Part shown: positions 1 to 64,000 of the stretch, piece by piece
Numbering within the stretch: the stretch's first letter is position 1
Layout: the number at the start of each line of letters is the position of its first letter
Source of the DNA: Minisyncoccota bacterium
GTDB lineage: Bacteria; Patescibacteriota; Minisyncoccia; Phycocordibacterales; UBA918
Direction of reading: 5' to 3'
Length of the DNA: 64,000 bases
NCBI GenBank assembly: GCA_041389045.1
Contig: JAWKSQ010000001.1
Span: 11,063-75,062 of the forward strand
Notes under the pieces: generated by a model
The model's input: the letters and a program-made list of their open reading frames with translations, nothing else
Databases searched by the model: none
Told to the model about the DNA's origin: nothing
Translations under genes and position numbers: made by a program

Positions 1-271
1 TATCACCATGCGCCTAATCTTCATGCCCTTTGACGTAGTGAACTACGGTGCTGGCCTACTTAGAGTCCGTTTTTTACCTTACCTTACAGCTACCTTCGTT
101 GGTACCCTACTCGGCATCGCCACTTTTGTCGCCATTGGTGCTTCACTCAGTGTCGAAGAGTTTATAAAAAACGGCATCACCACCGAAGCCATCGACAGCA
201 AGTTCCTTCTCCTGTCTCTAGCCATCTTTATCACTTCAATCATCATTTCTAAATTCCTCAAGAAAAATTAG
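1..271 (+). CDS. TVP38/TMEM64 (DedA-related) family membrane protein, C-terminal fragment; the 5' end lies outside the window
   Basis: The ORF is open to the window edge. The hydrophobic tail VVNYGAGLLRVRFLPYLTATFVGTLLGIATFVAIG resembles this family from memory. Confidence 0.55.
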   Translation, partial: ITMRLIFMPFDVVNYGAGLLRVRFLPYLTATFVGTLLGIATFVAIGASLSVEEFIKNGITTEAIDSKFLLLSLAIFITSIIISKFLKKN

Positions 272-570
272 ACGAGCCTAATGGTAAACTTTATTTTTTC
301 TCCAGCTTCAATATCTTCTTTTTTTCTTACTTGGGACTTAAGCGGAAGTAGGTAACTACCAGAATAACTGTCTGGGAATACTGAAGTCAGCCAAGTGGTC
401 TTACCGACAGTTACTTCCACCTTAAGTGAACCAAAACCACGCGCAGCTTTTCCGTACTTTTCTTTTATCTCTTGTCCAACTTTTTTAGTAATCGGTACAA
501 AGTGCCAATTGGCAGTTTCGCCGGGGTAAAGAAATACTTTTTCCGTCATGGTGTATGTAGCCTTTTTCAT
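268..570 (-). CDS. DUF1905 domain protein (alternative start at 549)
   Basis: The sequence MTEKVFLYPGETANWHFVPI...FGSLKVEVTVGKTTWLTSVFP...YLLPLKSQVRKK matches the DUF1905 pattern. The upstream part of the 173-aa track ORF looks non-coding. Confidence 0.6.
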   Translation of the reverse strand: MKKATYTMTEKVFLYPGETANWHFVPITKKVGQEIKEKYGKAARGFGSLKVEVTVGKTTWLTSVFPDSYSGSYLLPLKSQVRKKEDIEAGEKIKFTIRLV

Positions 571-607
571 ATTATTTCTAGTATACAACTTTGTTATAAT
601 GGATGTA

Positions 608-1093
608 ATGCCTAAGAAAATAATTCTAAAAACTGGAGAAACCAAAGCTAGTGCTGAAACTTTTATTAAAAACCTTCCCGACGAAACACTGCGCAAAGAC
701 TGTTTAAGTTTACTAAAATTATTTAAGGAAGTGACTGGAGTAAAGCCAAAAATGTGGGGCGAGACGATGGTTGGCTTTGGTGAATACACTTATCACCGTA
801 ATAACGGTGATGTCGGCACCTATCTCGCCACCGGCTTTTCTCCACGTAAAAATGGTCCAACCATTTACATCATGCCTGGCTACCAAAACTATAGTGCTCT
901 ACTAAAGAACCTGGGTCCGCACAAACTCGGCAAGTCCTGCCTCTATCTAAAAAGTTTAGATGGGGTTGACCTCAATATCATCAAAAAATTAGTCACCCTC
1001 GGCCTCAAAGACTTAGCCAAAACCCACCAAGTAACCATGAAGTATATGCGTTGCCTTCAAACGTACTCTCCGGCTGAAGCCGGAGGTTTTTAG
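608..1093 (+). CDS. DUF1801 (YdhG-like) domain protein; the last ~14 codons and the stop come from an IS200-like hairpin repeat
   Basis: The sequence MPKKIILKTGETKASAETFIKNLPDETLRKDCLSLLKLFKEVTG...GFGEYTY...PTIYIMPGY matches the DUF1801 pattern. The start was chosen at the MPKK ATG. Confidence 0.6.
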   Translation: MPKKIILKTGETKASAETFIKNLPDETLRKDCLSLLKLFKEVTGVKPKMWGETMVGFGEYTYHRNNGDVGTYLATGFSPRKNGPTIYIMPGYQNYSALLKNLGPHKLGKSCLYLKSLDGVDLNIIKKLVTLGLKDLAKTHQVTMKYMRCLQTYSPAEAGGF

Positions 1094-1105
1094 GGATAAA
1101 AACCC
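1045..1105. repeat. Solo copy of the IS200/IS605 end region (hairpin ctccggctgaagccggag)
   Basis: About 60 nt is near-identical to 43403..43468, which abuts the tnpA relic. It contains a perfect short hairpin. Confidence 0.6.
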
Positions 1106-1140
1106 GTGTCGTGATACGACACAAACACAGGAGATACTCC

Positions 1141-1464
1141 ATGAAAAAACTGTTCTGGACATATCTGGGATGGATGACCTTCCCGGGATTTATGTACTTC
1201 ATGCGAAACCAAGCATTGGACAAACCAATCAAGCCGGCGCAAAATCGCCAGGAGGTTTGGATAGGACTCACGATTACGATAATCGCCTTGATTGTCTATG
1301 GCACTGTCGCCATTTACTTCGATAATCCTGTATTTCGCAGAACTACCCAGGGAATCTTCTCACCAGCTTCAATGATTATCTGGGTATTGAACTTTTTCTT
1401 TGCAATACTGAGCGTGATCGGGCTCATCGTGGGCAAATGGCCAACACCAAACAAGCAACCCTAA
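1141..1464 (+). CDS. Hypothetical membrane protein
   Basis: A caggag RBS lies 7 nt upstream of the ATG. There are two or three hydrophobic segments. The region appears more GC-rich than its flanks. Confidence 0.5.
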   Translation: MKKLFWTYLGWMTFPGFMYFMRNQALDKPIKPAQNRQEVWIGLTITIIALIVYGTVAIYFDNPVFRRTTQGIFSPASMIIWVLNFFFAILSVIGLIVGKWPTPNKQP

Positions 1465-1528
1465 AGGAGACCATTATGAATGTTGTCCAGACGCATCCAT
1501 AAGACGAGGCGGGAAAGTTTCATCTGTC

Positions 1529-1945
1529 ATGACTGCCCTCCTGATTGGTGGGCTGACGCTCGCCTGTTGCCTACTCGTTGGCTATGCTACCGAGATCTAC
1601 AGCCACGGACTGAGCGAGATCTTTCCCGCCCTCAAGATGGTGTTGAAGCAATTTGGCATCATCACAGGCGTAGTCGGCGCAGCAGTTGTGATGGTGTTCA
1701 AGGCACCGACCGAGACCGAAAGGATAGTCTCTTCCCTGGTAGTTTTTTGCTTCGGTACCTTCCTGGTGCCGTCTGCCGCCTACGTCGGCTGGTTCATTGC
1801 CCGAACCTGGAGCTACTTCGTCGGGTGCGAACCACCTACGGAGCCAAGTCCCGGATGCGCAAGCATCCGGGACTTTTTACGTCAAATTTTTAATCTTTTG
1901 TACTTAATATCCAAACCCAAAACTTCCAATCGATTGGAAGTGTGA
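1529..1945 (+). CDS. Hypothetical membrane protein
   Basis: The frame is hydrophobic and TM-like, whereas the overlapping 1480..1893 frame is R-rich junk. The ORF reads through a terminator hairpin. Confidence 0.45.
   Translation: MTALLIGGLTLACCLLVGYATEIYSHGLSEIFPALKMVLKQFGIITGVVGAAVVMVFKAPTETERIVSSLVVFCFGTFLVPSAAYVGWFIARTWSYFVGCEPPTEPSPGCASIRDFLRQIFNLLYLISKPKTSNRLEV
1848..1878 (+). terminator. Intrinsic terminator hairpin
   Basis: Stem gtcccggatgc / gcatccgggac followed by ttttt. Confidence 0.55.
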
Positions 1946-2117
1946 CAGTCTTAGTTCGGGAAGGTTTTTGACTTAGAGTTTGGGTTGAACTATTTCTTCA
2001 ACTTCGCTAGAATCTAGCACTTCATCAATGTGGATCTGCGAAACAAAGTCTGGTACGTGAGAAACGAGAATCATGGCACCCTTGTAGTCATGTAGAGCTT
2101 TGGCGACATGGTAATGA
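1923..2117 (-). pseudogene. Relic copy of the ABC-F ATPase 3' end plus its downstream region
   Basis: It aligns by eye with 3179..3372 at roughly 85-90% identity. It still reads ...VAKALHDYKGAMILVSHVPDFVSQIHIDEVLD, compared with the intact gene's ...AKALHDYKGAMILVSHVPDFVEQIHIDEVLD. Confidence 0.8.
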
Positions 2118-2158
2118 GCGACCAAATATTAATTTTATCCAGGAGGCAATATGATAAG

Positions 2159-2971
2159 CTAGATTCCTAAATCAGATAGGTCACCTCCTTTTTCAACGTC
2201 TCTAAAAGAATTGGGTTGTATTGCCCTAGGAGCCCTCTTTAGGGTGAAATACTTATTTTCTTCGGGAGTATGTAATCCTTCATTAGTATCAATTTTATCA
2301 GGGTCTTTTTTAGTGTACTCAAACTTTCTTTTATACGCACCACGTACCAGTGCAAATTTTATATTTTCTGCATCAAAAGCCGAATCAAACGCACCCTCAC
2401 TGTTAAGACCTCTATCACGGTGTTCTTGGAACACAAATTCTCGTATATCGATAGCTATTACCCGTTCAAAGAATCTTTCAATTTCCTCACGATTATCTCT
2501 CTCCAACAACTCTAATCCTACATGTTCAATTTCTTCTTTAGGGAAACGGGTAAGTAATTCAATAAAGCCAGCACCGAGACTCTGTTCACTACTAATAAGA
2601 TTGTAGAAAACTTCCCTTAATAGAGAAATTCTTTCTGTTTGACTTAGTTGCTCAAGTCCAAATCGGATAAAATAATAGTAATTCTTCATTTCCGCAGATA
2701 CTGGGTCACCATCTTCTATATCATCTAACTCGTAAATAAATTCAGCGCTAGCTAGTTTTGTGAACTGAGAGACTAAGACTGATCTATCAACTTCTTTTGT
2801 GCCGTAACTAATCGCACTCGTAATAGATGGAAAATCAAGGTCTTCCCTTTTAATATTTATTTCTTCTTCACGTTTTTTTATTCTTTCTTGATTTTCTACC
2901 TGCCTAGCAGCTGCCTGTTCATCTGTCTCTCCCTTATGTATTCTCCTCACAATCCTTTCATTTGGTGGCAT
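2159..2971 (-). CDS. Hypothetical protein (270 aa, acidic, no recognised domain) carried on the insertion between the ABC-F 3' repeats
   Basis: This is a long clean ORF. The antisense ORF 2211..2606 is low-complexity shadow. Confidence 0.6.
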   Translation of the reverse strand: MPPNERIVRRIHKGETDEQAAARQVENQERIKKREEEINIKREDLDFPSITSAISYGTKEVDRSVLVSQFTKLASAEFIYELDDIEDGDPVSAEMKNYYYFIRFGLEQLSQTERISLLREVFYNLISSEQSLGAGFIELLTRFPKEEIEHVGLELLERDNREEIERFFERVIAIDIREFVFQEHRDRGLNSEGAFDSAFDAENIKFALVRGAYKRKFEYTKKDPDKIDTNEGLHTPEENKYFTLKRAPRAIQPNSFRDVEKGGDLSDLGI

Positions 2972-3052
2972 ATAAAACTTATATTAGCTTTTATACCACT
3001 AAGTATCTCTCTCTCTTTGATTTTGCAAGTATATTAAATATGCCTGTTTTAA

Positions 3053-3084
3053 TTTACTCGTTTACTCGTTTACTCATTTACTCC
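3053..3084. repeat. Tandem 8-nt repeat, tttactcg x4 (last two copies degenerate)
   Basis: Read directly as tttactcg tttactcg tttactca tttactcc. It lies upstream of the 270-aa ORF. Confidence 0.9.
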
Positions 3085-3178
3085 ATCTAATCTAAACAAA
3101 ATCTTAGTTAACTGATGGGTCATGTTAATACCCCAATCGGTTGGGGTACTGAAAAGTTAACTGACTGAATCACAAAGC

Positions 3179-3372
3179 CTTCCAATCGATTGGAAGTGTG
3201 GCAGTCTTAGTTCGGGAAGGTTTTTGACTTAGAGTTTGGGTTGAACTATTTCTTCAACTTCGCTAAATCCAGTACTTCATCAATATGGATTTGTTCCACG
3301 AAGTCTGGAACGTGAGAAACGAGAATCATGGCGCCTTTGTAGTCGTGAAGGGCCTTGGCAATAACAGGAATG
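3179..3372. repeat. Second copy of the ~195-bp direct repeat (the functional 3' end of ABC-F)
   Basis: It pairs with 1923..2117. Both copies begin with the palindrome cttccaatcgattggaag. Confidence 0.8.
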
Positions 3373-4727
3373 TGGCGGAAGTTGATATGGTTGGTTGGTT
3401 CGTCGAGAATGAGTAGTCCCGGCTTTTCCATGGTGAGTTTGGCAAAGGCCACCAAGCCTTTTTGCCCCTCAGAGAGATTACCAACTTTAGTTTTCATCAC
3501 ATCACCAAAGAGTAGGAAACCAGCGGCAATCGAACGCATTTCTTCTTCAACTTTTCGTCCCATTGAATCCATCAGAGTTTCAAACACGGTTTTATCAAAA
3601 GCTAGGTTAGAAAAGTCTTGCCGATAGTAACCAATCTTTACTCCCTCCGTTACATGCTCTCCCTTGGCATGACCTGAAGCTAACTTCTCGAGCAAGGTCG
3701 TCTTTCCAATACCGTTTGGACCAACTATCTGCAGGTGCATACCACGCTTGAGAACCACCTCTGTTTCAACTTCTTTTGGTTCATGATTTTTTATAACAGT
3801 AACTGAAGAAAGTCTGACGACTTCAAGGGGAATGTCGGCGTGTGGTTCGATAGTGAATGGGCGAATAGTTTTATCCTCACGTCTAACATCCACTTTATTC
3901 TCTTCCGCTTCTTCTATTTCGTCACGCATCCGCTTGGCTACTAAACGCATTTTACCTCCCTTACTAGCAAAGTAGTTCACTTTGTCTTTATTGGCTTGAA
4001 TTTCTTTCGCGAGTCGCGCGTTTTCACGTTGCTCCTTTTCTACTTGAGCGGCAATATCTTTAACCACTGCGTGATAGTTACCATTGTACTGTTCGACTTG
4101 TCGGTTTTGGGTATTTAAATAAAGTACCCCGTGTGTGAAAGCATTAAGGAAATCAGCATCATGAGAAATCACTAAAACGGTTTTTTTGTATTCCTTAAGA
4201 AAGATAGTTAAGTGCTCGATACCAGCCACGTCGAGATTGTTGGTTGGTTCGTCTAAGAGTAGGACGTCAGGATTTTGGATGAGGGCTTGGGCTAAAAGTA
4301 ACCGAGCTTGTTGTCCACCCGAGAAACTACCAATGATTCTGTCTTTGAAAGTTTCTTTTTGCTTATCAGTTGGAGTGAGATTTACAATCTCGAGAGCTGA
4401 ATCAATCCGTGGATCAATGTCGTACATTTTCTCTGCAAAACATTTCGCAAAAAATTCTCGGACAGTTAGCCCCATTTCATTGCGAGGAATAATCTGCCGA
4501 GCAATAGCGATAGTGGTTTTGGGTTCGATATTTATATCTCCTTCATCAGGTTGACGGTCTCTAGTAATGAGAGAAAAAATAGTACTTTTACCAGCCCCAT
4601 TTTGACCCATAAGGGTTAGCTTGGCACCACGACGCACGACAAAATTTGCCTCCTTAAGAATAGGCCTGGTCGCATCATACTCGTACGACACATCTTTAAA
4701 AACTATAATTCCGTCGCCTCGTGACAT
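3246..4727 (-). CDS. ABC-F family ATPase (two ABC domains, EttA/Uup-like)
   Basis: Two Walker A motifs (GQNGAGKST, GPNGIGKTT), two LSGG signatures (FSGGQQ, LSEGQK) and a linker with coiled-coil character. Confidence 0.92.
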   Translation of the reverse strand: MSRGDGIIVFKDVSYEYDATRPILKEANFVVRRGAKLTLMGQNGAGKSTIFSLITRDRQPDEGDINIEPKTTIAIARQIIPRNEMGLTVREFFAKCFAEKMYDIDPRIDSALEIVNLTPTDKQKETFKDRIIGSFSGGQQARLLLAQALIQNPDVLLLDEPTNNLDVAGIEHLTIFLKEYKKTVLVISHDADFLNAFTHGVLYLNTQNRQVEQYNGNYHAVVKDIAAQVEKEQRENARLAKEIQANKDKVNYFASKGGKMRLVAKRMRDEIEEAEENKVDVRREDKTIRPFTIEPHADIPLEVVRLSSVTVIKNHEPKEVETEVVLKRGMHLQIVGPNGIGKTTLLEKLASGHAKGEHVTEGVKIGYYRQDFSNLAFDKTVFETLMDSMGRKVEEEMRSIAAGFLLFGDVMKTKVGNLSEGQKGLVAFAKLTMEKPGLLILDEPTNHINFRHIPVIAKALHDYKGAMILVSHVPDFVEQIHIDEVLDLAKLKK

Positions 4728-4768
4728 AGGAGAGTACCATACACTATTTTTGCCTTAGATGTAAGAGG

Positions 4769-5086
4769 TTATAAAGATTTGTCTTTATCTTCTTTATAAA
4801 TTCCCCACTGCCACCGTGGTTTTTCACCCTTCTTAATACAGATCAAAATTAAAATAAAAATTAAGACTAGCGTTTGCGGAATAAAGTCATTTAAAGTTTC
4901 ATCAATTGACGACGAGAGCGCTTCTAGTCGATAAAAATTAGCTACTGCCAATATTAAGAAAACCAAAACGACTACCCATCCTTGCCATCTAGCTGGAGTC
5001 CAACCGTAACCATAAAGCTTGCGCTTAAACCAATACCCGTCGGGATTATCCTTTAAATATTCAACGTGCTTTTGCCAGATATTCAT
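4769..5086 (-). CDS. Hypothetical small membrane protein
   Basis: Two TM segments. The start was taken at MNIWQKH. Confidence 0.45.
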   Translation of the reverse strand: MNIWQKHVEYLKDNPDGYWFKRKLYGYGWTPARWQGWVVVLVFLILAVANFYRLEALSSSIDETLNDFIPQTLVLIFILILICIKKGEKPRWQWGIYKEDKDKSL

Positions 5087-5120
5087 ATACTTGAAGTCTA
5101 CGCCTAATATGGTGAGTTGC

Positions 5121-5163
5121 AAGATAAAAGTGGCGGACCCGAAGGGTCCGCCACTTTTATCTT
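5121..5163. terminator. Bidirectional terminator hairpin (19-bp stem)
   Basis: Stem aagataaaagtggcggacc / ggtccgccacttttatctt. Confidence 0.8.
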
Positions 5164-5286
5164 CTACTTTAATTCGCCTTTATCTTTCTTTGGCTTCTTC
5201 TTTTCTTTGCGCATGCCAGTTCCCTTTGCCATACGATATTATACTTATACTTTTAAAATCTTCTTCTATTATAGCAACAAATTTTT

Positions 5287-5871
5287 CTACGGTGCAAACC
5301 GGATTGGGATTTCGAGGGCGTCATCATGTTCTGGAAGTCCTGACGGATTATCCTTCTTGAGAATGAGCGTGCCGTTTTTCATAAAATCTGGATCACCGGC
5401 ATTGTATGGATTTGTGAAAGCAAGTTCAGCCGTAAAAGGCACAAACTCTTCAGTCATCCAGTCTCCCTCAGCAGTAGCAAAGCCTTCCGCAATAATCAGC
5501 CCATCCCAGTTAGTAAGCATGATTGGAAAACTAGCTTCAAAAAACCAATACCCTCGAGCCACACCACTTAAAGTTAATGGGCTTTCAATAATTCCATTCG
5601 GAACCGGTGTAGTCAGGGATATTAAATCTGCCTTACTATCTATATGAGCTTCTATATCAGCTGGGACACTAGGCAAATCTGGACAAACAAATTCACAGTT
5701 AGGTCCAGTGCGACCCACATAACTACCATCAGGACACATCATAGCGTCCATGGTACAAGCCACTACTTCTTCGTCATTATCTTGATTCTGCGTCTTACTG
5801 TTAGTTAACACACTTGCTAAGCCAGCTACCAATGCTATTGCTACAAATACATAAATTGCTTTTATCATCAC
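5287..5871 (-). CDS. Secreted Gmad2 immunoglobulin-like domain protein
   Basis: An N-terminal signal/TM segment is followed by ...SGVARGYWFFEASFPIMLTNWDGLIIAEGFATAEGDWMTEEFVPFTAELAF, the characteristic Gmad2 pattern. Confidence 0.7.
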   Translation of the reverse strand: MMIKAIYVFVAIALVAGLASVLTNSKTQNQDNDEEVVACTMDAMMCPDGSYVGRTGPNCEFVCPDLPSVPADIEAHIDSKADLISLTTPVPNGIIESPLTLSGVARGYWFFEASFPIMLTNWDGLIIAEGFATAEGDWMTEEFVPFTAELAFTNPYNAGDPDFMKNGTLILKKDNPSGLPEHDDALEIPIRFAP

Positions 5872-5889
5872 CTAATTATATAGCGATAT

Positions 5890-5930
5890 AAACAAAACCG
5901 CGACCCACGTAGTGGGTCGCGGTTTTGTTT
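5890..5930. terminator. Bidirectional terminator hairpin
   Basis: Stem aaacaaaaccgcgacccac / gtgggtcgcggttttgttt. Confidence 0.8.
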
Positions 5931-5945
5931 CACCATCTTTGCTAG

Positions 5946-7007
5946 CTACCCCAATTCTTTCACTTTCTTTAGTGCCACTACGTACATACTTTCGGCCCAA
6001 CCAAGAGGAGTATTGTCGTTTGGTTTGTCGGTATGTGAGAAATAAAGCTCAGGCACCAAACCATCAGCTGTCACGGACGCTTTAGCTCGCCTCAAGTAAT
6101 AATAAGCCTTTTCTTTTTCCCCACGCTCAGCGTAGATAATCGCGAGCCAAGCTAGACCAAAGCACCACTCGGCTTCTTCACTAAAACCATCTTCATTGTT
6201 GTTATAGTAACGGTCGAGCTTGTAGCGAATGACTCCTTTATCACGGGTCAAGTGATATTCAACATTACTAAGAATCTTCAAAGTTTCCTCCTCGGTTGTA
6301 ACCGCAAACGGATAAATCAGAGTTAAAAGCGCTAGATCAGCAAACTTAGAATGAGACTCCCGCGGTAACATTTTGCGTAGCGCTTGCTCTCCAAGCGCAA
6401 TCGCATCGTCCGATACCGACAGCCAAGACAAAAGCTTTGCTTTCTTAAGGGCCGCGACACAAGAACCAATGGAAGAAGCGTGTACTTCCATCGCTTCTTC
6501 CCAAATACCATTGTCTGGGTCATGCCAGTATTCAAGCGTCACCAGATAATCAATAATCTTTTGCACCATCGCTTTTTCCTCATCAGTTTCAATCACACTG
6601 TCACCACGGATTTCTAGTTCCACTAGAAGATTGAGTACTTCCCCCACAGCGTCATTCTGGCTATTACCCCACTCCTCCCAATATTCTTCAAAAGTCTCCG
6701 GATGAAAACGCGCATGGATATACTGCCAGGTAGCGTGTGGCTTATTCTCGATCGCCCAATTGATTTTTGCTTGGTGTTTTACAAATACCGTAAGGAGTGC
6801 CTTGGCGGCTTTCTTCACTGTCTCCATTTCTCCAGTCTCGAGAAAACCTAAGGTCATGAAGTAGATGTCGCGAAGCCAGGCTTTATCGTAACCAGTATTT
6901 ACATCATGCGCCGAAGCGGTAAAAACGCCCGATGGTTTTTGGAGGGAACGAACTACTGCCAAGTGTGCTTTTATCTCTGCATCGAAATCAAAATTAGACA
7001 TAATCAA
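5946..7007 (-). CDS. Glycoside hydrolase family 15 (glucoamylase-like) protein
   Basis: The (alpha/alpha)6-type sequence includes YDKAWLRDIYF, NSQNDAVG, GIWEE, HASSIG and PLGWAESMY, recalled as GH15-like. Confidence 0.7.
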   Translation of the reverse strand: MIMSNFDFDAEIKAHLAVVRSLQKPSGVFTASAHDVNTGYDKAWLRDIYFMTLGFLETGEMETVKKAAKALLTVFVKHQAKINWAIENKPHATWQYIHARFHPETFEEYWEEWGNSQNDAVGEVLNLLVELEIRGDSVIETDEEKAMVQKIIDYLVTLEYWHDPDNGIWEEAMEVHASSIGSCVAALKKAKLLSWLSVSDDAIALGEQALRKMLPRESHSKFADLALLTLIYPFAVTTEEETLKILSNVEYHLTRDKGVIRYKLDRYYNNNEDGFSEEAEWCFGLAWLAIIYAERGEKEKAYYYLRRAKASVTADGLVPELYFSHTDKPNDNTPLGWAESMYVVALKKVKELG

Positions 7008-7024
7008 AGAACAATTATTAAAAC

Positions 7025-7462
7025 TTACTTACTGATTTGTTTCCAAGTTGCTACCCCATGCTCGGCAATGTTTGAAAGGGGTGGAAGCTGAACTTCTACT
7101 CTAGCTGCCGCAGTCGGGTAATAACTACGGAGCTCAGCATAAAGAGCAACAGTTTTCTCATAAGCCATAAAGAGAGCGAAAAGTTTGGCAATAGCTTGTT
7201 CGGCCCGATAGTTATCTTGGTCTTTTATTTCATCAGCCAGAGCTTCAACCGCTTCTCGATTCTGTTGCGCGAACGCCACCATACAGTCTTCAGCACTAGT
7301 CAGAGAATACTTCTTGCCATGAGACTCAAAACTCATTTTCAGTTCAGTCGGAAAACGTTCAGCTAAAGTATCGAGGACAATATCAAGAGCTTCTTGTCGC
7401 TGTCTTTCTACTAGCGACATTTCCATTTTTGGTTCTTTTTCTTTTTTAAAATTTTTTTCCAT
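7025..7462 (-). CDS. Hypothetical protein
   Basis: Clean 145-aa ORF with helical composition. Confidence 0.5.
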   Translation of the reverse strand: MEKNFKKEKEPKMEMSLVERQRQEALDIVLDTLAERFPTELKMSFESHGKKYSLTSAEDCMVAFAQQNREAVEALADEIKDQDNYRAEQAIAKLFALFMAYEKTVALYAELRSYYPTAAARVEVQLPPLSNIAEHGVATWKQISK

Positions 7463-7601
7463 TTCGTATTACCCCTAAGTGATATGGATTTATTGTATCA
7501 CGGCCCACTTTGCATAATTTATTTATTTTTGACTTTAAGCTGTATTTGTGTTATTGTTTAAATAGACAAATTCGTTCAACCATACAAACGCGGAGCGTCC
7601 T

Positions 7602-7982
7602 ATGAAACAAAAGACCCACCCTGTGACGGGATTCGAAAAATCCTGTTATGCTTTTCTGGCAGTGACAGTTGTGATCGGCCTAGGCCTATTGCTCGATCAA
7701 ATACTTGATGGAGGGGCGAAATGGTTATTGATCTTCATTCTTTTACTGGCAGGCATTAGCTTTATAGCCTACCTCCTCGGTTTAGAAGCTGGTATCATGG
7801 TCAATCAGAAAGAAAGGGTTCTGCTACATCCTTTGGTGATACTGGAATCCGCTATGGGACCTACACACTCGAAAACTTTTCCTAGTGAAGTGGTTGATGT
7901 GACAGCCAGAACGGTGAACCCGCGCACGTCAATGCGAATTACGAATGTAGTTCCACCTTCACTTCCCTACAAACGACCCTAG
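7602..7982 (+). CDS. Hypothetical membrane protein (orphan islet)
   Basis: A TTGACT-17-TATTGT promoter-like sequence lies upstream. There are two TM segments and a perfect terminator downstream. Confidence 0.5.
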   Translation: MKQKTHPVTGFEKSCYAFLAVTVVIGLGLLLDQILDGGAKWLLIFILLLAGISFIAYLLGLEAGIMVNQKERVLLHPLVILESAMGPTHSKTFPSEVVDVTARTVNPRTSMRITNVVPPSLPYKRP

Positions 7983-7997
7983 GTCATTTTTCCAATC

Positions 7998-8040
7998 AAA
8001 CGGCGCTTAAGAATAATTAAATTATTCTTAAGCGCCGTTT
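7998..8040. terminator. Terminator hairpin
   Basis: Stem aaacggcgcttaagaataatt / aattattcttaagcgccgttt. Confidence 0.8.
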
Positions 8041-8139
8041 TCATATTAATAAATTCGATTTTTGACATTTACCCTTATAAAGTGCAATATTCGTAAGGAA
8101 CAGAAACTCAACAACCCCCGTAACGGGAAGGAGACAGAA

Positions 8140-8765
8140 ATGCAAAGATTCTGAGCACCGTAAAGGGCTATTCCACCATTGGATTCATCTTCGCCATCAT
8201 TGCTCTTGGTATGGTGGTCACAGAACTTATTCTTAATGGACCACTGAAAGCCAGCCCTTCATTACTTGAATCAACTCTCATAATGGGCCCCCTAGCATTC
8301 AGCCTTGTATTGGTCATGGTGATGGCGATACTTCGTTGGCAATTCATTCCTCAAGCGACTGCTGGCATGCGCCAGTTCTCAGACCTTTACATCGAAACTC
8401 TTCATCACTCGATAACGAAAGAAGCTGACGTAGAGACGATGCGGCGTATCTTGCAACCGCTTTATGTATGGTGTTTGGAAAACCCAGACCTCCAAAAAGA
8501 CTTGCTGGAGCAACTGGAACCAGTTCCAGCCAGATGCTTTCAGCTTTTCTGTTACGAGAAGAGAAAAGAAATCTTTCGGAACGCTGAAGATCAGGCGAAT
8601 CAAATCAAGTCAGACATGCTTTGTGTCCGGCGAGCGAACTTGTACCTGGCAGGTAAACGCAGACAAGACGAAGTGACTAGTCTGATTGACATCCTAGATG
8701 CACAGGCAAAATCAGCAGAAAATGAGGTTCCAAGTAACCTTTTTGACAAACCTGAACAAGAATGA
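8140..8765 (+). pseudogene. Hypothetical membrane protein with a 1-nt frameshift at codon 3
   Basis: The RBS aaggag precedes the ATG at 8140, but the frame hits a stop after 4 codons. The 8211..8765 ORF stays open upstream to 8124 with no canonical start. Adding one A to caaag restores MQKILSTVKGYSTIGFIF.... Confidence 0.55.
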
Positions 8766-8890
8766 AGTTGATTGGGTCTATACCAGACCCAACAATCACG
8801 GCCACATCGCAAGATGTGGCCGTCTTTCTTTATTAAAAAACGCCGCGGGCTGAGTAGCTGCGGCGTTTCTCACAATATCCTTCCTTTGGA

Positions 8891-9181
8891 CTAGTGAACA
8901 GTGAACGAGTCAACAAGTTCAACTTCAATTGCCGGGAACTTGTCTCGAGTCAGTTTCACTAGTTGCGCTTCCAACTCCCTCTCTGAGTTGAGAAGTTTGA
9001 ACTTGGTGCATAGTGAACCACCTTCTTTTCTACACACCTTCACTTCAATAACCACCTGACTTGTGATCAAGTTGACGATTCTGGCACAGCGACGATCGTG
9101 GCAAAAGAAAACGCCGTGATTACGAGCGTCAGAAATATTTGCCGCAACCTCTTCCAGGTTACCTTGAAATTTCTTTACCAG
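8891..9181 (-). CDS. Hypothetical 96-aa ORF with no ATG/GTG/TTG start; possible CTG start
   Basis: The open frame reads LVKKFQGNLEEVAANISDARNHGVFFCHDRRCARIVNLITSQVVIEVKVCRKEGGSL.... A GAGGAGG lies 7 nt upstream of CTG. The ORF is absent from the track because it lacks a canonical start. Confidence 0.35.
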   Translation of the reverse strand: MVKKFQGNLEEVAANISDARNHGVFFCHDRRCARIVNLITSQVVIEVKVCRKEGGSLCTKFKLLNSERELEAQLVKLTRDKFPAIEVELVDSFTVH

Positions 9182-9390
9182 GTAAGGACCTCCTCGTAAC
9201 CAAGTACGGGCAAAAATTGATGGCCGTTTTGTCTTTTTCGGCCGAAGCGTAACCTATCATCAAAAACTCCCAAAAAAGTATGCTGAACGAAAAACAACCC
9301 GCGGGTACTTTATATATTATTTAACTAGTAGTCAAGCAACTAGAAAGCTACCTTGTCAGTTTGACTAAGGGTGGTTTCCACCCTTTTATC

Positions 9391-9431
9391 CGCTAAACAC
9401 CCCAAATGTAGTACATTTGGGGTGTTTAGCG
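9391..9431. other. Perfect 19-bp hairpin
   Basis: Stem cgctaaacaccccaaatgt / acatttggggtgtttagcg. It makes the 9386..9568 track ORF doubtful. Confidence 0.7.
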
Positions 9432-9579
9432 TGAAAAGCATCATTTTGATGCCGGCTGATAGGAACTAAGTTTGGACTCTTATTTTTGTAAAAATTTATC
9501 TTTTGACTCAAATCAGACAGAAGAAAATCCGCAACAGAGATTTTCTCCGGTGCGGACTCAGGATTCAAAATAACAAGAC

Positions 9580-9962
9580 CTACCTTTGCGGTCGATCCTG
9601 ATCAAAGTGACTGACGATTTTTACAACCACACGGTCAACCTTGTCTGGTGCAAACCTTTCAAAAAGTGGCACCAGTCTCTGTTGCGAAGCAATGAGACTT
9701 ACAGTCATAGTTTCCGCCAGCCCAGCTTCACCTTCTACGATGACTTCCGCTATTACAAGTTTTTCATATACATTCCATATTTGGGCAGACCTTTTCTTTT
9801 CAGAGTAACCTGTGCAATAACGCTTCACGACATCTGATAATCCCTTGACTAAATGATCCAAATCGACACGAAAATCTGCCACATAAGAACCACGGGCTTT
9901 TCCCAAGACTTTGGGGTAGGGACTATCTGCTTGGGGTCAAAATAAACACTATTACTAATCAT
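9580..9962 (-). pseudogene. Hypothetical protein with a 1-nt frameshift near codon 19
   Basis: The RBS gaaggag with ATG at 9962 gives MISNSVYFDPKQIVPTPKS. The main ORF (9580..9906) is in another frame, and one extra T in tctt joins the two. Confidence 0.5.
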
Positions 9963-10276
9963 TTCTGACTCCTTCAAAGGTTGAATAACTAGCCAATACA
10001 AGATTTCTCCAAGATTTACTTTAGTTGTAATCTATAAACAAGTCAACTGTAAATTTCAAATAACGATTCGTTACGCGGAGCACAAGAAAAAAGACCCGAG
10101 CGGGACACAGGTCCAGCGAGGGTCTTTTTCTTAGTGCGAAAAGTTTTCCCTATTCTAGGAACTGAGATTTTCTAAACGAGACCAGGCAAAAGACCCAAAA
10201 ATTTGTGAGCTGTACTGATGGGTACAGTGAACAAATTTTTGGGCCTTTTAACGCAGTATCGTGACGAAAATGTCTG

Positions 10277-10747
10277 TTACCAAGCGAAGTGGGCAAAAGC
10301 TCGGTTAGCCTCTGCCATCTTGTGAGTATCTTCCTTCTTCTTCACGGCTGCTCCTTCTTCCTTAGCAGCTAGCTTAAGCTCAGCGGCTAGTGCCTTGTGC
10401 ATTGGTACACCTTTTTGTTTGCGAGCACCTGAGATAATCCATCTTAGGGCTAGAGCCATTCGGCGCTCAGGACGAACTTCACGTGGCACCTGGTAGTTTG
10501 CTCCACCAACTCGGCGTGAGCGTACTTCCATCAGTGGGCCAGCATTTCGTACTGCAGTATTAAATATCTCTAGTGGATCTCCCCCATCTTTAGCATTCTT
10601 TATTTCTTCAAACGCCGCATAGACAATCTTGCGCGCAGTCTCTTTTTGACCACGAAGCATGATGTAGTTGATTAGTCTTTCAACATCAACCGAACCATGG
10701 ACTACGTCTGGAGAAACAACAGGTCGTTTCTTAATTGGTCGTCTCAT
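10277..10747 (-). CDS. rpsG: 30S ribosomal protein S7
   Basis: Full-length S7 sequence (…GANYQVPREVRPERR…LKLAAKEEGAAVKKKEDTHKMAEANRAFAHF). Confidence 0.97.
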   Translation of the reverse strand: MRRPIKKRPVVSPDVVHGSVDVERLINYIMLRGQKETARKIVYAAFEEIKNAKDGGDPLEIFNTAVRNAGPLMEVRSRRVGGANYQVPREVRPERRMALALRWIISGARKQKGVPMHKALAAELKLAAKEEGAAVKKKEDTHKMAEANRAFAHFAW

Positions 10748-11168
10748 ATTCTTTTAATTAATTTTCTTAAGGGTATTTCTACTACAGAAAATGAGGAGTT
10801 TATATGACATTCTCATTCTTCGCATAATTTGATTCCGAAGCCTGGGCTTGAATCGCGTCTAGTATCTGTAGCGAATATAAACTATTAAATTACTTTCTAA
10901 ATCACGTATTTTCTTTGTCAGAACTTCGTCTGCTTCAATCAACGTATTTTTTATACGTCTCCCTCATCAGACTTGTTCTTCCTCGAAAATTCTATGATTT
11001 AGAAAAGAATTGGTCTGTACTTTTCAAGGTGTACATCCTGCCATTTAGGATTAGTTCACAGGATACCTCATATGCGAGGCGCACCAGTAAATTTTTCTGA
11101 AACGTACTAAATGTACGGTGAAGAAAATTTACGCAGTGCAACAAAGCAGGTGAGGTATAGCTGTGTGA
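10748..11168 (-). promoter_or_regulatory. Unusually long (421 nt) structured rpsL-rpsG intercistronic region
   Basis: Nested hairpins are visible, for example 11063..11070 pairing with 11151..11158 and enclosing gtaaattttt/aaaatttac and cgtac/gtacg stems. There is no credible ORF. Confidence 0.35.
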
Positions 11169-11579
11169 CTAAGCCTTCGGTTTTTTGGCGCCGTACCTTG
11201 AGCGTCCCATCCTTCGTTCGGCTACTCCCGTTGCATCGTACTTACCTCGAACAATAGTGTATTGCACACCAATGTCCTTAACGCGTCCACCACGTACTAG
11301 TACCACTGAGTGTTCCTGCAAGTTGTGCTTGATACCAGGAATGTAGGCAGTGATTTCTTGACCATTACTTAAGCGCACACGGGCAATCTTTCGAATCGCA
11401 GAGTTCGGCTTACGAGGGGTCTTAGTGGTAACACGAGTACAAACGCCACGCTTAAATGGAGAGTTGTAATAGTTAGGGCGGTTCTCGATTTTGTTAAATC
11501 CAGAGTGTAATGCCCCAGTCTTACTCTTCCGAGCTGGGTTGGTTCGCTTCTTTCGTGATAATTGATTTATTGTTGCCAT
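11169..11579 (-). CDS. rpsL: 30S ribosomal protein S12
   Basis: Full-length S12 sequence ([12 protein letters not shown]...[22 protein letters not shown]...). Confidence 0.97.
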
Positions 11580-11786
11580 AAAATTAGCTTGGTTACTCTA
11601 CTATAAATAGAGATTTATGCAACTTTAAGGTCACTGCTTGTGACACCTTACAGCTCGCTTTAGCCTATTTCTCCCTCGGAGGTCGAAATATGCTAAGCGC
11701 CTGTGTAAGCAAAATCTAGTCGCAGTTTCACTACTTGTGATTTTGCTTAACTATATATTGCTTTTTTTGCAACTAAATAGCGTTCC

Positions 11787-12422
11787 CTATAAACCAAGTA
11801 GGAGATAAGCGAAGGACCTAGTAAGAGCATATAGTGGTGGACCAAGAAACAGAATAAAGGCAATTATTACCACCGCAAAAGAAATACCGACATTTCTATC
11901 CATAAAAGCTCGGAAATTCTCATACTTCATAGCTAAAGCGAATGGTAAAAACTTTGGGAGAATTTTTGAACCATCAAGTGGTGGAATCGGTACTAGATTG
12001 AAGAAAGCTAGGAAAATATTGAGAATAATAATCTGAACAGCTAAACCTAGGAAGGCGTCCGGCAACTGTAGGATATCAGCCATTCTAAATAAAACCGCAA
12101 AAACTATCGCTATAAAGATGTTCATCAAGGGCCCAGCCGCTGCCACTATCGCCTCACCCCATCTTTGGTTGGTGAAATTATAAGGATTATAAGGAACCGG
12201 CTTAGCAGCGCCAAAAAGAAATGGCGAACCACTAAACACCAGTAGGGCAGGCAAGATTACCGACATCATTGGATCGATATGCACGAGCGGGTTGGCAGAC
12301 AGACGCCCCTGTAGGCGCGCAGTTGGGTCACCAAGCCAATTGGCGGCGTAACCGTGAGCCATCTCATGCAAGACGACTGACAACACCAGAGCTACAATCA
12401 TGATTATATGTATTTGTTCCAT
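11787..12422 (-). CDS. Site-2 protease family (M50) membrane metalloprotease
   Basis: HEMAHG zinc motif, multiple TM segments, and a PIPPLDGSK motif. Confidence 0.85.
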   Translation of the reverse strand: MEQIHIIMIVALVLSVVLHEMAHGYAANWLGDPTARLQGRLSANPLVHIDPMMSVILPALLVFSGSPFLFGAAKPVPYNPYNFTNQRWGEAIVAAAGPLMNIFIAIVFAVLFRMADILQLPDAFLGLAVQIIILNIFLAFFNLVPIPPLDGSKILPKFLPFALAMKYENFRAFMDRNVGISFAVVIIAFILFLGPPLYALTRSFAYLLLGL

Positions 12423-12553
12423 AAGAAGCCCTATTTTACCGTAACGACTATTGTTTGGCCAATCAGTATTGCTTTGTACGGCGGTTTGTACTTTTGTACT
12501 AATTTAGGAGTTGGATCGATCAACCTAAAGTCCCGTAACGGGAAGGAGTGAAC

Positions 12554-12859
12554 ATGAAAAAAGCAAAGGATTCGGATTTCCGTCTGTTTCTAGTCATCCT
12601 ACCGGTCCTAAGTGACATGCTTGATGAAGACAACTTTCCAAAGAACTTCATTATCAGTGTCATCCATGATTGGACAAGACCTCACGTCAATGAATCAACT
12701 CTTTCACAAAGAGATCGAGTGAAAATCGACGCCTGGCTGCAGAGATTTGTGCATGGCAAGGAAGACAAATACTTAACTTCTTCTCAAGAAAGCATCAGCT
12801 CGGTAAGCACTGACATCTTGAGCAGGGGTTCAAATTTCAACCCACGTCGTTCATGGTAA
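12554..12859 (+). CDS. Hypothetical protein (orphan)
   Basis: The leader cccgtaacgggaaggag lies 5 nt before the ATG. The same 17-mer precedes the 8140 gene. Confidence 0.45.
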   Translation: MKKAKDSDFRLFLVILPVLSDMLDEDNFPKNFIISVIHDWTRPHVNESTLSQRDRVKIDAWLQRFVHGKEDKYLTSSQESISSVSTDILSRGSNFNPRRSW

Positions 12860-12992
12860 CAACATCTTGGACTAGACTAGATATGGGCTTAGCTGGCACC
12901 AAAAGTGCCGGCTTTAACTTTTTAATTACATGACATAAAAAGCTTGCAATATCGAGCACTCGTGCTAGTATAGCGGGACTTAAAACAACGTT

Positions 12993-13235
12993 ATGGCAAA
13001 TATCTGCGACATCACTGGCAAGAAGCCACAAGTAGGAGGACGCTACAGTAACCGCACTCGTGCGACACAGTTTAACCCGTGCGGTAATGTAAAGCGTCTA
13101 CCAAACCTACAAAGTAAGCGAATTTATGTACCAGAAATTGGTAAGAGTGTTACCGTTAAGGTCTCTACCAAAGGTCTTCGCACTATCGCTAAAAACGGAG
13201 CTTACAAAACTCTAAAAGAAGCGAAGCTCATCTAA
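12993..13235 (+). CDS. rpmB: 50S ribosomal protein L28
   Basis: The sequence MANICDITGKKPQVGGRYSNRTRATQ... matches the L28 pattern. Confidence 0.9.
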   Translation: MANICDITGKKPQVGGRYSNRTRATQFNPCGNVKRLPNLQSKRIYVPEIGKSVTVKVSTKGLRTIAKNGAYKTLKEAKLI

Positions 13236-13240
13236 TCCAA

Positions 13241-13277
13241 ACAAAAGAGCCGGCCCCTACGGGGCCGGCTCTTTTGT
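13241..13277. terminator. Terminator hairpin
   Basis: Stem aaaagagccggcccc / ggggccggctctttt. Confidence 0.8.
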
Positions 13278-13286
13278 TTAACTATC

Positions 13287-14174
13287 CTAGTCCTCCAACC
13301 AAACCTCTGTACCATCACTTTTAAAGATTATATTTCCATCGGTTGCGGTATTCATAATAGTACTACCGAAATTTTTCACCCTATCGATAACCTCTTGATG
13401 TGGATGACCATAACGATTATCTTTACCCGCTGAAACTACTGCATACGCTGGTGCCACCATTTCCAAAAACGAATCAGCGGTAGAAGTCTTTGAGCCATGA
13501 TGTCCAAGCTTAAGCACTTCACTTTCTAAGGTTTCACCGTAAGTCTTTACCAGATATTCTTCAATCCCTAGCGGAGCATCCCCAGTCAACATAAATTCTA
13601 TATCGCCGTATTTAAGTTGCACCACAATCGATGAGGTATTGCTTTCCCAATTACTAGTATCACTGCTTGGCGACAGAATCATAAGTGTAGTGGAAGCCCC
13701 GAGACTAATAACATCTCCCGCTTTAGCCAAGTATGTACGTGCTCCCTCGTCACTTTCCATAAAAGCAAAAGCCGAAGAAACTGCCGTATCACTTTCATTT
13801 TCTGTCCGAATTATTTCCGACACCTGATACCGACCAAGTATGTCTACCAACCCACCAATATGATCCTTATCCGGGTGAGTAGCTAAGACTACGTCAATCT
13901 TCCTATCCCAAAATGGCATTACCTTACTTACTTCCCGGAGTACTCCAGCATCTGGCCCACCATCTATAAGCAGTTGCACGCCATCTGGTGTCTCCACAAA
14001 AATGGCATCTCCTTGCCCAACATCAAGAAAGGCGACTGTGAGTAAACCTTCGGATGAAGAATTGCCGAGCGAAGCTAACTGACCCTCACTAAAATAAGGC
14101 GTAACAAAGACTGTTAAGATAAAAATCCCCAGTCCACCCAGTGTAAAAAGCCGAAACCTAAAAAAGCGAATCAT
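13287..14174 (-). CDS. MBL-fold metallo-hydrolase, stand-alone ComEC C-terminal-domain-like protein with its own N-terminal TM segment
   Basis: Motifs DVGQGDAIF, THPDKDHIGG, GHHGS and GHPH. Confidence 0.8.
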   Translation of the reverse strand: MIRFFRFRLFTLGGLGIFILTVFVTPYFSEGQLASLGNSSSEGLLTVAFLDVGQGDAIFVETPDGVQLLIDGGPDAGVLREVSKVMPFWDRKIDVVLATHPDKDHIGGLVDILGRYQVSEIIRTENESDTAVSSAFAFMESDEGARTYLAKAGDVISLGASTTLMILSPSSDTSNWESNTSSIVVQLKYGDIEFMLTGDAPLGIEEYLVKTYGETLESEVLKLGHHGSKTSTADSFLEMVAPAYAVVSAGKDNRYGHPHQEVIDRVKNFGSTIMNTATDGNIIFKSDGTEVWLED

Positions 14175-14264
14175 TCACCCATTTAGTATAAACTATTAGT
14201 AATAGTAACTGACTTTAACTTAATTCTGCTATACTACTCGTAGTTAAAAAGTAAAAAATATTCT

Positions 14265-14840
14265 ATGCACTACACAGCAAAAACTTTTAATGTTCCGGAA
14301 CTTGATGGTATTGGTCGCGAAACCATCGAAGAACACATTGGGCTTTATAATGGCTACGTTAAGCACGCGAATTTAATTCGTGAGAAAATAGACGCTTATA
14401 GTAACGACCCTGATAACAACAGCTACGCGATAAGTGAAATGCAACGACGTTTCGGCTTTGAATTTGGTGGCATGCGTAATCACGAATACTACTTCACCCA
14501 GTTTGAAGGTGGAGCCAAATCACTTCCCGACGGAAAGCTCAAGTCTATGATGGAGACTCAGTGGGGTAGTGTCGATAACTGGTCTGCTCGCTTCCGCAAA
14601 ATTGCCATGACTCGTGGTGTCGGCTGGGCCATGCTTTACATCGACCGTCAGACAAATCAATTAGTCGAAACTTGGGTAGATGAACAGCAACTAGGTCAAC
14701 TGGCCGACCTCGACATTGTCCTTGCCCTCGATATGTGGGAACACTCATACATGCGTGACTATCCAGCTAGCAAAAAGGGTGAATATGTTGAGGCTTTCTT
14801 CCGAAACCTAAATTGGGAAGTAGTTGCTAATAGAATTTAA
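14265..14840 (+). CDS. Fe/Mn superoxide dismutase family protein
   Basis: The C-terminal LALDMWEHSYMRDY motif and overall length fit. The N-terminal His pattern is atypical. Confidence 0.7.
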   Translation: MHYTAKTFNVPELDGIGRETIEEHIGLYNGYVKHANLIREKIDAYSNDPDNNSYAISEMQRRFGFEFGGMRNHEYYFTQFEGGAKSLPDGKLKSMMETQWGSVDNWSARFRKIAMTRGVGWAMLYIDRQTNQLVETWVDEQQLGQLADLDIVLALDMWEHSYMRDYPASKKGEYVEAFFRNLNWEVVANRI

Positions 14841-15049
14841 TCCTTAAGTCGACGAGCGAAATTAAAGACCGCCAGTTTTTACTTGGCGGTCTTTAATTTA
14901 TAAAGTTTGGTTTAGTACCCTATCTTTACATTATACCATATTTATGTATAATGGTCAATATAAGTCTTAATTATGCTTTTACTAAATAGTGTTTTTGGTA
15001 AGAAATGTTAAGATGGCGCGTCAGTATCAGTACTACTATGTATAATCGC

Positions 15050-15238
15050 ATGAAAATTTATACCCTGTCGAGGCCGAGACTTAAGAAAACACTCGGATGG
15101 GTTTTGATTGTGCTTGGCATCATTGCTCTCGTAGCACCCATCGTTCCTGGCTTAGTCCTCATTGCCATTGCTCTAGAACTACTCGGTATCAGATTTGTTT
15201 TTATTGATAAGTTACTGAAACGAAACTCCTCCACTTAG
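15050..15238 (+). CDS. Small membrane protein (PGPGW-like)
   Basis: The two TM helices read LGWVLIVLGIIALVAPIVPGLVLIAIALELLG. Confidence 0.4.
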   Translation: MKIYTLSRPRLKKTLGWVLIVLGIIALVAPIVPGLVLIAIALELLGIRFVFIDKLLKRNSST

Positions 15239-15260
15239 AGCGCTCCTTTTCTGAATTTAA

Positions 15261-16926
15261 CTAACGAAAGAATATTGGTGTGTCAGCCATTTCTTTATCC
15301 TTGTCTGTACTCGCATTTAACTTCTTCATTCCCAATTCTTCATCAAATTCTTCTTCAATGGTCCAATCTGCCAAATCATCCGATTTCGAACTGCTCCCTA
15401 AAGTTCCAACCAATAAATTTTGCGCTAAGTCACCCTGACCTGGCCCACCCAACACTTGATGACTTCTCCATAGAAAGTAACCTAGTATCACATACGAGAT
15501 AATTACTAAATAAAATGGAAAAGCTGGTACCACCATGGAGCTAAAGGCAAAACCTCCAAACCACAACGCCACCTCATTTATATATTGGAGAACAAAGTAG
15601 GTCGGTACAGCCAAAGGTCCCGAGACAGCTAGCGATACAAAACCAACTACCCCAGTCATAAAAGTTAGAAGCATCGCGACAGGTACGATTGGCAACACTA
15701 GGACATTCACCAAAATTGCCACTAACGAAAATTCTCCGATGTGGTAAAGCAAGAGTGGTAGCACAGCTAACTGAGTAGAAAGCGTGGCCATAAAGAATGT
15801 CTTCAAACCATATTTGCCAGGAATGAAAGTAAAATATTTTTCGAGAGCCGGGGCTACCAGTATCAGGCCGAGTGTGGCGAGAATGATAATTGAAACCCAA
15901 TATCATAAACAAGAAGATATGGATTAATGATCAACATGACTACCCCAGCCAGCATCAAGGCTCGCAATACTAAATAGATCCGACCATAGGCGTGGGCACA
16001 AGAAGTAAGCTGGCCATTACTGAAGCCCTAACCACCGTGGCCGAAAAACCAACTAGTATTGCAAAGAGACAGATAGCCACTACCCCAGCGACCACTCTAG
16101 CTCTCGGGCGCAGAAAGTATCCTAGTACAAACATCACAAACGCTACGACCAACATGACGTTATAGCCGGACAGAACTACAATATGAATAATCCCGGTTTT
16201 ACGAAAGGCTAACTCCAGGTCATCCCCCAAGGCTCGCTTGACCCCAAGCAGTAGTCCCTCACCAAGACCAACCGCTGGTTCAGCAATTACTTCTTCAAGT
16301 TTGCTCATAAACTTCTGCTTGAAACTAAGCAGACTGGCAACAATTACATTTCCCTCGCCACGACGTAACACTTCTATTTCTGCAAAGGAAATTTGGTACT
16401 TTACTCCCTTCGCGAGTAAGTAACCAGGGTAATTAAAAGTCCGACCAAGGTCGGTCACAAAGGCTTCTGGTTTTTGTAGTTTACCTTCAACTCGTAGCAC
16501 ATCTCCATAACTTACTTCGTGGTAACGGTCAGTCGTGACCAAAATTATTTCTCCGTTTTCGATTTTCACATAGAGGTGTAGTGAGTTGGCTCTTCTATCT
16601 GGTTCACGATCGACTCGGCCTTCGATTATTACTTTTTGCTCTACCCTATTATCAAAAACTGACGTAGCTAAACTTTCTGCAGTCACGACGAATCTACCGG
16701 CCCCTAGGACAAAAAATACGAGTGCCAGGCCAATAAAAAGAAAGGCACCAGAAGAAGAGTCATCACTAGCACGCTTCCAAAGTAGAGCTAAAACCACCGA
16801 AAGTAGCAAAAGCCAAGCTAAAGTCGGTAAGGGAGTAGAGAAAAGCGATGCTACAAAAACTCCGAGAAAAAAGCCCAGGGTAGCTACGTAAAAGTGTGAA
16901 ATAGACATTAAAATAATCTTTAACAC
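15261..16926 (-). pseudogene. comEC: ComEC/Rec2 competence channel (DUF4131 + Competence domains) interrupted by two 1-nt frameshifts
   Basis: 16926..15970 ends at ...SLLLVPTPMVGSI*. A shifted frame gives AHAYGRIYLVLRALMLAGVVMLIINPYLLVYDIGFQLSF. A second shift gives ILATLGLILVAPALEKYF...MATLSTQLAVLPLLLYHIGEFSLVA, which continues in 15806..15261. Confidence 0.8.
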
Positions 16927-17017
16927 TCTACTTTTATTATAGCAGTTCGATACTTGTGATTATTTAAAATTTAAAAAACCACCCGGAGGTGGTTTTTGGC
17001 GCCGGAGCGCCAAGTGT

Positions 17018-17301
17018 TCAGGCTGCAACAGGCAGTGACCGCATTTCTTCCAGGTACCTTTTCAAGACACATCGGGTAGTCTTCAAGTGTGTCAAATGTG
17101 TTCCGTAAGAGACTTGGCTCATGGACAACTTGTCGACCCAGTAATCGAGCGCCTCGTGTGCGTTATTCACATTCACCAATGTCCTGTTGGGACAACGTGG
17201 CTCGGCAAATGGCTTCACCAACTCCAGACGTCTGAATGACATGTTGCTGGTATCACCTTCACCAACAAAGGATTCCCAACCGGCATCAATATTTTCCCCA
17301 T
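17018..17301 (-). pseudogene. Hypothetical protein with a 1-nt frameshift at codon 2-3 (GC-rich orphan)
   Basis: A TTGACT-18-TATATT promoter-like sequence, the RBS gaggag and an ATG at 17301 are present. One extra G in the gggg run would give MGENIDAGWESFVGEGDTSNMSFRRLELVK.... Confidence 0.5.
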
Positions 17302-17389
17302 TTCACAATCTCCTCGGAACTTCACAATGCACATCGCATTGTGTTCTGTCCGGGGCCAATATAACCCCTACAAGAAGACTAAGTCAATA

Positions 17390-17806
17390 CTAAGAATCCA
17401 ACGTCTCGCTGACGAGCCTAATAGCCTCTTTATTTTTTGCGGGTTTGATTTTGGTAAAAGTTAATTTGGGAAAACTAGCTACACACATATTATGAATTTC
17501 GATAAACATCGGTACTAAACCAGGTTCATTGATAGGGCTTTCAGAATTAAGTTGTTTCTTTACTAACTCATTGTCTAGTCGCACTTCAAAATTCATCTTA
17601 GTTGTTTTGTCACTATAGAGAGTAATCAGGGTTTGCAAAGCCAACATTACTCCATAATATTCGGCGAAATTTTCTGTACCGTTTCCAAGTGACTGTTTAG
17701 CTTCTTGTATCAAATCACCCTTTTCATCAACAATATACACTCCCGCTGCTGCCGGGCCAGGGTTCCCAAGCGCTCCTCCACTCGTATAGGCAATGATTTT
17801 TTCCAT
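17390..17806 (-). CDS. RNase H-like (RVT_3 / RNase HI family) protein
   Basis: The sequence MEKIIAYTSGGALGNPGPAAAGVYIV...NFAEYYGVMLAL...RLDNELV fits the RNase HI pattern. The first catalytic Asp position reads Ser. Confidence 0.6.
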   Translation of the reverse strand: MEKIIAYTSGGALGNPGPAAAGVYIVDEKGDLIQEAKQSLGNGTENFAEYYGVMLALQTLITLYSDKTTKMNFEVRLDNELVKKQLNSESPINEPGLVPMFIEIHNMCVASFPKLTFTKIKPAKNKEAIRLVSETLDS

Positions 17807-17882
17807 ATTCGCAGTATACACTTGACGCAGATAAAGGGCTAATGTAAGTTTTAATTCTCCCACAACCAAGAAGGAACACCTG

Positions 17883-18167
17883 ATGACCACACATAATAGA
17901 AGTCGGAGAGGAATCACCCGCGTAAATCAGCGCGACCTCCAAGCAAAGGTTGCCGAATTACTTGCGACAGGTTGCAGGATAACGAACAGCACAACGTCTA
18001 TACGAAAAGACCGTAAGAGAGGTGTCAACAAGACCACCGTTGTCACCGTGATCAAGTTTCTTCGTCCCATCGCTTCGAAAAATAAAACGTCTCGAGACCA
18101 GCGACAGTTCTTCAAACCAGTCCCTTTTTACCCAACCTCCGGCAAAGCCCTTGGCCGGGTGAAGTGA
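17883..18167 (+). CDS. Hypothetical basic protein (orphan)
   Basis: A TTGACG-17-TAAGTT promoter-like sequence lies upstream. The GC-rich terminator acgggcccgc/gcgggcccgt lies downstream. Confidence 0.4.
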   Translation: MTTHNRSRRGITRVNQRDLQAKVAELLATGCRITNSTTSIRKDRKRGVNKTTVVTVIKFLRPIASKNKTSRDQRQFFKPVPFYPTSGKALGRVK

Positions 18168-18235
18168 CTTTGTTCTTGACCAGACAAAAACTGACGCAAC
18201 GGGCCCGCTATTTTGCGGGCCCGTATCTTTTTAGC

Positions 18236-19951
18236 TTACTTTAAGATTTCCACAATTCGGAGCCTGGTTTGCATACGGCCCATAAAAAAACTTTCCTCAA
18301 GATGTACCAACATAGAAAGTGGGACACCGATCTCGGGAGTAGTTAAAAACTGTGCCGGGGTTCTAAAGAATGAGATGGCTTCCTTCACTAAGCCAGTAGT
18401 AGCGAAGGTTAACTTAGTGTGTTCTTTGGTTTTACCAAAAACAGTCACTTCTTTGGGAGTAACATCTTTTATTAAATAGAGTGGCTTATGATTACTATGT
18501 CCAAAAGGGGCACACTTCCTTTGAGCAAATAGAAGTGAATTGGATATTTCATCAAGTGTAAGTTCAAGGTCGACCAATAATGGTTCTGAGATTTGAGCCT
18601 TGGTACCAAGGGTAGTATAAGCATCAAGCATTTGTTCGGCTAAGGTGTGAATCATGTCTTCTTTAACTGAGAAACCACCAGACATATGGTGTCCACCAAA
18701 CTCGAGGAAAGAGTCAGGTATTTCATTCATCAAAGTCACCACACTGATACTACCGCCTGAGCGACATGAACCTTTTAGTACACCATTACCGTCTCGACCC
18801 CACAGAAACACCGGTCGATTATATTCCTCAGCTAATTTGTTAGCGGCCAAACCAACTAATGATGGTCGCCAATCAGGATTGCCCATTACAATAACTGGTG
18901 GTTTTTCCGGAATTTGCTCTAAACGTTTATGCAGTTCTTTAGTCATCTGCGCTACAGCACTTTTTCTTTCTAAGTTTAATTTTTCCAGATGATCTACTCT
19001 TAGCCCAGCTTCCCCTTCGTCCTTGGTCGCAAGCATAAAAAAGGCATCTTCTGGATTATCCATTCTGGAAGCAGCGTTAATCCGCGGGCCAATAGTGAAA
19101 CCGATATCATCCTCAGTCAGATATCTTTGGTCGGCTTTTTGTTTACGGAGTAATTGTTGTAAGCCGGGTCGGCGCGACTTACGCAGTACCGTCAGACCAA
19201 AGTGAGCTAAGACCCGATTCTCATCAGTGAGTGGCACCATGTCCGCAATAGTAGCGATACCAACCATATCGAGCCACCACTTCTCAGTTCCTGGTGGGAT
19301 AGAGTAGTCGCCACGAGCCATCAGCGCCTGGACTAGCTTAAAGACCACGGCTGCTCCACAAAGACCAGTGAAGGGGTAAGTGTCACCTACTTTAGGATTC
19401 ACTATCGCTACTGCTTCGGGCAATGTTTCCTTCGGCTCATGGTGGTCGGTAACGATTACATCTATACCGAGCTTATTTGCTTCGGCCACGGCTTCGATAT
19501 CAGTCGTGCCACAATCGATGGTAATGACTAAATTGGCTTTATGTTCTTCACTTAAGACTTTGATAGCTTTAGTGCTCAAGCCAAAACCGTCATAGTGACG
19601 ATGAGGGATAAAATTAAAAAAGTTTGTGAAACCAATAGCACAGAAAAAATCATGTAGTACTACGGCACCCGGAATACCGTCACAATCGTAATCGCTGTAG
19701 ATAATAATTTTTTGGTTCTGCTCTATCGCGGACAATACCCTTGAAACTGCTTTTTCCATATCATGCAGTAGAAACGGGTCGTGCAACTGAGCCTCATAGG
19801 AAGGATTTAAGAATTCTTCTGCCTGACTAGCTGTTTCAACGCCACGATTAAATAAAAGCTTGCGTAACCAAGGTTCGTAAGCGGATAGATTTTCGGCTAC
19901 TTTAATTGGCATCAGGGGGCGAAACTCGTATAGCGACATAGGTAAAGTCAT
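18236..19951 (-). CDS. recJ: Single-stranded-DNA-specific exonuclease RecJ
   Basis: DHH family motifs (DYDCDGIPG, ITIDCG, VTDHH) and a DHHA1 region; 571 aa. Confidence 0.92.
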   Translation of the reverse strand: MTLPMSLYEFRPLMPIKVAENLSAYEPWLRKLLFNRGVETASQAEEFLNPSYEAQLHDPFLLHDMEKAVSRVLSAIEQNQKIIIYSDYDCDGIPGAVVLHDFFCAIGFTNFFNFIPHRHYDGFGLSTKAIKVLSEEHKANLVITIDCGTTDIEAVAEANKLGIDVIVTDHHEPKETLPEAVAIVNPKVGDTYPFTGLCGAAVVFKLVQALMARGDYSIPPGTEKWWLDMVGIATIADMVPLTDENRVLAHFGLTVLRKSRRPGLQQLLRKQKADQRYLTEDDIGFTIGPRINAASRMDNPEDAFFMLATKDEGEAGLRVDHLEKLNLERKSAVAQMTKELHKRLEQIPEKPPVIVMGNPDWRPSLVGLAANKLAEEYNRPVFLWGRDGNGVLKGSCRSGGSISVVTLMNEIPDSFLEFGGHHMSGGFSVKEDMIHTLAEQMLDAYTTLGTKAQISEPLLVDLELTLDEISNSLLFAQRKCAPFGHSNHKPLYLIKDVTPKEVTVFGKTKEHTKLTFATTGLVKEAISFFRTPAQFLTTPEIGVPLSMLVHLEESFFMGRMQTRLRIVEILK

Positions 19952-20038
19952 CTTACCATAATTAGCTTTAACTGGTTTGAAGTAACAAATGGCCGGCCCT
20001 TTTAGGGCCGGCCATTTGTTACTTCACTGCTTCAACTA

Positions 20039-21163
20039 CTACTTTCGTAACGCATCGAGTACATCAGTCGTACCATGTTCAAGTAAAGTCAGCATCGAGC
20101 CACCGCCAATTGAGACGAAGCCGAACTTGTCATTTAAACCAAGCTTCTCCACCGCTGCTACAGTGTCACCACCACCAACCACACTAAAGGCATCAGCCTC
20201 TGCGATTAGTTTTGCGGTTTCTTCGGTTCCTTCTTCAAAACCAGCTTCGTAGTTACCAAACGGACCATTCCATAAAACCGTCTTCGCTTCGGCGATATAA
20301 TTGGCCAACAGTTTAACTGTTGCAGGACCAAGGTCAAAGATTTTTTCATCAGGTAGAACTTGGTCTACGGCTTTAGTTTTAACTCCATCTGGACCTTCGA
20401 CCACTACATCAACTGGTACCAATAACTTCTTATCATTAAGGAAAGGGGTTCCTACCAAAGAGACGTCCGATACCAGTGACTGACCCACTTCAAAGCCTTG
20501 AGCCTTTAGTACATCGTTGGTGAGTGCTCCGCCAATAAAAACTTGGTCATACAATTTTAAATATTTTTCTACCAGTGGCATCTTGGTTTCGAATTTAGCC
20601 CCACCAAGTAGAAAGAGTGACGGACTAGTCGGGTTCATTACTTGTTCCAGTTGAATAACTTCTTCCGCTAGTGTTAGTCCGGCATAGGCAGGAAGTCGTT
20701 TCGCTAAACCTAAAGTCGAGGCGTGGTTACGATGAGCTTCAGCAAAAGCATCATTCACATATAACTCGCCATAACCAGCCATAATCTCAACTAGTTCAGC
20801 TGAATTTTCTTCTTCACGACTATCTTGTCTTAAGTTTTCACACATCACAATCTCACCATCTAACATGGCATTTTGTACCCCAGCAAAAGCAGGGTCGGTG
20901 ATGGCTCCACCCCATTTCATTGGCAAAGTCTTACTAAGCTCAGCAAATACGGGTTTGAGTGAATCTGTTTCCTTTCGTCCGATATGAGAAATAATAATTA
21001 CTCTGGCGCCTTTATCTTTAAGGAAAGTCAAAGTTGGTAGAGCTCTCTGTAGTCGATAAGAATTACGCACCAATTCTCCATCAAGCGGTACATTGCAAGA
21101 AGACCTCACGATCACATACTTACCTTTAAGGTCACTCACTTCAGTCACTAGTTTTAAATCCAT
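20039..21163 (-). CDS. pgk: Phosphoglycerate kinase
   Basis: Full-length PGK pattern (…IISHIGR…, GGAKFETK, GGGDT…). Confidence 0.95.
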   Translation of the reverse strand: MDLKLVTEVSDLKGKYVIVRSSCNVPLDGELVRNSYRLQRALPTLTFLKDKGARVIIISHIGRKETDSLKPVFAELSKTLPMKWGGAITDPAFAGVQNAMLDGEIVMCENLRQDSREEENSAELVEIMAGYGELYVNDAFAEAHRNHASTLGLAKRLPAYAGLTLAEEVIQLEQVMNPTSPSLFLLGGAKFETKMPLVEKYLKLYDQVFIGGALTNDVLKAQGFEVGQSLVSDVSLVGTPFLNDKKLLVPVDVVVEGPDGVKTKAVDQVLPDEKIFDLGPATVKLLANYIAEAKTVLWNGPFGNYEAGFEEGTEETAKLIAEADAFSVVGGGDTVAAVEKLGLNDKFGFVSIGGGSMLTLLEHGTTDVLDALRK

Positions 21164-21165
21164 AT

Positions 21166-21927
21166 TTACTTAGTACTAATTGTTGCTTTTATAATTGTCA
21201 CAAATTCTTCAGCCTGCAAACTAGCGCCTCCAACCAAGAAACCATTCATGCCACCATTCTTATGCAAGTCTTCCGCGTTACTTGATTTGACTGACCCACC
21301 ATAGAGTAAACGTACTTTTTCAGCCGTCTTGCGATCATAGATTTTAGTCAAGATACTCACAATAAATATCTGCATTTCCTTAACATCATCGGCGGTCGCC
21401 GTTGCACCAGTACCAATGGCCCAGATCGGCTCGTAAGCAATAACTAATTTTTGTACTTGCAGATTGGTTAAACCTTGTGTCAGTAGGCGGATTTGACTTT
21501 CGATGCCATTAAAAAATGTACCTTGCTTATCGCGCTCTTTTTCGCCAATACAAACAATTGGTGTCAGTTTTCTTTTTAGTAGAGCGTGGATTTTTTTATT
21601 GATTTGTTCATCTGTTTCACCCATGGCCCTTCTTTCGGAATGGCCGACAATTACATACTCCACGCCAAATGGGGCCAGTAAAGCTGGACTAACCTCTCCT
21701 GTAAAAGGCCCTCTATCTTCAAAATATGTGTTTTGGGCGCCAAGAATTATATTGGTGCTTTTGGTCATCTTGGCAACCTCAGCCGTAAATATTACTGGCG
21801 GAGCAATGACTACGTAAGCCTCAGTTATCTTCATTACTCTTTTCTTGATACCACTAACAAGATCTTTCACTTGAACTTAAAGTTGTTGCTTCCAGTTGCC
21901 GACAACTAACGCAGGTTTGTGTTTCAT
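21166..21927 (-). pseudogene. tpiA: Triosephosphate isomerase with an in-frame TAA at codon 17
   Basis: The ATG at 21927 gives MKHKPALVVGNWKQQL, then TAA (21877..21879), then VQVKDLVSGIKK...IAPP...GAQN...VGHSERR...EPIWAIGTG. The catalytic N and K lie upstream of the stop. Confidence 0.85.
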
Positions 21928-21977
21928 ACCTGAAATAGCATAAAGAAAAAAGCGCAGACCTATGGTCTGCGCTTTTT

Positions 21978-23417
21978 CTATCCGTCTTGTCGCCAATCCT
22001 TAAAGATATAAACATCGGAAGTTTCTGGCGTCAGTGGTGGCGGACTATCTATTTGATTGCGGTCAAAAGAGTCTGTTCCACCAGGAAAACCACTAACCGA
22101 TACTCCGCCACTGACCCAATTTGTTACCGCTCGCATGTTTGTCACCACAGTACCCAAAGTATTTAGGTTATTCCTTTGCACATAAGGCTGATAGGTACCA
22201 TTTAAATAAGGTCCGTAATAGTGATTGCGACCAAAGCGTCCGTTTTGAGCAATAAATATTCCACTGATGGTCATGTTATTTGGCACATCAAGCCCAATGT
22301 CTAGGTCATCCTCAGCAATAACCAAAAGACCAGCTGGAGAATTAGGTACGTACGTTATGTTTCCAGCCAAAACTACATTCGTTTGCGCCCCAGAAGACAG
22401 GTTATATACCAAAGTTACCTTTTGGTTCACAGCACCACTGACCCAAACCTTGTCCTCAAAATACAGAGAAGTGGGCAATTATTATTTATTGTAATTGTTC
22501 CTAAAAGGACTGAGGCAGTGATAGCATTCCTCTCACCTGAATGCCAACCTTCGGCGCTCGAATAAGAGGTGTAGTTGTAGGTGTTAGTGACACGGTAAAC
22601 CCTAGCGGTACTGTTACCATTAAAAACCACTGAGTAACCATACGCACCGGACGGTCCATAATATCTACCGCCGTTATTTTGCGCCAAACTTTTCATGGTA
22701 CTTAAGTCCAAAGTTATACCGGCAAAATCAATTGGTGAAACAGGGAAGGAGAACAAACCTGGATTAGCCTGACCACTGGTGGTGTAAACCCCATCAACAA
22801 CTTGCGAGGGTGAACAACCATAAGAACTATCACAAGTCCAACTGGCTTGACCGCTACCAACTACCGAGTTATGAGCTGCTTCCATTCTTATACCCTGATT
22901 AGAATGGAGCGGACCAATTACTGTACCTCCAGCCCCATACCAAACACCAGCGTTAGTAATGAAGGAATACTCAGCCACTGTTGGTCTCGTATATTTAGCG
23001 TGAACAGTACTTTTTGCATCAGGATTTTGATAAGTGTGTCCAGTAGAAGTTACATCAATAGAAGAAATGCTTCCACAGTAAGTACTGCTAGCGATAGTTA
23101 GTGCGAACTCACCTATATTACCCCCTTCTGGATCTTTGTAAGGATGAATATATGGACTAGGGGTAGTAGTTCCTGTTTGGTTGTCACATCTCCAGGAAAG
23201 TGAGATAAGTACCATTTATAATAATTGAGACCAGCTTCAGCAATTTCGGTGGCTCGTTGTTGTTCGTAACGAAAATTAACTACTTGATTTTGAGTCACAA
23301 TATAACCAATAAAAGAACTAACCATTACCATAAAAACCCACCAAAAACTAGTACCAGCACCAGGAGGTAACCAGCCGATTTATTTTTATTTATTACATTT
23401 CTACTTGACTGGTTCAT
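21978..23417 (-). pseudogene. Large PilX-N-like pilus-associated protein broken by at least 3 frameshifts
   Basis: The fragments MNQSSRNVINKNKSAGYLLVLVLVFGG / VMVSSFIGYIVTQNQ...AEAGLNYYKWYLSHFPG / DNQTGTTTPSPYIHPY...TITINNN / PTSLYFEDKVWVSG... join end to end when the frame is shifted. Confidence 0.7.
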
Positions 23418-23425
23418 ATTTTCAA

Positions 23426-24030
23426 CTATAGATTATCCTTCAGATTACGAGGCGCAATACTTGACCTGAGCATAAACTCCCCAGGGAAACGATTCTGATC
23501 AATATTAACGATAAATTTGGCTACCGTAGCGAACATCAATTACCGGTGAAGTAGAACTAAGAGCCATGCCAGCATTATCAAAATAGTAAAAAGTAGATGT
23601 CTCGCGCAATATTCTGAACATACAATGATAACGTATTGGTAGTGTCTGGTGTCGACAAATTATAAGTTGGTGGATTACCAGAAGCCTCGTATGTACTTAT
23701 AGAGAGGGTGCTAGACAGTTTATACCTAACATATTCTACAGAATCATCTAAATCAGTATCACTATAGTAAGAAAATTCATGTTCACCAATAACAGCGATT
23801 GGGTATGAGCCATCTTCTCCAGTTGTGTCTCTTACATCACGATTCCATTGCGTCATGTCAAGGCCTAGCATTTTCTGTCTCTTCTGCTTGTTCTATAGTG
23901 TAAGAATTTAGTTTATAAATCAGTTATGCCATTTGAAATAACTAAAAAGTAAGACCGTGGCAATTCCCACAACCACCACTGCCTCAATCAGGGTCATGCC
24001 GGTTATAGAACTTTTATTATTTATAAACAT
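23426..24030 (-). pseudogene. Pseudopilin (prepilin-type N-terminal methylation motif) with at least 5 frameshifts
   Basis: The gene starts MFINNKSSITGMTLIEAVVVVGIATVLL. The end VAKFIVNIDQNRFPGEFMLRSSIAPRNLKDNL is PulJ-like. The pieces are recovered only by hopping frames. Confidence 0.7.
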
Positions 24031-24036
24031 AAAAAT

Positions 24037-25791
24037 TTATAAAGTAAGTAATGTTACATTTAATTGCACATCACCATCGATATTAACATCATTAAATGTG
24101 TGTGATTGATAACCAGGTGCGCTGATATTGAGAACGAAGTCAGTCTGAGGCAAAGTGACCCCAGGAAAGTACACCTTGCTTACAAGCGCCGGTATATCTA
24201 GTTTGATTATATCCAGACCTAGTAAGAACAGCTTCGATACCAGGAATTGGTTCACCAATAATATCCGTACTTTACTCAGTGTGTTATTAACAGCCGGTGT
24301 AACTATTACTTCTAAATCTCCGTCGACTCCAGCCTGATGGATGAATGGGTAGGTTCCGCGCAACCCTGTGCCACTTTATACCCTGCAACGCTGACATGAT
24401 ATTCGTCGAACTCAACCGCCCCCAGTAATCTCTCCATTGACATCAGTAGTAGTACTAACATCATATTTATAAATAAAGTTAGCTGTTGCATCAGTACCAA
24501 TTATCTTACTACCTCTAACTCCCATACTTTGATTAGTCATTAGGGTTTCAGCTTCACGATAATAAACACCGACTTCATCGATAATAGGTGTTACGGACAC
24601 ATCGCTTGTTTCTAGCACTACACCAACAACAAAGCTTGGGTATAGAGTCGGACTTAGGTTGGAAATATCAATAATTGAATCAGCAAAACCGCCACTATTC
24701 CCCGGCAAATCTGTATCAGGAATTATTGTATATGGACCGGCACCGGCGCCTGTGTAAAAATAAACTTTATAATCCGTGTCGGCTGGAACATTTGCTGCTA
24801 CTCTAACTGCCTGCCAGGCTTCAATTGCAGTTGGTATAACTTCGAAATAAACCTCCCCGTAAACATCATAAACCCCGGCCGTGTCAGACAATACTAATTC
24901 GTCACCATTGCTAGCCACACTACTGTAAGAAGTGATACCTCCCAAAGAAGTAAAATCTTCAACAAACCGACTATCGGTCACACTAGACTTGAGTACTAGG
25001 TTAATGTCACTTAACTCACCAATTTGGAAAGTTAGCGTAGAAATGTCAGATTCAAGTACTGAAAATGGTGACAAAGAAGGGTTCGGATTTGTGGTAGTGG
25101 CCTCGTAAGTTTTATCGACAGAGTATGACTTCCCCGCGATTGGACCAGTCACTGATACTTCATAATTACTATCAACTGGTGTTCCAGAAAACAAAGCTTC
25201 TCCATTTACATCAGTTATCTTAGTGACATCAATCGGACTTGTAGAACTAGCATTAGTTAAACGCACTCGTGCTCCAGGCAAAAGATTGGATTGATCATCA
25301 ATCACGTTAATTCGTACCGTTCCTCCACCAGCAGTGGTCTCAATCGACCGAGGGACAATATTACTAATAAGTGCAATCTGACCATTCACACCATTAATTT
25401 CCCAAGTATATTCCACTTTTACTCTTTTATAATCTGAGGGAATACCATTAGTATCTGCCACGTTCAGTCCATCTGCCGGGTCATCAACATACTCCACCAA
25501 GACTCTCTCATTAAACTCAATCCCATTAAGACTAATAATGTTGTTTTGAGGAATAGTACCGGGAGGAATACCAGCTATCGTACCAACGTTGTTATATGGT
25601 AGTGATCGAAAATATTCCATTCGATCATTGGCGACTGAAATGGCACTGAGTTTTGAACGTGATAAATTGATCAAACGTAGTGAATATTGAAACGAAGCAA
25701 ACATTGCCCCGAAGATCAAAACAGAAATCGCTGACACAATAATCACTTCCACCAAAGTGAAACCTGACTTTTGTGTCAAAGCTTTATACAT
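24037..25791 (-). pseudogene. Large pilin-like protein (prepilin N-terminus + Ig/carboxypeptidase-regulatory-like repeats); 3' ~125 codons frameshifted
   Basis: The motif MYKALTQKSGFTLVEVIIVSAI is a class III signal. 24412..25791 is intact. The frame then shifts at the ggggg run (…EITGG|AVEFDEYHVSVAGYKV…) and at least twice more. Confidence 0.7.
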
Positions 25792-25798
25792 GACAACT

Positions 25799-27025
25799 TT
25801 ATTTAAGTCCGTCTGACATTGAATAAATCGGCGCAATCATAGCCAGTGCAAAGAACCCTACACCCGCACCAATAAAGACCATTAAGAGTGGTTCAATAAT
25901 GGTGGATAGGTCTTTGGTTTTTCGCTCAACTTCTGTCTCATAAAATAAAGCTAGCTCACCAAGCATACCAGAAATCTGTCCAGTCTCTTCACCCACGAGG
26001 ATCATTTCGCCGACTAGAATCGGATATAAGTCGGTACGCTCCACAAACACTTCAGACAAAGCAGTACCTTTTTCAACGCGTTTTCTAGCTTCTCGCAGAA
26101 TTTCTTTATAATAAACATTTTGTACTACTTCCTCAGTAATTTCGATGGCTTGTATCACGTCCACTCCGGAGTTAAGTAGCGAAGAAAGGGTTCTCGCAGT
26201 CCGGGCAGCATTGGTCTCTTTGGCCATAGTCCCGATTACTGGTAACCGAGTAACCGTCCAAGAAACTGTGGTTTTCCCTATTCTAGTGCGCAAGAAATAA
26301 ACCACCGACAGCACCAAGCCGATAATAGAAGAAAGTGCTAGTACCGTGTGGGCCACAAAGAAATCACTTGATTCAATGAGAAAAGTAGTAGTGGCTGGTA
26401 ACTCCTTATTCATTCCTTTAAAAACATCTGTGATTTGGGGCAATACGAATATCATCATGAGAATAGCAATAATCACCATTACCGTAATGACAATACCCGG
26501 ATAAATCATGGCCCCTTTGATCTTCTTAATCAGATTATTGGAGCGTTCCATCTGTACTGACAGTGTCTGCAGTGACTCCGCCAAATTTCCACTTTCCTCA
26601 CCAGACTTAATCATCGCCACATAAAGATCACTAAAGACTTCTGGATATTCCTTGAGTGTTTCAAATAACTGATCACCACTATTGATACGTTCATTAATCC
26701 TTTTGATGACACTTTTTAGTTTTGGGTTCTTACTCTGCCTTTCGATCACCGAAAGGGCTCTAGTGACTGTTAAACCCGCGTTAAGCATCGAACCCAGGTT
26801 ACGAGTCATCATGATGAGCTCATCTGATTTTACTCGACTAAGCAGAATGTTGAGCTTTTCAACATTCAGAAATTGTTTATACCCACCTGAGGCGTTATCT
26901 ATACTGGTGACTTTATGTCCGTCACGACGAGCGACGTCGTAGACCGCGTAACGATCGTCGGCAGTGACAGTCTCGGTCACACTATTACCTTCTTGATCTT
27001 CTCCAGTATAGGTAAAAGTTGGCAT
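25799..27025 (-). CDS. pilC: Type IV pilus platform protein PilC (GspF family)
   Basis: Duplicated T2SSF domain architecture, three TM regions, 408 aa, immediately downstream of pilB. Confidence 0.9.
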   Translation of the reverse strand: MPTFTYTGEDQEGNSVTETVTADDRYAVYDVARRDGHKVTSIDNASGGYKQFLNVEKLNILLSRVKSDELIMMTRNLGSMLNAGLTVTRALSVIERQSKNPKLKSVIKRINERINSGDQLFETLKEYPEVFSDLYVAMIKSGEESGNLAESLQTLSVQMERSNNLIKKIKGAMIYPGIVITVMVIIAILMMIFVLPQITDVFKGMNKELPATTTFLIESSDFFVAHTVLALSSIIGLVLSVVYFLRTRIGKTTVSWTVTRLPVIGTMAKETNAARTARTLSSLLNSGVDVIQAIEITEEVVQNVYYKEILREARKRVEKGTALSEVFVERTDLYPILVGEMILVGEETGQISGMLGELALFYETEVERKTKDLSTIIEPLLMVFIGAGVGFFALAMIAPIYSMSDGLK

Positions 27026-27028
27026 AAA

Positions 27029-28780
27029 TTATTCGTTAATGACTCGAAGAACTTCTTCGATACTGGTATAACCTCGAGCCGCTTTGTAAATACCGTCCTC
27101 CATCATGGTGAGCATCCCCTCTTTTCGTGCCTGTGTCTCCACTTCGTCTCCGGTCTTACCGGCTATAACCATCTCCTTGATTGAAGGGGTCATTTCCAGC
27201 ACCTCATGAATGCCCATACGACCCTTGTAGCCATCTTCGGTTTCCCCCTTTTCTTTAGGGTGATAAAAAGGAATGTCGTTCCAAGTAGCAGAGTCAGCAA
27301 CAATTTTCTCTTCCTTTAGCGTCTTAAGCACCAGATCCATATTAACGTGTTCTTCTAATTCTTCCCTTTCAGCCTTGGACAAGACATAAGGTAGCTTATC
27401 GTCAGCCAACTTACGCACTAGACGTTGCCCAATTGCTACTCGTAAGGTCGATACAAGCAAGAACGTCTCCACTCCCATATCAGTCAAACGAGCGACTGTA
27501 CCAGCCGCTGAGTTAGTGTGTACTGTGGCCAACACCAAGTGACCTGTTAAAGCGGCGTTAATACCTAGACTAGCTGTCTCTTGGTCACGGATTTCCCCCA
27601 CCATAATAATGTCTGGGTCCTGACGCATAAGTGACCTTAGGCCCGCAGCAAAAGTAAAACCAATTTCCGGCTTAACCTGACTTTGGTTAATACGAGGCAT
27701 TTGATATTCGATTGGATCTTCAATGGTTGAAATATTTACTTCTGGTGAATTGAGTAAATCTAGAACCGTATAAAGTGTTGTCGACTTACCAGAACCAGTT
27801 GGTCCAGTTACTAAGATTATACCGGTGGTAGCCCTAGTGGCTTTATGAATACGCTCGAGCGTAGAGCCATGGAAACCAATTCCTTCGAGAGAATAACCAC
27901 TGCGGTTCTCGCGCAAAAGACGCATGACGATTTTCTCGCCATAAAATACCGGTAGGACCGACACGCGGAAGGCGACTTTTTGACCATCCATCTCCATTTT
28001 GAAACGACCGTCCTGCGGTAACCGCTTTTGGTCCAACTTAAGATTGGAAAGTACCTTGATACGAGCCACCAGAGTTCCTGCCGCATGCTTAGGCAGTTTC
28101 ATGGCATCGTTCAAAATACCGTCGATACGATATCTTACCACCACCTCTTCCTCCATCGGCTCAATATGAATATCAGATGCACCCTGAATAATAGCGTGAC
28201 GTAAAAGTGTATCAATAATACGCACTACCGGTAGGTCTTCGGCCATTTTCTTGAGATCACTTTCAGACATTTCTTCCCCATTTTCTTCCGCAATCACTTT
28301 GAGAGCTGAAGCATCCTTCATAATGATGTCACCAAACTCATCTTTCAGAGTTTTTTGGTATTGCTGAAGCGCCATTCGCATTGACTCAGTATCAGTCAGT
28401 CGAGATAAAATCTTTAGACCAACTTTCTTACGCACAAAATCAATCGCTGGTAAGTCAGCTGTATCAAGCATCGCTACTTCAAGTTCCTTATCATTTTTCT
28501 TATAGGCAATGATGTTGTGGTTACGCGCTACCGGTTCAGGAATGAGAGCTAATACATCAAAATCAATTTTAATATTTTTGAGAGAAACAAATGGAATACC
28601 GAGTACGTAAGATTCTATGCGTCGCATATCATCTTCGGTCATATGACCTTGTGAAATAAGAGCTTCAGCCAGGGTACGTCTTTCATCCTTAGCTACTTTT
28701 TCCACGGCCGAAATATCGGACTTTTTAATAAGTCCGGCATCAAGAATAAAACGCTTTAGTTGTTCATCTTGTATACGCAC
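27029..28780 (-). CDS. pilB: Type IV pilus assembly ATPase PilB (GspE family)
   Basis: T2SSE N-terminal domain, Walker A GPTGSGKSTT, Asp/His boxes, 583 aa. Confidence 0.93.
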   Translation of the reverse strand: MRIQDEQLKRFILDAGLIKKSDISAVEKVAKDERRTLAEALISQGHMTEDDMRRIESYVLGIPFVSLKNIKIDFDVLALIPEPVARNHNIIAYKKNDKELEVAMLDTADLPAIDFVRKKVGLKILSRLTDTESMRMALQQYQKTLKDEFGDIIMKDASALKVIAEENGEEMSESDLKKMAEDLPVVRIIDTLLRHAIIQGASDIHIEPMEEEVVVRYRIDGILNDAMKLPKHAAGTLVARIKVLSNLKLDQKRLPQDGRFKMEMDGQKVAFRVSVLPVFYGEKIVMRLLRENRSGYSLEGIGFHGSTLERIHKATRATTGIILVTGPTGSGKSTTLYTVLDLLNSPEVNISTIEDPIEYQMPRINQSQVKPEIGFTFAAGLRSLMRQDPDIIMVGEIRDQETASLGINAALTGHLVLATVHTNSAAGTVARLTDMGVETFLLVSTLRVAIGQRLVRKLADDKLPYVLSKAEREELEEHVNMDLVLKTLKEEKIVADSATWNDIPFYHPKEKGETEDGYKGRMGIHEVLEMTPSIKEMVIAGKTGDEVETQARKEGMLTMMEDGIYKAARGYTSIEEVLRVINE

Positions 28781-28962
28781 AACAATTCCAAATGAGCTAA
28801 TAAGAGCTACTTGTCTCTATTGTATCACCACTACAAAAAACCTCCGCTGTTAATTTTCCACTTTGTGTCCAACGTAAACCGAAAGAGACCGCGAGCTTCG
28901 CTCGCGGTCTTCTTGGGTTTTGGTTTTACTTTTATTTTATCCAGAACCATTTTTCCATTTCT

Positions 28963-29733
28963 CTACACCCGCACTCGCCAACCAATCTTGAATAGATAGA
29001 AAACTAAAGTACCAAGACTAAGTATTAACCCCCCAATCACCAACTCACCCACATACATGTTGGCTTCGCTGATGCCGATCATGGAATTTCTAATTCCATC
29101 CACGAAATAAAAGAAAGGATTTAGCTTAGTGATGAACTGGGCTGTCTCAGGAAGCATAGTGAGAGAATAAAAGATTCCACCCAAGTATGTAAACGGGGTG
29201 ATGACAAACGTATTGAGAATTGATAACTGTTCAAAGCTTTGGGCCCATAGCGCCACCAACATACCAAGTAAAGAGAAAATCGCTGACACTGCTAAGATAT
29301 AAGCAAAAAACATCACTGGACTAGTTAAGGTCACTGCACCAAAGAAAACTCCGACCAATAAAATCAAACTGGCCACAATCACTGACCTCATCATCGAACC
29401 TAGCATAAATCCGAAGATGATTTCCAGGTACGAAAGTGGGGCTACCAACAACTCCTCAATACTCTTGGTAAAGCGAGCGAAGTAAAGGGAACTAGAACTA
29501 CTACCAAACGAAGCGTTAATGACCGACAGCATCAGAATACCGGGAAAAACAAACGTTATGTACGGTACTCCCGCGATAGTCGAAATCTTCCCCCCTACCA
29601 CTACCCCAAAAATAAAGATGTAGAGCGTAGCCGAAATTACCGGCGCCACCAAAGTCTGGACCACCACCCGAAAAGTCCTCATCACCTCACGGCGAATCAT
29701 CGTATAGACCCCTACCCAATGTATTTTATTCAT
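28963..29733 (-). CDS. ABC-2 type transporter permease
   Basis: Six TM segments and typical ABC-2 organisation; adjacent to an ABC ATPase. Confidence 0.85.
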   Translation of the reverse strand: MNKIHWVGVYTMIRREVMRTFRVVVQTLVAPVISATLYIFIFGVVVGGKISTIAGVPYITFVFPGILMLSVINASFGSSSSSLYFARFTKSIEELLVAPLSYLEIIFGFMLGSMMRSVIVASLILLVGVFFGAVTLTSPVMFFAYILAVSAIFSLLGMLVALWAQSFEQLSILNTFVITPFTYLGGIFYSLTMLPETAQFITKLNPFFYFVDGIRNSMIGISEANMYVGELVIGGLILSLGTLVFYLFKIGWRVRV

Positions 29734-29737
29734 ATAG

Positions 29738-30472
29738 TTATACTGAGTTATTTCCCGTTAGTTTCAAATACTTCTCTTCCACCGAACCTTCCTTGGTAAA
29801 GTCAGCGATAGATTCGCAAATTAGAAGCTTTCCTTTATTAATCACGGCCACCTCATCACACAGTTGTTGTATCTCTTCTAGATAATGAGACGTAAGAATA
29901 ATAGTGGTACCAGCCTGATTTAGTTCCCTAAAGTACTTCCAAAGACTTCTCCGTTGCTCAACGTCTACGCCAGCGGTTGGTTCGTCTAAGATCAGTAGCG
30001 GTGGTTTATGAATAAGTGCGCGAGCTAGCGTAACTCGCCTTTTGAGTCCACCCGAGAGTTCCTTGAACTGCTTATTGGCATGTTCGTTTAGATCAAACTG
30101 ATTAAGTAATTCTTCAATTCTGGTTTTTCTTTCAGTGATAGATAAACCATAATAACCACCAACAAAATCCAAAAGTTGCCGAGGGGTCGCAAAAATATCC
30201 ACATTAAATTCTTGTGGTGAAAGACCGATTTGTTGCCTAGCCTCCTGGTACTCGGCCACCACATCCTTTCCACCCACCACAATATTTCCACCCGTAATAC
30301 GCCCAATACCAGTGATGCAGTGAATCAGAGTAGATTTCCCGGCACCATTAGGACCAAGTAAACCAAAGAAACCGCCTGCGTTTATACTTAAATTAAAATC
30401 CTCCAGCACGACTTTCTCGCCGTACTTTTTAGTTAAATTCTTCACCTCCAAAATTGGTAATTTTTCTTGCAT
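29738..30472 (-). CDS. ABC transporter ATP-binding protein
   Basis: Walker A GPNGAGKST, signature LSGGLKRR, Walker B LLILDEPT. Confidence 0.92.
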   Translation of the reverse strand: MQEKLPILEVKNLTKKYGEKVVLEDFNLSINAGGFFGLLGPNGAGKSTLIHCITGIGRITGGNIVVGGKDVVAEYQEARQQIGLSPQEFNVDIFATPRQLLDFVGGYYGLSITERKTRIEELLNQFDLNEHANKQFKELSGGLKRRVTLARALIHKPPLLILDEPTAGVDVEQRRSLWKYFRELNQAGTTIILTSHYLEEIQQLCDEVAVINKGKLLICESIADFTKEGSVEEKYLKLTGNNSV

Positions 30473-30583
30473 GAAAAGAAGTATAACAGAATTTTATAAA
30501 GGCAGTTTATTAAAAATTTAGGCAGACATACGAAAGCCCAGTTCCCGTGAGGTCCTGGGCTTTGCTCTCTGGTCCGGCGTTGA

Positions 30584-30661
30584 TCAGGTCGCGGCGTTGA
30601 AAGTGTTGTTCAGCACAACACCTTGAGGGGCGCCTTGACGGGCGCGGCAGGTTGGTTTCAT
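30584..30661 (-). CDS. Candidate 25-aa small ORF (MKPTCRARQGAPQGVVLNNTFNAAT) inside a GC-rich structured element
   Basis: The RBS aaggag lies 6 nt upstream of the ATG, and a hairpin aaagcccagg.../...cctgggcttt follows. The alternative is a non-coding structured RNA. Confidence 0.25.
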   Translation of the reverse strand: MKPTCRARQGAPQGVVLNNTFNAAT

Positions 30662-30854
30662 GAGATACTCCTTGAAACGAAAGAACTAGACCGCTCGTGC
30701 GTACGAGCATCCTTGCGTCAGCTTGGACTCTTTTATGCTATCACAAGCAAATAAAGTTACAATAGTGGCTTTCACACTATTTATTAATAGTGTGTTCGCA
30801 GTTAAATTTATGCAACTCTTTTAAATATCATTATCGCTATCCTATCCGCCTTTT

Positions 30855-31123
30855 ACTTTACATCCCACCCCTTCTTATATATAGTGCTCGGCTTGTGCCG
30901 GGCATTCTTCGTGAGAAATTTGAAAAATATCCAGAAAAACCTTTATTTTTAAGCTTATTTAGATTATTAACCTAAGAAATTATTATGTTTGACCTAAAAG
31001 TAATCAATGCCGTTCTTGAAGAAATGGAGACAGAACGTGGTATTGCTAAAGAAAAATTAATCGACGCTATTGAGCAGTCTCTAGCTACCGCCTACAAAAA
31101 GGAGTTTGGGAAGCGTGGCCAAA
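30855..31123 (+). repeat. Direct repeat copy 1: nusA upstream region plus the first 46 codons
   Basis: It is identical to 33365..33649 except for 2 substitutions and a 16-nt indel, counted by eye. Confidence 0.9.
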
Positions 31124-31155
31124 GCAAAACCGCTATACATTGGGAAACAAAATAG
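30985..31155 (+). pseudogene. Truncated nusA 5' fragment (46 NusA codons fused to 10 foreign codons)
   Basis: MFDLKVINAVLEEMETERGIAKEKLIDAIEQSLATAYKKEFGKRGQ is followed by SKTAIHWETK*. Confidence 0.85.
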
Positions 31156-31403
31156 ACGATGTCTTTTTAGTCGCTATTGAGTTCAGCTTTCTTGCGAGCT
31201 ATGCTAGTAAAGACACGAAGATAATTCATCTTGAGCGTTGTATCTCAAGAGTAGATTTACTAAAAATATTATTACAGCTGGCATGGGAAATCCGTGCTCT
31301 CGACACAAAGAAATACACAGTGTTAAGTGAGCAATTACAGGAAGTCGGTAGGATGCTCGGTGGTTGGAAGAAAGGATTAGAGACGAAAAACTCCCCACAT
31401 TAG
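31140..31403 (+). pseudogene. avd: Avd-like four-helix-bundle protein (DGR accessory variability determinant family), 5'-truncated at the repeat junction
   Basis: The frame is open back to the junction at 31124 (…RYTLGNKIDD…). The C-terminus LSEQLQEVGRMLGGWKKGL resembles the Avd / 23S-IVS four-helix-bundle signature (…VGRILGSWI…). Confidence 0.65.
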
Positions 31404-31421
31404 TGAGGAGAAAACGATGTG

Positions 31422-31535
31422 TTGCTTGACCACCAGACGATGGCGATTGTCGGCATTCCAGACGTTGTCGTTCTCGAAGCGGTTCACGTTGGCCTTGAGC
31501 TTAACACCATTCACGTTGACGTTAGCGACGAACAG
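31422..31535 (-). repeat. DGR template repeat (TR), 114 nt, adenine/AAC-rich on the minus strand
   Basis: It aligns without gaps to 31856..31969. There are 20 mismatches, 18 of them at TR adenines. It reads ...ANVNVNGVKLKANVNRFENDNVWNADNRHRLVVKQ. Confidence 0.85.
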
Positions 31536-31780
31536 AAACGATATGTGGAATATACCATCCATACCACCAACGTTTGATAGTAAACTAACGAACGCATGAA
31601 TTTTATGCGAGACCTAAAAGTCTTCCAGTATACTCCACCAACAAATTATTTTTTGAAAAGAAATAATATATCTATACTTCACTTAGCCGTGACTTCATGA
31701 ATTCTAAGTTACACATTTCTGCACACAAACTTCCAAAGCCGTAACCGTTGAAATAGTATTTGCGGCCTCTTTAGTATACG

Positions 31781-31815
31781 AAAAAATCCCTCGGACGCGC
31801 GAAGCGTCCGAGGGA
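31781..31815 (-). terminator. Hairpin/terminator immediately downstream of the VR
   Basis: Stem tccctcggacgc / gcgtccgaggga with a T-run on the minus strand. Confidence 0.7.
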
Positions 31816-31852
31816 TAAAGAGTCAAAGACCTAAGAGCTGAGTTCAAGCAGT

Positions 31853-32448
31853 CTATTGCCTGACCACCAGACGAGGGCGACTGCCGGCATGCCAGACGTC
31901 GTTGCTCTCGAAGCGGAACACGCAGGCCTCGAGCCCCACACCATACACGTCGACGAGAGCGACGAACAGCTCGCCATCCACTTCAAACAAAAAGAAGGTA
32001 CCGTAGCCTTCCTGCCGAAGTGAGTCGCTGTGCGAGCGACAGAACTCCACGATCTGCCCCTGTGTGAGACAGAGCTTACGCGGATCACCGAGCGAACCGA
32101 ACAGCGTTTTGAATGTGCCGTTGCGGGTCATTTCGTGCACGTCAACTTTGGCCTCGGCGGTGTCTTCGCCAGTGACATCGGTGCCCCAGTTTTTGAAGTC
32201 ACTGTCGATGTAGCCGGTGAAGACCTTTGTGGCCTTGACCAGTGTGGCGTCACCCTTGGTTGAGGGGAGCGTGATGGTTGCGAGGTGGCGCAGATACGAA
32301 TACTTCTTGTTGCCACCAAGTACCGATTCTATTTCTCGAAACTGCTCGGGAGTCGCTTGCCCAAACTTGGTGACAAGCTCGGCATTCCAGCCGACTGCCT
32401 CCAGCTTTTGACCAGCTGGGCGATTTGGTTGAAGCTGTATGAAGACAT
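31853..32448 (-). pseudogene. DGR target protein (~198 aa, GC-rich) with the VR at its C-terminus and a 1-nt frameshift at codon ~15
   Basis: The ATG at 32448 gives MSSYSFNQIAQLVK. One extra A in the aaaa run (32406..32409) joins this to LEAVGWNAELVTKFGQATPEQFREIE...VFRFESNDVWHAGSRPRLVVRQ*. The length of 596 nt equals 3n-1. Confidence 0.75.
31856..31969 (-). repeat. DGR variable repeat (VR), the last 38 codons of the target ORF
   Basis: See the TR alignment. VR codons CTC, GAC, TAT, GGG, GAG, TGC, TTC, AGC, CAT, GGC, AGT, CCT and AGG replace TR AAC/AAT/AAG/GAC/CAT codons. Confidence 0.85.
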
Positions 32449-32814
32449 GTCTTCATTCCTTTCCGGCACATGTGCCATTTTGCCAGCGGGTTTCCAAAAT
32501 TGGATTTACCATAGCTTTAAAGCAATAATTGAATTACAAACTTAAAGCTATGGTAAAAGTTTTTAATGAACTGCTTGCCCACCTTTAAATACAGTCATAG
32601 AATAAACATCTATGAACCAAGGAAACAAAAGAGAACATCTACACTAACTCAGGCAACTATAATACCACATTTCTGACTATTTAGCAAGGCATAATAAAAA
32701 CTTGGTTCATATCATCCAGACCCTGGGCCTTTACGTAGGGCGGGAGTTTGAGATGTTGGACGAAGTAAAGGCTTAATAGCGAGAATAAGCAGGCTTGTGA
32801 AACTGAGAAATTAA

Positions 32815-32846
32815 TGTATGATAATTTCATATTAAATTATCATACA
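32815..32846. promoter_or_regulatory. 13-bp inverted repeat operator just upstream of the antitoxin start
   Basis: tgtatgataattt cat att aaattatcataca ends 6 nt before the ATG at 32852. Confidence 0.55.
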
Positions 32847-32851
32847 ATTCT

Positions 32852-33019
32852 ATGTCTACTATTTCTGTACCCCTAACCCCTGAGCTTTCAAAGTACATTG
32901 AAGAAGCTACTAAAAGTAGCGGCTTAACTAAGTCTGATATAATGCGTCAAGCCCTTACTCTCTACGCCGAAGAACAGGCTGTTCGTAAGGTACTTCTGGC
33001 AGTCAGTGAACCTTCCTAG
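32852..33019 (+). CDS. RHH (CopG/ParD-like) antitoxin, 55 aa
   Basis: MSTISVPLTPELSKYIEEATKSSGLTKSDIMRQALTLYAEEQAVRKVLLAVSEPS. It is below the ORF-track size cut-off and lies directly upstream of the toxin. Confidence 0.7.
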   Translation: MSTISVPLTPELSKYIEEATKSSGLTKSDIMRQALTLYAEEQAVRKVLLAVSEPS

Positions 33020-33059
33020 AAGGTGACCTATGTGATCTAATGGAAAAATTAGACTAAAC

Positions 33060-33317
33060 ATGCAAATCCTTTACAAGCCATCGTTCGTTCGAGAATTTAA
33101 AAAACTACCAGAAGAGTTAAAGGAAGCAGCCTTGGAACGCATTGAATTATTTAAAGACCCCTCAAATCACGACAAGCTAAAAGTCCATAAACTTAAAGGT
33201 AAATTAAAGGATTTCTACAGCTTCTCAGCCACCTACTCGCACCGGATCGTATTTATGTATGAGCAGAAAGAAACTGTAGTTTTTCTAGCCATTGGTGACC
33301 ACAGTGTTTATAAGTAA
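33060..33317 (+). CDS. RelE/ParE family type II toxin
   Basis: MQILYKPSFVREFKKLPEELKEAALERIELF...HKLKGKLKDFYSFSATYSHRIVFMYEQKETVVFLAIGDHSVY matches the RelE/ParE pattern. Confidence 0.8.
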   Translation: MQILYKPSFVREFKKLPEELKEAALERIELFKDPSNHDKLKVHKLKGKLKDFYSFSATYSHRIVFMYEQKETVVFLAIGDHSVYK

Positions 33318-33364
33318 CACCCAAAATCCATCCGAATTCGCCTTATCAAAGGTAGCAAAAATTC

Positions 33365-33649
33365 ACTTTACATCCCACCTCTTCTTATATATAGTATAAG
33401 GACTCATGAATGCTCGGCTTGTGCCGGGCATTCTTCGTGAGAAATGTGAAAAATATCCAGAAAAACCTTTATTTTTAAGCTTATTTAGATTATTAACCTA
33501 AGAAATTATTATGTTTGACCTAAAAGTAATCAATGCCGTTCTTGAAGAAATGGAGACAGAACGTGGTATTGCTAAAGAAAAATTAATCGACGCTATTGAG
33601 CAGTCTCTAGCTACCGCCTACAAAAAGGAGTTTGGGAAGCGTGGCCAAA
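33365..33649 (+). repeat. Direct repeat copy 2 (native promoter/5' end of the intact nusA)
   Basis: It pairs with 30855..31123. Confidence 0.9.
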
Positions 33650-34932
33650 TCATAAATGCTCACTTTGACCTCAACACTGGTACCACTACTTTCAACCAGA
33701 TCAAGATTGTGGTTGACGAAGACATGCTTAAGCCAGAGCTAGCTGATGGTGAAGAAGACGTCGAGGAAGAAGACGAAACTCCAGCTGATGGTGAAGAAGA
33801 AAAGAAGATTCGTTTTGACGATGAAAAGCATATTATGCTTTCTACCGCTAAGATGATTAAGAAAGATGCCCAAGTGAACGAAGAATTGGTTTTCCCACTA
33901 GAACCACGAGACGATTTTGGTCGCATTGCTGCTCAAACAGCCAAGCAGGTGATCGTCCAAAAAATTCGTGAGGCTGAAAAAGAAGCAGCTTTAGCTGAAT
34001 TCGGACAGAAAGCGGGTGACATTGTCATGGGACATGTTCAGCGCTTTGAGCGAGGGAATCTCTACGTTGACCTTGGTCGCGTAACGGCCATCATGCCTTA
34101 TGATGAGCAAATCCCGGGTGAAAGATATAAACCAGGCGAAAGAATCCGTGCCCTTCTGGTAGCCGTTGAAGAAACTTCACGCGGTATTTTCCTCAAGCTT
34201 TCACGTTCTCATCCTGATTTTCTATCTGGTCTATTTGCGATTGAAGCACCTGAGCTCCAAACCGGCGTAGTTGAAGTAAAGGCGGTCGCTCGCGAAGCTG
34301 GTGCCCGGTCTAAGATTGCCGTTTATGCTTCTGACCAACACATTGATCCAGTAGGGTCTCTAGTAGGACAACGAGGTGTTCGAGTATCGACGGTCATGAG
34401 TGAACTAGGTGGCGAGAAAATCGACATCATCGAATGGTCGCCAAACGTATCTGAGTTTCTGGAAGATTCTCTTTCTCCAGCTCAAGTACTTTCAATTAAA
34501 ATTGTTACTGAGCCAGATGCAGAAAAGAACGAACGCGGTCACGCTATTGCTGAAGTAGCTCCAGACCAACAGTCCCTAGCCATTGGTCGTGGTGGACAGA
34601 ACGTTCGCCTCGCTGCCAAACTGACTGGTTGGAAGATTGATATCGTTTCAGCGCAAAGTGGCGAAGCTCTAGCCGAAGCTGACGCTAATGGAAAGGTGGA
34701 CTTAGAGGCTGATGTCGACACTCCGGTCGGAAGTGATGAAGATGTACTGGAAAATGAAGACGCTACGACAGTAAATCCAGAGCTACCAAGTGAAGATGAA
34801 GCGACAAATGACCGTGACACCAATCCTGACTCCGAGGAAGAAAACGAAATCGATACTCCAGAAGAAGCAGAAGAGCTGGTAGCGGACGAACAAGACAAAG
34901 CTGACGTAGAGAAAGATGAAGAAAAGAAGTAA
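33511..34932 (+). CDS. nusA: Transcription termination/antitermination factor NusA, with an acidic insertion and an acidic C-terminal tail
   Basis: NusA N-terminal domain, S1 (GDIVMGHVQRFERGNLYVDLG), and KH1/KH2 (GQRGVRV, GRGGQNVRLA). Confidence 0.93.
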   Translation: MFDLKVINAVLEEMETERGIAKEKLIDAIEQSLATAYKKEFGKRGQIINAHFDLNTGTTTFNQIKIVVDEDMLKPELADGEEDVEEEDETPADGEEEKKIRFDDEKHIMLSTAKMIKKDAQVNEELVFPLEPRDDFGRIAAQTAKQVIVQKIREAEKEAALAEFGQKAGDIVMGHVQRFERGNLYVDLGRVTAIMPYDEQIPGERYKPGERIRALLVAVEETSRGIFLKLSRSHPDFLSGLFAIEAPELQTGVVEVKAVAREAGARSKIAVYASDQHIDPVGSLVGQRGVRVSTVMSELGGEKIDIIEWSPNVSEFLEDSLSPAQVLSIKIVTEPDAEKNERGHAIAEVAPDQQSLAIGRGGQNVRLAAKLTGWKIDIVSAQSGEALAEADANGKVDLEADVDTPVGSDEDVLENEDATTVNPELPSEDEATNDRDTNPDSEEENEIDTPEEAEELVADEQDKADVEKDEEKK

Positions 34933-34963
34933 TTATTTAGTTGTTATAAAATAATACCTATAT

Positions 34964-35491
34964 ATGAATCTACTACACGACATCGCCCCAGGCACCACTG
35001 AAGAAATGAATGTGATTGTTGAAATCCCAAAATTCTCAAAGAATAAATACGAAATCGACAAAGAGACTGGCATTATCGCCCTAGATCGAGTGATGCATTC
35101 AGCCCAAGATTATCCTTTTGACTACGGTTTTGTCCCCCAAACACTTTTCGATGACGGTGACGCACTGGACGTTGTACTAGTCACTACCTACCCACTAGCT
35201 CCTGGCATCCTGGTCAAAGCTCGCCCAGTTGCTGTTATGGAAATGATTGATGGTGGTGATTTAGATTCGAAAGTTGTAGCAGTACCAGTGGACGACCCAA
35301 GATTTGACGACATAAAGGATATCACCGACCTAAATAAGCATTTCATTAAAGAAATGACTCACTTCTTTGAAACCTATAAGAAAATTCAAACCGATGAAAA
35401 AATAGAAGTCGGTAAATGGCATGGAGCTAAAGAAGCCAAAGAAGCTTTTGCTCGCAGTTGCGAAATGTACAAGAAAGACAAAGCTAAATAA
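34964..35491 (+). CDS. ppa: Inorganic pyrophosphatase (family I)
   Basis: VIVEIPKFSKNKYEIDKETG…DGDALDVVL…VAVPVDDPRF. Confidence 0.93.
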   Translation: MNLLHDIAPGTTEEMNVIVEIPKFSKNKYEIDKETGIIALDRVMHSAQDYPFDYGFVPQTLFDDGDALDVVLVTTYPLAPGILVKARPVAVMEMIDGGDLDSKVVAVPVDDPRFDDIKDITDLNKHFIKEMTHFFETYKKIQTDEKIEVGKWHGAKEAKEAFARSCEMYKKDKAK

Positions 35492-35683
35492 TCTAATTAT
35501 TTATGCTCAACAAAAAGCCGGATGATAACTTCGTTATCATCCGGCTTTTGTTGAGCCAACATTTTTTATTGTTTTGACACAAAAATAGTACCTAGCCTGT
35601 GCATACCAAAACCCACTTAGTATGGCGAGTGACGGTATACTATTTTTATCCACCACGATTTCAAGATTAATTAAATTTACACA

Positions 35684-36484
35684 ATGACAAAATTATTTAC
35701 CCTCAAAAACTTATCCTTATTACCAGTCACTTTAATACTATTAGTCTTTGCCTATAGCGCATTAGCACAAGAGGACAATACTTCAGCCGACCGAGTAGAT
35801 GCCGAAATCTATCCCAGTGGCACTGCGGTACCACCACCAGAAAACAGTCTGCGACCAACTCCCATCAACAATACCGACCGAGTCGAGAACCGCCCTGAAT
35901 TAATGCCAGAACGCAGAGAAAATATTGCTGAAAGAAAAGCGGAAATTGAAGAGAAAGTCGAAGACAAAAGGATGCAAATAGAAGAAAGACTCGAGGAAGG
36001 TAAAATTAAGCTGGAAGAAAAACGAGCAGAAATAGCAGAAAGAAAAACTGCTCTGCGTGCCGTCCAACAAGAACGCATCATAAATCTGGCCGCCAATATC
36101 AGTAACCGTATGGACGCGGCTATCAATCGTCTCTTCACTATCATCGAAAGATTGGAACAAAGAATGGCCAAGATGAAGGAAGCCGGTGTCGCCACCGAAC
36201 CAGCTGAGGAAAAGCTTAGGGAAGCCGCCAGAAATCTTTCTGAAGCAAGAAGCCTAATGCAAGATATTGATCTATATGTAACTGAGGCAACTGCTTCAAC
36301 TGAACCTGTTGGTAAATGGCAAAGTGTAAAGGAACGTTACCTTAATGTCGGAAAACTCATCCGCCTCGCCCATCAAAATTTACGTGAGTCTATTAAACTC
36401 TTGAAAGAAGCTACCCGAGAGGAAGTACGTCCGAGTGACGAGAGTGAAGCTACCACAACTACTTCAAACTTAATAGAGCGATAA
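35684..36484 (+). CDS. Secreted coiled-coil protein, hypothetical
   Basis: A signal peptide is followed by a long E/K/R-rich helical region. Confidence 0.55.
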   Translation: MTKLFTLKNLSLLPVTLILLVFAYSALAQEDNTSADRVDAEIYPSGTAVPPPENSLRPTPINNTDRVENRPELMPERRENIAERKAEIEEKVEDKRMQIEERLEEGKIKLEEKRAEIAERKTALRAVQQERIINLAANISNRMDAAINRLFTIIERLEQRMAKMKEAGVATEPAEEKLREAARNLSEARSLMQDIDLYVTEATASTEPVGKWQSVKERYLNVGKLIRLAHQNLRESIKLLKEATREEVRPSDESEATTTTSNLIER

Positions 36485-36493
36485 TTAATTCTT

Positions 36494-36883
36494 ATGGATA
36501 ATCAACCAAAATTTGAAGGTGAGGAAATGAAAATGCCAGAACAAATGCCAACCGAAAGTGAGGTAGATACAGCAGTCACCGAACATAAGGGACTAACCAT
36601 AATTATGTTGCTGGTGGCCTTAGTAGTAATTTTGATTGGACTAGTCTACTGGTATCAAGCGATGAATAGAGAGGTGCCAATGCAAGAAGTGCCAATGCGA
36701 CCAACCTATGAAACTAATAACGAACCAGAAAGTACCACCGCTGAAGCTCAGGTAGACAGCTTTGGTGTCATGAGTACCTCAGACGAACTTGGTACTATTG
36801 AAGCTGATCTAGAAAGCACCAACCTAGACTCACTAGAAGCTGAGATGATACAAATAGAAGAAGAGTTACAGGCCGAATACTAA
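36494..36883 (+). CDS. Hypothetical single-pass membrane protein
   Basis: One TM segment (LTIIMLLVALVVILIGLVYWY) and an acidic tail. Confidence 0.5.
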   Translation: MDNQPKFEGEEMKMPEQMPTESEVDTAVTEHKGLTIIMLLVALVVILIGLVYWYQAMNREVPMQEVPMRPTYETNNEPESTTAEAQVDSFGVMSTSDELGTIEADLESTNLDSLEAEMIQIEEELQAEY

Positions 36884-37021
36884 AAGCTTAAAACTAACAC
36901 TCCCCCGCGAAGCCTACGGCTTCGCGGGGGAGTGTTTTACTACTTGCTAAACTCTAATATTTAAAAAGCCGGTTGCTCACTTTCGTAAGCAACCGGCCCT
37001 TCAGGAACAATCGAGAACAAT

Positions 37022-37540
37022 TCAGTTCAAATCGGCCATTGACAGTGTCCTCTCGAAGTCTGGTTGCCCTTCGACAGTAGTTGACGGAAAATGGGTCGAA
37101 GCCACAAAATCACTGTCCATCAGACCTCGGATGCGGTAAATGGCCAAAAGATTTGTTGTGTCTTTGGCTTTTTGATACCAATCGCTTGCTCCAAAAAGCT
37201 CTCCTGCCAAGACCAAGAAAAGTGAATGGGCAACGAAAAATATCTCCGTGTTCCTTTCACTGTTGACTTGATTGGCCGGCTTGTGCTCTGAGGCAGACAA
37301 CTCGACTTTCGGTAGCCTGTGCAGGCAGCGCTCGCGAAACGCCAGGGCTTGCATAAGGCTCCAATGTGTTGAAACTTCATGAGGAATCAACTGCGTCGCA
37401 CAACAACCTGAACTCACTTCCCCGACAGACAAAAATAACCTGTCAGTTTCAGCGTGCGACATTTTCTTGAAACCTTCCAGGACAAAGTTTTCAGCTGCTT
37501 GGCTCAAGCCCTGAAATGGGTCTGCAACATAAATTTTCAT
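37022..37540 (-). CDS. Hypothetical protein (orphan, moderately GC-rich)
   Basis: The RBS ggagg lies 7 nt upstream of the ATG (MKIYVADPF…). Terminators are present on both sides. Confidence 0.5.
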   Translation of the reverse strand: MKIYVADPFQGLSQAAENFVLEGFKKMSHAETDRLFLSVGEVSSGCCATQLIPHEVSTHWSLMQALAFRERCLHRLPKVELSASEHKPANQVNSERNTEIFFVAHSLFLVLAGELFGASDWYQKAKDTTNLLAIYRIRGLMDSDFVASTHFPSTTVEGQPDFERTLSMADLN

Positions 37541-37701
37541 GATCAATCCTCCAAAAATGAAAACGAACATACGCAACCACCTAAATTAGGTGACTGCACC
37601 AAAATTTCAAACCGCACTATACGACTAAATATCAAATTAGTCAACAAAATTTCGGCTTCTTGGTTGCAATTCTTTTATATTTACGTACACTAGCGCGTAC
37701 T

Positions 37702-38859
37702 ATGTCACATACACACGCACACGAACATCATCATGATATTGATTTTAAAAAGGCCTTTACCGTTACTAAAGAAGCTGGCTCACAGGTAAAGATTGTCGGA
37801 GAAATCCCTTTTACCGAGCTACAAAACGAACGTAAAGGGGCTATTAAAGCCCTTGGCGCCAACGTTGAGCTAGATGGTTTCCGTAAAGGAAACGTTCCAG
37901 AAAACATTCTAGTGAAGCGCATTGGTGAAATGGCTATCCTTGGTGAAATGGCAGAACGAGCTATCTCACACATGTATCCTCATATTATAGAAGCCCACGA
38001 TATCGATCCTATCGGTCATCCAAAGATTGAAATTACCAAGCTGGCACCAGAAAATCCGCTCGGCATTAGTCTGACAGTCGCTACCATGCCCGAAGTAACC
38101 CTCCCCGACTACAAAAAGCTAGCGTCTAGTATCAATAAAGACAAAGAGTCTAAAGAAGTGACAGAAGAAGAAGTTGAAAAGCAAATAAGCGAGATCTTGC
38201 GCCAAAAAATGGCCTACGATCGTATCCAAGCTAAGGCTGTTAAAAAAGCTGAAGGAGCAGAAAGTGACACTGAAACTACGGATGAAGCTAAGCCTAAAGC
38301 AGATACAGTCGAAGATTTTTCTAAGCAACCCCTACCAGAACTAACAGATGAATTAGTTAAGGAACTTGGTCAACCCGGACAATTCACCGATGTGGCTGAC
38401 TTTAAAAGCAAAATCAAAGAACACCTAACGATTCAGAAAGGACAAGATGTCGAAGGTAGACACCGAGCCAAAATTACTGACGCCATTATTGCTGGTAGTA
38501 CTATAGAACTGCCACAAATCCTAATCGATTCTGAATTGGGACAAATGTTTGCCCAGATGGAAGAAGATCTATCTCGCTCTGGCCTTAAGATGGATGACTA
38601 TCTAAGTCACATCAAGAAAACAAAAGACGACCTCAAGACTGAGTGGACACCAGCCGCTGAGAAACGAGCCAAACTCCAACTCATTCTCAATGAGATAGCT
38701 AAGAAAGATAAAATTGTGGCTGACGCAGAGCTCGTCAAGAAACAAGTTGACGAAATTCTTAAGCAGTACAAAGACGCTGACCCCTACCGAGTAGGAATCT
38801 ACGTCACCTCAGTCCTCACGAACGAAGCAGTGATGAAGACACTTGAAGCTGAGAAGTAG
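37702..38859 (+). CDS. tig: Trigger factor
   Basis: The ribosome-binding-region motif GFRKGNVP and the domain order typical of Tig. The start was taken at MSHTHAHEHHH. Confidence 0.88.
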   Translation: MSHTHAHEHHHDIDFKKAFTVTKEAGSQVKIVGEIPFTELQNERKGAIKALGANVELDGFRKGNVPENILVKRIGEMAILGEMAERAISHMYPHIIEAHDIDPIGHPKIEITKLAPENPLGISLTVATMPEVTLPDYKKLASSINKDKESKEVTEEEVEKQISEILRQKMAYDRIQAKAVKKAEGAESDTETTDEAKPKADTVEDFSKQPLPELTDELVKELGQPGQFTDVADFKSKIKEHLTIQKGQDVEGRHRAKITDAIIAGSTIELPQILIDSELGQMFAQMEEDLSRSGLKMDDYLSHIKKTKDDLKTEWTPAAEKRAKLQLILNEIAKKDKIVADAELVKKQVDEILKQYKDADPYRVGIYVTSVLTNEAVMKTLEAEK

Positions 38860-38960
38860 TAAGAAATATTAAACTAGCGAAACCAAACCGTCGCGCCCTT
38901 CGGGCGCGACGGTTTTGTTTTCGCTAGTCGAAAAACATATTCTGGTAAGATGCTCACCAT

Positions 38961-39566
38961 ATGTCAAACAAAGAATCTGAATCAATTAGTAGTTACTTGG
39001 TCCCAATGGTAATTGAAAAAACCCAAGGGGGTGAACGAGCCTTTGATATTTTCTCTCGCCTACTTAAGGAAAGAATTATATTTATCACTGGACCAATCGA
39101 AGACCACATGGCCAACTTAGTGGTAGCTCAACTTCTATTCCTTGAATCTGAAGACCCCAAAAAAGACATCTATATCTATGTAAATTCTCCGGGTGGAAGT
39201 GTCACGGCTGGCCTATCTATCATCGACACCATGCACCACATCAAACCTGACGTAGCGACTGTTTGTGTTGGTATGGCCGCTTCGATGGGTTCACTCATTT
39301 TGTCTCAAGGCGCCAAAGGTAAGCGTTTCATGCTACCAAACGCCGAAGTTATGATTCATCAGCCAAGTGGTGGTGCCTACGGCCAAGCGTCTGACATCGA
39401 TATTACCGCCAAGCACATCATCAAGACTCGCGATAAGCTAAACAAGATGCTCGCTAAAGCTACTGGACAAAAAATCGCCAAAATTGAGCAAGACGTCGAC
39501 CGCGACTTTTTCATGGACGCTGAGGAAGCGACTAAGTACGGTATCGTCGATAAGATCTATAATTAA
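38961..39566 (+). CDS. clpP: ATP-dependent Clp protease proteolytic subunit
   Basis: Full ClpP pattern including GMAASMG and MIHQP. Confidence 0.96.
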
Positions 39567-39698
39567 TAAAGTTTCTGGGTCTCAAACAGCCGGCACGTAA
39601 AACGTGCCGGCTGTTTTACAACCTGCTATAATTCTGTTATGGTACGCAAAGTTGACAGTTACGAACACCAGGAATTTTAATCATTTAAAGGAAGATCT

Positions 39699-41228
39699 AT
39701 GCCACCAAATGTAGCCCTGTTTGCCATTTTGGCAGCGCTAGGGGCAGGCATTGCAGCTGGATATTACTTTCGGTACCTTCACGCCTTATCCAAGAAACGG
39801 TCACTCGAGATAGACATCAAAGAAAAGACAGTCGAAGCAGAAAAGAAAGCCATCGAAATAATTGAAAAAGCGGAAGCAAAAGCTGCTGCCACCTTAGACG
39901 AAGCTAAACAAGAAAGAAAAGAAAAGGAAGCAAAGTTATCAGAGAAAGAAAGACACCTCCTGAAAAGAGAGGAGATTATTGATAATCGCCAAATTGACTT
40001 AGACTCACAAAGAGAATCCCTACAAACCAAGATCACAGAAGTAAAATCCATCAAGACTCAGCTTGATGATCGTAAAAAGGAAATCGATACCAAGCTCGAG
40101 GAGGTGGCAGGCCTCACTAGTGAAGAAGCCTACCAAAGAATAGTCACCAAAATTGAAGCAGAGAGAAACGATGACTTGCGGGCTCACCTAGAAAAGGTCG
40201 AACGCGCTAATACCGAAGCCTTCGAAGCCAAAGCACAAAATATTCTTCTAGCGGCAATTCACCGGGTTGGTAACAATATGCCATCAAACGTCATGACTGC
40301 CCACGTTGAAATACCTAGCGATGATCTTAAGGGTAAGGTGATTGGTAAAGAAGGTCGTAACGTACGGGCTTTTGAAAGAGCCACCGGAGTAGACGTCCTA
40401 ATCGACGAAACACCTGGTTATATCGTTCTCTCATCCTTTGACCCAATTCGTCGGGAAATAGCTAAAGTAGCTATGGAAAACCTACTTAAAGATGGTCGTA
40501 TCCAACCAGCTAAAATTGAAGAAATGGTGGACTCAGCCCGCAAAGAAGTGGCGGGGACTGTTCGTAAAATGGGCGAAAAAGCAGCCTACGAAGCCAATGT
40601 ACCAAACCTTCATCCAGACCTCATCATGATTCTTGGTCGCCTTCACTTTAGAACCAGTTACGGACAAAACGTACTCTGGCACTCAGTTGAAATGGCTCAC
40701 ATGGCCGCGATTATTGCGGAAGAAGTCGGAGCTGACGTAGCGGTAGCTCGAGCTGGCGCCTTGCTTCACGACATCGGTAAAACTGTAAGTCATGAAGTGG
40801 CAGGCACCCACGTAGAGATTGGTATTCGTATTCTGGAGAAATATGGTGTAGACCACCAGGTTATTCTCGCTATGCGCGCTCATCATGAAGAATATCCATA
40901 CGAAACGCCTGAATCCATTATCGTGCAAGTAGCTGACGCTATTTCTGGTGGACGCCCGGGCGCTCGCCGTGACTCAATTGAAAACTACATCAAACGTCTA
41001 ACTGACCTAGAAGCTATTGCCACTACCATCGTCGGTGTAGATAAAGCCTTTGCGATTGCCGCTGGTCGCGAGATCCGCGTACTAGTCAATCCTGAAACCC
41101 TAAATGACTTTGAATCACACGCTCTAGCTCGCACGATTGCTACTAACATTGAAGCGCAATTGCGTTACCCTGGTGAAATAAAAGTCCATGTCATTCGTGA
41201 AACTAGAGTGATTAGTTACGCTCGCTAG
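39699..41228 (+). CDS. rny: Ribonuclease Y
   Basis: N-terminal TM, coiled coil, KH (GKVIGKEGRN) and HD domain (LLHDIGK). Confidence 0.93.
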   Translation: MPPNVALFAILAALGAGIAAGYYFRYLHALSKKRSLEIDIKEKTVEAEKKAIEIIEKAEAKAAATLDEAKQERKEKEAKLSEKERHLLKREEIIDNRQIDLDSQRESLQTKITEVKSIKTQLDDRKKEIDTKLEEVAGLTSEEAYQRIVTKIEAERNDDLRAHLEKVERANTEAFEAKAQNILLAAIHRVGNNMPSNVMTAHVEIPSDDLKGKVIGKEGRNVRAFERATGVDVLIDETPGYIVLSSFDPIRREIAKVAMENLLKDGRIQPAKIEEMVDSARKEVAGTVRKMGEKAAYEANVPNLHPDLIMILGRLHFRTSYGQNVLWHSVEMAHMAAIIAEEVGADVAVARAGALLHDIGKTVSHEVAGTHVEIGIRILEKYGVDHQVILAMRAHHEEYPYETPESIIVQVADAISGGRPGARRDSIENYIKRLTDLEAIATTIVGVDKAFAIAAGREIRVLVNPETLNDFESHALARTIATNIEAQLRYPGEIKVHVIRETRVISYAR

Positions 41229-41417
41229 AGACTAATTCTTAAACTAAACTCACCCGAATCGTTTTAGTAGAAAAAATTAGACAACACTAATTACAAAAAG
41301 GAAGACGTGGCAGCTTATCTATGTTGCTATATAATACTTCTATGCCACACAGTCGGCGCCGTGCATGAGCTTCGCTCACCACAAAATTAATCGCTCTTAT
41401 AATAATTATCTAATTCT

Positions 41418-41690
41418 ATGAACAAAGCAGATATCATCAGTAAAGTACACGAGGTTCTAGGCTCAACTAAGGCCGATGCTGAACGAGCAGTAGACGCTGT
41501 ATTCAACAGTGTTGAAGCAGCTATGAAAGATGGCGTAGCAGTATCAATTGCAGGATTTGGTATTTTCGAAGCTAAGCTCAGAGCAAAGCGAGAAGCGAGA
41601 AACCCACGCACCGGAGAAACTGTACAAGTTCCAGCTATGCGCGTACCAAAGTTCCGAGCAGCTAAGGCTCTAAAGGACGCGGTTAAATAA
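41418..41690 (+). CDS. hup: DNA-binding protein HU
   Basis: MNKADIISKV…GFGIFEAKLRAKREARNPRTGE…. Confidence 0.95.
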   Translation: MNKADIISKVHEVLGSTKADAERAVDAVFNSVEAAMKDGVAVSIAGFGIFEAKLRAKREARNPRTGETVQVPAMRVPKFRAAKALKDAVK

Positions 41691-41794
41691 TTTTTAACTC
41701 CATTAAATAAAAACTGCGCGACCAAAGGTCGCGCAGTTTTTATTTATACCAACAAATTATTAGCAACTTTATTTTTTGGTGTTATACTTATAAA

Positions 41795-41892
41795 TGTAGC
41801 GGAGGTAATACGCTATGTGGAAATGCAAAGGTATTCCTCGCTATTTCCCATCACAATTTGGTAAAAGCCCCTACAGCCATGGGGCTTTTACT
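41795..41892 (+). ncRNA. Candidate ~100-nt sRNA or 39-aa sORF transcript
   Basis: The extended -10 tgtTATACT, a short structured region, and the intrinsic terminator aaaagcccc/ggggctttt (41863..41889). The RBS+ATG at 41815 reads through the terminator. Confidence 0.25.
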
Positions 41893-41966
41893 TTGCCCAA
41901 AATTGCAAAAAAAATAATACCAGTGTCAAAATAGTAGAGTGACCTTATTAATACAAATAAAACATT

Positions 41967-42830
41967 ATGGCAATGGAAAAATTTAGCTCCTCACCTACCC
42001 CTGAAAATAGTGACTTAGGACCAGAAGATATAGCTGAACTTGAAGCACAAGCTGAAAGCCTAGGGAATGAAGCTGTGTTACTACGATCGGATTTCATTCA
42101 TTGGATTGATAGTGATCTAGAAGCTGGTATGCAACTAATTGACGTTCTAGTACGCTACTGAGGGTCGTAAGGGGCTTGTGTTAGTTAACGTTGCTCCTCG
42201 TGGTGGCCATACTAGAAAATGGGAAAACGCCCCCTTTGGCTTTTTTGGTACCAAGAAACCTTAGTCATTTCTTCCATTGACGGCTATGTGCTATCGGCTA
42301 TAAAACAATTGAATTTAGCGGAGGACATTTCAGTTATTGATACCAAAAGTGGTAGCGAAGCGATGCTAAACGCTCGTTTTATTTCACCAACTGTTGCTAC
42401 TCAAATCCCTCACATCAATTCCGGGCTTTGACTTTATACCTAGAGTCGGCGCTTTTATGCTCAAGGGTGGCAACGTTCCATTGGAAAAGCACCCTCTGAC
42501 AGAAATACCCGACTTACCAAAAGCTATTTGGAATATCGACAATTTCGGCAACTGCAAAACCACTCTGACTCAAAGAAATATTACTCCAGGGGTCACACTT
42601 ACTCGTTTTGGTGACTTACCTTTTCATGATTTATTAAAAGATGTACCTAACACGCTTCACTAACCAGGGGTAGCTCGAGGAATTGGCGAGAATCGTTTTG
42701 TAGAACTAGTCATTCAAAGAGAAACTTCGCCACAGTGAACAACGCTAAGATCGGTGACGCTATCTTTTCGGAACAATATGAAACTTATTTTAAGAACAGC
42801 AACCAGTTAATGACCGGAATCGGTAAGTAA
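41967..42830 (+). pseudogene. Frameshifted gene, possibly SAM hydrolase / SAM-dependent halogenase family (tentative)
   Basis: The pieces …GLVLVNVAPRGGHTRKWENAPFGFF | WYQETLVISSIDGYVLS… | GFDFIPRVGAFML…IWNIDNFGNCKTTL… | …GIGENRFVELVIQR | NFATVNNAKIGDAI lie in different frames. One shift is at a t6 run. Confidence 0.5.
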
Positions 42831-42837
42831 ACAACAA

Positions 42838-43468
42838 CCACCGGACTTAGGTCCGGCGCTTTAATTTCATCTAGTCGGATGAACCATCTGCCGGATTAAG
42901 CCGGCTGAACTAGTTGCTAGGAGATTGGTTTGTTAAATAGTGATGGTTGATCAACTTGATTATGATGATCTTGATGCTTCAGTGCCGACGGATAATCATT
43001 TCATCTAGACCGATCGTAGAGACGAAATAACCTCTATAGTTAGAGTGATTCTTTTTCATAGAGACCATGAGCACGTTTTATTTTCTTCTTCATCAAGCTG
43101 AGCTTTTACCTTTGATTATTTGCATCAGGTACGAGACTGAATCCCTCGGAGAGCACTCAGTATTAAGTGGATATGATCATCTTGGATGTTTAGTTCGATT
43201 ATTTCCCAGTGTCTGTATTTAGTGATTGATTCAAAGGTACGTCTCAATTCATCTTTAACCTTTTGTGGTCCTAGTACCTTGCCTCGGTATTTTGGAGTCC
43301 AGACGAGATGGTATTTCATCTCGTAACAATGTGCTAGTGTTTTAATGGTACGTTGCGCATACGTATTTAAGTTATTACTAAAGCCGACCGCCCGCTTCAC
43401 TGTATGCGTTGCACTTCAAACGTACTCTCCGGTGAAGCCGGAGGGTTTTTAGGGATAACAAAACCCCG
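42838..43468 (-). mobile_element. Degenerate IS200/IS605-family element (tnpA relic plus end hairpins)
   Basis: Hairpins are at 42840..42857, 42890..42905 and 43426..43446. The Y1 transposase relic lies between them. Confidence 0.6.
42979..43400 (-). pseudogene. tnpA: IS200/IS605 Y1 (HUH) transposase TnpA, multiply frameshifted
   Basis: …MKYHLVWTPKYRGKVL…DDHIHLILSA is followed, in other frames, by PRDSVSYLMQIIKGKSS and YRGYFVSTIGLDEMIIRR. Confidence 0.8.
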
Positions 43469-43661
43469 CAAACTTCGTTTGCGGCAGGGTTGTCTACTTA
43501 GCTTTAATATTTCAAATTATCCCTTATTCTTTAATAGTTCCCTGATTGCTGGTACTTGCATGTGCATGTGTGAAGCTCCATAAACAATCATTTGGACATA
43601 AAGACCGGACTCAACACCCTCATAAACATATTCGAGAATACACCTGTCCCGAATAGCTGAA

Positions 43662-44408
43662 CTAGCTTGAGCAACATAATTTGTTATGTACAACTGCTTT
43701 CCTTCCCAAGGTACCGGATTTTGTAGAGAAAATTAAATCTTCATCGCTAATGTTATTACTATCAAGCGGTATCCCCAACTCTTTTGCATACCCCAAACAT
43801 TGCTCAAATACATCACCATCACTAGGCAGACCGAGTAAGTCGCACCACTTTTTCCTATTCTTTTCTACGTAGACTTCAATTGGTTCAGTCCTACCGTGAG
43901 CAACCCACTGTGAGGCAGAAGCAAACATCTTATCAAGAAAAATTGCTCTTTTATCATAGCCTTCTTTCTCTAGAGCTTCAAATAAATCTTTATAGGACGG
44001 TTCTGGACAATCTACTTTTATATCTTTCTTTAAGGAATACCAAGCCGTCATAAATGCCTCACCATTCATTGCTGCCTCTTCATAAGACATTTTCTTAATT
44101 TCCTGAATAAATATTGGTAGACGTTCCATATCTTTAAATATGCGCATACCTTCCACCAAGACAACTTGAGGATTATGTAGATCAATAAGATCTTTGATCT
44201 GTTGCATTTGTGGATGTGCTGGATCATTTTGATGATTTGCTCCAAAGCACACTACTTTATTTACACCGTTTTCTATCACTTCTAAATATGGGTCCGGAAA
44301 ATCCTCGCGTCTATTAGCATAATCCGCTGGCGTCAGAGAGAATTGCATAGCATTTCTTACAACTCGCCGCTTATTCTCCTCGGTCAAAATACTTTCTGAA
44401 TTTTCCAT
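43662..44408 (-). CDS. Hypothetical protein
   Basis: Clean 248-aa ORF with no domain recognised. Confidence 0.5.
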   Translation of the reverse strand: MENSESILTEENKRRVVRNAMQFSLTPADYANRREDFPDPYLEVIENGVNKVVCFGANHQNDPAHPQMQQIKDLIDLHNPQVVLVEGMRIFKDMERLPIFIQEIKKMSYEEAAMNGEAFMTAWYSLKKDIKVDCPEPSYKDLFEALEKEGYDKRAIFLDKMFASASQWVAHGRTEPIEVYVEKNRKKWCDLLGLPSDGDVFEQCLGYAKELGIPLDSNNISDEDLIFSTKSGTLGRKAVVHNKLCCSS

Positions 44409-44466
44409 ATAGTACTTATATTTTCTACAAACTGTGCTGGTTTAGTTTATCTATCACTAACCAAAT

Positions 44467-44946
44467 CTAGTGAATGGTCTCAGTTTCCTCTAGCAATTCA
44501 TTTACTTTTTTCAAGAACTTATCTACCTTTGCTTTATCAAAAGAATTCACAATAGCTTTGTAGTCCTCATCACCCAAAACTTTATTATCTTCTGTTTCTA
44601 AAAGTGCTTGTTGGTATCTCTGATATTTATCTTTAATGTCTTGCTCCTTTTCTTCAGCAGTTTTTTCATTACTTGGTTCTTTGTCCCAATAGTCTCTAAA
44701 TGGCTCAGCGAAATATTCATCCCATAGTGAAAAAACTTCATCTGCTTTTGGGTGTTGAGTTTTACCAAACACCGGAACGACGTGATCTTTTAAATCTTCT
44801 GGTAGCATGTATTGCATTAGCCTCAGCTGTATCCAAACACTGTGCGAAGGCTCCATTTCTCTACCTAGTACTCCAGGTCGCTTAAAACCTGGTTCAGGTA
44901 CTGTTTTTTTAGGCTGGGGAATTGATTCAGGATTGTACATATACAA
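44467..44946 (-). CDS. Hypothetical protein
   Basis: Clean 159-aa ORF. Confidence 0.5.
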   Translation of the reverse strand: MYMYNPESIPQPKKTVPEPGFKRPGVLGREMEPSHSVWIQLRLMQYMLPEDLKDHVVPVFGKTQHPKADEVFSLWDEYFAEPFRDYWDKEPSNEKTAEEKEQDIKDKYQRYQQALLETEDNKVLGDEDYKAIVNSFDKAKVDKFLKKVNELLEETETIH

Positions 44947-44995
44947 ATATTAACACAAAATTAAACTTATTTATTTTAGTGTAATAAATTCTAAT

Positions 44996-46189
44996 TTAAG
45001 TTGAATTTCTTTTATGGTTGTAAGCAATATACAAATACAACGGTACAAAGAAAGCAATCATACCCAAACCAGCCGACAAAAATCCTATTTGATAAGAAGT
45101 CATTTCGATAACATATCCCAGACCGAGCGCTACGAGTCCACTAACCCCAAGTTGTACTTGAGACACTACCGAAAGTAGTGTTGCTTTAAACTTACTCTTC
45201 CCTATTACATCAAAGAAATAGCCCTCTTGGACCCTTATCATTCCCCACTGCAGACCATTCATAAGAGCTAGCATAGTTATAGCTACCCACAAATTAGAGC
45301 TGAGCCACAGTACAAATAACATACCTAGAAACAAAACTAACTGTAACAAATACAAGTTTGCTACTGATTTTGTCCAGTCCCGAATCACACCACTATACAT
45401 TTGAAGTAGAGTCGCAATAGCGCGCCCAGCGCCGTGCAAAACACCAAACCAAACAATTGGGACCCCTAGAAGAACCTGGTAAGGTGCACGGAAAACACTG
45501 ACAGCCAATATGGTTCCCATCAGGGCACCTGTAAAAATGGCGTGACGAAAGAATGACAGCTTCCAACTTTCTTGCATAACTTGCTTAAAATTTGTCACAC
45601 CTATCTCTGCCACCTCTTCCGGTGTGACTGGCGGTTTAACCAAAGTAAAAGCCACCAAAAGACCAGCAATATCAAAAACTAGCGCTACTAAAAAAGGGAC
45701 CTGGTAACTGATACTGACGAAAAACGGAATCAGAATCGTGAGGAAAATAGGTACCCCAAAACCAATAGCACTTATCTTTCCCATTACTCTGGTGTAGTCC
45801 TTTTCTCTTCCTAGTCCACGGAAAGTCTCGTGCATGAAAGCACTACCAGTACCGCTAGCGAAGGCATTGCTGATATTGAGAAAAACACCACCCGCTATCA
45901 AAGCTGGGATTGACTCTGAGAAAAGAAAACACGCCGTAGAAATGACCATGCTGACCCGAGAGACAATTAACGCTTCCTTGTGCCCCAACTTATCCGAGAT
46001 ATAACCACTAGGGATTTCAAAAATAAATCCAGCTACAGTTCCGATTAGCAAAAGCATTCCAATCCACCAAGCCGTGACATCGGGAATAGTCAGATAATAA
46101 GCCCCTAAAATGGCCGCAAAAATTCTCTTGTTGGTCACCAAAAGAATAGTGTATTTCCAGATATTTCCTTCCAAACGACTCTTATTCAT
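44996..46189 (-). CDS. MFS transporter
   Basis: About 12 TM segments; the GYISDKLGHK loop is MFS motif-A-like. Confidence 0.8.
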   Translation of the reverse strand: MNKSRLEGNIWKYTILLVTNKRIFAAILGAYYLTIPDVTAWWIGMLLLIGTVAGFIFEIPSGYISDKLGHKEALIVSRVSMVISTACFLFSESIPALIAGGVFLNISNAFASGTGSAFMHETFRGLGREKDYTRVMGKISAIGFGVPIFLTILIPFFVSISYQVPFLVALVFDIAGLLVAFTLVKPPVTPEEVAEIGVTNFKQVMQESWKLSFFRHAIFTGALMGTILAVSVFRAPYQVLLGVPIVWFGVLHGAGRAIATLLQMYSGVIRDWTKSVANLYLLQLVLFLGMLFVLWLSSNLWVAITMLALMNGLQWGMIRVQEGYFFDVIGKSKFKATLLSVVSQVQLGVSGLVALGLGYVIEMTSYQIGFLSAGLGMIAFFVPLYLYIAYNHKRNST

Positions 46190-46293
46190 TTCAAACCACT
46201 ATACCCTAGAGTTGGTAAACTACAATTTACTTTTACAAACGAAAAGCCGCCAACAGGTGACTTTTCCTGTTGGCGGACAAACGATTGTTCGCA

Positions 46294-46770
46294 TTATTCC
46301 TTTCCAAAAACGCATCTCACCACTATTTTCCCATCGACCACACTAAAGGTGATGTCTGTCCTTTCGTATAAGCCACGGATGTTATTGAGTAATGATTCTA
46401 TACCCAACAAATCCTCTGCCGGTACCGAGAAAAAACGCCGAGACCGCTCATAGTACTCATCTCTCCCCATCAGGGCCGGGTCACTTTCACGATCTAGCAA
46501 CAGACAATTGAAAAGACAGATCGCACCCTCTCCCTTTTTGCAATCGTATTCTTGTACACCGTCAAAGTAACTGCTTCCTTCTTTGAAGTAAAAGATGAGG
46601 TGTAGTCTCCCTCGACGAAACGCAGAGGCGAAAGACGAACAAAAACTGACCGGCTCGCAACGCCATCCTGGACCACTAGCACTCAAGGTGATCCCAACGA
46701 CCTGACCATCCGAATCACGGTTAATCTTGAAACTAATGCCATCGTTAGTTTTAACTTCAGAATCCATCAC
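46294..46770 (-). CDS. Hypothetical protein (orphan)
   Basis: 158-aa ORF with a terminator hairpin downstream (46243..46280). Confidence 0.45.
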   Translation of the reverse strand: MMDSEVKTNDGISFKINRDSDGQVVGITLSASGPGWRCEPVSFCSSFASAFRRGRLHLIFYFKEGSSYFDGVQEYDCKKGEGAICLFNCLLLDRESDPALMGRDEYYERSRRFFSVPAEDLLGIESLLNNIRGLYERTDITFSVVDGKIVVRCVFGKE

Positions 46771-46832
46771 ATCTTCTCCTTTAAAATCAAAAACCTTAAA
46801 CCTTAACTACCATAGTCCGAAAAGAGTAAATG

Positions 46833-47552
46833 TCAATTAAGGCGTTTGTAAAGTTGCATAAATATTGCTCTTTGAAACCGTGCGATTTCCGCACTCTCAA
46901 TTAAGATCCCTGACTCAGCCCCATAATCTATAATTATAACTTTATTCTTATAGATTAATGTCGTGACCTCAAAATCTCGCTCATCAAAATCAGTAAGGAT
47001 TTTAATATGACGTTCAAGACGTGATTTTTTCCCTTCGGCATACCAAGCCCCTGAAATAACTAGACGTTCAAGTTGCTTTTTGTCACGTATTTCTCGATAC
47101 CCTTTCGGAAGATAATCTTCCCCCTTATGTTTTCTGGGCGGGGAACTATATCGATACACAGTATCTTTTGGCTTCATAGTGACAACCATTTCGTGAAAAA
47201 TCTTTTTAATACAATTCTTACCACTAAAGTGGCGTATGAGTGGGCGTTTAGAACGACCTTCATATAAGTGTTCAAGATCTGGGAGTGTTTCCTCAAAATC
47301 CTTTTGTAAATTTTCATGCAGTTCACGAAGTCGCACAGGGTGGGCTGGCACATAGATCTTTTGCTTACCACGACTCGCCTCACTTACAAATCCATCCTCA
47401 ATCATTTGTGGAAGTAACCGATATAACCGAGGGCGATTAATTCCAGTTACACGGGAAATCTCTGCAATTTTCATTCCACCTCTATGAAGTAGCGATAAAT
47501 ATATATCAGCTTCGGGAGCTGGGATTCCAAGTTTAATAAGGATATTATTCAT
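46833..47552 (-). CDS. TrmB-family HTH transcriptional regulator
   Basis: N-terminal LGIPAPEADIYLSLLHRGGMKIAEISRVTGINRPRLYRLL is a winged helix. Confidence 0.7.
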   Translation of the reverse strand: MNNILIKLGIPAPEADIYLSLLHRGGMKIAEISRVTGINRPRLYRLLPQMIEDGFVSEASRGKQKIYVPAHPVRLRELHENLQKDFEETLPDLEHLYEGRSKRPLIRHFSGKNCIKKIFHEMVVTMKPKDTVYRYSSPPRKHKGEDYLPKGYREIRDKKQLERLVISGAWYAEGKKSRLERHIKILTDFDERDFEVTTLIYKNKVIIIDYGAESGILIESAEIARFQRAIFMQLYKRLN

Positions 47553-47723
47553 TATAATGTAACATATTATTACACATTTTATATCATATATTATCCTTTA
47601 TAACAAAGGTTTTACTGCAAAGAGGACATTTTTAGCGCTAATTTAATCACTTATAAGTACAATTTATTTTACCCATGATACCTTTCTCCTCGGACGCACA
47701 TTGAAAATAGAAAGGAGGTGTCC

Positions 47724-48014
47724 ATGGAAAATGGTAAATCCCCACTGCAAGAGCTTCGCAACTCTCTCGCCAAACAAGTGCAAGGACAGGCACGGCGATC
47801 ATTCGAGAGTGGAGTAGCGCAAATTGAAGTAATCGGTCAAGTAGCTGAAGAGCAATATCAAAAAGAACTTCGAGAGATTCAAAGCTATCCGACTACGCTT
47901 CGAAAAAAGATGGAGGAATCTGCGCAAGTTCGCTACGAAACTCATATGAACTACATGAGATCTCTCATAAGAAGCTTAGCAAAAAGTATAAAGGGGGTGG
48001 TTGATCGGCATTAA
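47724..48014 (+). CDS. Hypothetical helical protein
   Basis: The RBS aaggagg lies 5 nt before the ATG, with a terminator downstream. Confidence 0.5.
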   Translation: MENGKSPLQELRNSLAKQVQGQARRSFESGVAQIEVIGQVAEEQYQKELREIQSYPTTLRKKMEESAQVRYETHMNYMRSLIRSLAKSIKGVVDRH

Positions 48015-48130
48015 TTAGAATGTCCAACTCAGGAACTAAGGTTCCTGAGTTTTCATTACCAATCCGAGCCGTAGGAAACTGAATCGGCAGGTCATACGAC
48101 ACCGTAACATAAAGTCGTAAGGAGAAAATC

Positions 48131-48927
48131 ATGCCATACCTTTTTATTCTGGGAGCTAAGGATCCAGAAATGGATCGAATTGAAGAAATTTTGCAAAATG
48201 CTAATCAAGTATTCACACAGGCTAAAGTAAACGGTGTTCGAGTACACGCCGGAAATACCTACACGGTCGACGAGATACCTAACCTGAACCAGTACACGCC
48301 GGTCTGGATTGAATGCTCTAAGTTTGAACCTGGACACGGCATCTACATTGATCACCACCGCCCGGGTGATGTTGGTTATAGCAAACCACCAGCCCACTTT
48401 TGGAAAGCCTCTTCCTTGGGACAACTTCATGAGCTACTTGACCTGAAACCTTCGCATAATGACATTGTACTCGCCGCCATGGATCATTGCTTTGCCCCTG
48501 CTCTACAAGGTGAATGTCCTGGAGTTACTCCTGAAGAAGTGCGCTTCATCAAGTATCTCGAGATAGAAAAAACAACAGGTGCGAACTTGCAAGAAATCAA
48601 CTCTCTCGTAGACTTGTATACTCAAACACTTTCTACCACACCTACTGTGAGGATTGGGAGCGAAGACGTATATGATTTGAGGTCTTTGTACCTCGGTGAG
48701 GGTATTCCTGAATCTGCTCTGTGCGCAAGTTGCTGTTGCCGGTACAAAGCAGTGCCCTACTGTATCATCGAGACAAAATCAACGCTCCTCAGAAATGGTC
48801 TCTTGCAGGAATGAACTCTCCAGATACAGTTCGCGCCTTTAAAGAAACCTGGGGACCTGCCAGGGGACTGGTAAAGATTTATAGTGTTCCCGATCGTGGT
48901 TATGCAGGAGGATACCTGCCAAACTAA
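48131..48927 (+). pseudogene. Hypothetical protein (contains an IDHHRPGD motif) split by one frameshift near 48715
   Basis: The two overlapping ORFs 48131..48814 and 48721..48927 join. The total length is 3n-1. Confidence 0.5.
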
Positions 48928-49096
48928 AATCACATAATATTCGCCAACAAAACCAATCTAGTTTTGTTGGCGTTTTTTATACTTCACTTTCAGGAAGAGA
49001 TTTTATGTTGACTGTGCGCCTTGTGGGATGACGCTTAAACAGTTACTCAGAGTAACGCAGCATACTCAAAATATAAAAATCCCTCAAAGCATTAAT

Positions 49097-49372
49097 TTAA
49101 ATCCATTTTTTATGAACCCAGCGGAAAAATAAATTACCAACAGAAATTAAAATAAATAATGCCCCTAGAAGAAACAAGAACCCTGCAGCCTCATCACTTC
49201 GTTCCTGTCCAAATATAAGACCAACTAAGGACCCTAAAATATTATCTGGTAAATTTATTAAACTGCAAATTACTATCCGCTTCCCTTAAATTGATAAACA
49301 ATAGAAAAAATTAACAATACTTAGAGCTATGAGTATCAAAAAGAGCCCGATCAAACTTCCGCCTGCCATCAT
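49097..49372 (-). pseudogene. Small membrane protein with an in-frame TAA (49286..49288)
   Basis: MMAGGSLIGLFLILIALSIVNFFYCLSI*GKRIVICSLINLPDNILGSLVGLIFG…. Confidence 0.4.
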
Positions 49373-49544
49373 TAGATATTTTGATACATTATTAATAGCT
49401 TAGCTCCATGTAACTGATTAAAAATTTATTTCTTATTTTACACTAAACTTTTTAAGAATGCCCAACTATAACTCATGATACTATTTAAATAGGCACAACA
49501 TTCCTACCCGTGCTCAAGTTAAATCATATTAATAACCATTTCAT

Positions 49545-49787
49545 ATGCTGAGCACAAACACATTTAAATACTTTATAATTCTAAGTCTTGTTTTATACAC
49601 TATATCTTTAGCACTTCCGGGAATCATCATGCAGAGTGGTCAAGTGTATTATGGAGCATACATTTTAATGTTTGGCTGGTTCATGATTTCGGAAGGGTGT
49701 TTCGCTTGGCTAGAAATCTACTCTCCTTATCTATCATATTTATTTTCCAAGGTAAAAGGAACTTTGCTGTTACAGCTTCAGTCTTAG
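49545..49787 (+). CDS. Hypothetical membrane protein fragment; the downstream continuation is degenerate
   Basis: TM-rich ORF. TM-like reading continues past stops up to ~50010. Confidence 0.35.
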   Translation: MLSTNTFKYFIILSLVLYTISLALPGIIMQSGQVYYGAYILMFGWFMISEGCFAWLEIYSPYLSYLFSKVKGTLLLQLQS

Positions 49788-50170
49788 CTTTTTTGTGTGC
49801 CCTGACTACTTTTTACTTATTCTCCTTCCAAGAGGATCCTTAGGGGTGTAGAAATTATCGACCATTTAGGTGCAGGCTATTACGTATGGCTAATATCAAT
49901 CTGTACAATCATTGCCAGCTCTATTGTAGCTCCTAGCCTAAAAACACCCGGATCAACACAACAATCACCAAATACCTCCACACTCAAAAACCTGGGCCTC
50001 AAAGTAGAGTAAAACAATTTTTAAAATATGTGCTACTTCTAATTTTGACCGTGCTTTTGTTTATGACTATACATATGGTTAATTTAGAAAGACCGACACA
50101 AGCAGCTCCCGCTGGCACCCATCCCTAATAAATCTGAATCAAAAATAGTACCTTCAGACTATCATTAAAA

Positions 50171-50407
50171 ATGAAGAAAATGGTCACTTTACCTAGCAAA
50201 GACTTAAAGGGTGCTACTTCTGTTTATTGGATCGAAGATGGAGAAGTAGTCATTAATAATAAAAACAAAACGTTTGAAGCCACCTTAACGTTTGGACTTG
50301 CTGACACATTAGAAGTAAGTGGTTCGTATATACTTGAAGAAAATATTCTTGATGATGTTCTTAAAGAAGTTGTCAGGACGGGGCGAAATGCGAAATATGT
50401 TGGATGA
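50171..50407 (+). CDS. Hypothetical protein
   Basis: 78-aa ORF with no support beyond the ORF itself. Confidence 0.35.
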   Translation: MKKMVTLPSKDLKGATSVYWIEDGEVVINNKNKTFEATLTFGLADTLEVSGSYILEENILDDVLKEVVRTGRNAKYVG

Positions 50408-50575
50408 AAGTAGAATAAGTATATCCAGTTTTTAGTAACATTTTTTGTTATCGGGTGAGAGGAATCGAGACTTACAGTTTCTGTGTAGCTTTTTTGGATA
50501 TTTAGGTCCGCTTTTGCTCCCAAGCTATCTCAAAGCGCTTTTCGATCCCTCCGAAAGAATGTAGAATATATACAT

Positions 50576-50978
50576 ATGGAAAAATAACAATTGAAGTAAC
50601 TATAGAAGCTCCACTTAAAAAGTTTGGAATTATTGGACTAATGTTGAACACATTGAAGGTTGGGCCTTTGCATCGGATGATTGGGGTGCAGAAGGTTTCC
50701 AATCACCTACAAAGGACGGAACTTTCTCAAGCCGTATGTTTGCGAAAGATGGAAGTTCTGATTCATCTTTTCTGGTAAATACAATGAAGTGGTGGAAAAC
50801 AAATTATCTTGACTACATTAGATGACGGTAGAAATGTGGTGGTTAAATTTGAAGAACACCCACAGGAGTTCATATAACCCAAAGCTTTGAGCCTGAGTCT
50901 GAAAATCCGATCAAGATGCAACGTGACGGCTGGCAGGAATATTTGAACAACTTTAAGAAGTACACGGAGAATCGATGA
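50576..50978 (+). pseudogene. SRPBCC (AHSA1-like) domain protein, multiply frameshifted
   Basis: MEKITIEVTIEAPLKK… / …IEGWAFASDDWGAEGFQSPTKDGTFSSRMFAKDGSSDSSF / GKYNEVVENK / …PESENPIKMQRDGWQEYLNNFKKYTENR lie in different frames. Confidence 0.6.
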
Positions 50979-51018
50979 CTTAATAAAACCAGCATAAGCT
51001 TGTTTATTAAGTCAGTGT

Positions 51019-51230
51019 GTGAGTGAAGGAATCGGTCAGAGTCGATTATTTTCTATACTCACGGTCGTAGAAAATACTCGCTCACGACCCTGCCTCGCCT
51101 CTCCCCTTTCTTCGCTTCGCTCCGAAATTCACATGAGGCTCCGGCTTTCGATTCCTCGCCCTGCAAACGGCAACGGCCCAGAAATAACGTTTCTGGGTCG
51201 GCCTGTGCACCTTATGGGACGACGTTAGAA
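51019..51230 (+). repeat. Repeat N1: degenerate element containing a tRNA 3'-half-like segment (ggctccggctttcgattcctcgcc)
   Basis: It is homologous by eye to 51800..52130 (shared ends, with an internal ~130-nt deletion). The T-loop-like motif is at 51137..51160. Confidence 0.55.
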
Positions 51231-51233
51231 CTT

Positions 51234-51656
51234 TTATCGGTGATTTTCAGGATTAAACATATTAGCGAGTCTCACTACACTTCCAAAAACTTTCATTGAT
51301 TTAATATCCTCAGCGTCTACAAATGTAATCTCCATACATTCATCCGAGGGCTTGAAGTCCAAATGCTCTAATTCACATTCGTATACTATATTTGCAAATC
51401 TAACACCAGGATTTTGACTCTGTTCTCCAGTAAGGAAATAGCAGGGATTTTCAGCTAAACTTTTTACCTTTAAACCCATCTCTTCTTCAATTTCTCTAGA
51501 TAATCCTTCTTTATGTGTTTCTCCCCAGTCTAATCCACCACCTGGTATTTCCCAATAACCCGACGACTCTTTACAAACTAAGAATTTATCTTTCGTTTTG
51601 TTTAGAACTAAGGCTTTAACGCTGACACGGTAAAAACAATTAGGCATCGCATTCAT
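51234..51656 (-). CDS. NUDIX hydrolase
   Basis: Nudix box GGGLDWGETHKEGLSREIEEEMGL. Confidence 0.85.
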   Translation of the reverse strand: MNAMPNCFYRVSVKALVLNKTKDKFLVCKESSGYWEIPGGGLDWGETHKEGLSREIEEEMGLKVKSLAENPCYFLTGEQSQNPGVRFANIVYECELEHLDFKPSDECMEITFVDAEDIKSMKVFGSVVRLANMFNPENHR

Positions 51657-51799
51657 AAATATATATTTATTATGTTTTTAATAGGTGCCAAGACGCGTTG
51701 TCCAGCTCTGTATGAGAATAAATTACTACATAGTTCGAGAGTTATCAAATTTCAATAACGTATTGTCCAAATAAAACCGCTTAAAAGCTGCTTTATTTT

Positions 51800-52130
51800 A
51801 TTTGTGCGGGTAGAGGAATGACGGTCACAAGCTAGTTTGTTTCACTTCGTTCCGATTATCGTTCGCTCTAAACTCCCTACGGTTCGATTCCTCAGAAACG
51901 CGACTTTACATCGCTATGTTTCAACGAAAAACCCCCTGGACTCGCCGGCCCAGAGAGGAATCCCCCGGCGTCATCTTTACAAACGATTCCGCGTTCTTGC
52001 TTCCGACTATTCCACTTCTTCCATCCACGGCAACCGCCTGAAAACTAATCGTTTCTCCAACGAACATGTGCTGTGCCATTTTGATCTTGTATCTTTATCC
52101 AGCCTAGCGTCTAGGTTGAGATTTTAGAAA
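51800..52130 (+). repeat. Repeat N2: longer copy of the N1 element (T-loop-like ctacggttcgattcctcag at 51877..51895)
   Basis: It is in direct orientation relative to N1 and flanks the other side of the NUDIX gene. Confidence 0.55.
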
Positions 52131-52544
52131 GAACGTTTTCCAAAACGCCTACTGCTTGGTATCGAAAGAAATGTATAGCCAGGTTTTCTTATCATAACCA
52201 AAAAACCAATAAAGTTTTATCTTTGAAATCAGAATTGACCACACGAATTAAATTTTCCCTCACCAATTACCTCCGATATCCGCTTGATGTGACTTTGTCC
52301 CAATTGATTCATTTTTTTAAGCGCGATTTCGTCTGACCAGACTTTCTCTCTTATTAGTATAAGCATTTGGTGAGTAACCTTACTCAAAAAAATGACCTGC
52401 TTTTAGACAAACCGGTCTGTTTTGAAATAAAGTATACGAATAGCCTATCTGGTGACATAGTACTATTGTAACACTTTGTGATAAGTTCGTAAGAAACTCT
52501 GATACAATGATGATTATTCAATTTTTCAATCATTCGTTGCTGTC

Positions 52545-53618
52545 ATGGTTGGCTATTTAGCTTTTACAAATTATTTGGCCGACAATATTATTGCTTTTTT
52601 TGACCAATACCAACACCCAACGCAGTTCGCTAATACCGTAGAGCCAGAACCAGAAAAGTCAAAAGGTCTGCTTTCCGCCTTACCAACCTTCTTTGATAAC
52701 GAAACTATCCCGGACATCCTACTTAAAAGTGCTGAATATCAAAAGGCCGCTGTGATCGCTTCTGATGTGAACAGTGTTTATGTCGAAGAACCAATCGACG
52801 CTTTAGTAAATATTTTCTGTACTTTCACTACTAATAACTCAATCCGTACCACAACCGGCACCGGATTCTTTGTTCATAGCGATGGCGTCATCATGACTAA
52901 TGCTCATGTAGCACAGTACCTGTTACTCGAAACGACTGATCTGCTTGGTGAGGCTGATTGTCTAATTCGCCAAGGCAACCCCGCCGTAGCGGAGTACCGA
53001 GCGGAACTTCTGTACATTCCGCCAGCTTGGGTACAGAAGAATGCCTCAGTGATAGACGCCGAAATACCAACCGGCACCGGTGAACGTGATTATGCCCTGC
53101 TTTATGTCTCTGAATCAATTTCAAACACACCCCTACCAGCTCGGTTCCCAGCTCTAGAGCTAGATACTGAATTATTACCACACAGTACAAAAGACATGCG
53201 CGTAACCGCAGCTGGCTATCCAGCCACTGACCTCATTAAAAATGGCTCTGGCACTTCACTAATACCAAGACAAGCTGAGACTAGTATTTCTGAGTTATAT
53301 ACCTTTACTTCTAATTATGCGGATGTTTTCTCAATCCGGGGTAGCGCAGTTGGAGCAGAAGGTTCTTCAGGAGGACCAATTGTCAATCAAGACGGAAAAG
53401 TAATTGGCATGATTGCCACAAGGGGTAACGACTCTGTTGATGGGGTTGGTAGCTTGCGCGCTATCTCAGTTTCGCACATCCACCGGACTATTTTGGAAGA
53501 GACTGGTTTTTCTCTGAGTCGGAACATCTCTGGCAATCTTCCCTATCGCTCACAGGTATTTAGACAAACTCTTTCACCTTTCTTGATCACCTTACTCGAA
53601 ACTGAACTAAAAAACTAG
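52545..53618 (+). CDS. Trypsin-like serine protease (S1C / HtrA-like, no PDZ seen); possible frameshifted N-terminal extension from the ATG at 52507
   Basis: GTGFFVHSDGVIMTNAHV (His), DYALL (Asp) and GSSGGPIVN (Ser). Confidence 0.85.
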   Translation: MVGYLAFTNYLADNIIAFFDQYQHPTQFANTVEPEPEKSKGLLSALPTFFDNETIPDILLKSAEYQKAAVIASDVNSVYVEEPIDALVNIFCTFTTNNSIRTTTGTGFFVHSDGVIMTNAHVAQYLLLETTDLLGEADCLIRQGNPAVAEYRAELLYIPPAWVQKNASVIDAEIPTGTGERDYALLYVSESISNTPLPARFPALELDTELLPHSTKDMRVTAAGYPATDLIKNGSGTSLIPRQAETSISELYTFTSNYADVFSIRGSAVGAEGSSGGPIVNQDGKVIGMIATRGNDSVDGVGSLRAISVSHIHRTILEETGFSLSRNISGNLPYRSQVFRQTLSPFLITLLETELKN

Positions 53619-54373
53619 TCACGCTTTTTACTGAGTGCCACCAACTTGCCGAAGTTTTCCAAGATAGTGTTGGAGTGTGGCTCATCTTTAAAAATTTCCT
53701 CAACAATCGCTCCTTCAGGTAAATAACCGGGGGAGTTTTTAATTCTGTCAATCATATCGGTATAATTGAGTTCCGGATGAAACTGCACAGTATAAATATT
53801 CTGCTTGTATTGAAGCGCCGAAACCTGGCAACTTTCTCCACCAGTCATGAGTAGCGTGGCTCCAGCAGGTACTCTATCGAGCACATCTTTGTGACCATAA
53901 TGAGCATAAAAGGAATCAGGTAGATCTGAAAATAAAAAATAATCCTGCTTATCAACTAGGAATTTAACCTCGTGGGAACAAATCTTTTTCTGACAAGCAT
54001 CACAGTGGACTTGCGCTCCAGCAAAGGCACCGAGGATTTGATGCCCAAAGCAAATTCCTAAAGTTGGCCTGTCATGATCAAAAATATATTGAAAAAGTGG
54101 CCTCAATCGACCAAGGACTTCATAGGATAGATGGCGAGCTGGGTCATTTTCGGCGCGAGCACCATCAAAATCTAAATCCCCTGAACCACCCAAAATAAAA
54201 CCATCATAATGACCCACCACTGTCTCCGGGTATTGCCAGTCAACATCAGTCTTTAAAGCACTGACATAATCTACCTGGCAGATTTTTCCGATAGAACGGT
54301 TAATACAGTTCTGTTCACGCTCTAGTAGCGAATCATTAATACGAAATTGAATCACTAAAACCTTGGTCAACAT
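53615..54373 (-). CDS. Class I glutamine amidotransferase-like protein
   Basis: LGICFGHQ nucleophile elbow and VQFHPE. Confidence 0.8.
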   Translation of the reverse strand: MLTKVLVIQFRINDSLLEREQNCINRSIGKICQVDYVSALKTDVDWQYPETVVGHYDGFILGGSGDLDFDGARAENDPARHLSYEVLGRLRPLFQYIFDHDRPTLGICFGHQILGAFAGAQVHCDACQKKICSHEVKFLVDKQDYFLFSDLPDSFYAHYGHKDVLDRVPAGATLLMTGGESCQVSALQYKQNIYTVQFHPELNYTDMIDRIKNSPGYLPEGAIVEEIFKDEPHSNTILENFGKLVALSKKRD

Positions 54374-54491
54374 ACATAATATCTTAGCAACAAACCACTA
54401 CTTAACTAAGAAGTTATTCCAAGCTAAGTAATGGGACTGACAAGGAGGTTTAGGCGGGGCGGTGGCCAAAGGCCACCGCCCCGCCTTGGTC

Positions 54492-55458
54492 TCAATACGT
54501 AAACCACCGACGCATCCACTCCTCTTCTGTCGAAGGTAAGGCCAAGTCAATAAAAGTCGGGATTAGACCAGAAGCCACAGCTTCAGGCAGACTGGTAAAG
54601 CGCTGGTTGCGAAGTGCACCAACGGCTGAACTCAGCCATTTATCCACGACCTCCAAGACTTCTACTGCCTTGTCTGGCTCCAAGCTAGGTAGACAGCTGA
54701 GTGCCACCGTATCGGATGAAGGATGAATCTGGGCCGGCGTCCAAACCAGTCTTTCTGAAACCCAATCCTTAATACCTTGTAGTGTGACCAAATCTTTCTC
54801 GTAAAGACCAGGCGAAACTTCGCTAACCAAACGTGGCATACTTTCAAAGTAGTTTTTGTAGCTTGCCAAATCTGCAAACCAACGTGGCGCTGGTAGACGT
54901 TCCGGACGAGCCAACCCACTCAACACCGCATTGCGTCCTGGCATTTCTCTTGGCACAGAATACCCGGAATACAACCAACCCAAAACAGTCGGAGCAACCA
55001 ATGTCAGAAGGTTATAGAAAAGCACCCCTTGTCACTCAGTACGTCATTGACTTGAAAGTGGAAGCTAGTGGAGCAATAATCACCCAGCAAGAACCCTTGC
55101 CCGTTTTCTCCACCTTCACTAGGATCGCGCAAAGCTTCCTGCAGAGCAAGCAGGAAGGGTGTATCGAGATGGAAACCTCCAGTCTTCATGCGGTCTGTCT
55201 AGTCTGAGACCAGATGACACTAGTGTCCGGTCGAAGGCTGTTGAGGTAAGATTCACGCTCCAATAGTTCTGTCTGTATATCTTCTGGATATAGACTAGAA
55301 GTGCTGGAAACAGCAAGCTGATCCCAACCTACTTTTCGTGAGACCCTCGGCAGTCCGTCCAAATCCTTCAAGATTGACTGTGCATTTATCGATGACTGTC
55401 CTCTGTAACAAAAGCCCTCAATAGTAACACTTGCGAAATGTCGCAATTTCATGACCAT
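54492..55458 (-). pseudogene. GC-rich hypothetical gene (~320 codons) with two frameshifts
   Basis: The three overlapping ORFs 55186..55458, 55004..55189 and 54492..55025 join head to tail. The total length is 3n-2. A 16-bp-stem terminator lies at 54452..54490. Confidence 0.5.
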
Positions 55459-55595
55459 TCTCCTTATCAGTCTGTATCCAGCTTATTTATAGCTGGAGTT
55501 GTTTACGAACCTAAATTGGACTCTCCTTAAGGAGAGTCCAATTTAAAATATCCTTACGCAATATACCGGAGTTGAGGTGCTTGTCAAAGAACTAC

Positions 55596-56381
55596 CTAAA
55601 CTTCCATTTCTACTACAGTAGAAGTACCGGTTTCTGAACCAGATACCACAGGGGTACTAGAAGCAATATCTACCGGAACCACCACCTCTTCTTTTATTTC
55701 TGATAGAGCACTTCGATCTACGTTCAGTAACGTCGCTGAATCGTCAGCCATAGCATAGGCTTTAACTTTGTCTTCTAGAGAAGACAAATCATAATCTGGC
55801 TGTTCTAAAGTCGCAAGGACCGCTTCAGCACTAACCTTACTTTCCTTCATTGCCGGCAGTAGCTTCGCCAAGACCTCTTTGGTAGAAGACGCGGAAGTAG
55901 TGGAAGCTGTACTAGTAGAATTCACACCTATCACTGACTCAGTGAGAGTGATGAGGGCGACTGTTTTATTAGCCAGGTTCTTAGCCTTAACTATTCTCTC
56001 TTCTTTCGTAAGGGTAACGGGTACAATTTGTTCAACGGTTAGAGAACTACGTACATCAATATTCGTCATAAATACTATTAAACGCTGGGTTCGTTGCAGA
56101 GAGTCAATCAATTGCTTTCTAGTAACGAGACTATCGATATCGGAGTCGTTAATAGCTTCAGAGACTGACCTTTCGATATCTTCTAAACGACGCTTAATAT
56201 CAGTCTTTTCTTCTGGAGTAGCGTGATTATTAATATTACTTAACAATTCATAAGCTCTGGTAGTTTCACTTTCTACTCGCGCCATCAATTTGCTATATGA
56301 AGGTAAAGTAACTTGTTCAGCATTATTAGCGTCAGTCTCTTTAGACTCAGCCAAAACACTAGCGATTTTTGCCGTCGACAT
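55596..56381 (-). CDS. Hypothetical protein in the sigma/anti-sigma operon
   Basis: Clean 261-aa ORF, S/T-rich, downstream of the anti-sigma-like gene. Confidence 0.5.
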   Translation of the reverse strand: MSTAKIASVLAESKETDANNAEQVTLPSYSKLMARVESETTRAYELLSNINNHATPEEKTDIKRRLEDIERSVSEAINDSDIDSLVTRKQLIDSLQRTQRLIVFMTNIDVRSSLTVEQIVPVTLTKEERIVKAKNLANKTVALITLTESVIGVNSTSTASTTSASSTKEVLAKLLPAMKESKVSAEAVLATLEQPDYDLSSLEDKVKAYAMADDSATLLNVDRSALSEIKEEVVVPVDIASSTPVVSGSETGTSTVVEMEV

Positions 56382-56406
56382 ACCTTCTGTGGTACTAGCT
56401 TGATCA

Positions 56407-56985
56407 TTACTTCTTTAATGATGAGGATTGCATGTCGATAGCCGTAGCCAACTGTATCGAGGCTAGAGTAGCTTCATCAACATCAGTTTGCTTAAGTACT
56501 TCAATCTCTCGACGAGCATTATCACTGTGTTCACGTACCGCGTTAGCTACCTCAACTTCAACTTCTTCAGTTAGACGACCTTCGCTAGCTAGTAGCCGAG
56601 CTTCAGCAATCCGGCGATTTAATCTTTCAGTTTCCCAAACCACTTTTTCGTAAGGACTTCGAGACAGAGTGCTTCGCACCTCTTCATTAAAACCGACTTT
56701 AACAGCGTAGAGTGAATCACCCGGAATAGCCCGCTCGGCTAGATAAGTGATGCTGAGAAGAAGTACCCCAAAAGTAGCGGTAGAAATTTGCAAAATACGC
56801 CACAGAGACACGTGAACCAACTTGACCTGCTCTGTTTCGTGAGTAGCACCCAGCTGGCGCACGGAAATTGGCATTGGATGATATTCCATATACGAAACAA
56901 CCCGCTCCCTAAGGTCGCGCTTTTCAGCCACCCGTAATTTTACGGAATTGGCTTTATTTTGTAGTTGTTCGCTAAATCTTTTCAT
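56407..56985 (-). CDS. Membrane-anchored anti-sigma-like protein (DUF5667-like)
   Basis: Single TM segment. The start overlaps the stop of the sigma factor gene. Confidence 0.55.
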   Translation of the reverse strand: MKRFSEQLQNKANSVKLRVAEKRDLRERVVSYMEYHPMPISVRQLGATHETEQVKLVHVSLWRILQISTATFGVLLLSITYLAERAIPGDSLYAVKVGFNEEVRSTLSRSPYEKVVWETERLNRRIAEARLLASEGRLTEEVEVEVANAVREHSDNARREIEVLKQTDVDEATLASIQLATAIDMQSSSLKK

Positions 56986-57566
56986 TATTTAAATTTTTGT
57001 TTGGTGATTCTATTTTCTTCCCGGATATTTGTCTCTTTCTCGATGATTTCGCGAAGCATTTTCAGTCCGCGATGAATCCTAACTGAGACGACATTTTCGG
57101 TTTCCTCAATCATTTCACTGATTTCTTTTGGTCCCAGCTCATCAATAAATCTGAAAATCAGGACCTCTCGATAAACGTCCGGTAAGTCATGTAGTAACTC
57201 AAATGCTTTTTGACCATCAATGGTAGCAGCCAAAGCCTCAGTCGTACTCTCAGTAAGCTCAGGGAAATTTCCCTCGTCAACTCCCTCCATAGAAAGTAAG
57301 TTGTCTAGAGAAGACTCCTTCTTTTTGCGATACTCATCAATAATCAAGTTATTGAGTACTTTGTATAAAAAAGAACGGTACGAATCTATTTTGTGACCAT
57401 CTCGTCCATAAGACCAAACCTTAGTGAAGGTATCATGGACCAAGTCTATAGCTTTTTCTCGATCGCTAATACGAATACTCGCATGGCGAAACAGGGCATC
57501 GCTATATTCTTCGAAGGCATTCAAAAAACGACTCTCGTGGCTTTCCATACTATTATCATCGAGCAT
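56985..57566 (-). CDS. ECF-type RNA polymerase sigma-70 family factor
   Basis: The region 2 (…DLVHDTFTKVW…) and region 4 HTH (…LGPKEISEMIEETENVVSVRIHRG…) patterns are present. Confidence 0.85.
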   Translation of the reverse strand: MLDDNSMESHESRFLNAFEEYSDALFRHASIRISDREKAIDLVHDTFTKVWSYGRDGHKIDSYRSFLYKVLNNLIIDEYRKKKESSLDNLLSMEGVDEGNFPELTESTTEALAATIDGQKAFELLHDLPDVYREVLIFRFIDELGPKEISEMIEETENVVSVRIHRGLKMLREIIEKETNIREENRITKQKFK

Positions 57567-57624
57567 GTGGAAACCATTATATACGTAGACGGTGGGTTTA
57601 ACGAATTCTTACAATCGGAAAAGG

Positions 57625-58239
57625 CTAAATTTCCCTTATTTTCTCTATTAATTCCGGAAATTCGGGTATTAGGAAGTGGTTTTTGTCCGTAAAGGTTACA
57701 AGTTCGGCTTTGGGGAGATGTTTTTTATACTCTAAAGCGTGTTCATATGGCACCACGAAGTCGTCTTTGGAATGCCAAATGGCAATATTGGTGGCATTTT
57801 CTGGTAGTTTTCTGAGGATTTCTGGGTCAAATTGGAAATTTCCACAATCATTGCCACCCTCTCCAGGATACAGACCGCATGGTGCCGCTAGTAGAAATAA
57901 GGTTTTTATCTTGAAGGGCGTCTTATTTTCACTTAGATACTGGGCTAAAAACATCCCGCCGAGTGACCAGCCGATTAAAATCACCCCATCTCGTAAGTAT
58001 TCAAAGTGTCTTTCAAACCAAATCCGCCATTCTTCGTAGTCAGAATTCTGGCTATTTGGCATCTGTGGCGTGTATGTTTCATAATTATCCCCAAGACTCT
58101 CGGATAGAGTTTTTGTCCACTTTATTAAGGTTTCCTTACCAGGTAAGTTCCTGATGGGTACCGTGCGCAAATACTGCAAAAAATCCTCTTGTTTAGAAAA
58201 AGAGTTACCGCCATGAATAAAGAAAACTTGTTTTTTCAT
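57625..58239 (-). CDS. Alpha/beta hydrolase (YdeN/RBBP9-like serine hydrolase)
   Basis: FFIHGG… and GWSLGG nucleophile elbow. Confidence 0.7.
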   Translation of the reverse strand: MKKQVFFIHGGNSFSKQEDFLQYLRTVPIRNLPGKETLIKWTKTLSESLGDNYETYTPQMPNSQNSDYEEWRIWFERHFEYLRDGVILIGWSLGGMFLAQYLSENKTPFKIKTLFLLAAPCGLYPGEGGNDCGNFQFDPEILRKLPENATNIAIWHSKDDFVVPYEHALEYKKHLPKAELVTFTDKNHFLIPEFPELIEKIREI

Positions 58240-58240
58240 A

Positions 58241-59167
58241 CTAAAACCAATCGTTCTTCTTAAAGACCCAAGTCAATACACCTAAAATCATAACATTTAA
58301 CAGCACGATTCCTGGGAACACCAGCGGACTATGCTGAAATGGTAGTTCCACGTTCATGCCGTACAGCGAGGCGATTACCAGTGGCACCGTCATGAGAATG
58401 GTGAGGACGGTCAGTATCCGCAGGGCATTATTGAGTCGACTGGTCATAATCGCCTCGCTAGCGCCACGGATGTTCTGAATCATCTTGAGGATCGAACGAG
58501 CCGAGTTGACCACCTGACCATTGGCGATCACCAAGTCTTCCATCGTATCAACATCATCTGAGTAAAGTTGCATAAAATTGCCAGCGGTCACTTGCTGAAG
58601 CCAAGTATTGGTCGGAATCAGGGCATCCACCATACTGTTGAGAGTAGTTTCATACCCAACTAACCGCTCGATTTCGCGCGGACCAATACTGCGCAAGCGC
58701 ACTCGGTCTTTATGTACGGCCTTTCTTAGTCGCACTAATTCTTGATCAAAAGACTTGGTAAAAATACTCATTATCTGTATGAAAAACTTGGCTTTTTGCG
58801 TAGTGAACACTTCCACTTCCCCACTAATAAGCTTTTTAAAGTGTGGCACTTCCCTAACCGCAATAGTAATAACAAAACTTTCACCAACTATGATGAGGAT
58901 TGGCGCGGTGGCGTTATCTTGTGTTTGGTCACGTAGTGGATAGCGAGTGAAGAGAGCGGCGCCGCCCCGTGAGCCAAGTTCCATGATGAGGATCTCATAG
59001 AAGTCTTTGGCATCACTGACAATATCTGCATCGAGGACAAAAGTTTTTATTAGACTAGCCAAATCCTCATCAGTAGGATCTTCCACATGAACCCAAACTC
59101 CAGTGCGAGGATCTTCAATCACCTTAATAGTTTCGTCTTTGATGGTGCGGAAATAGTATTTTATCAT
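58241..59167 (-). CDS. corA: CorA-family magnesium transporter
   Basis: YGMN motif (LYGMNVELPF) before the last TM segment. Confidence 0.88.
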   Translation of the reverse strand: MIKYYFRTIKDETIKVIEDPRTGVWVHVEDPTDEDLASLIKTFVLDADIVSDAKDFYEILIMELGSRGGAALFTRYPLRDQTQDNATAPILIIVGESFVITIAVREVPHFKKLISGEVEVFTTQKAKFFIQIMSIFTKSFDQELVRLRKAVHKDRVRLRSIGPREIERLVGYETTLNSMVDALIPTNTWLQQVTAGNFMQLYSDDVDTMEDLVIANGQVVNSARSILKMIQNIRGASEAIMTSRLNNALRILTVLTILMTVPLVIASLYGMNVELPFQHSPLVFPGIVLLNVMILGVLTWVFKKNDWF

Positions 59168-59240
59168 CGTGACCACATTGTGCCCTATCAAGTCACTTTT
59201 TCAAAATGAAACATGAAAATAACCGCAAGCAAGCTTGCGG

Positions 59241-59572
59241 TTATTCATCCAGCTCCTCACTCCTGCTAGAACGAAGGCGTTTCATCCATTTTGATCCTTC
59301 ATCGGAAGTTTTCCACTCCTTTCGCCTTTCGTTCGCCAGACAGATTTCCCTGATAGAACCAAGGGAGTAGTTGACGAAATTCATCTGAAGGCGAGTGATT
59401 TAGCATTTCCGCTACCAATTCAATAGGGTTCAAAAGCTTCCCCTTGCTTTTCTATGTCTCGCGAAACACTTTTCACTATATCCTTAAACTTCCCATCGCA
59501 TTTGCCACACAAGACAATGACACAATCTGATGAAGGATCATAAGGATCCCAATCTGCCGTGACATAATACAC
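59241..59572 (-). pseudogene. Hypothetical small gene in three frames
   Basis: The GTG start after ggagg gives MYYVTADWDPYDPSSDCVIVLCGKCDGKF…. It continues as LNPIELVAEMLNHSPSDEF… and then WKTSDEGSKWMKRL… in other frames. Confidence 0.4.
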
Positions 59573-59719
59573 TATACCTCCTTCCTAGACCATGATACTA
59601 ACCAAACAAATCCTACCTAAAGTAAGTAAATATAGCAATCTGTATCAAAATACCCCTTAAAAACTTGCTTTATTTATGTAAATGTGTTATAATTAAAGGA
59701 GTTAACCCGAGGAGAAAAA

Positions 59720-59993
59720 ATGGACAATTACCTAGAAGGTCAGCGTCTGTTACTCCAAATAAGACGCCAAACAAAAGTACAGATTCTGAAGAATGGTGGG
59801 GAGCAATCTCTTTCCCATTCTTGGAATGACATCAAGCGTATCGACGCAGCGCTTGAACGGCTCAATAACGGTGAATACGGTTTATGCTGTAACTGTTCTG
59901 AGCGAATTGATCTTCGTCGACTGGCAGCATTCCAGAAACCCTTTCTGTATTGCTTGCGCCATCACACACACTAAGACCGCCACTCGCTTTTAG
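59720..59993 (+). pseudogene. DksA/TraR C4 zinc-finger protein with a frameshift before the second CxxC
   Basis: …LNNGEYGLCCNCSERIDLRRLAAF is followed by …NPFCIACAITH in the +1 frame. Confidence 0.65.
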
Positions 59994-60032
59994 CTAGTGA
60001 GCGGTCTTTTCCTCTTATTGGAACATAGTGTC

Positions 60033-60348
60033 TCACCACAACCAGAGATTCTTCATCAAGTAAATCTCTCTCATCCTCTGATAATTTTGATATCGGAAAG
60101 TATTTGCTGGAAAACGAAAAGAAACCATCTCTAAGTCTTCTTTAAGAATTTCACCATTCCCCACCAGCGAAACTTGCGGTATGAGGCTTTGTTTCCCATA
60201 AATCATCTTCTTGGAAATCACAGATTCTATCCGATAAATTATTACCAATAAAAGAAATGATTACCTTTACAATACCACCGACTTCTCTACCAGAAAAACC
60301 TTCTTGCATTGCAGTTTTGCCTTGTTTGTGATGCAAGCCATAATACAT
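60033..60348 (-). pseudogene. Hypothetical gene split by a frameshift
   Basis: The overlapping ORFs 60151..60348 and 60033..60248 join at …NNLSDRI|ESVISKK…. Confidence 0.4.
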
Positions 60349-60463
60349 GATATATTTGCATCAAAATCTTCATTGAAAGCAAAACTCATCTAATTTGTGA
60401 TTAAAATTAATCAAATCTAAAACTTTAGTAATTGATTCACTTCTACAAAGTACACAAGTATTG

Positions 60464-60691
60464 TTATTTAAAACTTGAAAACATCGATACTGTCACTGTA
60501 ATAAAATCAGACTCTTTTAACAGTTTTTCAACATTCTCGAACACAACTTCGCTTGATTCATCAATAAGCTCACTTTCAGATAAAGTCTTTAGCTGGCTTA
60601 TAACTTCTTTAGAACCAACCTGTGGACGTTCTGAGTCAGTTAAACTTGTTCTTTTTTTAACCTCTTTATAATTATTTACTCTTTCAAACAT
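60464..60691 (-). CDS. Hypothetical acidic protein
   Basis: 75-aa ORF. Confidence 0.35.
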   Translation of the reverse strand: MFERVNNYKEVKKRTSLTDSERPQVGSKEVISQLKTLSESELIDESSEVVFENVEKLLKESDFITVTVSMFSSFK

Positions 60692-60708
60692 AATATTTAA
60701 TTCAGTGT

Positions 60709-61110
60709 TTACAAAACCTTCAAAGTCTCTACTATATCTGACGCATAACTCTTTCCTTCTGTATGACTAGGCAAAATCCATTCATACTTGTCATGATCTT
60801 GACTCAATGCAACTTCCCCACCTACAAGCTTAGCTTTATAGAATGCTCTAACAATGTGAAACTCTTCATTTTTTATAATCGGGAAATTTTCTTGCACATG
60901 TAGTAACCCTCCTATCTCTATTTCAAGACCACACTCTTCCATTACTTCCCGTTTTAAACCTGCAAATAACGTTTCTTCTGGCTGTATTCTGCCACCTGGC
61001 ACATCCCACTTACCCTCGTTAGTTCCCTCATCGTATTTAGCTTCACGCAAGATAAGAACCTTACCTTCCTCGTTTAAAATAAACGCTTTGACCCCAACGG
61101 CTAGTTTCAT
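60709..61110 (-). CDS. NUDIX hydrolase
   Basis: Nudix box GGRIQPEETLFAGLKREVMEECGLE. Confidence 0.85.
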   Translation of the reverse strand: MKLAVGVKAFILNEEGKVLILREAKYDEGTNEGKWDVPGGRIQPEETLFAGLKREVMEECGLEIEIGGLLHVQENFPIIKNEEFHIVRAFYKAKLVGGEVALSQDHDKYEWILPSHTEGKSYASDIVETLKVL

Positions 61111-61362
61111 TAACCTAGTATAACAAACACTGGCCAGGTCTCGCCTTTTTTAAGCAGTAATGCTATTATCGTGGCTACAAATCAACACTTGTTGGATTTG
61201 TAAGCGTAGAAAAGGTTGTAAGCAAAGCTTTCACCTCCTCTTCGCTCGGACATGCTGTGGAACAAGCAAAGCTTGTCCATTTCTTTACTTTTCAATTTAT
61301 CTCAAGCAAGCTTGAATAAATTGAAAAGTAAAGAAATATTCCACATCACGTCCCTCGCTCAT

Positions 61363-61433
61363 CGGGGTGTAGCATAGTGGTAGTGTACGCGGTTTGGGAC
61401 CGTGTGGTCCGGGTTCGATTCCCGGCTCCCCGA
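61363..61433 (+). tRNA. tRNA-Pro (anticodon TGG)
   Basis: Manual cloverleaf: acceptor cggggtg/ctccccg (one T:T mismatch), anticodon arm cgcgg-tttggga-ccgtg, T arm ccggg-ttcgatt-cccgg, discriminator A. Confidence 0.8.
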
Positions 61434-61485
61434 CATATTTATAGAAACTCAACCTTTTTGGTTGGGTTTTTATAAATATTCGCTA

Positions 61486-61572
61486 GGGAATCGAAGCCCG
61501 ATTGAGCTGGATTATGAGTTTACGAAATAATCCAGCCAATTGGGGTACTGATCCTGTTAAGGATCGATTCCC
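61486..61572 (+). ncRNA. Candidate Y-shaped structured RNA element beside tRNA-Pro
   Basis: The closing helix gggaatc/gattccc encloses a 9-bp hairpin (61507..61535) extended by cccgattg/caattggg, plus a 5-bp hairpin (61550..61565). Confidence 0.3.
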
Positions 61573-61896
61573 GTTTCATTACATGAACGGTACACTTTTC
61601 GCACAATATGCTCAAAGTCTTGCGTAACTCCAAGGTATTGCTACTCTCCCCGACAAAAAGTTCAGTGGAGTTTTTGTCCATGTTTAGTTACAAAGTGTAA
61701 AACGAGAAAATCCTATCACGGAGCGATTTATTAAGTTAGAGCAAAATACCTGTTCCATATAGAACAGGTATTTTGTGTAATATCCAAGTTGAATAAAGAA
61801 ATGATTAAAATCCTAGTAAAATCGTTTCACGTGGTACATAATTACTATGTTTCATGTGTAACTAGACTGAATATGGCTATTTATAGCAAGATTACA

Positions 61897-62313
61897 TCAA
61901 ACAATAATATTAGGTATGTACTTAGCAGTACCAAACTTTTCACGTGGAACGATTCTGACCGCCATAACATCTATTTGCCAATCTCCATTGTATTTATATT
62001 CCATCAGCCATGATTCAATGGCTCGACTTAATCTTCTTAGTTTCTCAGCATGAACATTTTCCTCTGGTCGCCAGGTTCTACGTGTAACAGCCTCAGTTAA
62101 AGCTTGTTTTGTTTCATATGAAACAGTCTTTACCTCCACAAAATGGACTTTTTTATCTGTTCCACGTGCAACTACATCAATTTCACCCCATTTTTTTAGG
62201 TAATTCATAGCCAAGATTTCAAAGCCCTTATTTTTTAGGTACTTTGCAGTGATCTCTTCACCTATCTTACCTACCTGTTTATTATGAGTATTCTGAGCAA
62301 CATTCCTTTCCAT
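61897..62313 (-). CDS. yraN: YraN family (UPF0102) endonuclease-like protein
   Basis: …GKIGEEITAKYLKNKGFEILAMNYLKKWGEIDVVA…VHFVEVKT… matches the UPF0102 PD-(D/E)xK pattern. Confidence 0.8.
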   Translation of the reverse strand: MERNVAQNTHNKQVGKIGEEITAKYLKNKGFEILAMNYLKKWGEIDVVARGTDKKVHFVEVKTVSYETKQALTEAVTRRTWRPEENVHAEKLRRLSRAIESWLMEYKYNGDWQIDVMAVRIVPREKFGTAKYIPNIIV

Positions 62314-62538
62314 TTTAGTATTTTAACACTTAACAGCCATAAATCTGTCTGTTCTACGTGTAACACATGCATGAAACGTTTCACGTGGCACACTTTTATT
62401 AATATTGTTAGATAGAGCCCTTTAATTTTATTTAAACTTGTCCTTTATCCACTTGTGCACTGACTTATCCACTTAGGGACACTGTTTGTCCTTTATAAAA
62501 GGTTTATAATTTTAGTAATTTATTAAGTAGTTAATTTT

Positions 62539-62970
62539 ATGAATTATAAAACTTGGGGACTAACAGATGACTGTGCGAAACTTATTTTGCGTTTAACAGT
62601 TGGTATTTTAGTGCTAATGCACGGTATTTTTAAATTGCAAAATCCTGAAGCGGTAGATTGGATCAGTAGTTTGTTTTCAGAGCTAGGTTTACCAGCTTTT
62701 TTGGCTTATTTGATTTACATTGGTGAAGTTGTGGCACCGGTAATGCTTATTGTTGGCTACAAAACACGAGAAGCTGCTCAGCTTGTTGTAGTGACACTCG
62801 TAGTAGCGATTGGACTTGTACATAGTAGTCAGATTTTTTCTATTAACGAAATGACTGGCGGGTGGGCAATAGAGCTTCAGGGACTTTACTTATTTGGTGC
62901 ATTAGCTATTGTCGGTCTTGGTGCAGGGAAGTATTCTGTGGATGCTAAGAAAGAGACTCCAACGGTTTAA
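62539..62970 (+). CDS. DoxX family membrane protein
   Basis: Four TM segments; LILRLTVGILVLMHGIFKL is typical of DoxX. Confidence 0.7.
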   Translation: MNYKTWGLTDDCAKLILRLTVGILVLMHGIFKLQNPEAVDWISSLFSELGLPAFLAYLIYIGEVVAPVMLIVGYKTREAAQLVVVTLVVAIGLVHSSQIFSINEMTGGWAIELQGLYLFGALAIVGLGAGKYSVDAKKETPTV

Positions 62971-63195
62971 TATTTTAACTTATCGAGAAGTAAAACAGAC
63001 TTAGGTTTCCTAAGTCTGTTTTACTTTTAGCGCAAGTACAACTTTTAGAAGAAAGGGTAATCGCCTCCTTAACAGGAGCTGTACACCTTTTGGCTAGATT
63101 AGTTCGCTTTGCTTCTAATCTAGCTCAAAAGCTTTTTCGATTACCTAGGCAAAAATGAATAAAACCTGGGAAAAACCCAGGTTTTATTCATTTTG

Positions 63196-63266
63196 TGCGG
63201 CCAGAGGTAATCGAAACCTCGACTTATCCTTGGCAAGGACATGTTATACCACTTAACCATGGCGCA
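63196..63266 (-). tRNA. tRNA-Gly (anticodon GCC)-like gene with an irregular acceptor stem
   Basis: The anticodon arm tgtcc-ttgccaa-ggata, the T arm gaggt-ttcgatt-acctc and the D arm gtta/taac are good. The 5' acceptor strand reads gcgcca where gcggcca is needed, so one base is missing. Confidence 0.55.
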
Positions 63267-63330
63267 TTGCCTTATTTTACCATCTGTAGCTCTTTTAAAG
63301 CCAGCTCAGTCCACTTACTCAACTTCTTCT

Positions 63331-63960
63331 TTAAAGAGTACTGGCGATTATAGTATTACCAACACCAAAATGCAACGTGCTTTTCTTACTAAGTCCTCGA
63401 ATAACCTGATTTTTATAGAACTGTGAGACGGAGATACTAGTTTTCTTGGACCAATGCTTCATACAAGTCACTTCGTTTAGATCGGGGTAAAGAAGTAACC
63501 AAAACCTAATCGTTCTTTTTTCTACTCCTAAGTAAGAAATTAGGAAGTTTACAAAAATCTTGTGTAATTCTGGACGAGCACTAGTAAGGCGGATTAAACC
63601 GGCCTTATCCACTCCACCCTCACTAACATAAAGCATTAAACCAGCCATAAATAACGGGGAAGTACGATAGTTTTGATACTCAATCTCCGCCAGACGTACT
63701 ACTTCGGCATATTGCTTCGCTCTTTCGGTAGTTCTGGCCTTATTAATAGAAGCCATGCGCTTTTTATTATCGCTAGCTGCTTTAGCTTTATTTTGCTTAG
63801 TAATTACCTCAGAAAAGGGCAGGGGCTTGAGCCAAGCACTTACCGTACCGACCGAGACGTCACATATCTTGGCTATCTCACTGTATGTAAAACCACGCTT
63901 ACGGAAGGCTATTGCTTGCTCGTATGAGTCTTGCTTATACTTTCCACGTGAAACTGACAT
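63331..63960 (-). CDS. HTH + LAGLIDADG-like domain protein
   Basis: N-terminal HTH (FTYSEIAKICDVSVGTVSAWL) and a LAGLIDADG-like segment (FMAGLMLYVSEGG). Confidence 0.55.
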   Translation of the reverse strand: MSVSRGKYKQDSYEQAIAFRKRGFTYSEIAKICDVSVGTVSAWLKPLPFSEVITKQNKAKAASDNKKRMASINKARTTERAKQYAEVVRLAEIEYQNYRTSPLFMAGLMLYVSEGGVDKAGLIRLTSARPELHKIFVNFLISYLGVEKRTIRFWLLLYPDLNEVTCMKHWSKKTSISVSQFYKNQVIRGLSKKSTLHFGVGNTIIASTL

Positions 63961-64000
63961 AACAAAGTCTGTATATTATATACTGTTACAGTTGTTCAGT

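Follow-up and report, generated by a model that had tools for sequence, protein, structure and literature searches.

How did a foreign gene come to lie between two copies of the end of a conserved gene in a Patescibacterial genome? In the 64-kb window (the whole stretch of 64,000 nucleotides analysed, part of a MAG contig), direct repeats at 1923-~2122 and 3179-~3378, each comprising the 3' end of an ABC-F gene and its 3' UTR, flank a low-GC insert of 1.06 kb (Table 1). This layout was recognised in a first-pass annotation made by eye, with an identity of 85-90%, and pairwise alignment of both copies confirms it, with ~90% identity across 182 nt. Only one other family of repeats in the window is of comparable size. 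The left copy, previously described as an orphaned ABC-F 3' fragment, indeed translates as such (AKALHDYKGAMILVSHVPDFVSQIHIDEVLD).

Table 1 Features of the ABC-F island and its flanks.
Feature	Coordinates	Strand	Remarks
Two small membrane ORFs, mem1 (1141-1464) and mem2 (1529-1945)	1141..1945	+	Convergent with ABC-F; GC 45-53%
Left repeat, distal 87-nt block u	1923..2009	-	H1 at 1923-1940; native context
Left repeat, coding part c_L	2010..2122	-	Putatively xenologous ABC-F 3' fragment, codons ~452-486; indels near 5' joint
41-nt spacer, ORF270 stop to ABC-F fragment	2118..2158	-	Ends at putative illegitimate joint, about 2117-2122
ORF270	2159..2971	-	Sole ORF of insert; acidic, mostly helical, disordered C-terminal tail
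Promoter-like leader of ORF270 family	2975..3029	-	CTTGCAAAAT-(GA)n-GATACTTAnnGGTATA, ~20 nt ahead of ATGCCACC start
TTTACTCG x3.9 tandem repeat	3053..3083		Upstream of promoter-like leader
Hairpin H2, TACCCCAATCGGTTGGGGTA	3129..3148		Type is ABC-F terminator in L001, distal hairpin in L006
Right repeat, distal 87-nt block u	3179..3265	-	Last 7 codons, stop, 3' UTR, hairpin H1 at 3179-3196
Right repeat, coding part c_R	3266..3378	-	ABC-F codons ~452-486 within intact gene; 83% identical to left fragment
Intact ABC-F ATPase gene	3246..4727	-	493 aa; Pfam ABC_tran x2 + ABC_tran_Xtn

The insert and its native neighbours

The insert is compositionally foreign, with a GC content of 31-37% and an ORF GC3 of 26%, compared with 43%/39% for ABC-F. 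The intact ABC-F gene ends at the same C-terminus (...DLAKLKK, stop) as its orthologue in L001, one of the loci of related species used for comparison. In L006, L074, and L002, mem1 homologues are positioned antisense and directly downstream of ABC-F. The small membrane genes are thus native neighbours of ABC-F, which the first-pass annotation had missed, and the insert separates them from that gene. The high-GC block at 1103-1922 was considered as a second foreign cassette and rejected, because mem1 is conserved as the gene convergent with ABC-F.

L001, L002, L006, L032, and L074 each have different content at this intergenic site. A second ABC-F coding end is present in none of 72 related species loci; therefore, the island reflects a one-off event, not a dedicated att site. 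Exact-sequence look-up of ORF270, ABC-F, and one neighbouring gene in an assembly index gives no match. A metagenome scan for H1 with its flank (CTTCCAATCGATTGGAAGTGTG) gives 0 matches, and therefore neither a conspecific empty site nor a donor is available. In ABC-F DNA, the nearest public genomes reach only ~78% identity, and neither an empty site nor a donor haplotype was found.

Directly past the ABC-F terminator lies a 1.2-kb piece carrying one near-orphan gene. Its product, ORF270, has 270 residues, a pI of 4.9, and 56 acidic (D+E) vs 41 basic (K+R) residues. The first-pass annotation took it for the single acidic orphan ORF of the insert. Single and acidic it is, but it is not a strict orphan: ORF270 belongs to a very rare Paceibacteria family of about six proteins. 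Family members elsewhere adjoin rpsL, fusA, or tuf, and all share a conserved promoter-like leader in which a (GA)n tract varies. The TTTACTCG tandem repeat, earlier counted as four copies and measured here at 3.9, is not conserved in the other members. Profile and structure searches, as suggested in the first-pass annotation, give no match for ORF270 in Pfam, PHROGs, or PADLOC and nothing under E = 0.5 in a profile search of the PDB. The AlphaFold2 model is helical with a pLDDT of 64, and Foldseek finds only helical-repeat-like matches in the PDB (best E = 0.13). A tblastn search against phages and plasmids gives no match, and the leader motif is not found in viral contigs. This small, fast-evolving family with an unusually conserved repeat-tract leader may interest the field of epibiont-host interaction.

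Two copies of one gene end

Alignment of the repeats, which the first-pass annotation looked to for a crossover window, reveals a mosaic that it had missed. The distal blocks (1923-2009 and 3179-3265) are identical at 86 of 87 positions, the lone mismatch being 1945 A vs 3201 G, and share an exact run of 64 nt. The adjoining coding sequences (2011-2104 and 3266-3359) are 83% identical. Differences thus number 1/87 in the distal block vs 16/93 in the adjoining coding nucleotides (Fisher p = 1.7e-4), and a 1-nt indel falls exactly where the identity switches from 99% to 83% (2009-2011). The 1-nt insertion, at 2010 in the left copy, puts the last codons out of frame. On the far side, the homology decays via indels up to about 2122/3378. 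Upstream of ~2122, no ABC-F homology is detected, local alignment scores being no higher than those of shuffles, which rules out a hidden ABC-F continuation into the 3' end of ORF270.

The coding differences are almost all silent: 14 of the 16 are at third codon positions, and 13 codons differ synonymously vs one non-synonymously. At the latter, the Ser allele is natural in L004, L007, and L038. The near-purely synonymous differences indicate that the left fragment was a functional ABC-F allele from another lineage. The left and right coding sequences are 82.8% identical, which is an inter-species distance; for either copy against other GTDB species, the best value is 84-85%. In accordance, the earlier proposal that the divergence points to a different lineage is upheld, and one repeat copy is, by this comparison, xenologous, carrying the ABC-F allele of another lineage. 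Assignment of one copy to the donor is tentative. The two copies are about equally distant from 72 relatives (32 are nearer to the right copy, 29 to the left), and the GC3 values of the two coding blocks, 52% vs 45%, are both within the spread of the ABC-F gene itself. Sliding-window identity of ABC-F against 19 relatives shows no mosaic, because all 19 are ~75-79% identical and saturated. A 25-nt likeness between the UTR and a DUF1801 gene (pairs I1 and I2) was judged to be chance.

Palindromes as terminators

The first-pass annotation located palindromes at 1923-1940, 3179-3196, and 3129-3148 and regarded them as marks of the island borders. All three are present at these positions, the first two being CTTCCAATCGATTGGAAG (H1), but their proposed role does not survive. 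The CCAATCGNTTGG, CTTCCAATCGATTGGAAG, and ACCCCAATCGRTTGGGGT types are absent elsewhere in the window, where their three sites all lie in the ABC-F island, and the other direct-repeat island (30852-33660) lacks them. Across 915 kb of related loci, there are six loose matches, four of which are H1/H2-type hairpins within 1 kb downstream of ABC-F; the remaining two are elsewhere and unrelated. A terminator hairpin followed by a T-run comes after ABC-F in L006, L008, and L001. H1 is the orthologous terminator hairpin of ABC-F, shared with L006 and L008; in L001, a hairpin of the ACCCCAATCGRTTGGGGT type terminates the gene. The many copies at unrelated intergenic sites that mark a dispersed REP-like palindrome family are not observed. 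The palindromes are intrinsic terminators, not border signals, which is the plain alternative that the annotation itself had named, and a false lead towards recombination signals is thereby removed.

In the left copy, H1 is followed by TTTTGGGTTTGG (1922-1911, minus strand), which keeps the native T-run and whose stem can pair with CCCAAAC at the UTR start. In the right copy, H1 is followed by GCTTTGTG in place of the native T-run. The 5' flank of the insert holds H2 and TTTGTTTAGATT, as does the region downstream of ABC-F in L001; H2 has the appearance of a fragment from downstream of an orthologous ABC-F that was imported with the insert. Fold z-scores are unremarkable except at the hairpins, and Rfam contains no RNA family matching the UTR or the leader at gathering score or E<=1. 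Scans of viral contigs for H1 and H2 give six matches with unrelated flanks, which were taken as chance.

The 12-mer TTGGGGTACTGA had also been linked to an element near tRNA-Pro. It does recur at 61540, but at chance level: exact recurrences of at least 12 nt elsewhere in the window involve 15 distinct loci for the island vs 15.5 +/- 3.3 for random 1450-nt segments. The tie to the tRNA-Pro element is chance.

Origin of the island

In homology-facilitated illegitimate recombination (HFIR), one end is joined through homology and the other illegitimately, and single crossover with a circular molecule has as its signature a duplicated homologous segment of 109-950 bp (PMC3240628). Patescibacteria have kept homologous-recombination genes, are naturally competent, and often exchange translation genes (PMC10633639, PMC12455944). 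In the island, one joint is inside resident-homologous sequence (switch at 2009-2011), the second is illegitimate without extended homology (~2122), and the insert carries no recombinase. With moderate confidence, we interpret the island as the scar of a RecA-type, homology-anchored gene acquisition with one illegitimate joint, not as a self-mobile element.

The ancestral order would have been ABC-F, its 3' UTR, and hairpin H1 with the T-run, followed by the convergent small membrane genes. The incoming DNA would have been the orthologous locus of another Paceibacterial haplotype, in which a promoter-bearing ORF270 cassette lay downstream of its own ABC-F terminator region with an H2-type hairpin, and it was probably taken up by natural transformation. 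One joint would be homologous, in the ABC-F 3' end or UTR, and the other illegitimate, at about 2117-2122, inside an ABC-F copy at about codon 452. Two routes would be equally possible: HFIR of a linear fragment, or circularisation of a ~1.26-kb fragment followed by a Campbell-type single crossover. Both would leave an intact ABC-F gene and a 3' remnant; therefore, the direct repeats would be the donor and the recipient copy of the same gene end. Any choice between the two routes would be a matter of inference. The mosaic switch, 21 nt before the stop codon where inter-lineage homology ends, may be a crossover-linked conversion tract or may stem from a divergent ABC-F allele imported separately.

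Two observations sit uneasily with this interpretation. The 99% identity of the UTR beside the 83% identity of the coding sequence needs an extra event, conversion or allelic replacement, which must be assumed. In addition, the ABC-F-side joint coincides exactly with the 3' base of the stem of the hairpin, which could reflect a hairpin-dependent mechanism.

Comparison with documented cases is instructive for both routes. The island shares with HFIR of S. pneumoniae, A. baylyi, and P. stutzeri (PMC3240628) the pairing of a homologous joint, placed in a conserved anchor gene, with an illegitimate one; it likewise gained about 1 kb of foreign DNA without a dedicated recombinase, in a host phylum that is naturally competent. 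Typical HFIR products, however, delete recipient DNA, whereas the illegitimate joint of the island is inside the recipient anchor copy, whose surviving remnant mimics a direct repeat. As in Campbell-type insertion-duplication, a homologous segment of ~200 bp, within the experimental range of 109-950 bp (PMC3240628), is doubled around the insert, one gene copy is intact and one truncated, and the parts stand in circularly permuted order compared with a donor locus. Unlike in the Campbell type, no replicon or circular form is known for the island, and its copies are a 99%/83% mosaic, not reciprocal chimeras. Minimal mobile elements (MMEs) of Neisseria are cassettes that competent bacteria exchange at hotspots through flanking homology. 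The island resembles them in its single-gene cargo amid conserved genes and in the variable content of the site between relatives, but the clean replacement of MMEs by double crossover does not leave behind a remnant of a gene end.

Integrase-mediated islands, phages, and ICEs insert in the 3' ends of genes and carry a replacement end, as ICESt1 in fda and the tRNA/tmRNA islands do. The ABC-F island might likewise be a small mobilisable islet integrated at a specific site, namely an integrative element, decayed or mobilised in trans, that brought the ABC-F 3' end of a previous host and used the 87-nt block as its att core, but we regard this as unlikely. Repeats of the target 3' end, a near-identical core (86/87) with diverged gene sequence on one side, an intact target gene, and a foreign cargo are all as expected, and the order of the parts, with the ABC-F fragment after the cargo, suits a circular intermediate. 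The cargo, however, is only 1 kb, there is no recombinase at the island end, and the only ORF, having no Pfam, PHROG, PADLOC, or structural match, is no recognisable integrase. The target site is not recurrent, as seen in the 0/72 related loci; ORF270 has no counterpart in phages or plasmids, and the H1/H2 patterns in viral contigs are chance-like. Furthermore, the extra ABC-F fragment belongs to the distal copy and lies upstream of the identical core, the wrong side for gene reconstitution.

It is similarly improbable that an assembly or binning artefact threaded two haplotypes sharing the 87-nt block into one contig. The sequence is a MAG, the divergent coding blocks resemble two haplotypes, and an assembler could swap haplotypes in the 64-nt exact run. 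This run, however, is shorter than usual final k-mers and read lengths, and the indels in the fragment are typical of a decaying remnant. Moreover, the joint at ~2117-2122 ties the downstream spacer of ORF270 to ABC-F codon ~452 with nothing shared between them. Therefore, an assembler cannot make this joint, and at least one haplotype has the order cassette, fragment, UTR.

Replicative template switching is a rather doubtful candidate. Replication would stall at H1, switch to a foreign cassette with a foreign ABC-F end, and return via ABC-F homology 87 nt upstream of the exit, so that the 87-nt block is copied twice from the same template. A single step would then yield identical 87-nt blocks and a foreign coding block, and would account for the joint exactly at the hairpin base and the 1-nt insertion at the re-entry point. 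It would work, however, only with a third switch or if the foreign template had an ABC-F 3' fragment behind ORF270 to begin with; it has no independent evidence and, relative to HFIR or single crossover, is rarely documented in bacteria.

A mechanism in which the palindromes serve as recognition sites, be it hairpin-targeted transposition (IS200/IS605- or PATE-like), integron attC-like cassette recombination, or insertion of a group IIC intron after terminators, is largely refuted and very improbable. The insert does start directly after a hairpin, an IS200-type transposase and solo ends occur in this genome and at the same locus in L032, and the P0002 cassette of L081 likewise lies between two near-identical hairpins, but H1 and H2 are orthologous terminators rather than dispersed repeats and differ from the IS200-like end hairpin CTCCGGC-TGAA-GCCGGAG (1067-1086; 43428-43447). 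Such systems, moreover, do not produce ~200-nt repeats that hold part of a foreign gene. Rfam gives no intron or ribozyme match at gathering score or E<=1, there is no RT ORF, and the borders (...GGAAG/GCTTTG and ...GGTCGC/TCATT) lack the GTTRRRY core of integron cassettes, the palindromes being perfect terminator hairpins.

Read as a recombination scar, the island looks ordinary in kind and not like a new mobile element. It would be a clean, datable example of gene gain in an ultra-small, recombinase-poor Patescibacterial genome, with about 1% divergence since the event. A conserved translation-factor gene would have served as the homology anchor and a fragment of a xenologous allele would be left as the fossil of the exchange, in agreement with reports of frequent translation-gene exchange in the phylum.

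A second island in the window follows the same logic as the ABC-F island: its 283-nt repeat comprises the nusA promoter and first 41 codons, and its illegitimate joint truncates a bAvd gene. One could speculate, at long odds, that the ABC-F island, the nusA island, and the hairpin-bounded P0002 cassette are recombinase-free 'homology-tagged' cassettes, whose cargo travels with a fragment of a highly conserved housekeeping gene end that serves, after transformation, as a portable address for integration by way of RecA, and that the ORF270 family is contingency-type cargo with a promoter spacer switched by (GA)n slippage. If so, homology tags would let cassettes move between diverged Patescibacteria.

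The duplicated ABC-F 3' end

The ABC-F gene beside the island is intact, and its C-terminus (...DLAKLKK*) is the same in L001, the locus of the closest orthologue. The direct repeats reported in the first-pass annotation are real. In the ABC-F sense, the distal block comprises the last 7 codons, the stop codon, a 49-nt UTR, and the 18-nt hairpin H1; 86 of its 87 nucleotides match, leaving one position that differs between the left and right copies. The left copy then carries an extra base at 2010, and the adjoining coding blocks are 83% identical. Similarity fades through indels until ~2122/3378, and nothing is detectable further upstream. The 64-kb window contains one other repeat family of comparable size.

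The repeat is a mosaic of a 99% UTR block and an 83% coding block. The 31 codons before the distal block differ at 16 of 93 nucleotides, compared with 1 of 87 (Fisher p = 1.7e-4), and identity switches at the site of the 1-nt indel, 21 nt ahead of the stop codon. Third codon positions hold 14 of the 16 coding differences. Thirteen codon differences are synonymous and the sole non-synonymous one is GAA/TCG (Glu/Ser), where Ser occurs as a natural variant in three related ABC-F loci (L004, L007, and L038). The coding copies share 82.8% identity, and the top identity of either copy to the 72 GTDB species representatives is 84-85%. Near-purely synonymous differences, a natural Ser allele, and species-level divergence together show that the left fragment evolved within the working ABC-F gene of a different lineage; local duplication followed by decay cannot account for it. 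Although indels have broken its reading frame, it has essentially no amino-acid replacements, indicating that the insertion event is young. The two 87-nt blocks, by contrast, had a common sequence very recently.

Terminators and the point of insertion

The insert has a GC content of 31-37%, compared with ~43% in the flanks. As previously annotated, it contains a single ORF (ORF270, pI 4.9) with a tandem array, TTTACTCG x3.9, upstream. A foreign allele with orphan cargo is borne out, but the roles proposed for the palindromes and for a 12-mer are not. The three palindromes are located as described, and CCAATCGNTTGG occurs in the window at the three island sites only; with at most one mismatch there are 8 strand-matches against 0.8 expected, the exact ones all in the island. 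A relaxed pattern has 6 matches in 915 kb of related loci, 4 of them within 1 kb downstream of ABC-F. In particular, AAAACCTTCCAATCAATTGGAAGGTTTT is positioned ~50 nt past ABC-F in L006 and L008, TAATACCCCAATCGATTGGGGTTTT lies 3' of ABC-F in L001, and L006 carries a TAATACCCCAATCGATTGGGGTATTA hairpin farther downstream. These positions identify H1 as the orthologous ABC-F terminator and H2 as the other kind of terminator that relatives have in this intergenic region. The palindromes are terminators instead of island-border markers, and none is present at the second repeat-flanked island. The exact 12-mer that recurs near tRNA-Pro is a chance match, since the island has 15 recurring loci and random segments of the same length have 15.5 +/- 3.3.

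The left H1 is followed by TTTTGGGTTTGG, which supplies a terminator T-run and could base-pair with the CCCAAAC at the UTR start, and the right H1 is followed by GCTTTGTG and then the insert, so the inserted DNA separates the ABC-F terminator stem from the T-run native to it. This DNA opens with 30 nt, H2, and the tandem repeat, continues with ORF270 preceded by a promoter-like leader, and closes with a 41-nt spacer and the foreign ABC-F fragment. TTTGTTTAGATT is common to the H2 flank and the ABC-F downstream region of L001, which suggests that the upstream end of the insert may be a piece of the donor's orthologous ABC-F downstream region. An 8-nt direct repeat, GTTAACTG, lies at similar distances on either side of H2 and may be due to chance.

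On the other side of the island, mem1 is the first of two small membrane ORFs convergent with ABC-F. Antisense mem1 homologues lie directly 3' of ABC-F in three related loci (L006, L074, and L002), which identifies the GC-richer block that contains mem1 as the ancestral ABC-F neighbour and rules out a second foreign cassette.

The intergenic region 3' of ABC-F is variable and repeat-prone across the clade: L040 has a 76-nt direct repeat (96% identity) and L037 a 66-nt perfect inverted copy, both non-coding. In L032, a full IS200-type copy (Y1_Tnp, E = 1e-32) lies directly 3' of the ABC-F terminator. In the window, a 62-nt solo IS200-type end (hairpin CTCCGGC-TGAA-GCCGGAG plus T-run) is joined to the DUF1801 gene at its 3' end, lengthening that ORF by about 16 aa; the GFA-like gene of L001 and L006 is absent at this position. 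A truncated tnpA elsewhere has the same end (Pfam Y1_Tnp, E = 3e-15). The usual str operon has rpsG followed by fusA and tuf. The window lacks fusA and tuf; its rpsL and rpsG are ~420 nt apart, and ~1.5 kb downstream of rpsG has no long ORF.

Coordinates of features in the window and in related loci
Feature	Sequence	Coordinates	Strand
Solo IS200-type end	window	1041-1102	
GC-richer block	window	1103-1922	
mem1	window	1141-1464	
Distal 87-nt blocks	window	1923-2009; 3179-3265	
Coding blocks	window	2011-2104; 3266-3359	
H1 copies	window	1923-1940; 3179-3196	
Insert	window	2118-3178	
ORF270, 270 aa	window	2159-2971	minus
ORF270 leader	window	2975-3029	minus
8-nt direct repeat	window	3107-3114; 3156-3163	
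H2	window	3129-3148	
ABC-F ATPase, 493 aa (two ABC_tran domains, ABC_tran_Xtn linker)	window	3246-4727	minus
Stretch without long ORF	window	8766-10276	
rpsG	window	10277-10747	minus
rpsL	window	11169-11579	minus
nusA repeats	window, second island	30852-31134; 33362-33660	
bAvd gene, 5'-truncated	window, second island	31140-31403	
Cargo repeat pair	window, second island	31422-31535; 31856-31969	
ParE/RelE-type toxin gene	window, second island	33060-33317	
Truncated tnpA	window	43125-43461	
IS200-type copy	L032	7510-8070	
Direct repeat	L040	7516-7709	
Inverted copy	L037	7076-7141	
fusA terminator hairpin	L081	711-837	
Cassette-flanking hairpins	L081	878-904; 1822-1848	
Leader	L081	930-990	
Leader and two ORFs	L096	3212-4064	minus

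Possible routes of insertion

The insert has no recombinase, and duplicated ABC-F coding ends are absent from all 72 related species, indicating that this is not a recurrent att site. One joint lies inside homology (the ABC-F end and UTR), and the other (about 2117-2122) is without homology, which is the signature of homology-anchored recombination. In homology-facilitated illegitimate recombination (HFIR), a linear fragment is joined by one homologous and one illegitimate event, and single crossovers with circular molecules have been observed experimentally to yield 109-950 bp duplications of the homologous segment (PMC3240628). Homologous recombination is preserved in the Patescibacteria, which are also naturally competent and often swap translation genes (PMC10633639, PMC12455944). 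By HFIR, a donor fragment carrying ABC-F, UTR, H1, H2, and ORF270 would replace the recipient ABC-F up to codon ~452, and the remnant would be the recipient's own 3' end. Under the Campbell version, a fragment of ~1.26 kb would have circularised and crossed over in the shared ABC-F end. Both versions need a second step for the 99% UTR block beside the 83% coding block. This could be a conversion tract extending to where homology stops at the hairpin, or a separate event that brought in a divergent ABC-F allele. Such an import would end 21 nt before the stop codon, the point at which inter-lineage homology gives out; even among the closest relatives the UTR shows no conservation.

An assembler could not invent the joint at about 2117-2122, which has no shared sequence, and the left fragment also bears decay-type indels. 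A switch between haplotypes at the 64-nt exact run within the 87-nt block is improbable, but it makes the ABC-F allele shown ahead of the cassette provisional. A template switch made where synthesis stalled at the hairpin, with homology guiding re-entry 87 nt upstream, would explain the identical 87-nt blocks and the 1-nt indel in one step, but it requires an odd foreign template and is improbable.

The second island is flanked by 98-99% identical repeats with one 16-nt indel, consisting of the nusA promoter and the first 41 nusA codons. The right copy runs on into intact nusA, and a bAvd gene is cut short at the left joint. As cargo the island carries a diversity-generating retroelement remnant and a ParE/RelE-type toxin gene; no reverse transcriptase is present. 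A repeat pair within the cargo is 82% identical and has T in the first copy where the second has any base, that is, A versus N on the minus strand, as between the template and variable repeats of such retroelements. Two such scars in 64 kb suggest that this is a usual route of DNA gain in this genome. The ABC-F island adds one more case to a known class of recombination scars, and its main value lies in a clean xenologous fossil and in ORF270, whose small family has a (GA)n leader.

The ORF270 family and its leader

The sole database identity of ORF270 is an NCBI entry (locus tag R3B53_00085, on a 416-kb contig) from a MAG of Candidatus Paceibacterota, which places the window in a CPR/Patescibacteria genome. 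ORF270 has no match in Pfam, PHROGs, or PADLOC, or among phage and plasmid records, and a word-indexed search of 5.8 billion proteins returns ORF270 itself only. Exhaustive HMMER against 1.84 billion representatives finds two relatives, P0002 (270 aa, 42% identity, E = 6e-17) and P0003 (208 aa, E = 2e-4); a profile search and a DNA-motif scan add P0004, P0005, and a few fragments, giving a family of about six members. All share an MPP start and the core ...ERISLLRxxF.... In the AlphaFold2 model, which was built on four sequences, residues ~90 to ~210 are helical (pLDDT 70-88) and the tail is disordered; Foldseek and sequence-profile searches of the PDB both yield no significant match. The product is probably a cytoplasmic helical protein.

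Other family members adjoin translation genes, as ORF270 adjoins ABC-F: the L099 member sits between rpsL and the genes downstream, those of L081-L084 are flanked by fusA and a DsbD-like gene, that of L096 is upstream of fusA, and those of L085 and L101 lie between an MGMT-like gene and tuf. In L081, the P0002 cassette lies between two copies of a GC-rich terminator hairpin, AAAAGCGGCGCC-nnn(n)-GGCGCCGCTTTT, that are 89% identical and differ in the loop only. Both are additional to a long terminator hairpin that belongs to fusA itself, and the cassette could be another insertion that duplicated a terminator.

All members carry an upstream element, CTTGCAAAAT-(GA)n-GATACTTAnnGGTATAnAA (also given as CTTGCAAAAT-(GA)n-GATACTTAnnGGTATA), about 20 nt ahead of ATGCC, that is more conserved than the proteins. 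Besides the window and L081, it is present in L083, L085, L096, L099, and L101, and it is absent elsewhere in the window and from 80 ABC-F loci. Length differences all fall inside the (GA)n tract in 2-nt steps, with TTGCAA-to-TACTTA spacers of 15, 17, 17, 17, 19, 21, or 21 nt; the L081 and L083 leaders differ by 4 nt despite an identical P0002 protein. We infer that this pattern would fit slipped-strand variation of a promoter spacer, and the leader could be a phase-variable promoter.

In L096, the same leader precedes a 152-aa ORF (MPPFNQ...) and then a 111-aa ORF (MPPFSQ...), which share with ORF270 just the first codons (ATGCCACCATTTA...). It seems that the conserved leader and MPPF start head small acidic proteins that are in other respects unrelated or strongly diverged.

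Follow-up and report, generated by a model that had tools for sequence, protein, structure and literature searches.

Type IV/Com-type pilus operons of Patescibacteria (CPR) have reportedly been the subject of an experimental study in Saccharibacteria. Clusters of disrupted genes are found as pseudogenes in decaying symbiont genomes such as those of Mycobacterium leprae and Sodalis, and real pseudogenes of this kind show frameshifts together with nonsense mutations, larger deletions and raised substitution rates. A preprint on proovframe is said to deal with frameshift errors that stem from residual indels in long-read assemblies and MAGs. Frameshifts caused by residual indels are a defect that has been well documented for long-read assemblies and for MAGs (Sereika et al. 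2022, PMC9262707). In the stretch of DNA analysed here (64 kb, referred to as the window) three consecutive genes downstream of pilC, named A, B and C in the following, can only be read with repeated changes of frame. We consider it likely, with a probability of roughly 80%, that these frame changes represent patches of poor consensus in the metagenome-derived 416-kb contig of a Paceibacterota MAG; the organism itself probably has intact copies of genes A, B and C.

Locus layout and gene identities

The genes are arranged on the minus strand in the order pilB-pilC-A-B-C-tpiA-pgk, with the reading direction descending from position 28780 (Table 1), and the region is covered by the NCBI protein accessions MEZ4194809-18 with the locus-tag prefix R3B53. 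These were reached through cluster membership, exact searches of public contigs with PilC and protein A of the window having given no match. An earlier reading made from the letters of the DNA (the sequence-only reading) had described the three genes after pilC with the coordinates and order found here. The motifs GFTLVEV and GMTLIEA that it quoted were present, as was the C-terminus ...RSSIAPRNLKDNL, which was identical in orthologues. It was also right in calling pilB and pilC free of disruption, both being single ORFs with 0 shifts. PilB showed 97.6% aa identity over 583/583 residues to its orthologue in the intact related locus L001, and PilC showed 86.8% identity to the L001 protein.

Table 1. 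Coordinates and state of the features discussed, in window positions.
Feature	Position	Strand	State
pilB (GspE/PulE-family assembly ATPase)	27029..28780	-	single ORF, 583 aa, intact; MEZ4194817
pilC (T2SS-F family platform protein)	25799..27025	-	single ORF, 408 aa, intact; MEZ4194816
gene A, predicted prepilin-type, CarboxypepD_reg/Ig-like domains	24037..25791	-	585 codons, 4 frame changes
gene B, pilin-like, G/MTLIEA N-terminus (slash at the cleavage position)	23426..24030	-	~200 codons, 5 frame changes
gene C, N-terminal hydrophobic helix, no recognised family	21978..23417	-	~479 codons, 3 frame changes
tpiA (triose-phosphate isomerase)	21166..21927	-	5' end damaged at 21874..21890, remainder intact
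pgk	20039..21163	-	374 aa, intact; 90.4% identity to L001, 0 shifts; MEZ4194809
damaged tract	21874..24432	.	some 14 small indels across 2,559 nt, a density of about 5.5 per kb
comEC core (DUF4131 + Competence domain)	15261..16926	-	three frames, changes at ~15985 and ~15880
AHSA1/SRPBCC-like gene	50575..50975	+	three frame changes: ~50620, ~50789, ~50860

Gene A is a predicted type IV prepilin with a class III signal peptide, judged from its prepilin motif GFTLVEV and from profile matches of the L001 orthologue (22 bits on TIGR02532, cutoff 16.3) and of the repaired window protein (20.2 bits on PF07963 N_methyl, cutoff 21.2, E=4e-4). A Pfam search with the repaired protein further bore out the CarboxypepD-like repeats noticed earlier, with two stretches matching CarboxypepD_reg (PF13620, E=1.5e-9).

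The labels 'PulJ-like' for gene B and 'PilX-N-like' for gene C found no support, as the respective family thresholds were not reached. The N-terminus of gene B with its GMTLIEA motif scored a sub-threshold 14 bits on PF07963 (cutoff 21.2), and its L007 orthologue a likewise sub-threshold 16.1 bits on TIGR02532 (cutoff 16.3). A full-length match to GspJ/PulJ was not obtained for gene B: the best score on TIGR01711 was 20.4 bits, obtained with the L007 orthologue, against an equivalog cutoff of 64.85. This match spanned profile positions 2-62 of 192 only, which is the shared pilin helix, and neither the window protein nor L001 B matched the profile. For gene C, neither the repaired protein nor its L001 and L007 orthologues had a hit in Pfam or NCBIfam at E<=0.05, PilX_N (COG4726) included, and a search for a PDB sequence match found none. 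In IMG a distant homologue, P0147, is named 'Tfp pilus assembly protein PilX', which we regard as a lead only.

Frame changes in genes A, B and C

Shifts were mapped by frameshift-aware protein-to-DNA alignment using proteins of four species as queries, and the queries from all four identified the same 12 shifts. With 4 in gene A (~24430, ~24355, 24266, ~24175), 5 in gene B (~23946, ~23918, ~23863, ~23607, 23525) and 3 in gene C (23338, 23180, 22467), the at least 11-12 frame changes in 2.5 kb claimed before were confirmed. Two extra short compensating shifts in gene B (~23705 and ~23692) are possible and appeared in one run only. The alignment controls gave 0 shifts in 13 comparisons, namely pilB, pilC and pgk of the window and ten cross-species comparisons on intact L001 DNA. 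In tblastn searches with the intact L001 orthologues, B and C were each recovered in three frames (E 1e-29 to 1e-177). The description of the trio as riddled with frameshifts needs correcting for A, which is intact over its first 459 codons (to 24415; 1.36 kb) and carries all 4 of its shifts in the final ~400 nt.

All 12 frame changes are indels of one or two nucleotides. The repaired frames of the three genes, together about 1,260 codons, contained 0 stop codons, and their lengths matched those of the orthologues (A 585 vs 585-586, B ~202 vs 193-206, C ~479 vs 471-481), gene A homologues in general measuring 582-590 aa. In the deposited annotation gene A is represented by a truncated 459-aa product (MEZ4194815), and for gene C a 262-aa fragment has been entered as the hypothetical protein R3B53_00205 (MEZ4194812).

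Extent of the damage

The limits of the damaged tract do not match gene boundaries, most of A being spared and tpiA being entered. The flanks (pilB, pilC, the first 1.36 kb of A, and pgk) showed 0 shifts in about 5.5 kb, and the operon-wide rate predicts about 4.3 shifts for the 1,360 nt of A that are spared (Poisson P about 0.014). Such patchiness, set against the density within the tract, requires some local cause. Repeats or structural anomalies at the patch borders were not found.

At the 5' end of tpiA the window reads GNWKQQL*, where 4/4 orthologues compared read GNWKLNP, a universally conserved motif that the lesion destroys. Because ATTLSS in another frame of the window matches the orthologue's PTTSLE, the lesion is best described as two indels with a net loss of 2 codons; a nonsense mutation was considered and set aside, as the comparison with the four orthologues favours two indels. 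The deposited tpiA CDS restarts at GTG 21870, comprises 234 aa and matched Pfam TIM only from profile position 17.

At least two smaller patches exist in the window besides this tract, a number to be read as a lower bound. In comEC, the Pfam Competence profile was matched at positions 1-90, 93-128 and 129-266 in three successive frames, and the four joined fragments of the AHSA1-like gene matched PF08327 at positions 2-124 of 125 (34.3 bits, cutoff 22.1). The damage is thus not specific to minor-pilin genes, as had been implied, since tpiA, comEC and the AHSA1-like gene are also affected; the damaged tract is a stretch of DNA and not a functional unit.

Two other candidates were rejected. Pfam support was not found for a suspected frameshifted SAM-hydrolase-like gene at ~42-42.9 kb, and ORF 33502..34929, considered as a DGR reverse transcriptase, is NusA. 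The window also carries a DGR-like TR/VR pair and a 250-nt duplication.

Orthologous operons and sequence divergence

The comparison with operons of related genomes that had been proposed was carried out, and in 11/11 orthologous loci from other assemblies A (585-586 aa), B (193-206 aa) and C (471-481 aa) were intact with their order kept. Copies of A-B-C from different samples were 100% identical over 3.8-8.7 kb in three related species. Between species, no genes of the operon evolve faster than A, B and C, with 62-77% aa identity to L001 vs 87-98% for PilC and PilB. Gene A, the most divergent at 66% nt identity, is mostly undamaged, and gene B is about 70-77% identical to intact orthologues despite five to seven frameshifts in 600 nt. 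A same-species sequence for direct nucleotide comparison was not found in the collections searched; in the best relatives A and C were 71-75% identical (aa), and pilB 97.4% (aa) and 83.5% (nt). The only locus obtained by scanning contigs with protein A was L006, which is more distant (48% identity) and did not enter the comparisons.

A relative-rate test counted amino-acid changes unique to the window vs those unique to L001, with L002 as outgroup. The counts did not differ significantly for A (55 vs 56) and C (31 vs 30), and the intact control pilC gave 18 vs 14. Gene B showed an excess in the window lineage (23 vs 9, p=0.013), which may reflect undetected short out-of-frame stretches.

Explanations for the frame changes

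In bacterial mutation spectra substitutions are several-fold commoner than indels. Given this ratio, at least 12 genuine indels should therefore have come with several nonsense codons and with additional substitutions numbering in the dozens. What we found instead were small indels alone, in conserved sequence and in unrelated genes of the same contig, as expected of consensus indels, and a contig of 416 kb for a Paceibacterota MAG is compatible with long reads. The small insertion and deletion errors would be concentrated in the 2.56-kb patch 21874..24432 and would have arisen in sequencing or assembly, possibly where a long-read consensus lacked coverage or polishing or merged the variants of several strains. 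Three observations run counter to this reading. The strong patchiness of the errors calls for a local cause. The homopolymer association of consensus indels was not seen (2/12 sites vs 17.8% background), which is atypical of classic nanopore consensus errors, and gene B shows the lineage-specific excess of 23 vs 9. Among the three explanations offered by the sequence-only reading, corruption of the consensus or assembly error is nevertheless the best supported; genuine decay is disfavoured, and neither homopolymer miscalls nor hypervariability of surface proteins found support in the form proposed.

One particular way in which the consensus could have failed is that it was drawn over divergent surface-protein alleles of co-existing strains, producing a chimera with spurious indels. 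We regard this as a possible, if rather doubtful, source of the errors. It would suit the patchy damage, the largest patch of which lies over fast-evolving pilin-like genes, and the DGR-like TR/VR pair and the 250-nt duplication hint at a locally variable genome. However, within-species hypervariability is not general to this operon, because the cross-sample copies of A-B-C in the three related species are 100% identical, and hypervariable surface proteins as the cause are accordingly unsupported in relatives. Moreover, gene A is the most divergent gene between species but largely undamaged, and the tpiA 5' end, comEC and the AHSA1-like gene do not encode surface-variable proteins.

Genuine pseudogenisation, in which the population would have lost its pilus tip/minor-pilin module and the lesions would be real mutations in dead genes, appears improbable. 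The lesions are undeniably part of the deposited sequence, reduced symbionts commonly lose surface structures, and the three genes evolve faster than pilB and pilC. Decay is disfavoured, however, because the lesions in A, B and C are indels only, nonsense codons, large deletions and length change all being absent, because substitution is not accelerated in A or C, because 78% of gene A is spared while the tract enters the gene of a core glycolytic enzyme (tpiA), and because identical lesion types occur in comEC and the AHSA1-like gene. The operon is also intact in 11/11 related loci, and a 600-nt gene that retains its similarity to orthologues through 5-7 frameshifts, as gene B does, is unlike neutral decay. 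With the exception of the substitution rate of gene B, none of the marks of pseudogenes looked for was found, neither nonsense mutations or larger deletions nor a raised substitution rate nor a confinement of lesions to dispensable genes.

Homopolymer-length miscalls typical of older nanopore chemistry would be another specific form of consensus error, and we think it very unlikely that they account for the lesions. A T5 or G5 run coincides with or lies close to two or three of the sites (23946, 23338 and perhaps 24415-24430); a shift at a G5 run, as reported before, is possible for the first shift, a GAGAGA repeat being the other candidate there. Sites within 4 nt of a run of at least 4 bases were not enriched (2/12 vs 17.8% background, binomial P=0.66), so that localised homopolymer miscalls are unsupported in the form in which they had been proposed. 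Insertions and deletions are both present, the tpiA lesion implies that several bases were lost, and the flanking genes have similar densities of 4-6-nt runs yet 0 shifts. The window has fewer homopolymers of at least 7 bases than its relatives; homopolymer compression was rejected as the cause, as intact genes have the same deficit.

There is similarly little to be said for real and very recent indels, left by a localised indel-biased event (for instance a tract of error-prone repair or synthesis) that would have inactivated the pilus tip genes and tpiA over 2.5 kb, with similar tracts elsewhere. Finally, programmed or phase-variable frameshifting, i.e. on/off switching by slipped-strand events or recoding of pilins, is effectively excluded although pilin and adhesin genes are classic targets of phase variation in other bacteria, as the sites number twelve or more and hardly any of them lies at a simple-sequence repeat, no tandem or significant local repeats were found in the shift region, the sites are absent from all orthologues, and housekeeping genes show the same lesions.

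Comparison with known systems

The main value of these observations is that of a data-quality flag, and they probably have little biological meaning. Deposited fragments such as the 459-aa 'prepilin', the 262-aa 'hypothetical protein' and the 234-aa TIM without its catalytic N-terminus would mislead inference on gene content, pseudogenes and metabolism of the MAG and put truncated singletons into protein databases. Were the frameshifts real, they would point to an unusual, clustered indel mutagenesis through which a CPR bacterium lost glycolysis and its pili for host attachment.

With the pseudogene clusters of decaying symbionts the window shares the presence of several disrupted genes in the small genome of what is presumed to be a symbiont, but unlike in these clusters nonsense mutations and larger deletions are absent and substitutions are not raised in A and C. 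Like the pilus operons of Patescibacteria, the locus has pilB and pilC followed by pilin-like genes with predicted class III signal peptides, an arrangement kept across Paceibacteria and Nomurabacteria relatives. It differs from these operons in that the trio A, B and C adjoins tpiA-pgk, a lineage-specific arrangement, and from Com/GspJ/PilX minor pilins in that B and C fall below every family threshold. Compared to the known errors of long-read or hybrid assemblies, the sites in the window are not concentrated at homopolymers and are clustered in patches rather than spread contig-wide. Otherwise the likeness to such errors is extensive: small indels split conserved genes into fragments in adjacent frames, gene length and similarity to orthologues are kept, unrelated genes are hit, and the fragments have been deposited as separate 'hypothetical' or truncated CDSs.

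Frame changes in the pilin-like genes

Three-frame translation of the region of genes A, B and C, the three pilin-like genes between pilC and tpiA, showed that protein-like sense jumps among frames. By tblastn, the B and C proteins of L001, one of the intact orthologous loci, each matched the window DNA in three frames (E-values 1e-29 to 1e-177), and its PilB, PilC and Pgk matched in one frame each, with 97.6, 86.8 and 90.4% identity. A custom frameshift-aware protein-to-DNA alignment with queries from four species mapped 12 shifts, the same set under each query species; two more short out-of-frame stretches in gene B were suggested in one alignment run. Zero shifts were found in 13 of 13 controls, comprising pilB, pilC and pgk of the window and ten cross-species comparisons of similar divergence on intact L001 DNA. 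The 11-12 frame changes claimed in the sequence-only reading were thus borne out, as were its gene coordinates, its quoted motifs and the undisrupted state of pilB and pilC.

These lesions are real in the sequence but had been slightly under-reported, since tpiA, comEC and an AHSA1-like gene are also damaged. Gene A begins with 459 codons of clean ORF and carries all four of its shifts within the last ~400 nt; its first 1.36 kb holds none where about 4.3 were expected (Poisson P about 0.014, our own calculation). At the other end the damage runs beyond gene C into tpiA, which delimits a damaged tract of 21874..24432 with about 14 indels in 2,559 nt. The catalytic N-terminal motif of TIM, GNWKLNP in four of four orthologues, reads GNWKQQL-stop in the window, and the orthologues' PTTSLE sense is found as ATTLSS in a different frame, so that tpiA would carry two indels, net -2 codons. 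The deposited TIM (234 aa) restarts at a GTG and matches the Pfam TIM profile from position 17 only. The limits of the damage do not follow gene limits, and no repeat or structural feature was found at the tract borders.

The contig that holds the window is 416,375 bp long and belongs to a metagenome-assembled genome at NCBI, under the name Candidatus Paceibacterota bacterium. In the public record the fragments are entered as separate CDSs, with four CDS numbers (MEZ4194811-14) at a place where relatives have two genes.

Table. Genes of the pilus locus and other features of the window; shifts in genes A, B and C are from the frameshift-aware alignment
Feature	Position	Strand	Frame changes	Deposited product or basis
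pilB	27029..28780	minus		583 aa, MEZ4194817
pilC	25799..27025	minus		408 aa, MEZ4194816
gene A	25791..24037	minus	~24430, ~24355, 24266, ~24175	truncated, 459-aa 'prepilin', MEZ4194815
gene B	24030..23426	minus	~23946, ~23918, ~23863, ~23607, 23525	
gene C	23417..21978	minus	23338, 23180, 22467	262-aa 'hypothetical protein' R3B53_00205, MEZ4194812
tpiA	~21927..21166	minus		truncated TIM, MEZ4194810
pgk	21163..20039	minus		MEZ4194809
comEC core (DUF4131 + Competence domain)	15261..16926	minus	two, ~15985 and ~15880	
AHSA1/SRPBCC-like gene	50575..50975	plus	three, ~50620, ~50789, ~50860	
IS200-type Y1 transposase tnpA, broken	43343..42982	minus		profile search
ABC-F ATPase gene	3246..4727	minus		

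Further lesions and duplications in the window

The lesions listed outside the damaged tract are a lower bound and not a complete census of the 64-kb window. In comEC, positions 1-90, 93-128 and 129-266 of the Pfam Competence profile lie in three successive frames, which indicates two shifts about 100 nt apart; the metallo-beta-lactamase part is a separate ORF (13287..14174), past two plus-strand genes. The AHSA1-like gene consists of four fragments in alternating frames, which when joined match PF08327 positions 2-124/125 with 34.3 bits (cutoff 22.1). For tnpA, a single frame covers only profile positions 3-60/121, and the conserved '...YRGYFVSTIGLDE...' of the C-terminus follows ~70 nt downstream in another; this is either a degraded IS or a further error patch. 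On the plus strand at 48113-48924, a 233-aa ORF that matches no Pfam family has an unusual Cys-rich tail at its end, and protein-like sense carries on in a different frame (48712..48924), a possible further frameshift.

The 3' end of the ABC-F ATPase gene (3247-3359) has an 85% identical counterpart of 114 nt at 1991-2104, about 1.2 kb downstream of the gene, which appears to be what remains of a partial duplicate. In a 250-nt direct repeat (30885-31134 and 33411-33660, 98% identical, copies 2,526 nt apart), the second copy spans the nusA promoter region and ~53 codons from the start of that gene (33502..34929), and the first copy holds a stranded duplicate of the same N-terminus (30985..31122). 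Either a true insertion accompanied by a long duplication or a further assembly problem might account for this repeat. It flanks on both sides a segment with a pair of 114-nt repeats (TR 31422-31535, VR 31856-31969; 82% identical) that, judged by sequence, looks like those of diversity-generating retroelements. Mismatches fall at adenines of TR, the first copy, in 18 of 20 cases, and VR forms the C-terminus (...WHAGSRPRLVVRQ-stop) of a ~195-aa ORF on the minus strand (~32452..31856). A reverse-transcriptase motif (YxDD / GNxxSQ) was absent from all frames of the 64-kb window, so the enzyme would be encoded elsewhere or have been lost.

Conservation and protein families

The order pilB-pilC-A(585)-B(~205)-C(~475)-tpiA-pgk is kept among Paceibacteria and Nomurabacteria relatives (orthologous loci L001-L011 compared with window 20039-28780), and the pilus genes adjoin two glycolytic genes with gaps of only ~45-90 nt. 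Genes A, B and C were intact in 11/11 of these loci, which represent at least five species and were taken from assemblies in NCBI, ENA and Logan, with the same synteny with tpiA-pgk. The intact comparison loci L001-L005 come from short-read assemblies and have the order pilB(583)-pilC(408)-A(586)-B(193/206)-C(475/471)-TIM-PGK.

In a family search, repaired A, with its fragments joined across the frame changes, hit CarboxypepD_reg with E=1.5e-9, and its N-terminus matched that of prepilins. All pilin-helix matches of B were sub-threshold and C had no match in Pfam, NCBIfam or PDB sequences; the earlier labels PulJ-like (B) and PilX-N-like (C) therefore denote resemblance, not membership. With no curated family for either, B and C represent a pilin-like pair that is conserved and uncharacterised; a structural study of the two may be worthwhile in its own right.

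Origin of the frame changes

Most probably the frame changes are not a biological feature. Lesion spectrum, rates, distribution and conservation together fit consensus or assembly error, to which we assign a probability of about 80%. Genuine decay of A-B-C, one of three explanations offered by the sequence-only reading, is unlikely. The lesions are small indels without exception, and the repaired frames (about 1,260 codons) contain no stops and equal the orthologues in length. In a relative-rate test that took L002 as outgroup, amino-acid changes unique to the window and those unique to L001 numbered 55 versus 56 in A, 31 versus 30 in C and 18 versus 14 in intact pilC, hence no extra substitutions in A or C; in B, the gene with the two suggested out-of-frame stretches that may underlie the excess, they numbered 23 versus 9 (p=0.013). 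Indels are several-fold rarer than substitutions in bacterial mutation spectra. It would therefore be very odd for a dozen real indels to have accumulated with neither additional substitutions nor nonsense codons. Decay would also have spared the first 1.36 kb of A, pilB, pilC and pgk, yet damaged tpiA, in a locus whose A, B and C are intact in all 11 orthologous loci.

The second explanation, hypervariable surface proteins corrupting the consensus, found no support in relatives: A-B-C copies from different samples were 100% identical over 3.8-8.7 kb within each of three related species, and the remaining damaged genes do not encode surface proteins. No same-species sequence was found in the searched collections. 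As to the third, localised homopolymer miscalls, 2/12 shift sites lie near homopolymers against a background of 17.8%, without enrichment, and both insertions and deletions are present; classic homopolymer miscalling is thus not the main cause. A programmed origin is extremely improbable. Within the favoured consensus or assembly error, this leaves a locally poor consensus, which might stem from low read depth, a patch that escaped polishing or the collapse of a variant. The value of the frameshift finding is as a quality warning on this MAG, and error of this kind is a well-known problem in long-read MAGs (PMC9262707).

Follow-up and report, generated by a model that had tools for sequence, protein, structure and literature searches.

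A duplicated nusA promoter and 5′ end around a retroelement remnant and a toxin-antitoxin pair: a candidate natural case of insertion-duplication in Patescibacteria

Of 60 recombinants in an E. coli screen, 56 had duplications of 109-950 bp of the homologous locus, which arose by a single crossover of a resected, re-circularised molecule (PMC3240628). Homology-facilitated illegitimate recombination (HFIR) proper yields an insertion together with a deletion, and the summary given in the same paper of the work of de Vries and Wackernagel (2002) and Prudhomme et al. (2002) presents canonical products as coupling the two. In transformation-induced merodiploidy, alternative pairing leads, through unequal sister-chromatid exchange, to the duplication of 100-900 kb between pre-existing repeats (Johnston et al. 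2013, PMC3784515). Hot spots of variable genes, finally, can be turned over by double homologous recombination in the flanking core genes (Oliveira, Touchon and Rocha 2017, PMC5635113).

Here we examine a locus in a 64-kb stretch of DNA (the window) from a patescibacterium, a bacterium with a tiny genome. In it a block of 2.2 kb stands upstream of the essential gene nusA, flanked on both sides by a copy of that gene's promoter and 5′ end. We will argue that the block is a natural example of the scar left by a known type of recombination, and not a new kind of system. The features of the locus are collected in Table 1.

Table 1. Features of the nusA locus, and a second gene-end duplication, in the 64-kb window.
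Feature	Position	Strand	Description or basis
Second gene-end duplication, ABC-F	1923..3359	-	ABC-F 3′ end and downstream sequence (3179-3359) repeated at 1923-2104
pilB (GspE-type ATPase), left core flank	27029..28780	-	583-aa ORF; orthologue divergent from nusA in relatives
ABC-2 transporter pair	28963..30472	-	Permease 28963-29733, ATPase 29738-30472; Pfam ABC2_membrane, ABC_tran
Spacer, ABC start codon to left repeat	30473..30851		About 380 nt, unexplained; GC-rich core 30510-30750
Left repeat copy	30855..31123	+	nusA promoter, leader lacking 16 nt, RBS, codons 1-46
Dead nusA fragment ORF	30985..31155	+	46 NusA residues and 10 out-of-frame residues, 56 aa
Novel joint	31119..31123		Overlap of at most 5 nt (CCAAA); nusA ..GTGGCCAAA versus avd CC[A/T]AAGCAAAAC..
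avd remnant	31124..31403	+	Pfam bAvd (PF22296), profile positions 33-106 of 107
DGR template repeat (TR)	31422..31535	-	114-nt repeat, 82% identical to VR
Intrinsic-terminator-like hairpin after target gene	31786..31816	-	13-bp stem and T-run
DGR target gene	31853..32448	-	VR 31856-31969 at 3′ end; stop codon 31853-31855
Palindrome upstream of RHH gene	32815..32846		Self inverted match, 93.75% over 32 nt
RHH (CopG-type) antitoxin	32852..33019	+	Pfam RHH_1, E = 2e-5
RelE/ParE-superfamily toxin	33060..33317	+	Pfam ParE_toxin (E = 7.1e-6), Gp49
Right repeat copy	33365..33649	+	nusA promoter, complete leader, RBS, codons 1-46; runs into intact nusA
Leader hairpin and U-rich tract, attenuator-like	33403..33441	+	Fold; conservation upstream of nusA
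Intact nusA, right core flank	33511..34932	+	Pfam NusA_N, S1, KH_5; 473 aa

The two copies measure 269 nt on the left and 285 nt on the right by alignment and a repeat finder, and the alignment distinguishes them by only three differences. These are two substitutions (C/T at 30870/33380 and T/G at 30920/33446) and one 16-nt indel, the block ATAAGGACTCATGAAT at 33396-33411, which is present in the right copy only. The duplication contains about 200 nt of exact identity, is the longest repeat of the whole window, and cannot be due to chance. It begins 2-3 nt 5′ of a promoter-like TTTACA-17-TATAGT (30857-30885 and 33367-33395; 10 of 12 matches, the best such site of the region) and extends through leader and RBS to 1 nt beyond codon 46 of nusA. 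The ORF that starts in the left copy reads on into avd sequence in a different frame and matches Pfam NusA_N at profile positions 4-44 only (E = 4.8e-9), while the right copy leads into the complete gene, whose orthologues are 80-92% identical. A previous inspection of the letters of this DNA, the sequence-only reading, had described two near-identical segments, a dead nusA fragment on the left and an intact gene on the right, and between them a truncated avd, a TR, a VR/target gene and an RHH-RelE pair. The alignment, the Pfam matches and the TR/VR comparison bear out this description in all these points.

The leaders of the two copies differ in their predicted folds. On the right a stem of about 16 bp is formed (centroid -24.5 kcal/mol), whereas on the left, where the 16-nt gap sits directly after the -10 element, the 5′ lower stem is lost and 7 bp remain. 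This hairpin motif is found upstream of nusA in 42 of 160 related loci, with compensatory changes, and the 16 nt absent from the left copy, which make up half of the conserved, covarying hairpin, are present in all relatives. The comparison shows a deletion in the left leader to be the derived change. The decaying copy is the left one, which drives nothing, and the functional nusA keeps its hairpin; the earlier statement that the essential gene stays intact is thus supported and extends to its conserved leader. It is important to note that conservation among relatives starts exactly at the nusA -35 element, the sequence further upstream being lineage-specific, so that the left end of the repeat needs no second novel joint.

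Diversity-generating retroelements (DGRs) are reportedly found in CPR bacteria, and the DGR in the block derives from the cassette type native to these organisms. Its avd lacks the first ~45 of 136 codons relative to the full-length avd of a related locus (L164), to which the remnant is 77% identical in DNA and ~90% identical in protein by manual count. The TR is placed with respect to avd just as it is in L073 and L164, whose cassettes are intact, and 18 of the 20 TR/VR mismatches lie at adenines of the TR (minus strand). The frame of the target gene is open for ~200 codons with the start codon in another frame, and a single frameshift in an A-run (plus-strand T-run 32405-32408) has probably inactivated the gene. 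After repair of this frameshift the target protein has 369 homologues, the best at 75% identity, and the few of them that carry a source name all come from Patescibacteria (Parcubacteria, Nomurabacteria, Kaiserbacteria). The terminator-like hairpin lies within a spacer element that is conserved across the target family and is 74-88% identical in L161-L165.

Where the nusA fragment now lies, L073 and L164 have the reverse transcriptase (RT) of an intact cassette. Pfam scans gave no RVT_1 match anywhere in the 64-kb window. The only YxDD match of the window, in a 474-aa ORF at 24412-25836, was considered as an RT candidate and rejected, its Pfam matches being N_methyl and CarboxypepD_reg. The block thus retains an adenine-biased TR/VR pair with the VR at the 3′ end of the target, and has neither an RT nor an intact Avd; judged by its gene content, it appears to hold a remnant, not a working cassette. 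A decayed DGR also adjoins nusA in L104, where avd is full-length and only the C-terminal ~85 residues of the RT are left.

On the other side of the block, the RHH gene lies 40 nt upstream of the RelE/ParE toxin gene on the same strand, which is the type II gene order, and the two are predicted to form a type II toxin-antitoxin (TA) pair. The palindrome in front of them, 96.7% conserved over 30 nt in L083, is a likely, putative operator of the pair. Homologues of both genes (84% identity for RHH, 72-73% for the toxin) are found directly upstream of nusA in L082 and L083, and the latter is collinear with the window from the TA pair into the right nusA block (32817-33452).

We now consider the locus in relatives, where the region between pilB and nusA behaves as a hot spot. 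The gap between these two genes is at most 450 bp in 57 of 106 related loci. The ABC-2 pair, missing from most relatives, abuts the nusA promoter in L085, L086, L087 and L171, and is an earlier cargo of the same hot spot that constitutes the resident context of the left copy. In L171, the closest distinct relative (NusA 91% identical), 47 nt separate the start codon of the ABC ATPase from the nusA promoter block, and the island is absent. An empty nusA site, proposed previously as a check, is therefore found in these four ABC-nusA loci, which belong to relatives and not to the same species. The term accessory island holds in the sense that the block is an insertion relative to these loci, but it is not one foreign unit, with TA homologues native upstream of nusA in L082 and L083 and a DGR of CPR-native type. 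Less can be said for the suggestion that such an architecture recurs in the lineage, as none of the 160 related loci duplicates the nusA 5′ end.

Two further observations concern the history of the site. The ABC-type relatives have 17-77 nt where the window has the ~380-nt spacer, which means that at least one further event has taken place here. This spacer has no DNA or translated match in the fetched loci and no Rfam match at E up to 1, and its fold z-scores are -1.7 and -0.85. A contig of the same species from another sample is a mosaic of identical and ~5% diverged stretches, a pattern indicating that homologous exchange is active in the population. The only 100% NusA match, P0241 (an NCBI MAG contig), is probably the source itself.

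The joint between the left copy and the cargo was defined by comparing the two repeat copies with each other and with the near-identical avd of L164, and it links nusA codon 46 to approximately avd codon 46. Both outer junctions resemble natural arrangements in relatives, namely ABC-nusA on the left and TA-nusA on the right, and the nusA46/avd joint, which is of the microhomology type, is the only new one.

We propose that the structure arose by one homologous and one illegitimate exchange between two hot-spot haplotypes, most likely through Campbell-type integration of a re-circularised fragment, a scenario to which we would give about an even chance of being correct. The resident chromosome would have been of the ABC type (pilB, ABC-2 transporter, nusA promoter, nusA), and the incoming DNA would have been that of a very close relative with a DGR/TA-type arrangement (RT, avd, TR, target, RHH-RelE, nusA promoter, nusA). 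No single relative has DGR, TA pair and nusA together, and we therefore infer the donor haplotype as a composite. A fragment with one end inside avd and the other at nusA codon 46 would have been closed at the CCAAA microhomology of at most 5 nt into a non-replicating circle of ~2.5 kb, which a single crossover in its 270-bp nusA promoter and 5′ patch could then have integrated. The expected order is ABC, promoter and nusA 1-46, avd remnant, TR, target and TA pair, and finally promoter and intact nusA, so that the second cargo would be stacked onto the first and not swapped for it.

According to this scheme the DGR would already have lacked its RT and the first ~45 avd codons on arrival, and target diversification could take place only with an RT from elsewhere in the genome. 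The TA pair would penalise loss of the block by recombination between the direct repeats, and may in this way stabilise it. The left copy, being non-functional, would have been decaying since, as the 16-nt deletion in its conserved leader suggests. The locus does display flanking direct repeats, one intact and one truncated copy, a single novel joint, and an unoccupied site in relatives. Of the Campbell-type origin put forward in the sequence-only reading, the insertion, the intact gene and the microhomology joint hold, and the duplicated patch fits the documented outcome; the reading is not unique, however, since the same structure would also result from a one-ended event with linear DNA, or from a tandem duplication and subsequent replacement. 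Genes for competence and recombination are present in the window (pilB, pilC, a pilin, ComEC domains and recJ), and comEC looks split. Natural transformation imports single strands, and a double-stranded circle is not its usual product. Both the double-stranded circle and the split-looking comEC count against the reading that we prefer, as do the composite donor, the ~380-nt spacer and the lack of a similar nusA duplication in the 160 related loci.

A linear, one-ended and HFIR-like event would draw on the same two parental contexts and leave the same microhomology joint. A fragment running from the truncated avd through the TA pair and the promoter into nusA would here undergo homologous exchange inside or beyond nusA, with its other end joined at resident codon 46, and the resident promoter and 5′ end would become the left copy. 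The competence and recombination genes of the window are in line with such an event, and microhomology joints of 3-10 bp are typical of HFIR (PMC3240628). We nevertheless regard it as possible but unlikely: HFIR as documented in that work consists of an insertion with a deletion in the recipient, not of a duplicated anchor, the illegitimate joint would have to fall within the donor-homologous region, and the apparent split of comEC weighs against it as well.

An intrachromosomal origin was also considered, and the nusA46/avd joint has exactly the form of a tandem-duplication junction. Starting from an ancestor with RT, avd, TR, target and TA pair upstream of nusA, an illegitimate sister-strand exchange between avd and nusA codon 46 would produce a 2.5-kb tandem duplication, of which the left unit together with the RT would later be deleted, or replaced by an ABC-type allele in a homologous exchange. 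Decayed DGRs at the same site in relatives (L104) and the same-species mosaic, which shows allelic replacement to be common, are consistent with this route. It requires at least two events, however, and a plain deletion would have to stop by coincidence no more than ~3 nt from where the conserved promoter block begins; moreover, the closest relative (L171) is of the ABC type without any trace of DGR or TA pair. We consider this origin quite improbable.

Another option is an assembly artefact, in which a free 2.5-kb circle or an alternative strain haplotype has been threaded through the exact repeat, the true chromosome having an empty site. The ~200 nt of exact identity exceed typical k-mers, and a second, independent assembly with these junctions was not found. 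Upstream of the TA pair, L082 and L083 each run out after a few hundred nt, from which it follows that assemblies tend to break in this region. On the other hand, with an overlap of at most 5 nt the nusA46/avd joint cannot have been made by an assembler and must exist in real DNA. The alternative threading would also place the essential nusA behind the damaged leader and the intact leader on a non-essential molecule, and a 2.5-kb circle without a replication gene would not persist. An artefact is thus very unlikely.

Site-specific integration of a small mobile element, with the nusA promoter and 5′ region as attachment site, could account for direct repeats flanking the cargo and for a gene-end fragment of the kind left by elements that enter gene ends, but it is close to refuted, because Pfam scans detect no integrase, recombinase or transposase in the island ORFs or in 58 ORFs of the window, the 269-nt repeat far exceeds typical att cores, the inner end cuts avd mid-gene at a microhomology, the hot-spot cargo of relatives is heterogeneous with no recombinase in the 25 families listed (of 34 matched), and neither the cargo nor a relative of it nor the junction was found in viral, phage or plasmid collections. 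Insertion of a transposon or IS was likewise rejected: there is no transposase, the repeat finder detects no inverted repeats at the island ends, and the duplication is 269 nt long.

The window contains a second duplication of a gene end, at the ABC-F gene, with a 270-aa ORF (2159-2971) between the repeat copies. One block of 87 nt is 99% identical between these copies and the adjacent 94 nt are 83% identical; of the 16 differences, 14 affect third codon positions. Sequence beyond the ABC-F stop is not conserved in relatives. The previous claim of the same architecture at this gene thus holds in outline, but the 99%/83% mosaic is more than a single simple Campbell event can explain, and an extra event is needed.

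Patescibacteria may routinely gain accessory genes without mobile-element machinery, through sister-strain fragments that are re-circularised and enter by a single crossover at conserved gene ends, perhaps after uptake via the type IV pilus and ComEC apparatus. We put this forward as a doubtful generalisation. If it is true, cargo would be stacked beside essential genes, gene-end duplications would be the scars, and TA pairs would keep what has been added from being lost; in the two scars within 64 kb, at the nusA 5′ end and the ABC-F 3′ end, such a general route would become visible for the first time.

Compared with the DGRs of CPR bacteria, the remnant has the same type of Avd, a TR that directly follows the avd stop and lies on the other strand, a C-terminal VR, adenine-specific TR/VR mismatches and a target of the same family. 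It differs in having no RT, an avd that is short of ~45 N-terminal codons, and a target that is probably frameshifted. The surroundings are those of the hot spots of PMC5635113, with a variable region between the core genes pilB and nusA, heterogeneous cargo and half of the relatives empty; neither the window nor the list of Pfam families in the cargo of relatives yielded an integrase or transposase. A double crossover swaps cargo cleanly, however, whereas here a second cargo is stacked and a gene-end scar is left.

With merodiploidy (PMC3784515) the locus has in common that exogenous DNA sharing a chromosomal repeat would lead to duplication without a transposase, but the repeat would here be created by the event itself and the unit is only 2.5 kb. 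The resemblance to HFIR, as far as it is summarised in PMC3240628, lies in one homologous anchor and one illegitimate joint at a short microhomology, by which DNA without a homologue in the recipient is imported; in the present case the anchor is duplicated, nothing essential is lost, and no recipient deletion is apparent.

The closest comparison is with the Campbell-type insertion-duplications of PMC3240628. Unlike in those experiments, the event would be a natural one in the genome of an uncultivated patescibacterium, the patch includes an essential gene's promoter and 5′ end, the cargo consists of part of a neighbouring haplotype (DGR remnant and TA pair) instead of a plasmid, and the circle is inferred rather than observed. 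In both cases the patch of homology is directly duplicated, over 269 nt at the nusA locus and over 109-950 bp in E. coli, one of the copies runs on into the intact gene, a single novel joint closes the circle, and an element-encoded recombinase is not required.

The longest repeat in the whole 64-kb window consists of two direct copies of the 5' end of nusA. The copies start 2-3 nt 5' of the region's strongest promoter-like sequence (TTTACA-17-TATAGT, 10 of 12 matches, present in both) and extend through the leader and the ribosome-binding site to nusA codon 46 plus 1 nt. Pairwise alignment bears out the sequence-only reading, according to which the two segments are the same sequence apart from 2 substitutions and one 16-nt indel. 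The substitutions are C/T at 30870/33380 and T/G at 30920/33446 (left/right), and the indel is a block at 33396-33411 of the right copy that is absent from the left one. The left copy was also rightly taken for a dead nusA fragment and the right one for the start of the intact gene: the former leads into a 56-aa ORF that matches the NusA_N profile over its first 44 positions only, while the latter is continuous with a complete 473-aa NusA. We rejected the possibility that the left copy is a cDNA made by a reverse transcriptase (RT), since it includes the -35 and -10 elements, which lie 5' of the likely transcription start.

Features of the nusA region and of other parts of the window (window coordinates)
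Feature	Position	Strand	Basis or remark
Left nusA copy	30855-31123	+	269 nt; repeat search and pairwise alignment
Right nusA copy	33365-33649	+	285 nt; repeat search and pairwise alignment
Leader hairpin, right copy	33403-33441		folding
Hairpin remnant, left copy	30886-30903		folding
bAvd without N-terminus	31124-31403		Pfam
TR	31422-31535	read on -	114 nt; repeat search
VR	31856-31969	read on -	repeat search
DGR target gene	31853-32448	-	
RHH gene	32852-33019		Pfam
ParE/RelE toxin gene	33060-33317		Pfam
comEC, Lactamase_B domain	13287-14174		
Superoxide dismutase gene	14265-14840	opposite to comEC parts	between the comEC parts
comEC, C-terminal Competence part	15261-15806		
comEC, DUF4131 and N-terminal Competence part	15970-16926		
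tRNA-Pro	61363-61434	+	
Second tRNA	63196-63265	-	found by Rfam, not by ARAGORN
HTH_23 protein gene	63331-63960		

Pfam and the TR/VR comparison confirm that the island between the copies holds, as had been read from the sequence, an avd remnant, a TR, a VR with its target gene and an RHH-RelE pair. The first three belong to a diversity-generating retroelement (DGR), the last is a toxin-antitoxin (TA) pair. On the minus strand, 18 of the 20 TR/VR mismatches affect adenines of the TR, with A>G in 10 cases, A>T in 5 and A>C in 3. The non-adenine mismatches were considered as a clock of DGR inactivity and found uninformative, because intact cassettes have 3-5 of them in the same alignment. The target frame is open over ~200 codons, but a single frameshift in a run of A separates it from the ATG; a terminator-like hairpin lies 3' of the gene, and a palindrome is located upstream of the RHH and ParE/RelE genes. 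Pfam scans of 58 ORFs revealed no RT in the window, and the sole YxDD match in six frames lies in a 474-aa ORF (24412-25836) for which Pfam gives pilin-type N_methyl and CarboxypepD_reg domains.

Intact cassettes of the same type are found at the related locus L073 and in a complete Nomurabacteria genome (L164, CP060227.1). In both, RT and avd point away from each other, the TR lies after the avd stop codon on the opposite strand, and a target with a C-terminal VR comes next. The window cassette is 72-77% identical to that of L164 at the DNA level over 31119-32558, and its Avd is nearly identical (~90%, counted by hand), its gene being short of ~45 of the 136 codons. The layout and the missing codons indicate thus that the window cassette was cut exactly on the RT side, at the place that is now occupied by the nusA fragment.

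Homologues of the target family number 369, and all those with a source name come from Patescibacteria. The window gene (GC3 of 0.71) and three homologues (L161, L163 and L164) have 54-56% GC in genomes of 39-49% GC. High GC was rejected as a sign of foreign origin, since the family is GC-rich in every genome examined and its composition is therefore no evidence for a foreign source. The junction and the cargo gave no match to viral contigs, phages or plasmids. Just 3' of the target there is a ~120-nt element that includes the terminator hairpin (31707-31823; L161/L162, 7706-7821; L163, 2033-2157). It is 83-88% conserved, also where the gene calls show no nearby RT Pfam hit. At L163 a target homologue (61%; 1472-2035) is located between rpsJ (S10) and rplC (L3) in a ribosomal protein operon, with no avd or RT Pfam hit among its called neighbours.

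We now turn to the boundaries of the island. The structure contains a single new joint, at which nusA at codon 46 is fused to avd at about codon 46. When both copies are compared with the L164 avd, the joint falls in a shared stretch of no more than 5 nt (CCAAA, 31119-31123), a mark of illegitimate recombination and not of the k-mer overlap of an assembler.

The 16 nt missing from the left copy are present in all relatives, including the closest distinct one (L171, NusA 91% identical), which agrees with the right copy at the second substitution as well. They supply the lower half, on the 5' side, of a leader hairpin (GAATGCTCGGC-loop-GCCGGGCATTC) that is extended to ~16 bp and has a U-rich tract behind it. 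The right copy forms this hairpin (centroid -24.5 kcal/mol), and the left one retains 7 bp only. As the left copy lacks 16 conserved nucleotides, the decaying copy is the one joined to the dead nusA fragment, which is what a real integrated structure predicts. The hairpin motif, GA[A/C]UGCUCGGC-loop-GCCG[G/A]GCA[U/G]UC with a U-rich tract after it, is found 5' of nusA in 42 of 160 related loci (L002, L003 and L081-L095 among them), with compensatory changes, and has no match in Rfam. It resembles a transcription attenuator and may be a site of NusA autoregulation. Between hairpin and nusA ATG, L083 (~750-880), L092 and L002 have an extra conserved leader element of ~100 nt with a hairpin of its own, CCCAAAAT..ATTTTGAGAG, which the window lacks.

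The organism belongs to the Patescibacteria and is Paceibacteria/Kaiserbacteria-like. In related genomes, nusA and ppa are transcribed divergently from pilC and pilB. Where this order is found (106 loci), the distance between pilB and nusA has a median of 431 bp; 57 loci have at most 450 bp, 20 have 451-1000 bp, another 20 have 1-3 kb and 9 have more than 3 kb. The cargo of the occupied gaps is unrelated from case to case (cell-wall hydrolases, glutamate dehydrogenase, RuvA, ABC-2 transporters, a ParE toxin, GIY-YIG and others). At one locus, L104, the sequence directly 5' of nusA (76-732) comprises an avd of full length and, of the RT, no more than the C-terminal ~85 residues; it is a second, independently decayed DGR at this position.

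Two types of neighbour of the nusA promoter are of special relevance here. In the ABC type (L085, L086, L087 and L171) an ABC-2 transporter lies immediately 5' of the promoter block; L171 lacks the island, and 47 nt separate its promoter block from the start codon of the ABC ATPase, so that an empty nusA site, asked for by the sequence-only reading, does exist among relatives. In the TA type (L082 and L083), RHH (84%) and RelE (72-73%) homologues are found immediately 5' of nusA, and L083 is collinear with 32817-33452, that is, across the right junction. Both outer junctions of the window thus resemble natural arrangements among its closest relatives. Alignment of the nusA upstream regions shows that conservation starts exactly at the -35 element and that sequence further 5' is lineage-specific. 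The left end of the repeat is therefore where homology between the ABC and TA types stops, and needs no separate explanation.

All observations are explained by two exchanges, one homologous and the other illegitimate, in which an ABC-type chromosome recombined with DNA from a close relative of the DGR/TA type. In the donor, avd would have been contiguous with 31124, reading ..CC(A)AAGCAAAAC.. at the joint. The cargo would then have been stacked (ABC plus DGR/TA) and not swapped, and the DGR would already have been disabled on arrival. The block may be open to excision by recombination between the repeats, and the TA pair may protect it from being lost in this way. Another sample provided a contig of the same species (L170, ENA ERZ28659597) that is 100% identical to 34816-35527 over ~500 nt and ~5% diverged at both ends. 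It is a recombination mosaic at the scale of a single gene, and shows that homologous exchange is active in the population.

As to how the two exchanges came about, the proposed Campbell-type integration, i.e. a single crossover of a non-replicating circle through a nusA 5' homology patch, is the reading we favour, with about an even chance of being correct. Duplication of the homology patch is a documented outcome of a single crossover with a resected, re-circularised molecule (PMC3240628), which is the reason for this preference. In an E. coli screen built to detect homology-facilitated illegitimate recombination (HFIR), 56 of 60 recombinants had duplications of 109-950 bp (PMC3240628). The Campbell-type origin is plausible and the best available, the circle itself being a putative intermediate. 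A linear one-ended event would be the next candidate and is unlikely; HFIR proper yields an insertion plus a deletion, with joints at 3-10 bp microhomologies (PMC3240628). We consider it rather improbable that a tandem duplication arose and was followed by replacement or deletion.

Mis-threading by the assembler, of a separate circle through the empty site, is more doubtful still: the decaying copy sits on the dead fragment, and the overlap at the novel joint is at most 5 nt, unlike a k-mer overlap. Exact-protein look-ups for independent assemblies of the junctions returned no record for NusA, the 56-aa fragment, RelE or the ABC ATPase; the pyrophosphatase alone was matched, on a 712-nt contig. 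The one NusA match at 100% probably stems from the source MAG. A metagenome scan with the 56-aa fragment gave a best match of 91% over 46 residues, and neither approach found a same-species locus spanning the junctions. Site-specific integration is scarcely credible; the 25 listed Pfam families, of 34 matched in the gap cargo of relatives, include neither an integrase nor a transposase.

The sequence-only reading had further suggested that such acquisition recurs in the lineage, citing the ABC-F gene of the same window. None of the 160 related loci duplicates the nusA 5' end, and lineage-wide recurrence is therefore unsupported; the interpretation as a whole is supported in part. At the ABC-F gene, a second copy of the 3' end and downstream sequence (3179-3359) is found at 1923-2104, and the two enclose a 270-aa ORF to which Pfam has no match. 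Over an 87-nt block, made up of the last 6 codons and a further 67 nt, the copies are 99% identical; the block ends exactly at a perfect 18-nt palindrome, CTTCCAATCGATTGGAAG (1923-1940 and 3179-3196), a candidate terminator stem or recombination site. The adjacent 94 coding nt are 83% identical; third codon positions account for 14 of the 16 differences, and 1 residue in 31 is changed, which indicates a fragment of a once-functional, diverged allele. Universal conservation was rejected as the cause of the 99% block, since the sequence after the stop codon is not conserved in relatives, among which this region is variable. The parallel with nusA holds in outline, as a gene-end duplication around cargo without a recombinase, but the 99%/83% mosaic calls for one more event, be it gene conversion or the replacement of the functional copy by another allele.

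Some other features of the window were also recorded. Between the ABC ATPase start and the left copy there is an unexplained insert of ~380 nt (30473-30851). As a gene remnant it has no homologue, and as a structured RNA it was rejected, its folds not being significant. Rfam, applied to the whole window and at a relaxed threshold to 30300-33700, returned two tRNAs only. The minus strand of the insert has a 25-codon ORF (30661 down to 30584) whose start, AAGGAG-N6-ATG, is strong; after it, and immediately 5' of the ABC-2 transporter operon, comes a terminator-like hairpin (30533-30563). comEC is apparently split (13287-16926). A 48-nt direct repeat, 81% identical (1055-1102 and 43414-43461), has a hairpin CTCCGGC..GCCGGAG and then a T-run, and is a terminator-like element common to two distant loci. 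Inverted repeats of 41 nt (61523-61563 and 63066-63106) flank the genes between them, and two stretches of ~2 kb each (41725-43662 and 48814-51234) show no ORF of at least 110 aa and no Rfam match.

For annotation, these results mean that a duplicated 5' end of an essential gene is a pseudogene scar and not a paralogue, and that a clear adenine signature in a TR/VR pair can occur in a DGR without RT. Hot spots without mobile elements turn over via recombination in flanking core genes (PMC5635113), and the pilB-nusA gap fits this description. Evidence on gene gain at such sites is mostly statistical; here a single natural event is resolved to the nucleotide, with a resident flank, an incoming flank, one illegitimate joint and a decaying copy. 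Between core genes, insertion-duplication can stack cargo, besides exchange by double crossover, and an essential gene can come through the stacking intact together with its regulatory leader. Insertion-duplication at nusA is not a new principle; the mechanism is a textbook one, and the value of the case is therefore that of a well-resolved example from a poorly understood phylum.
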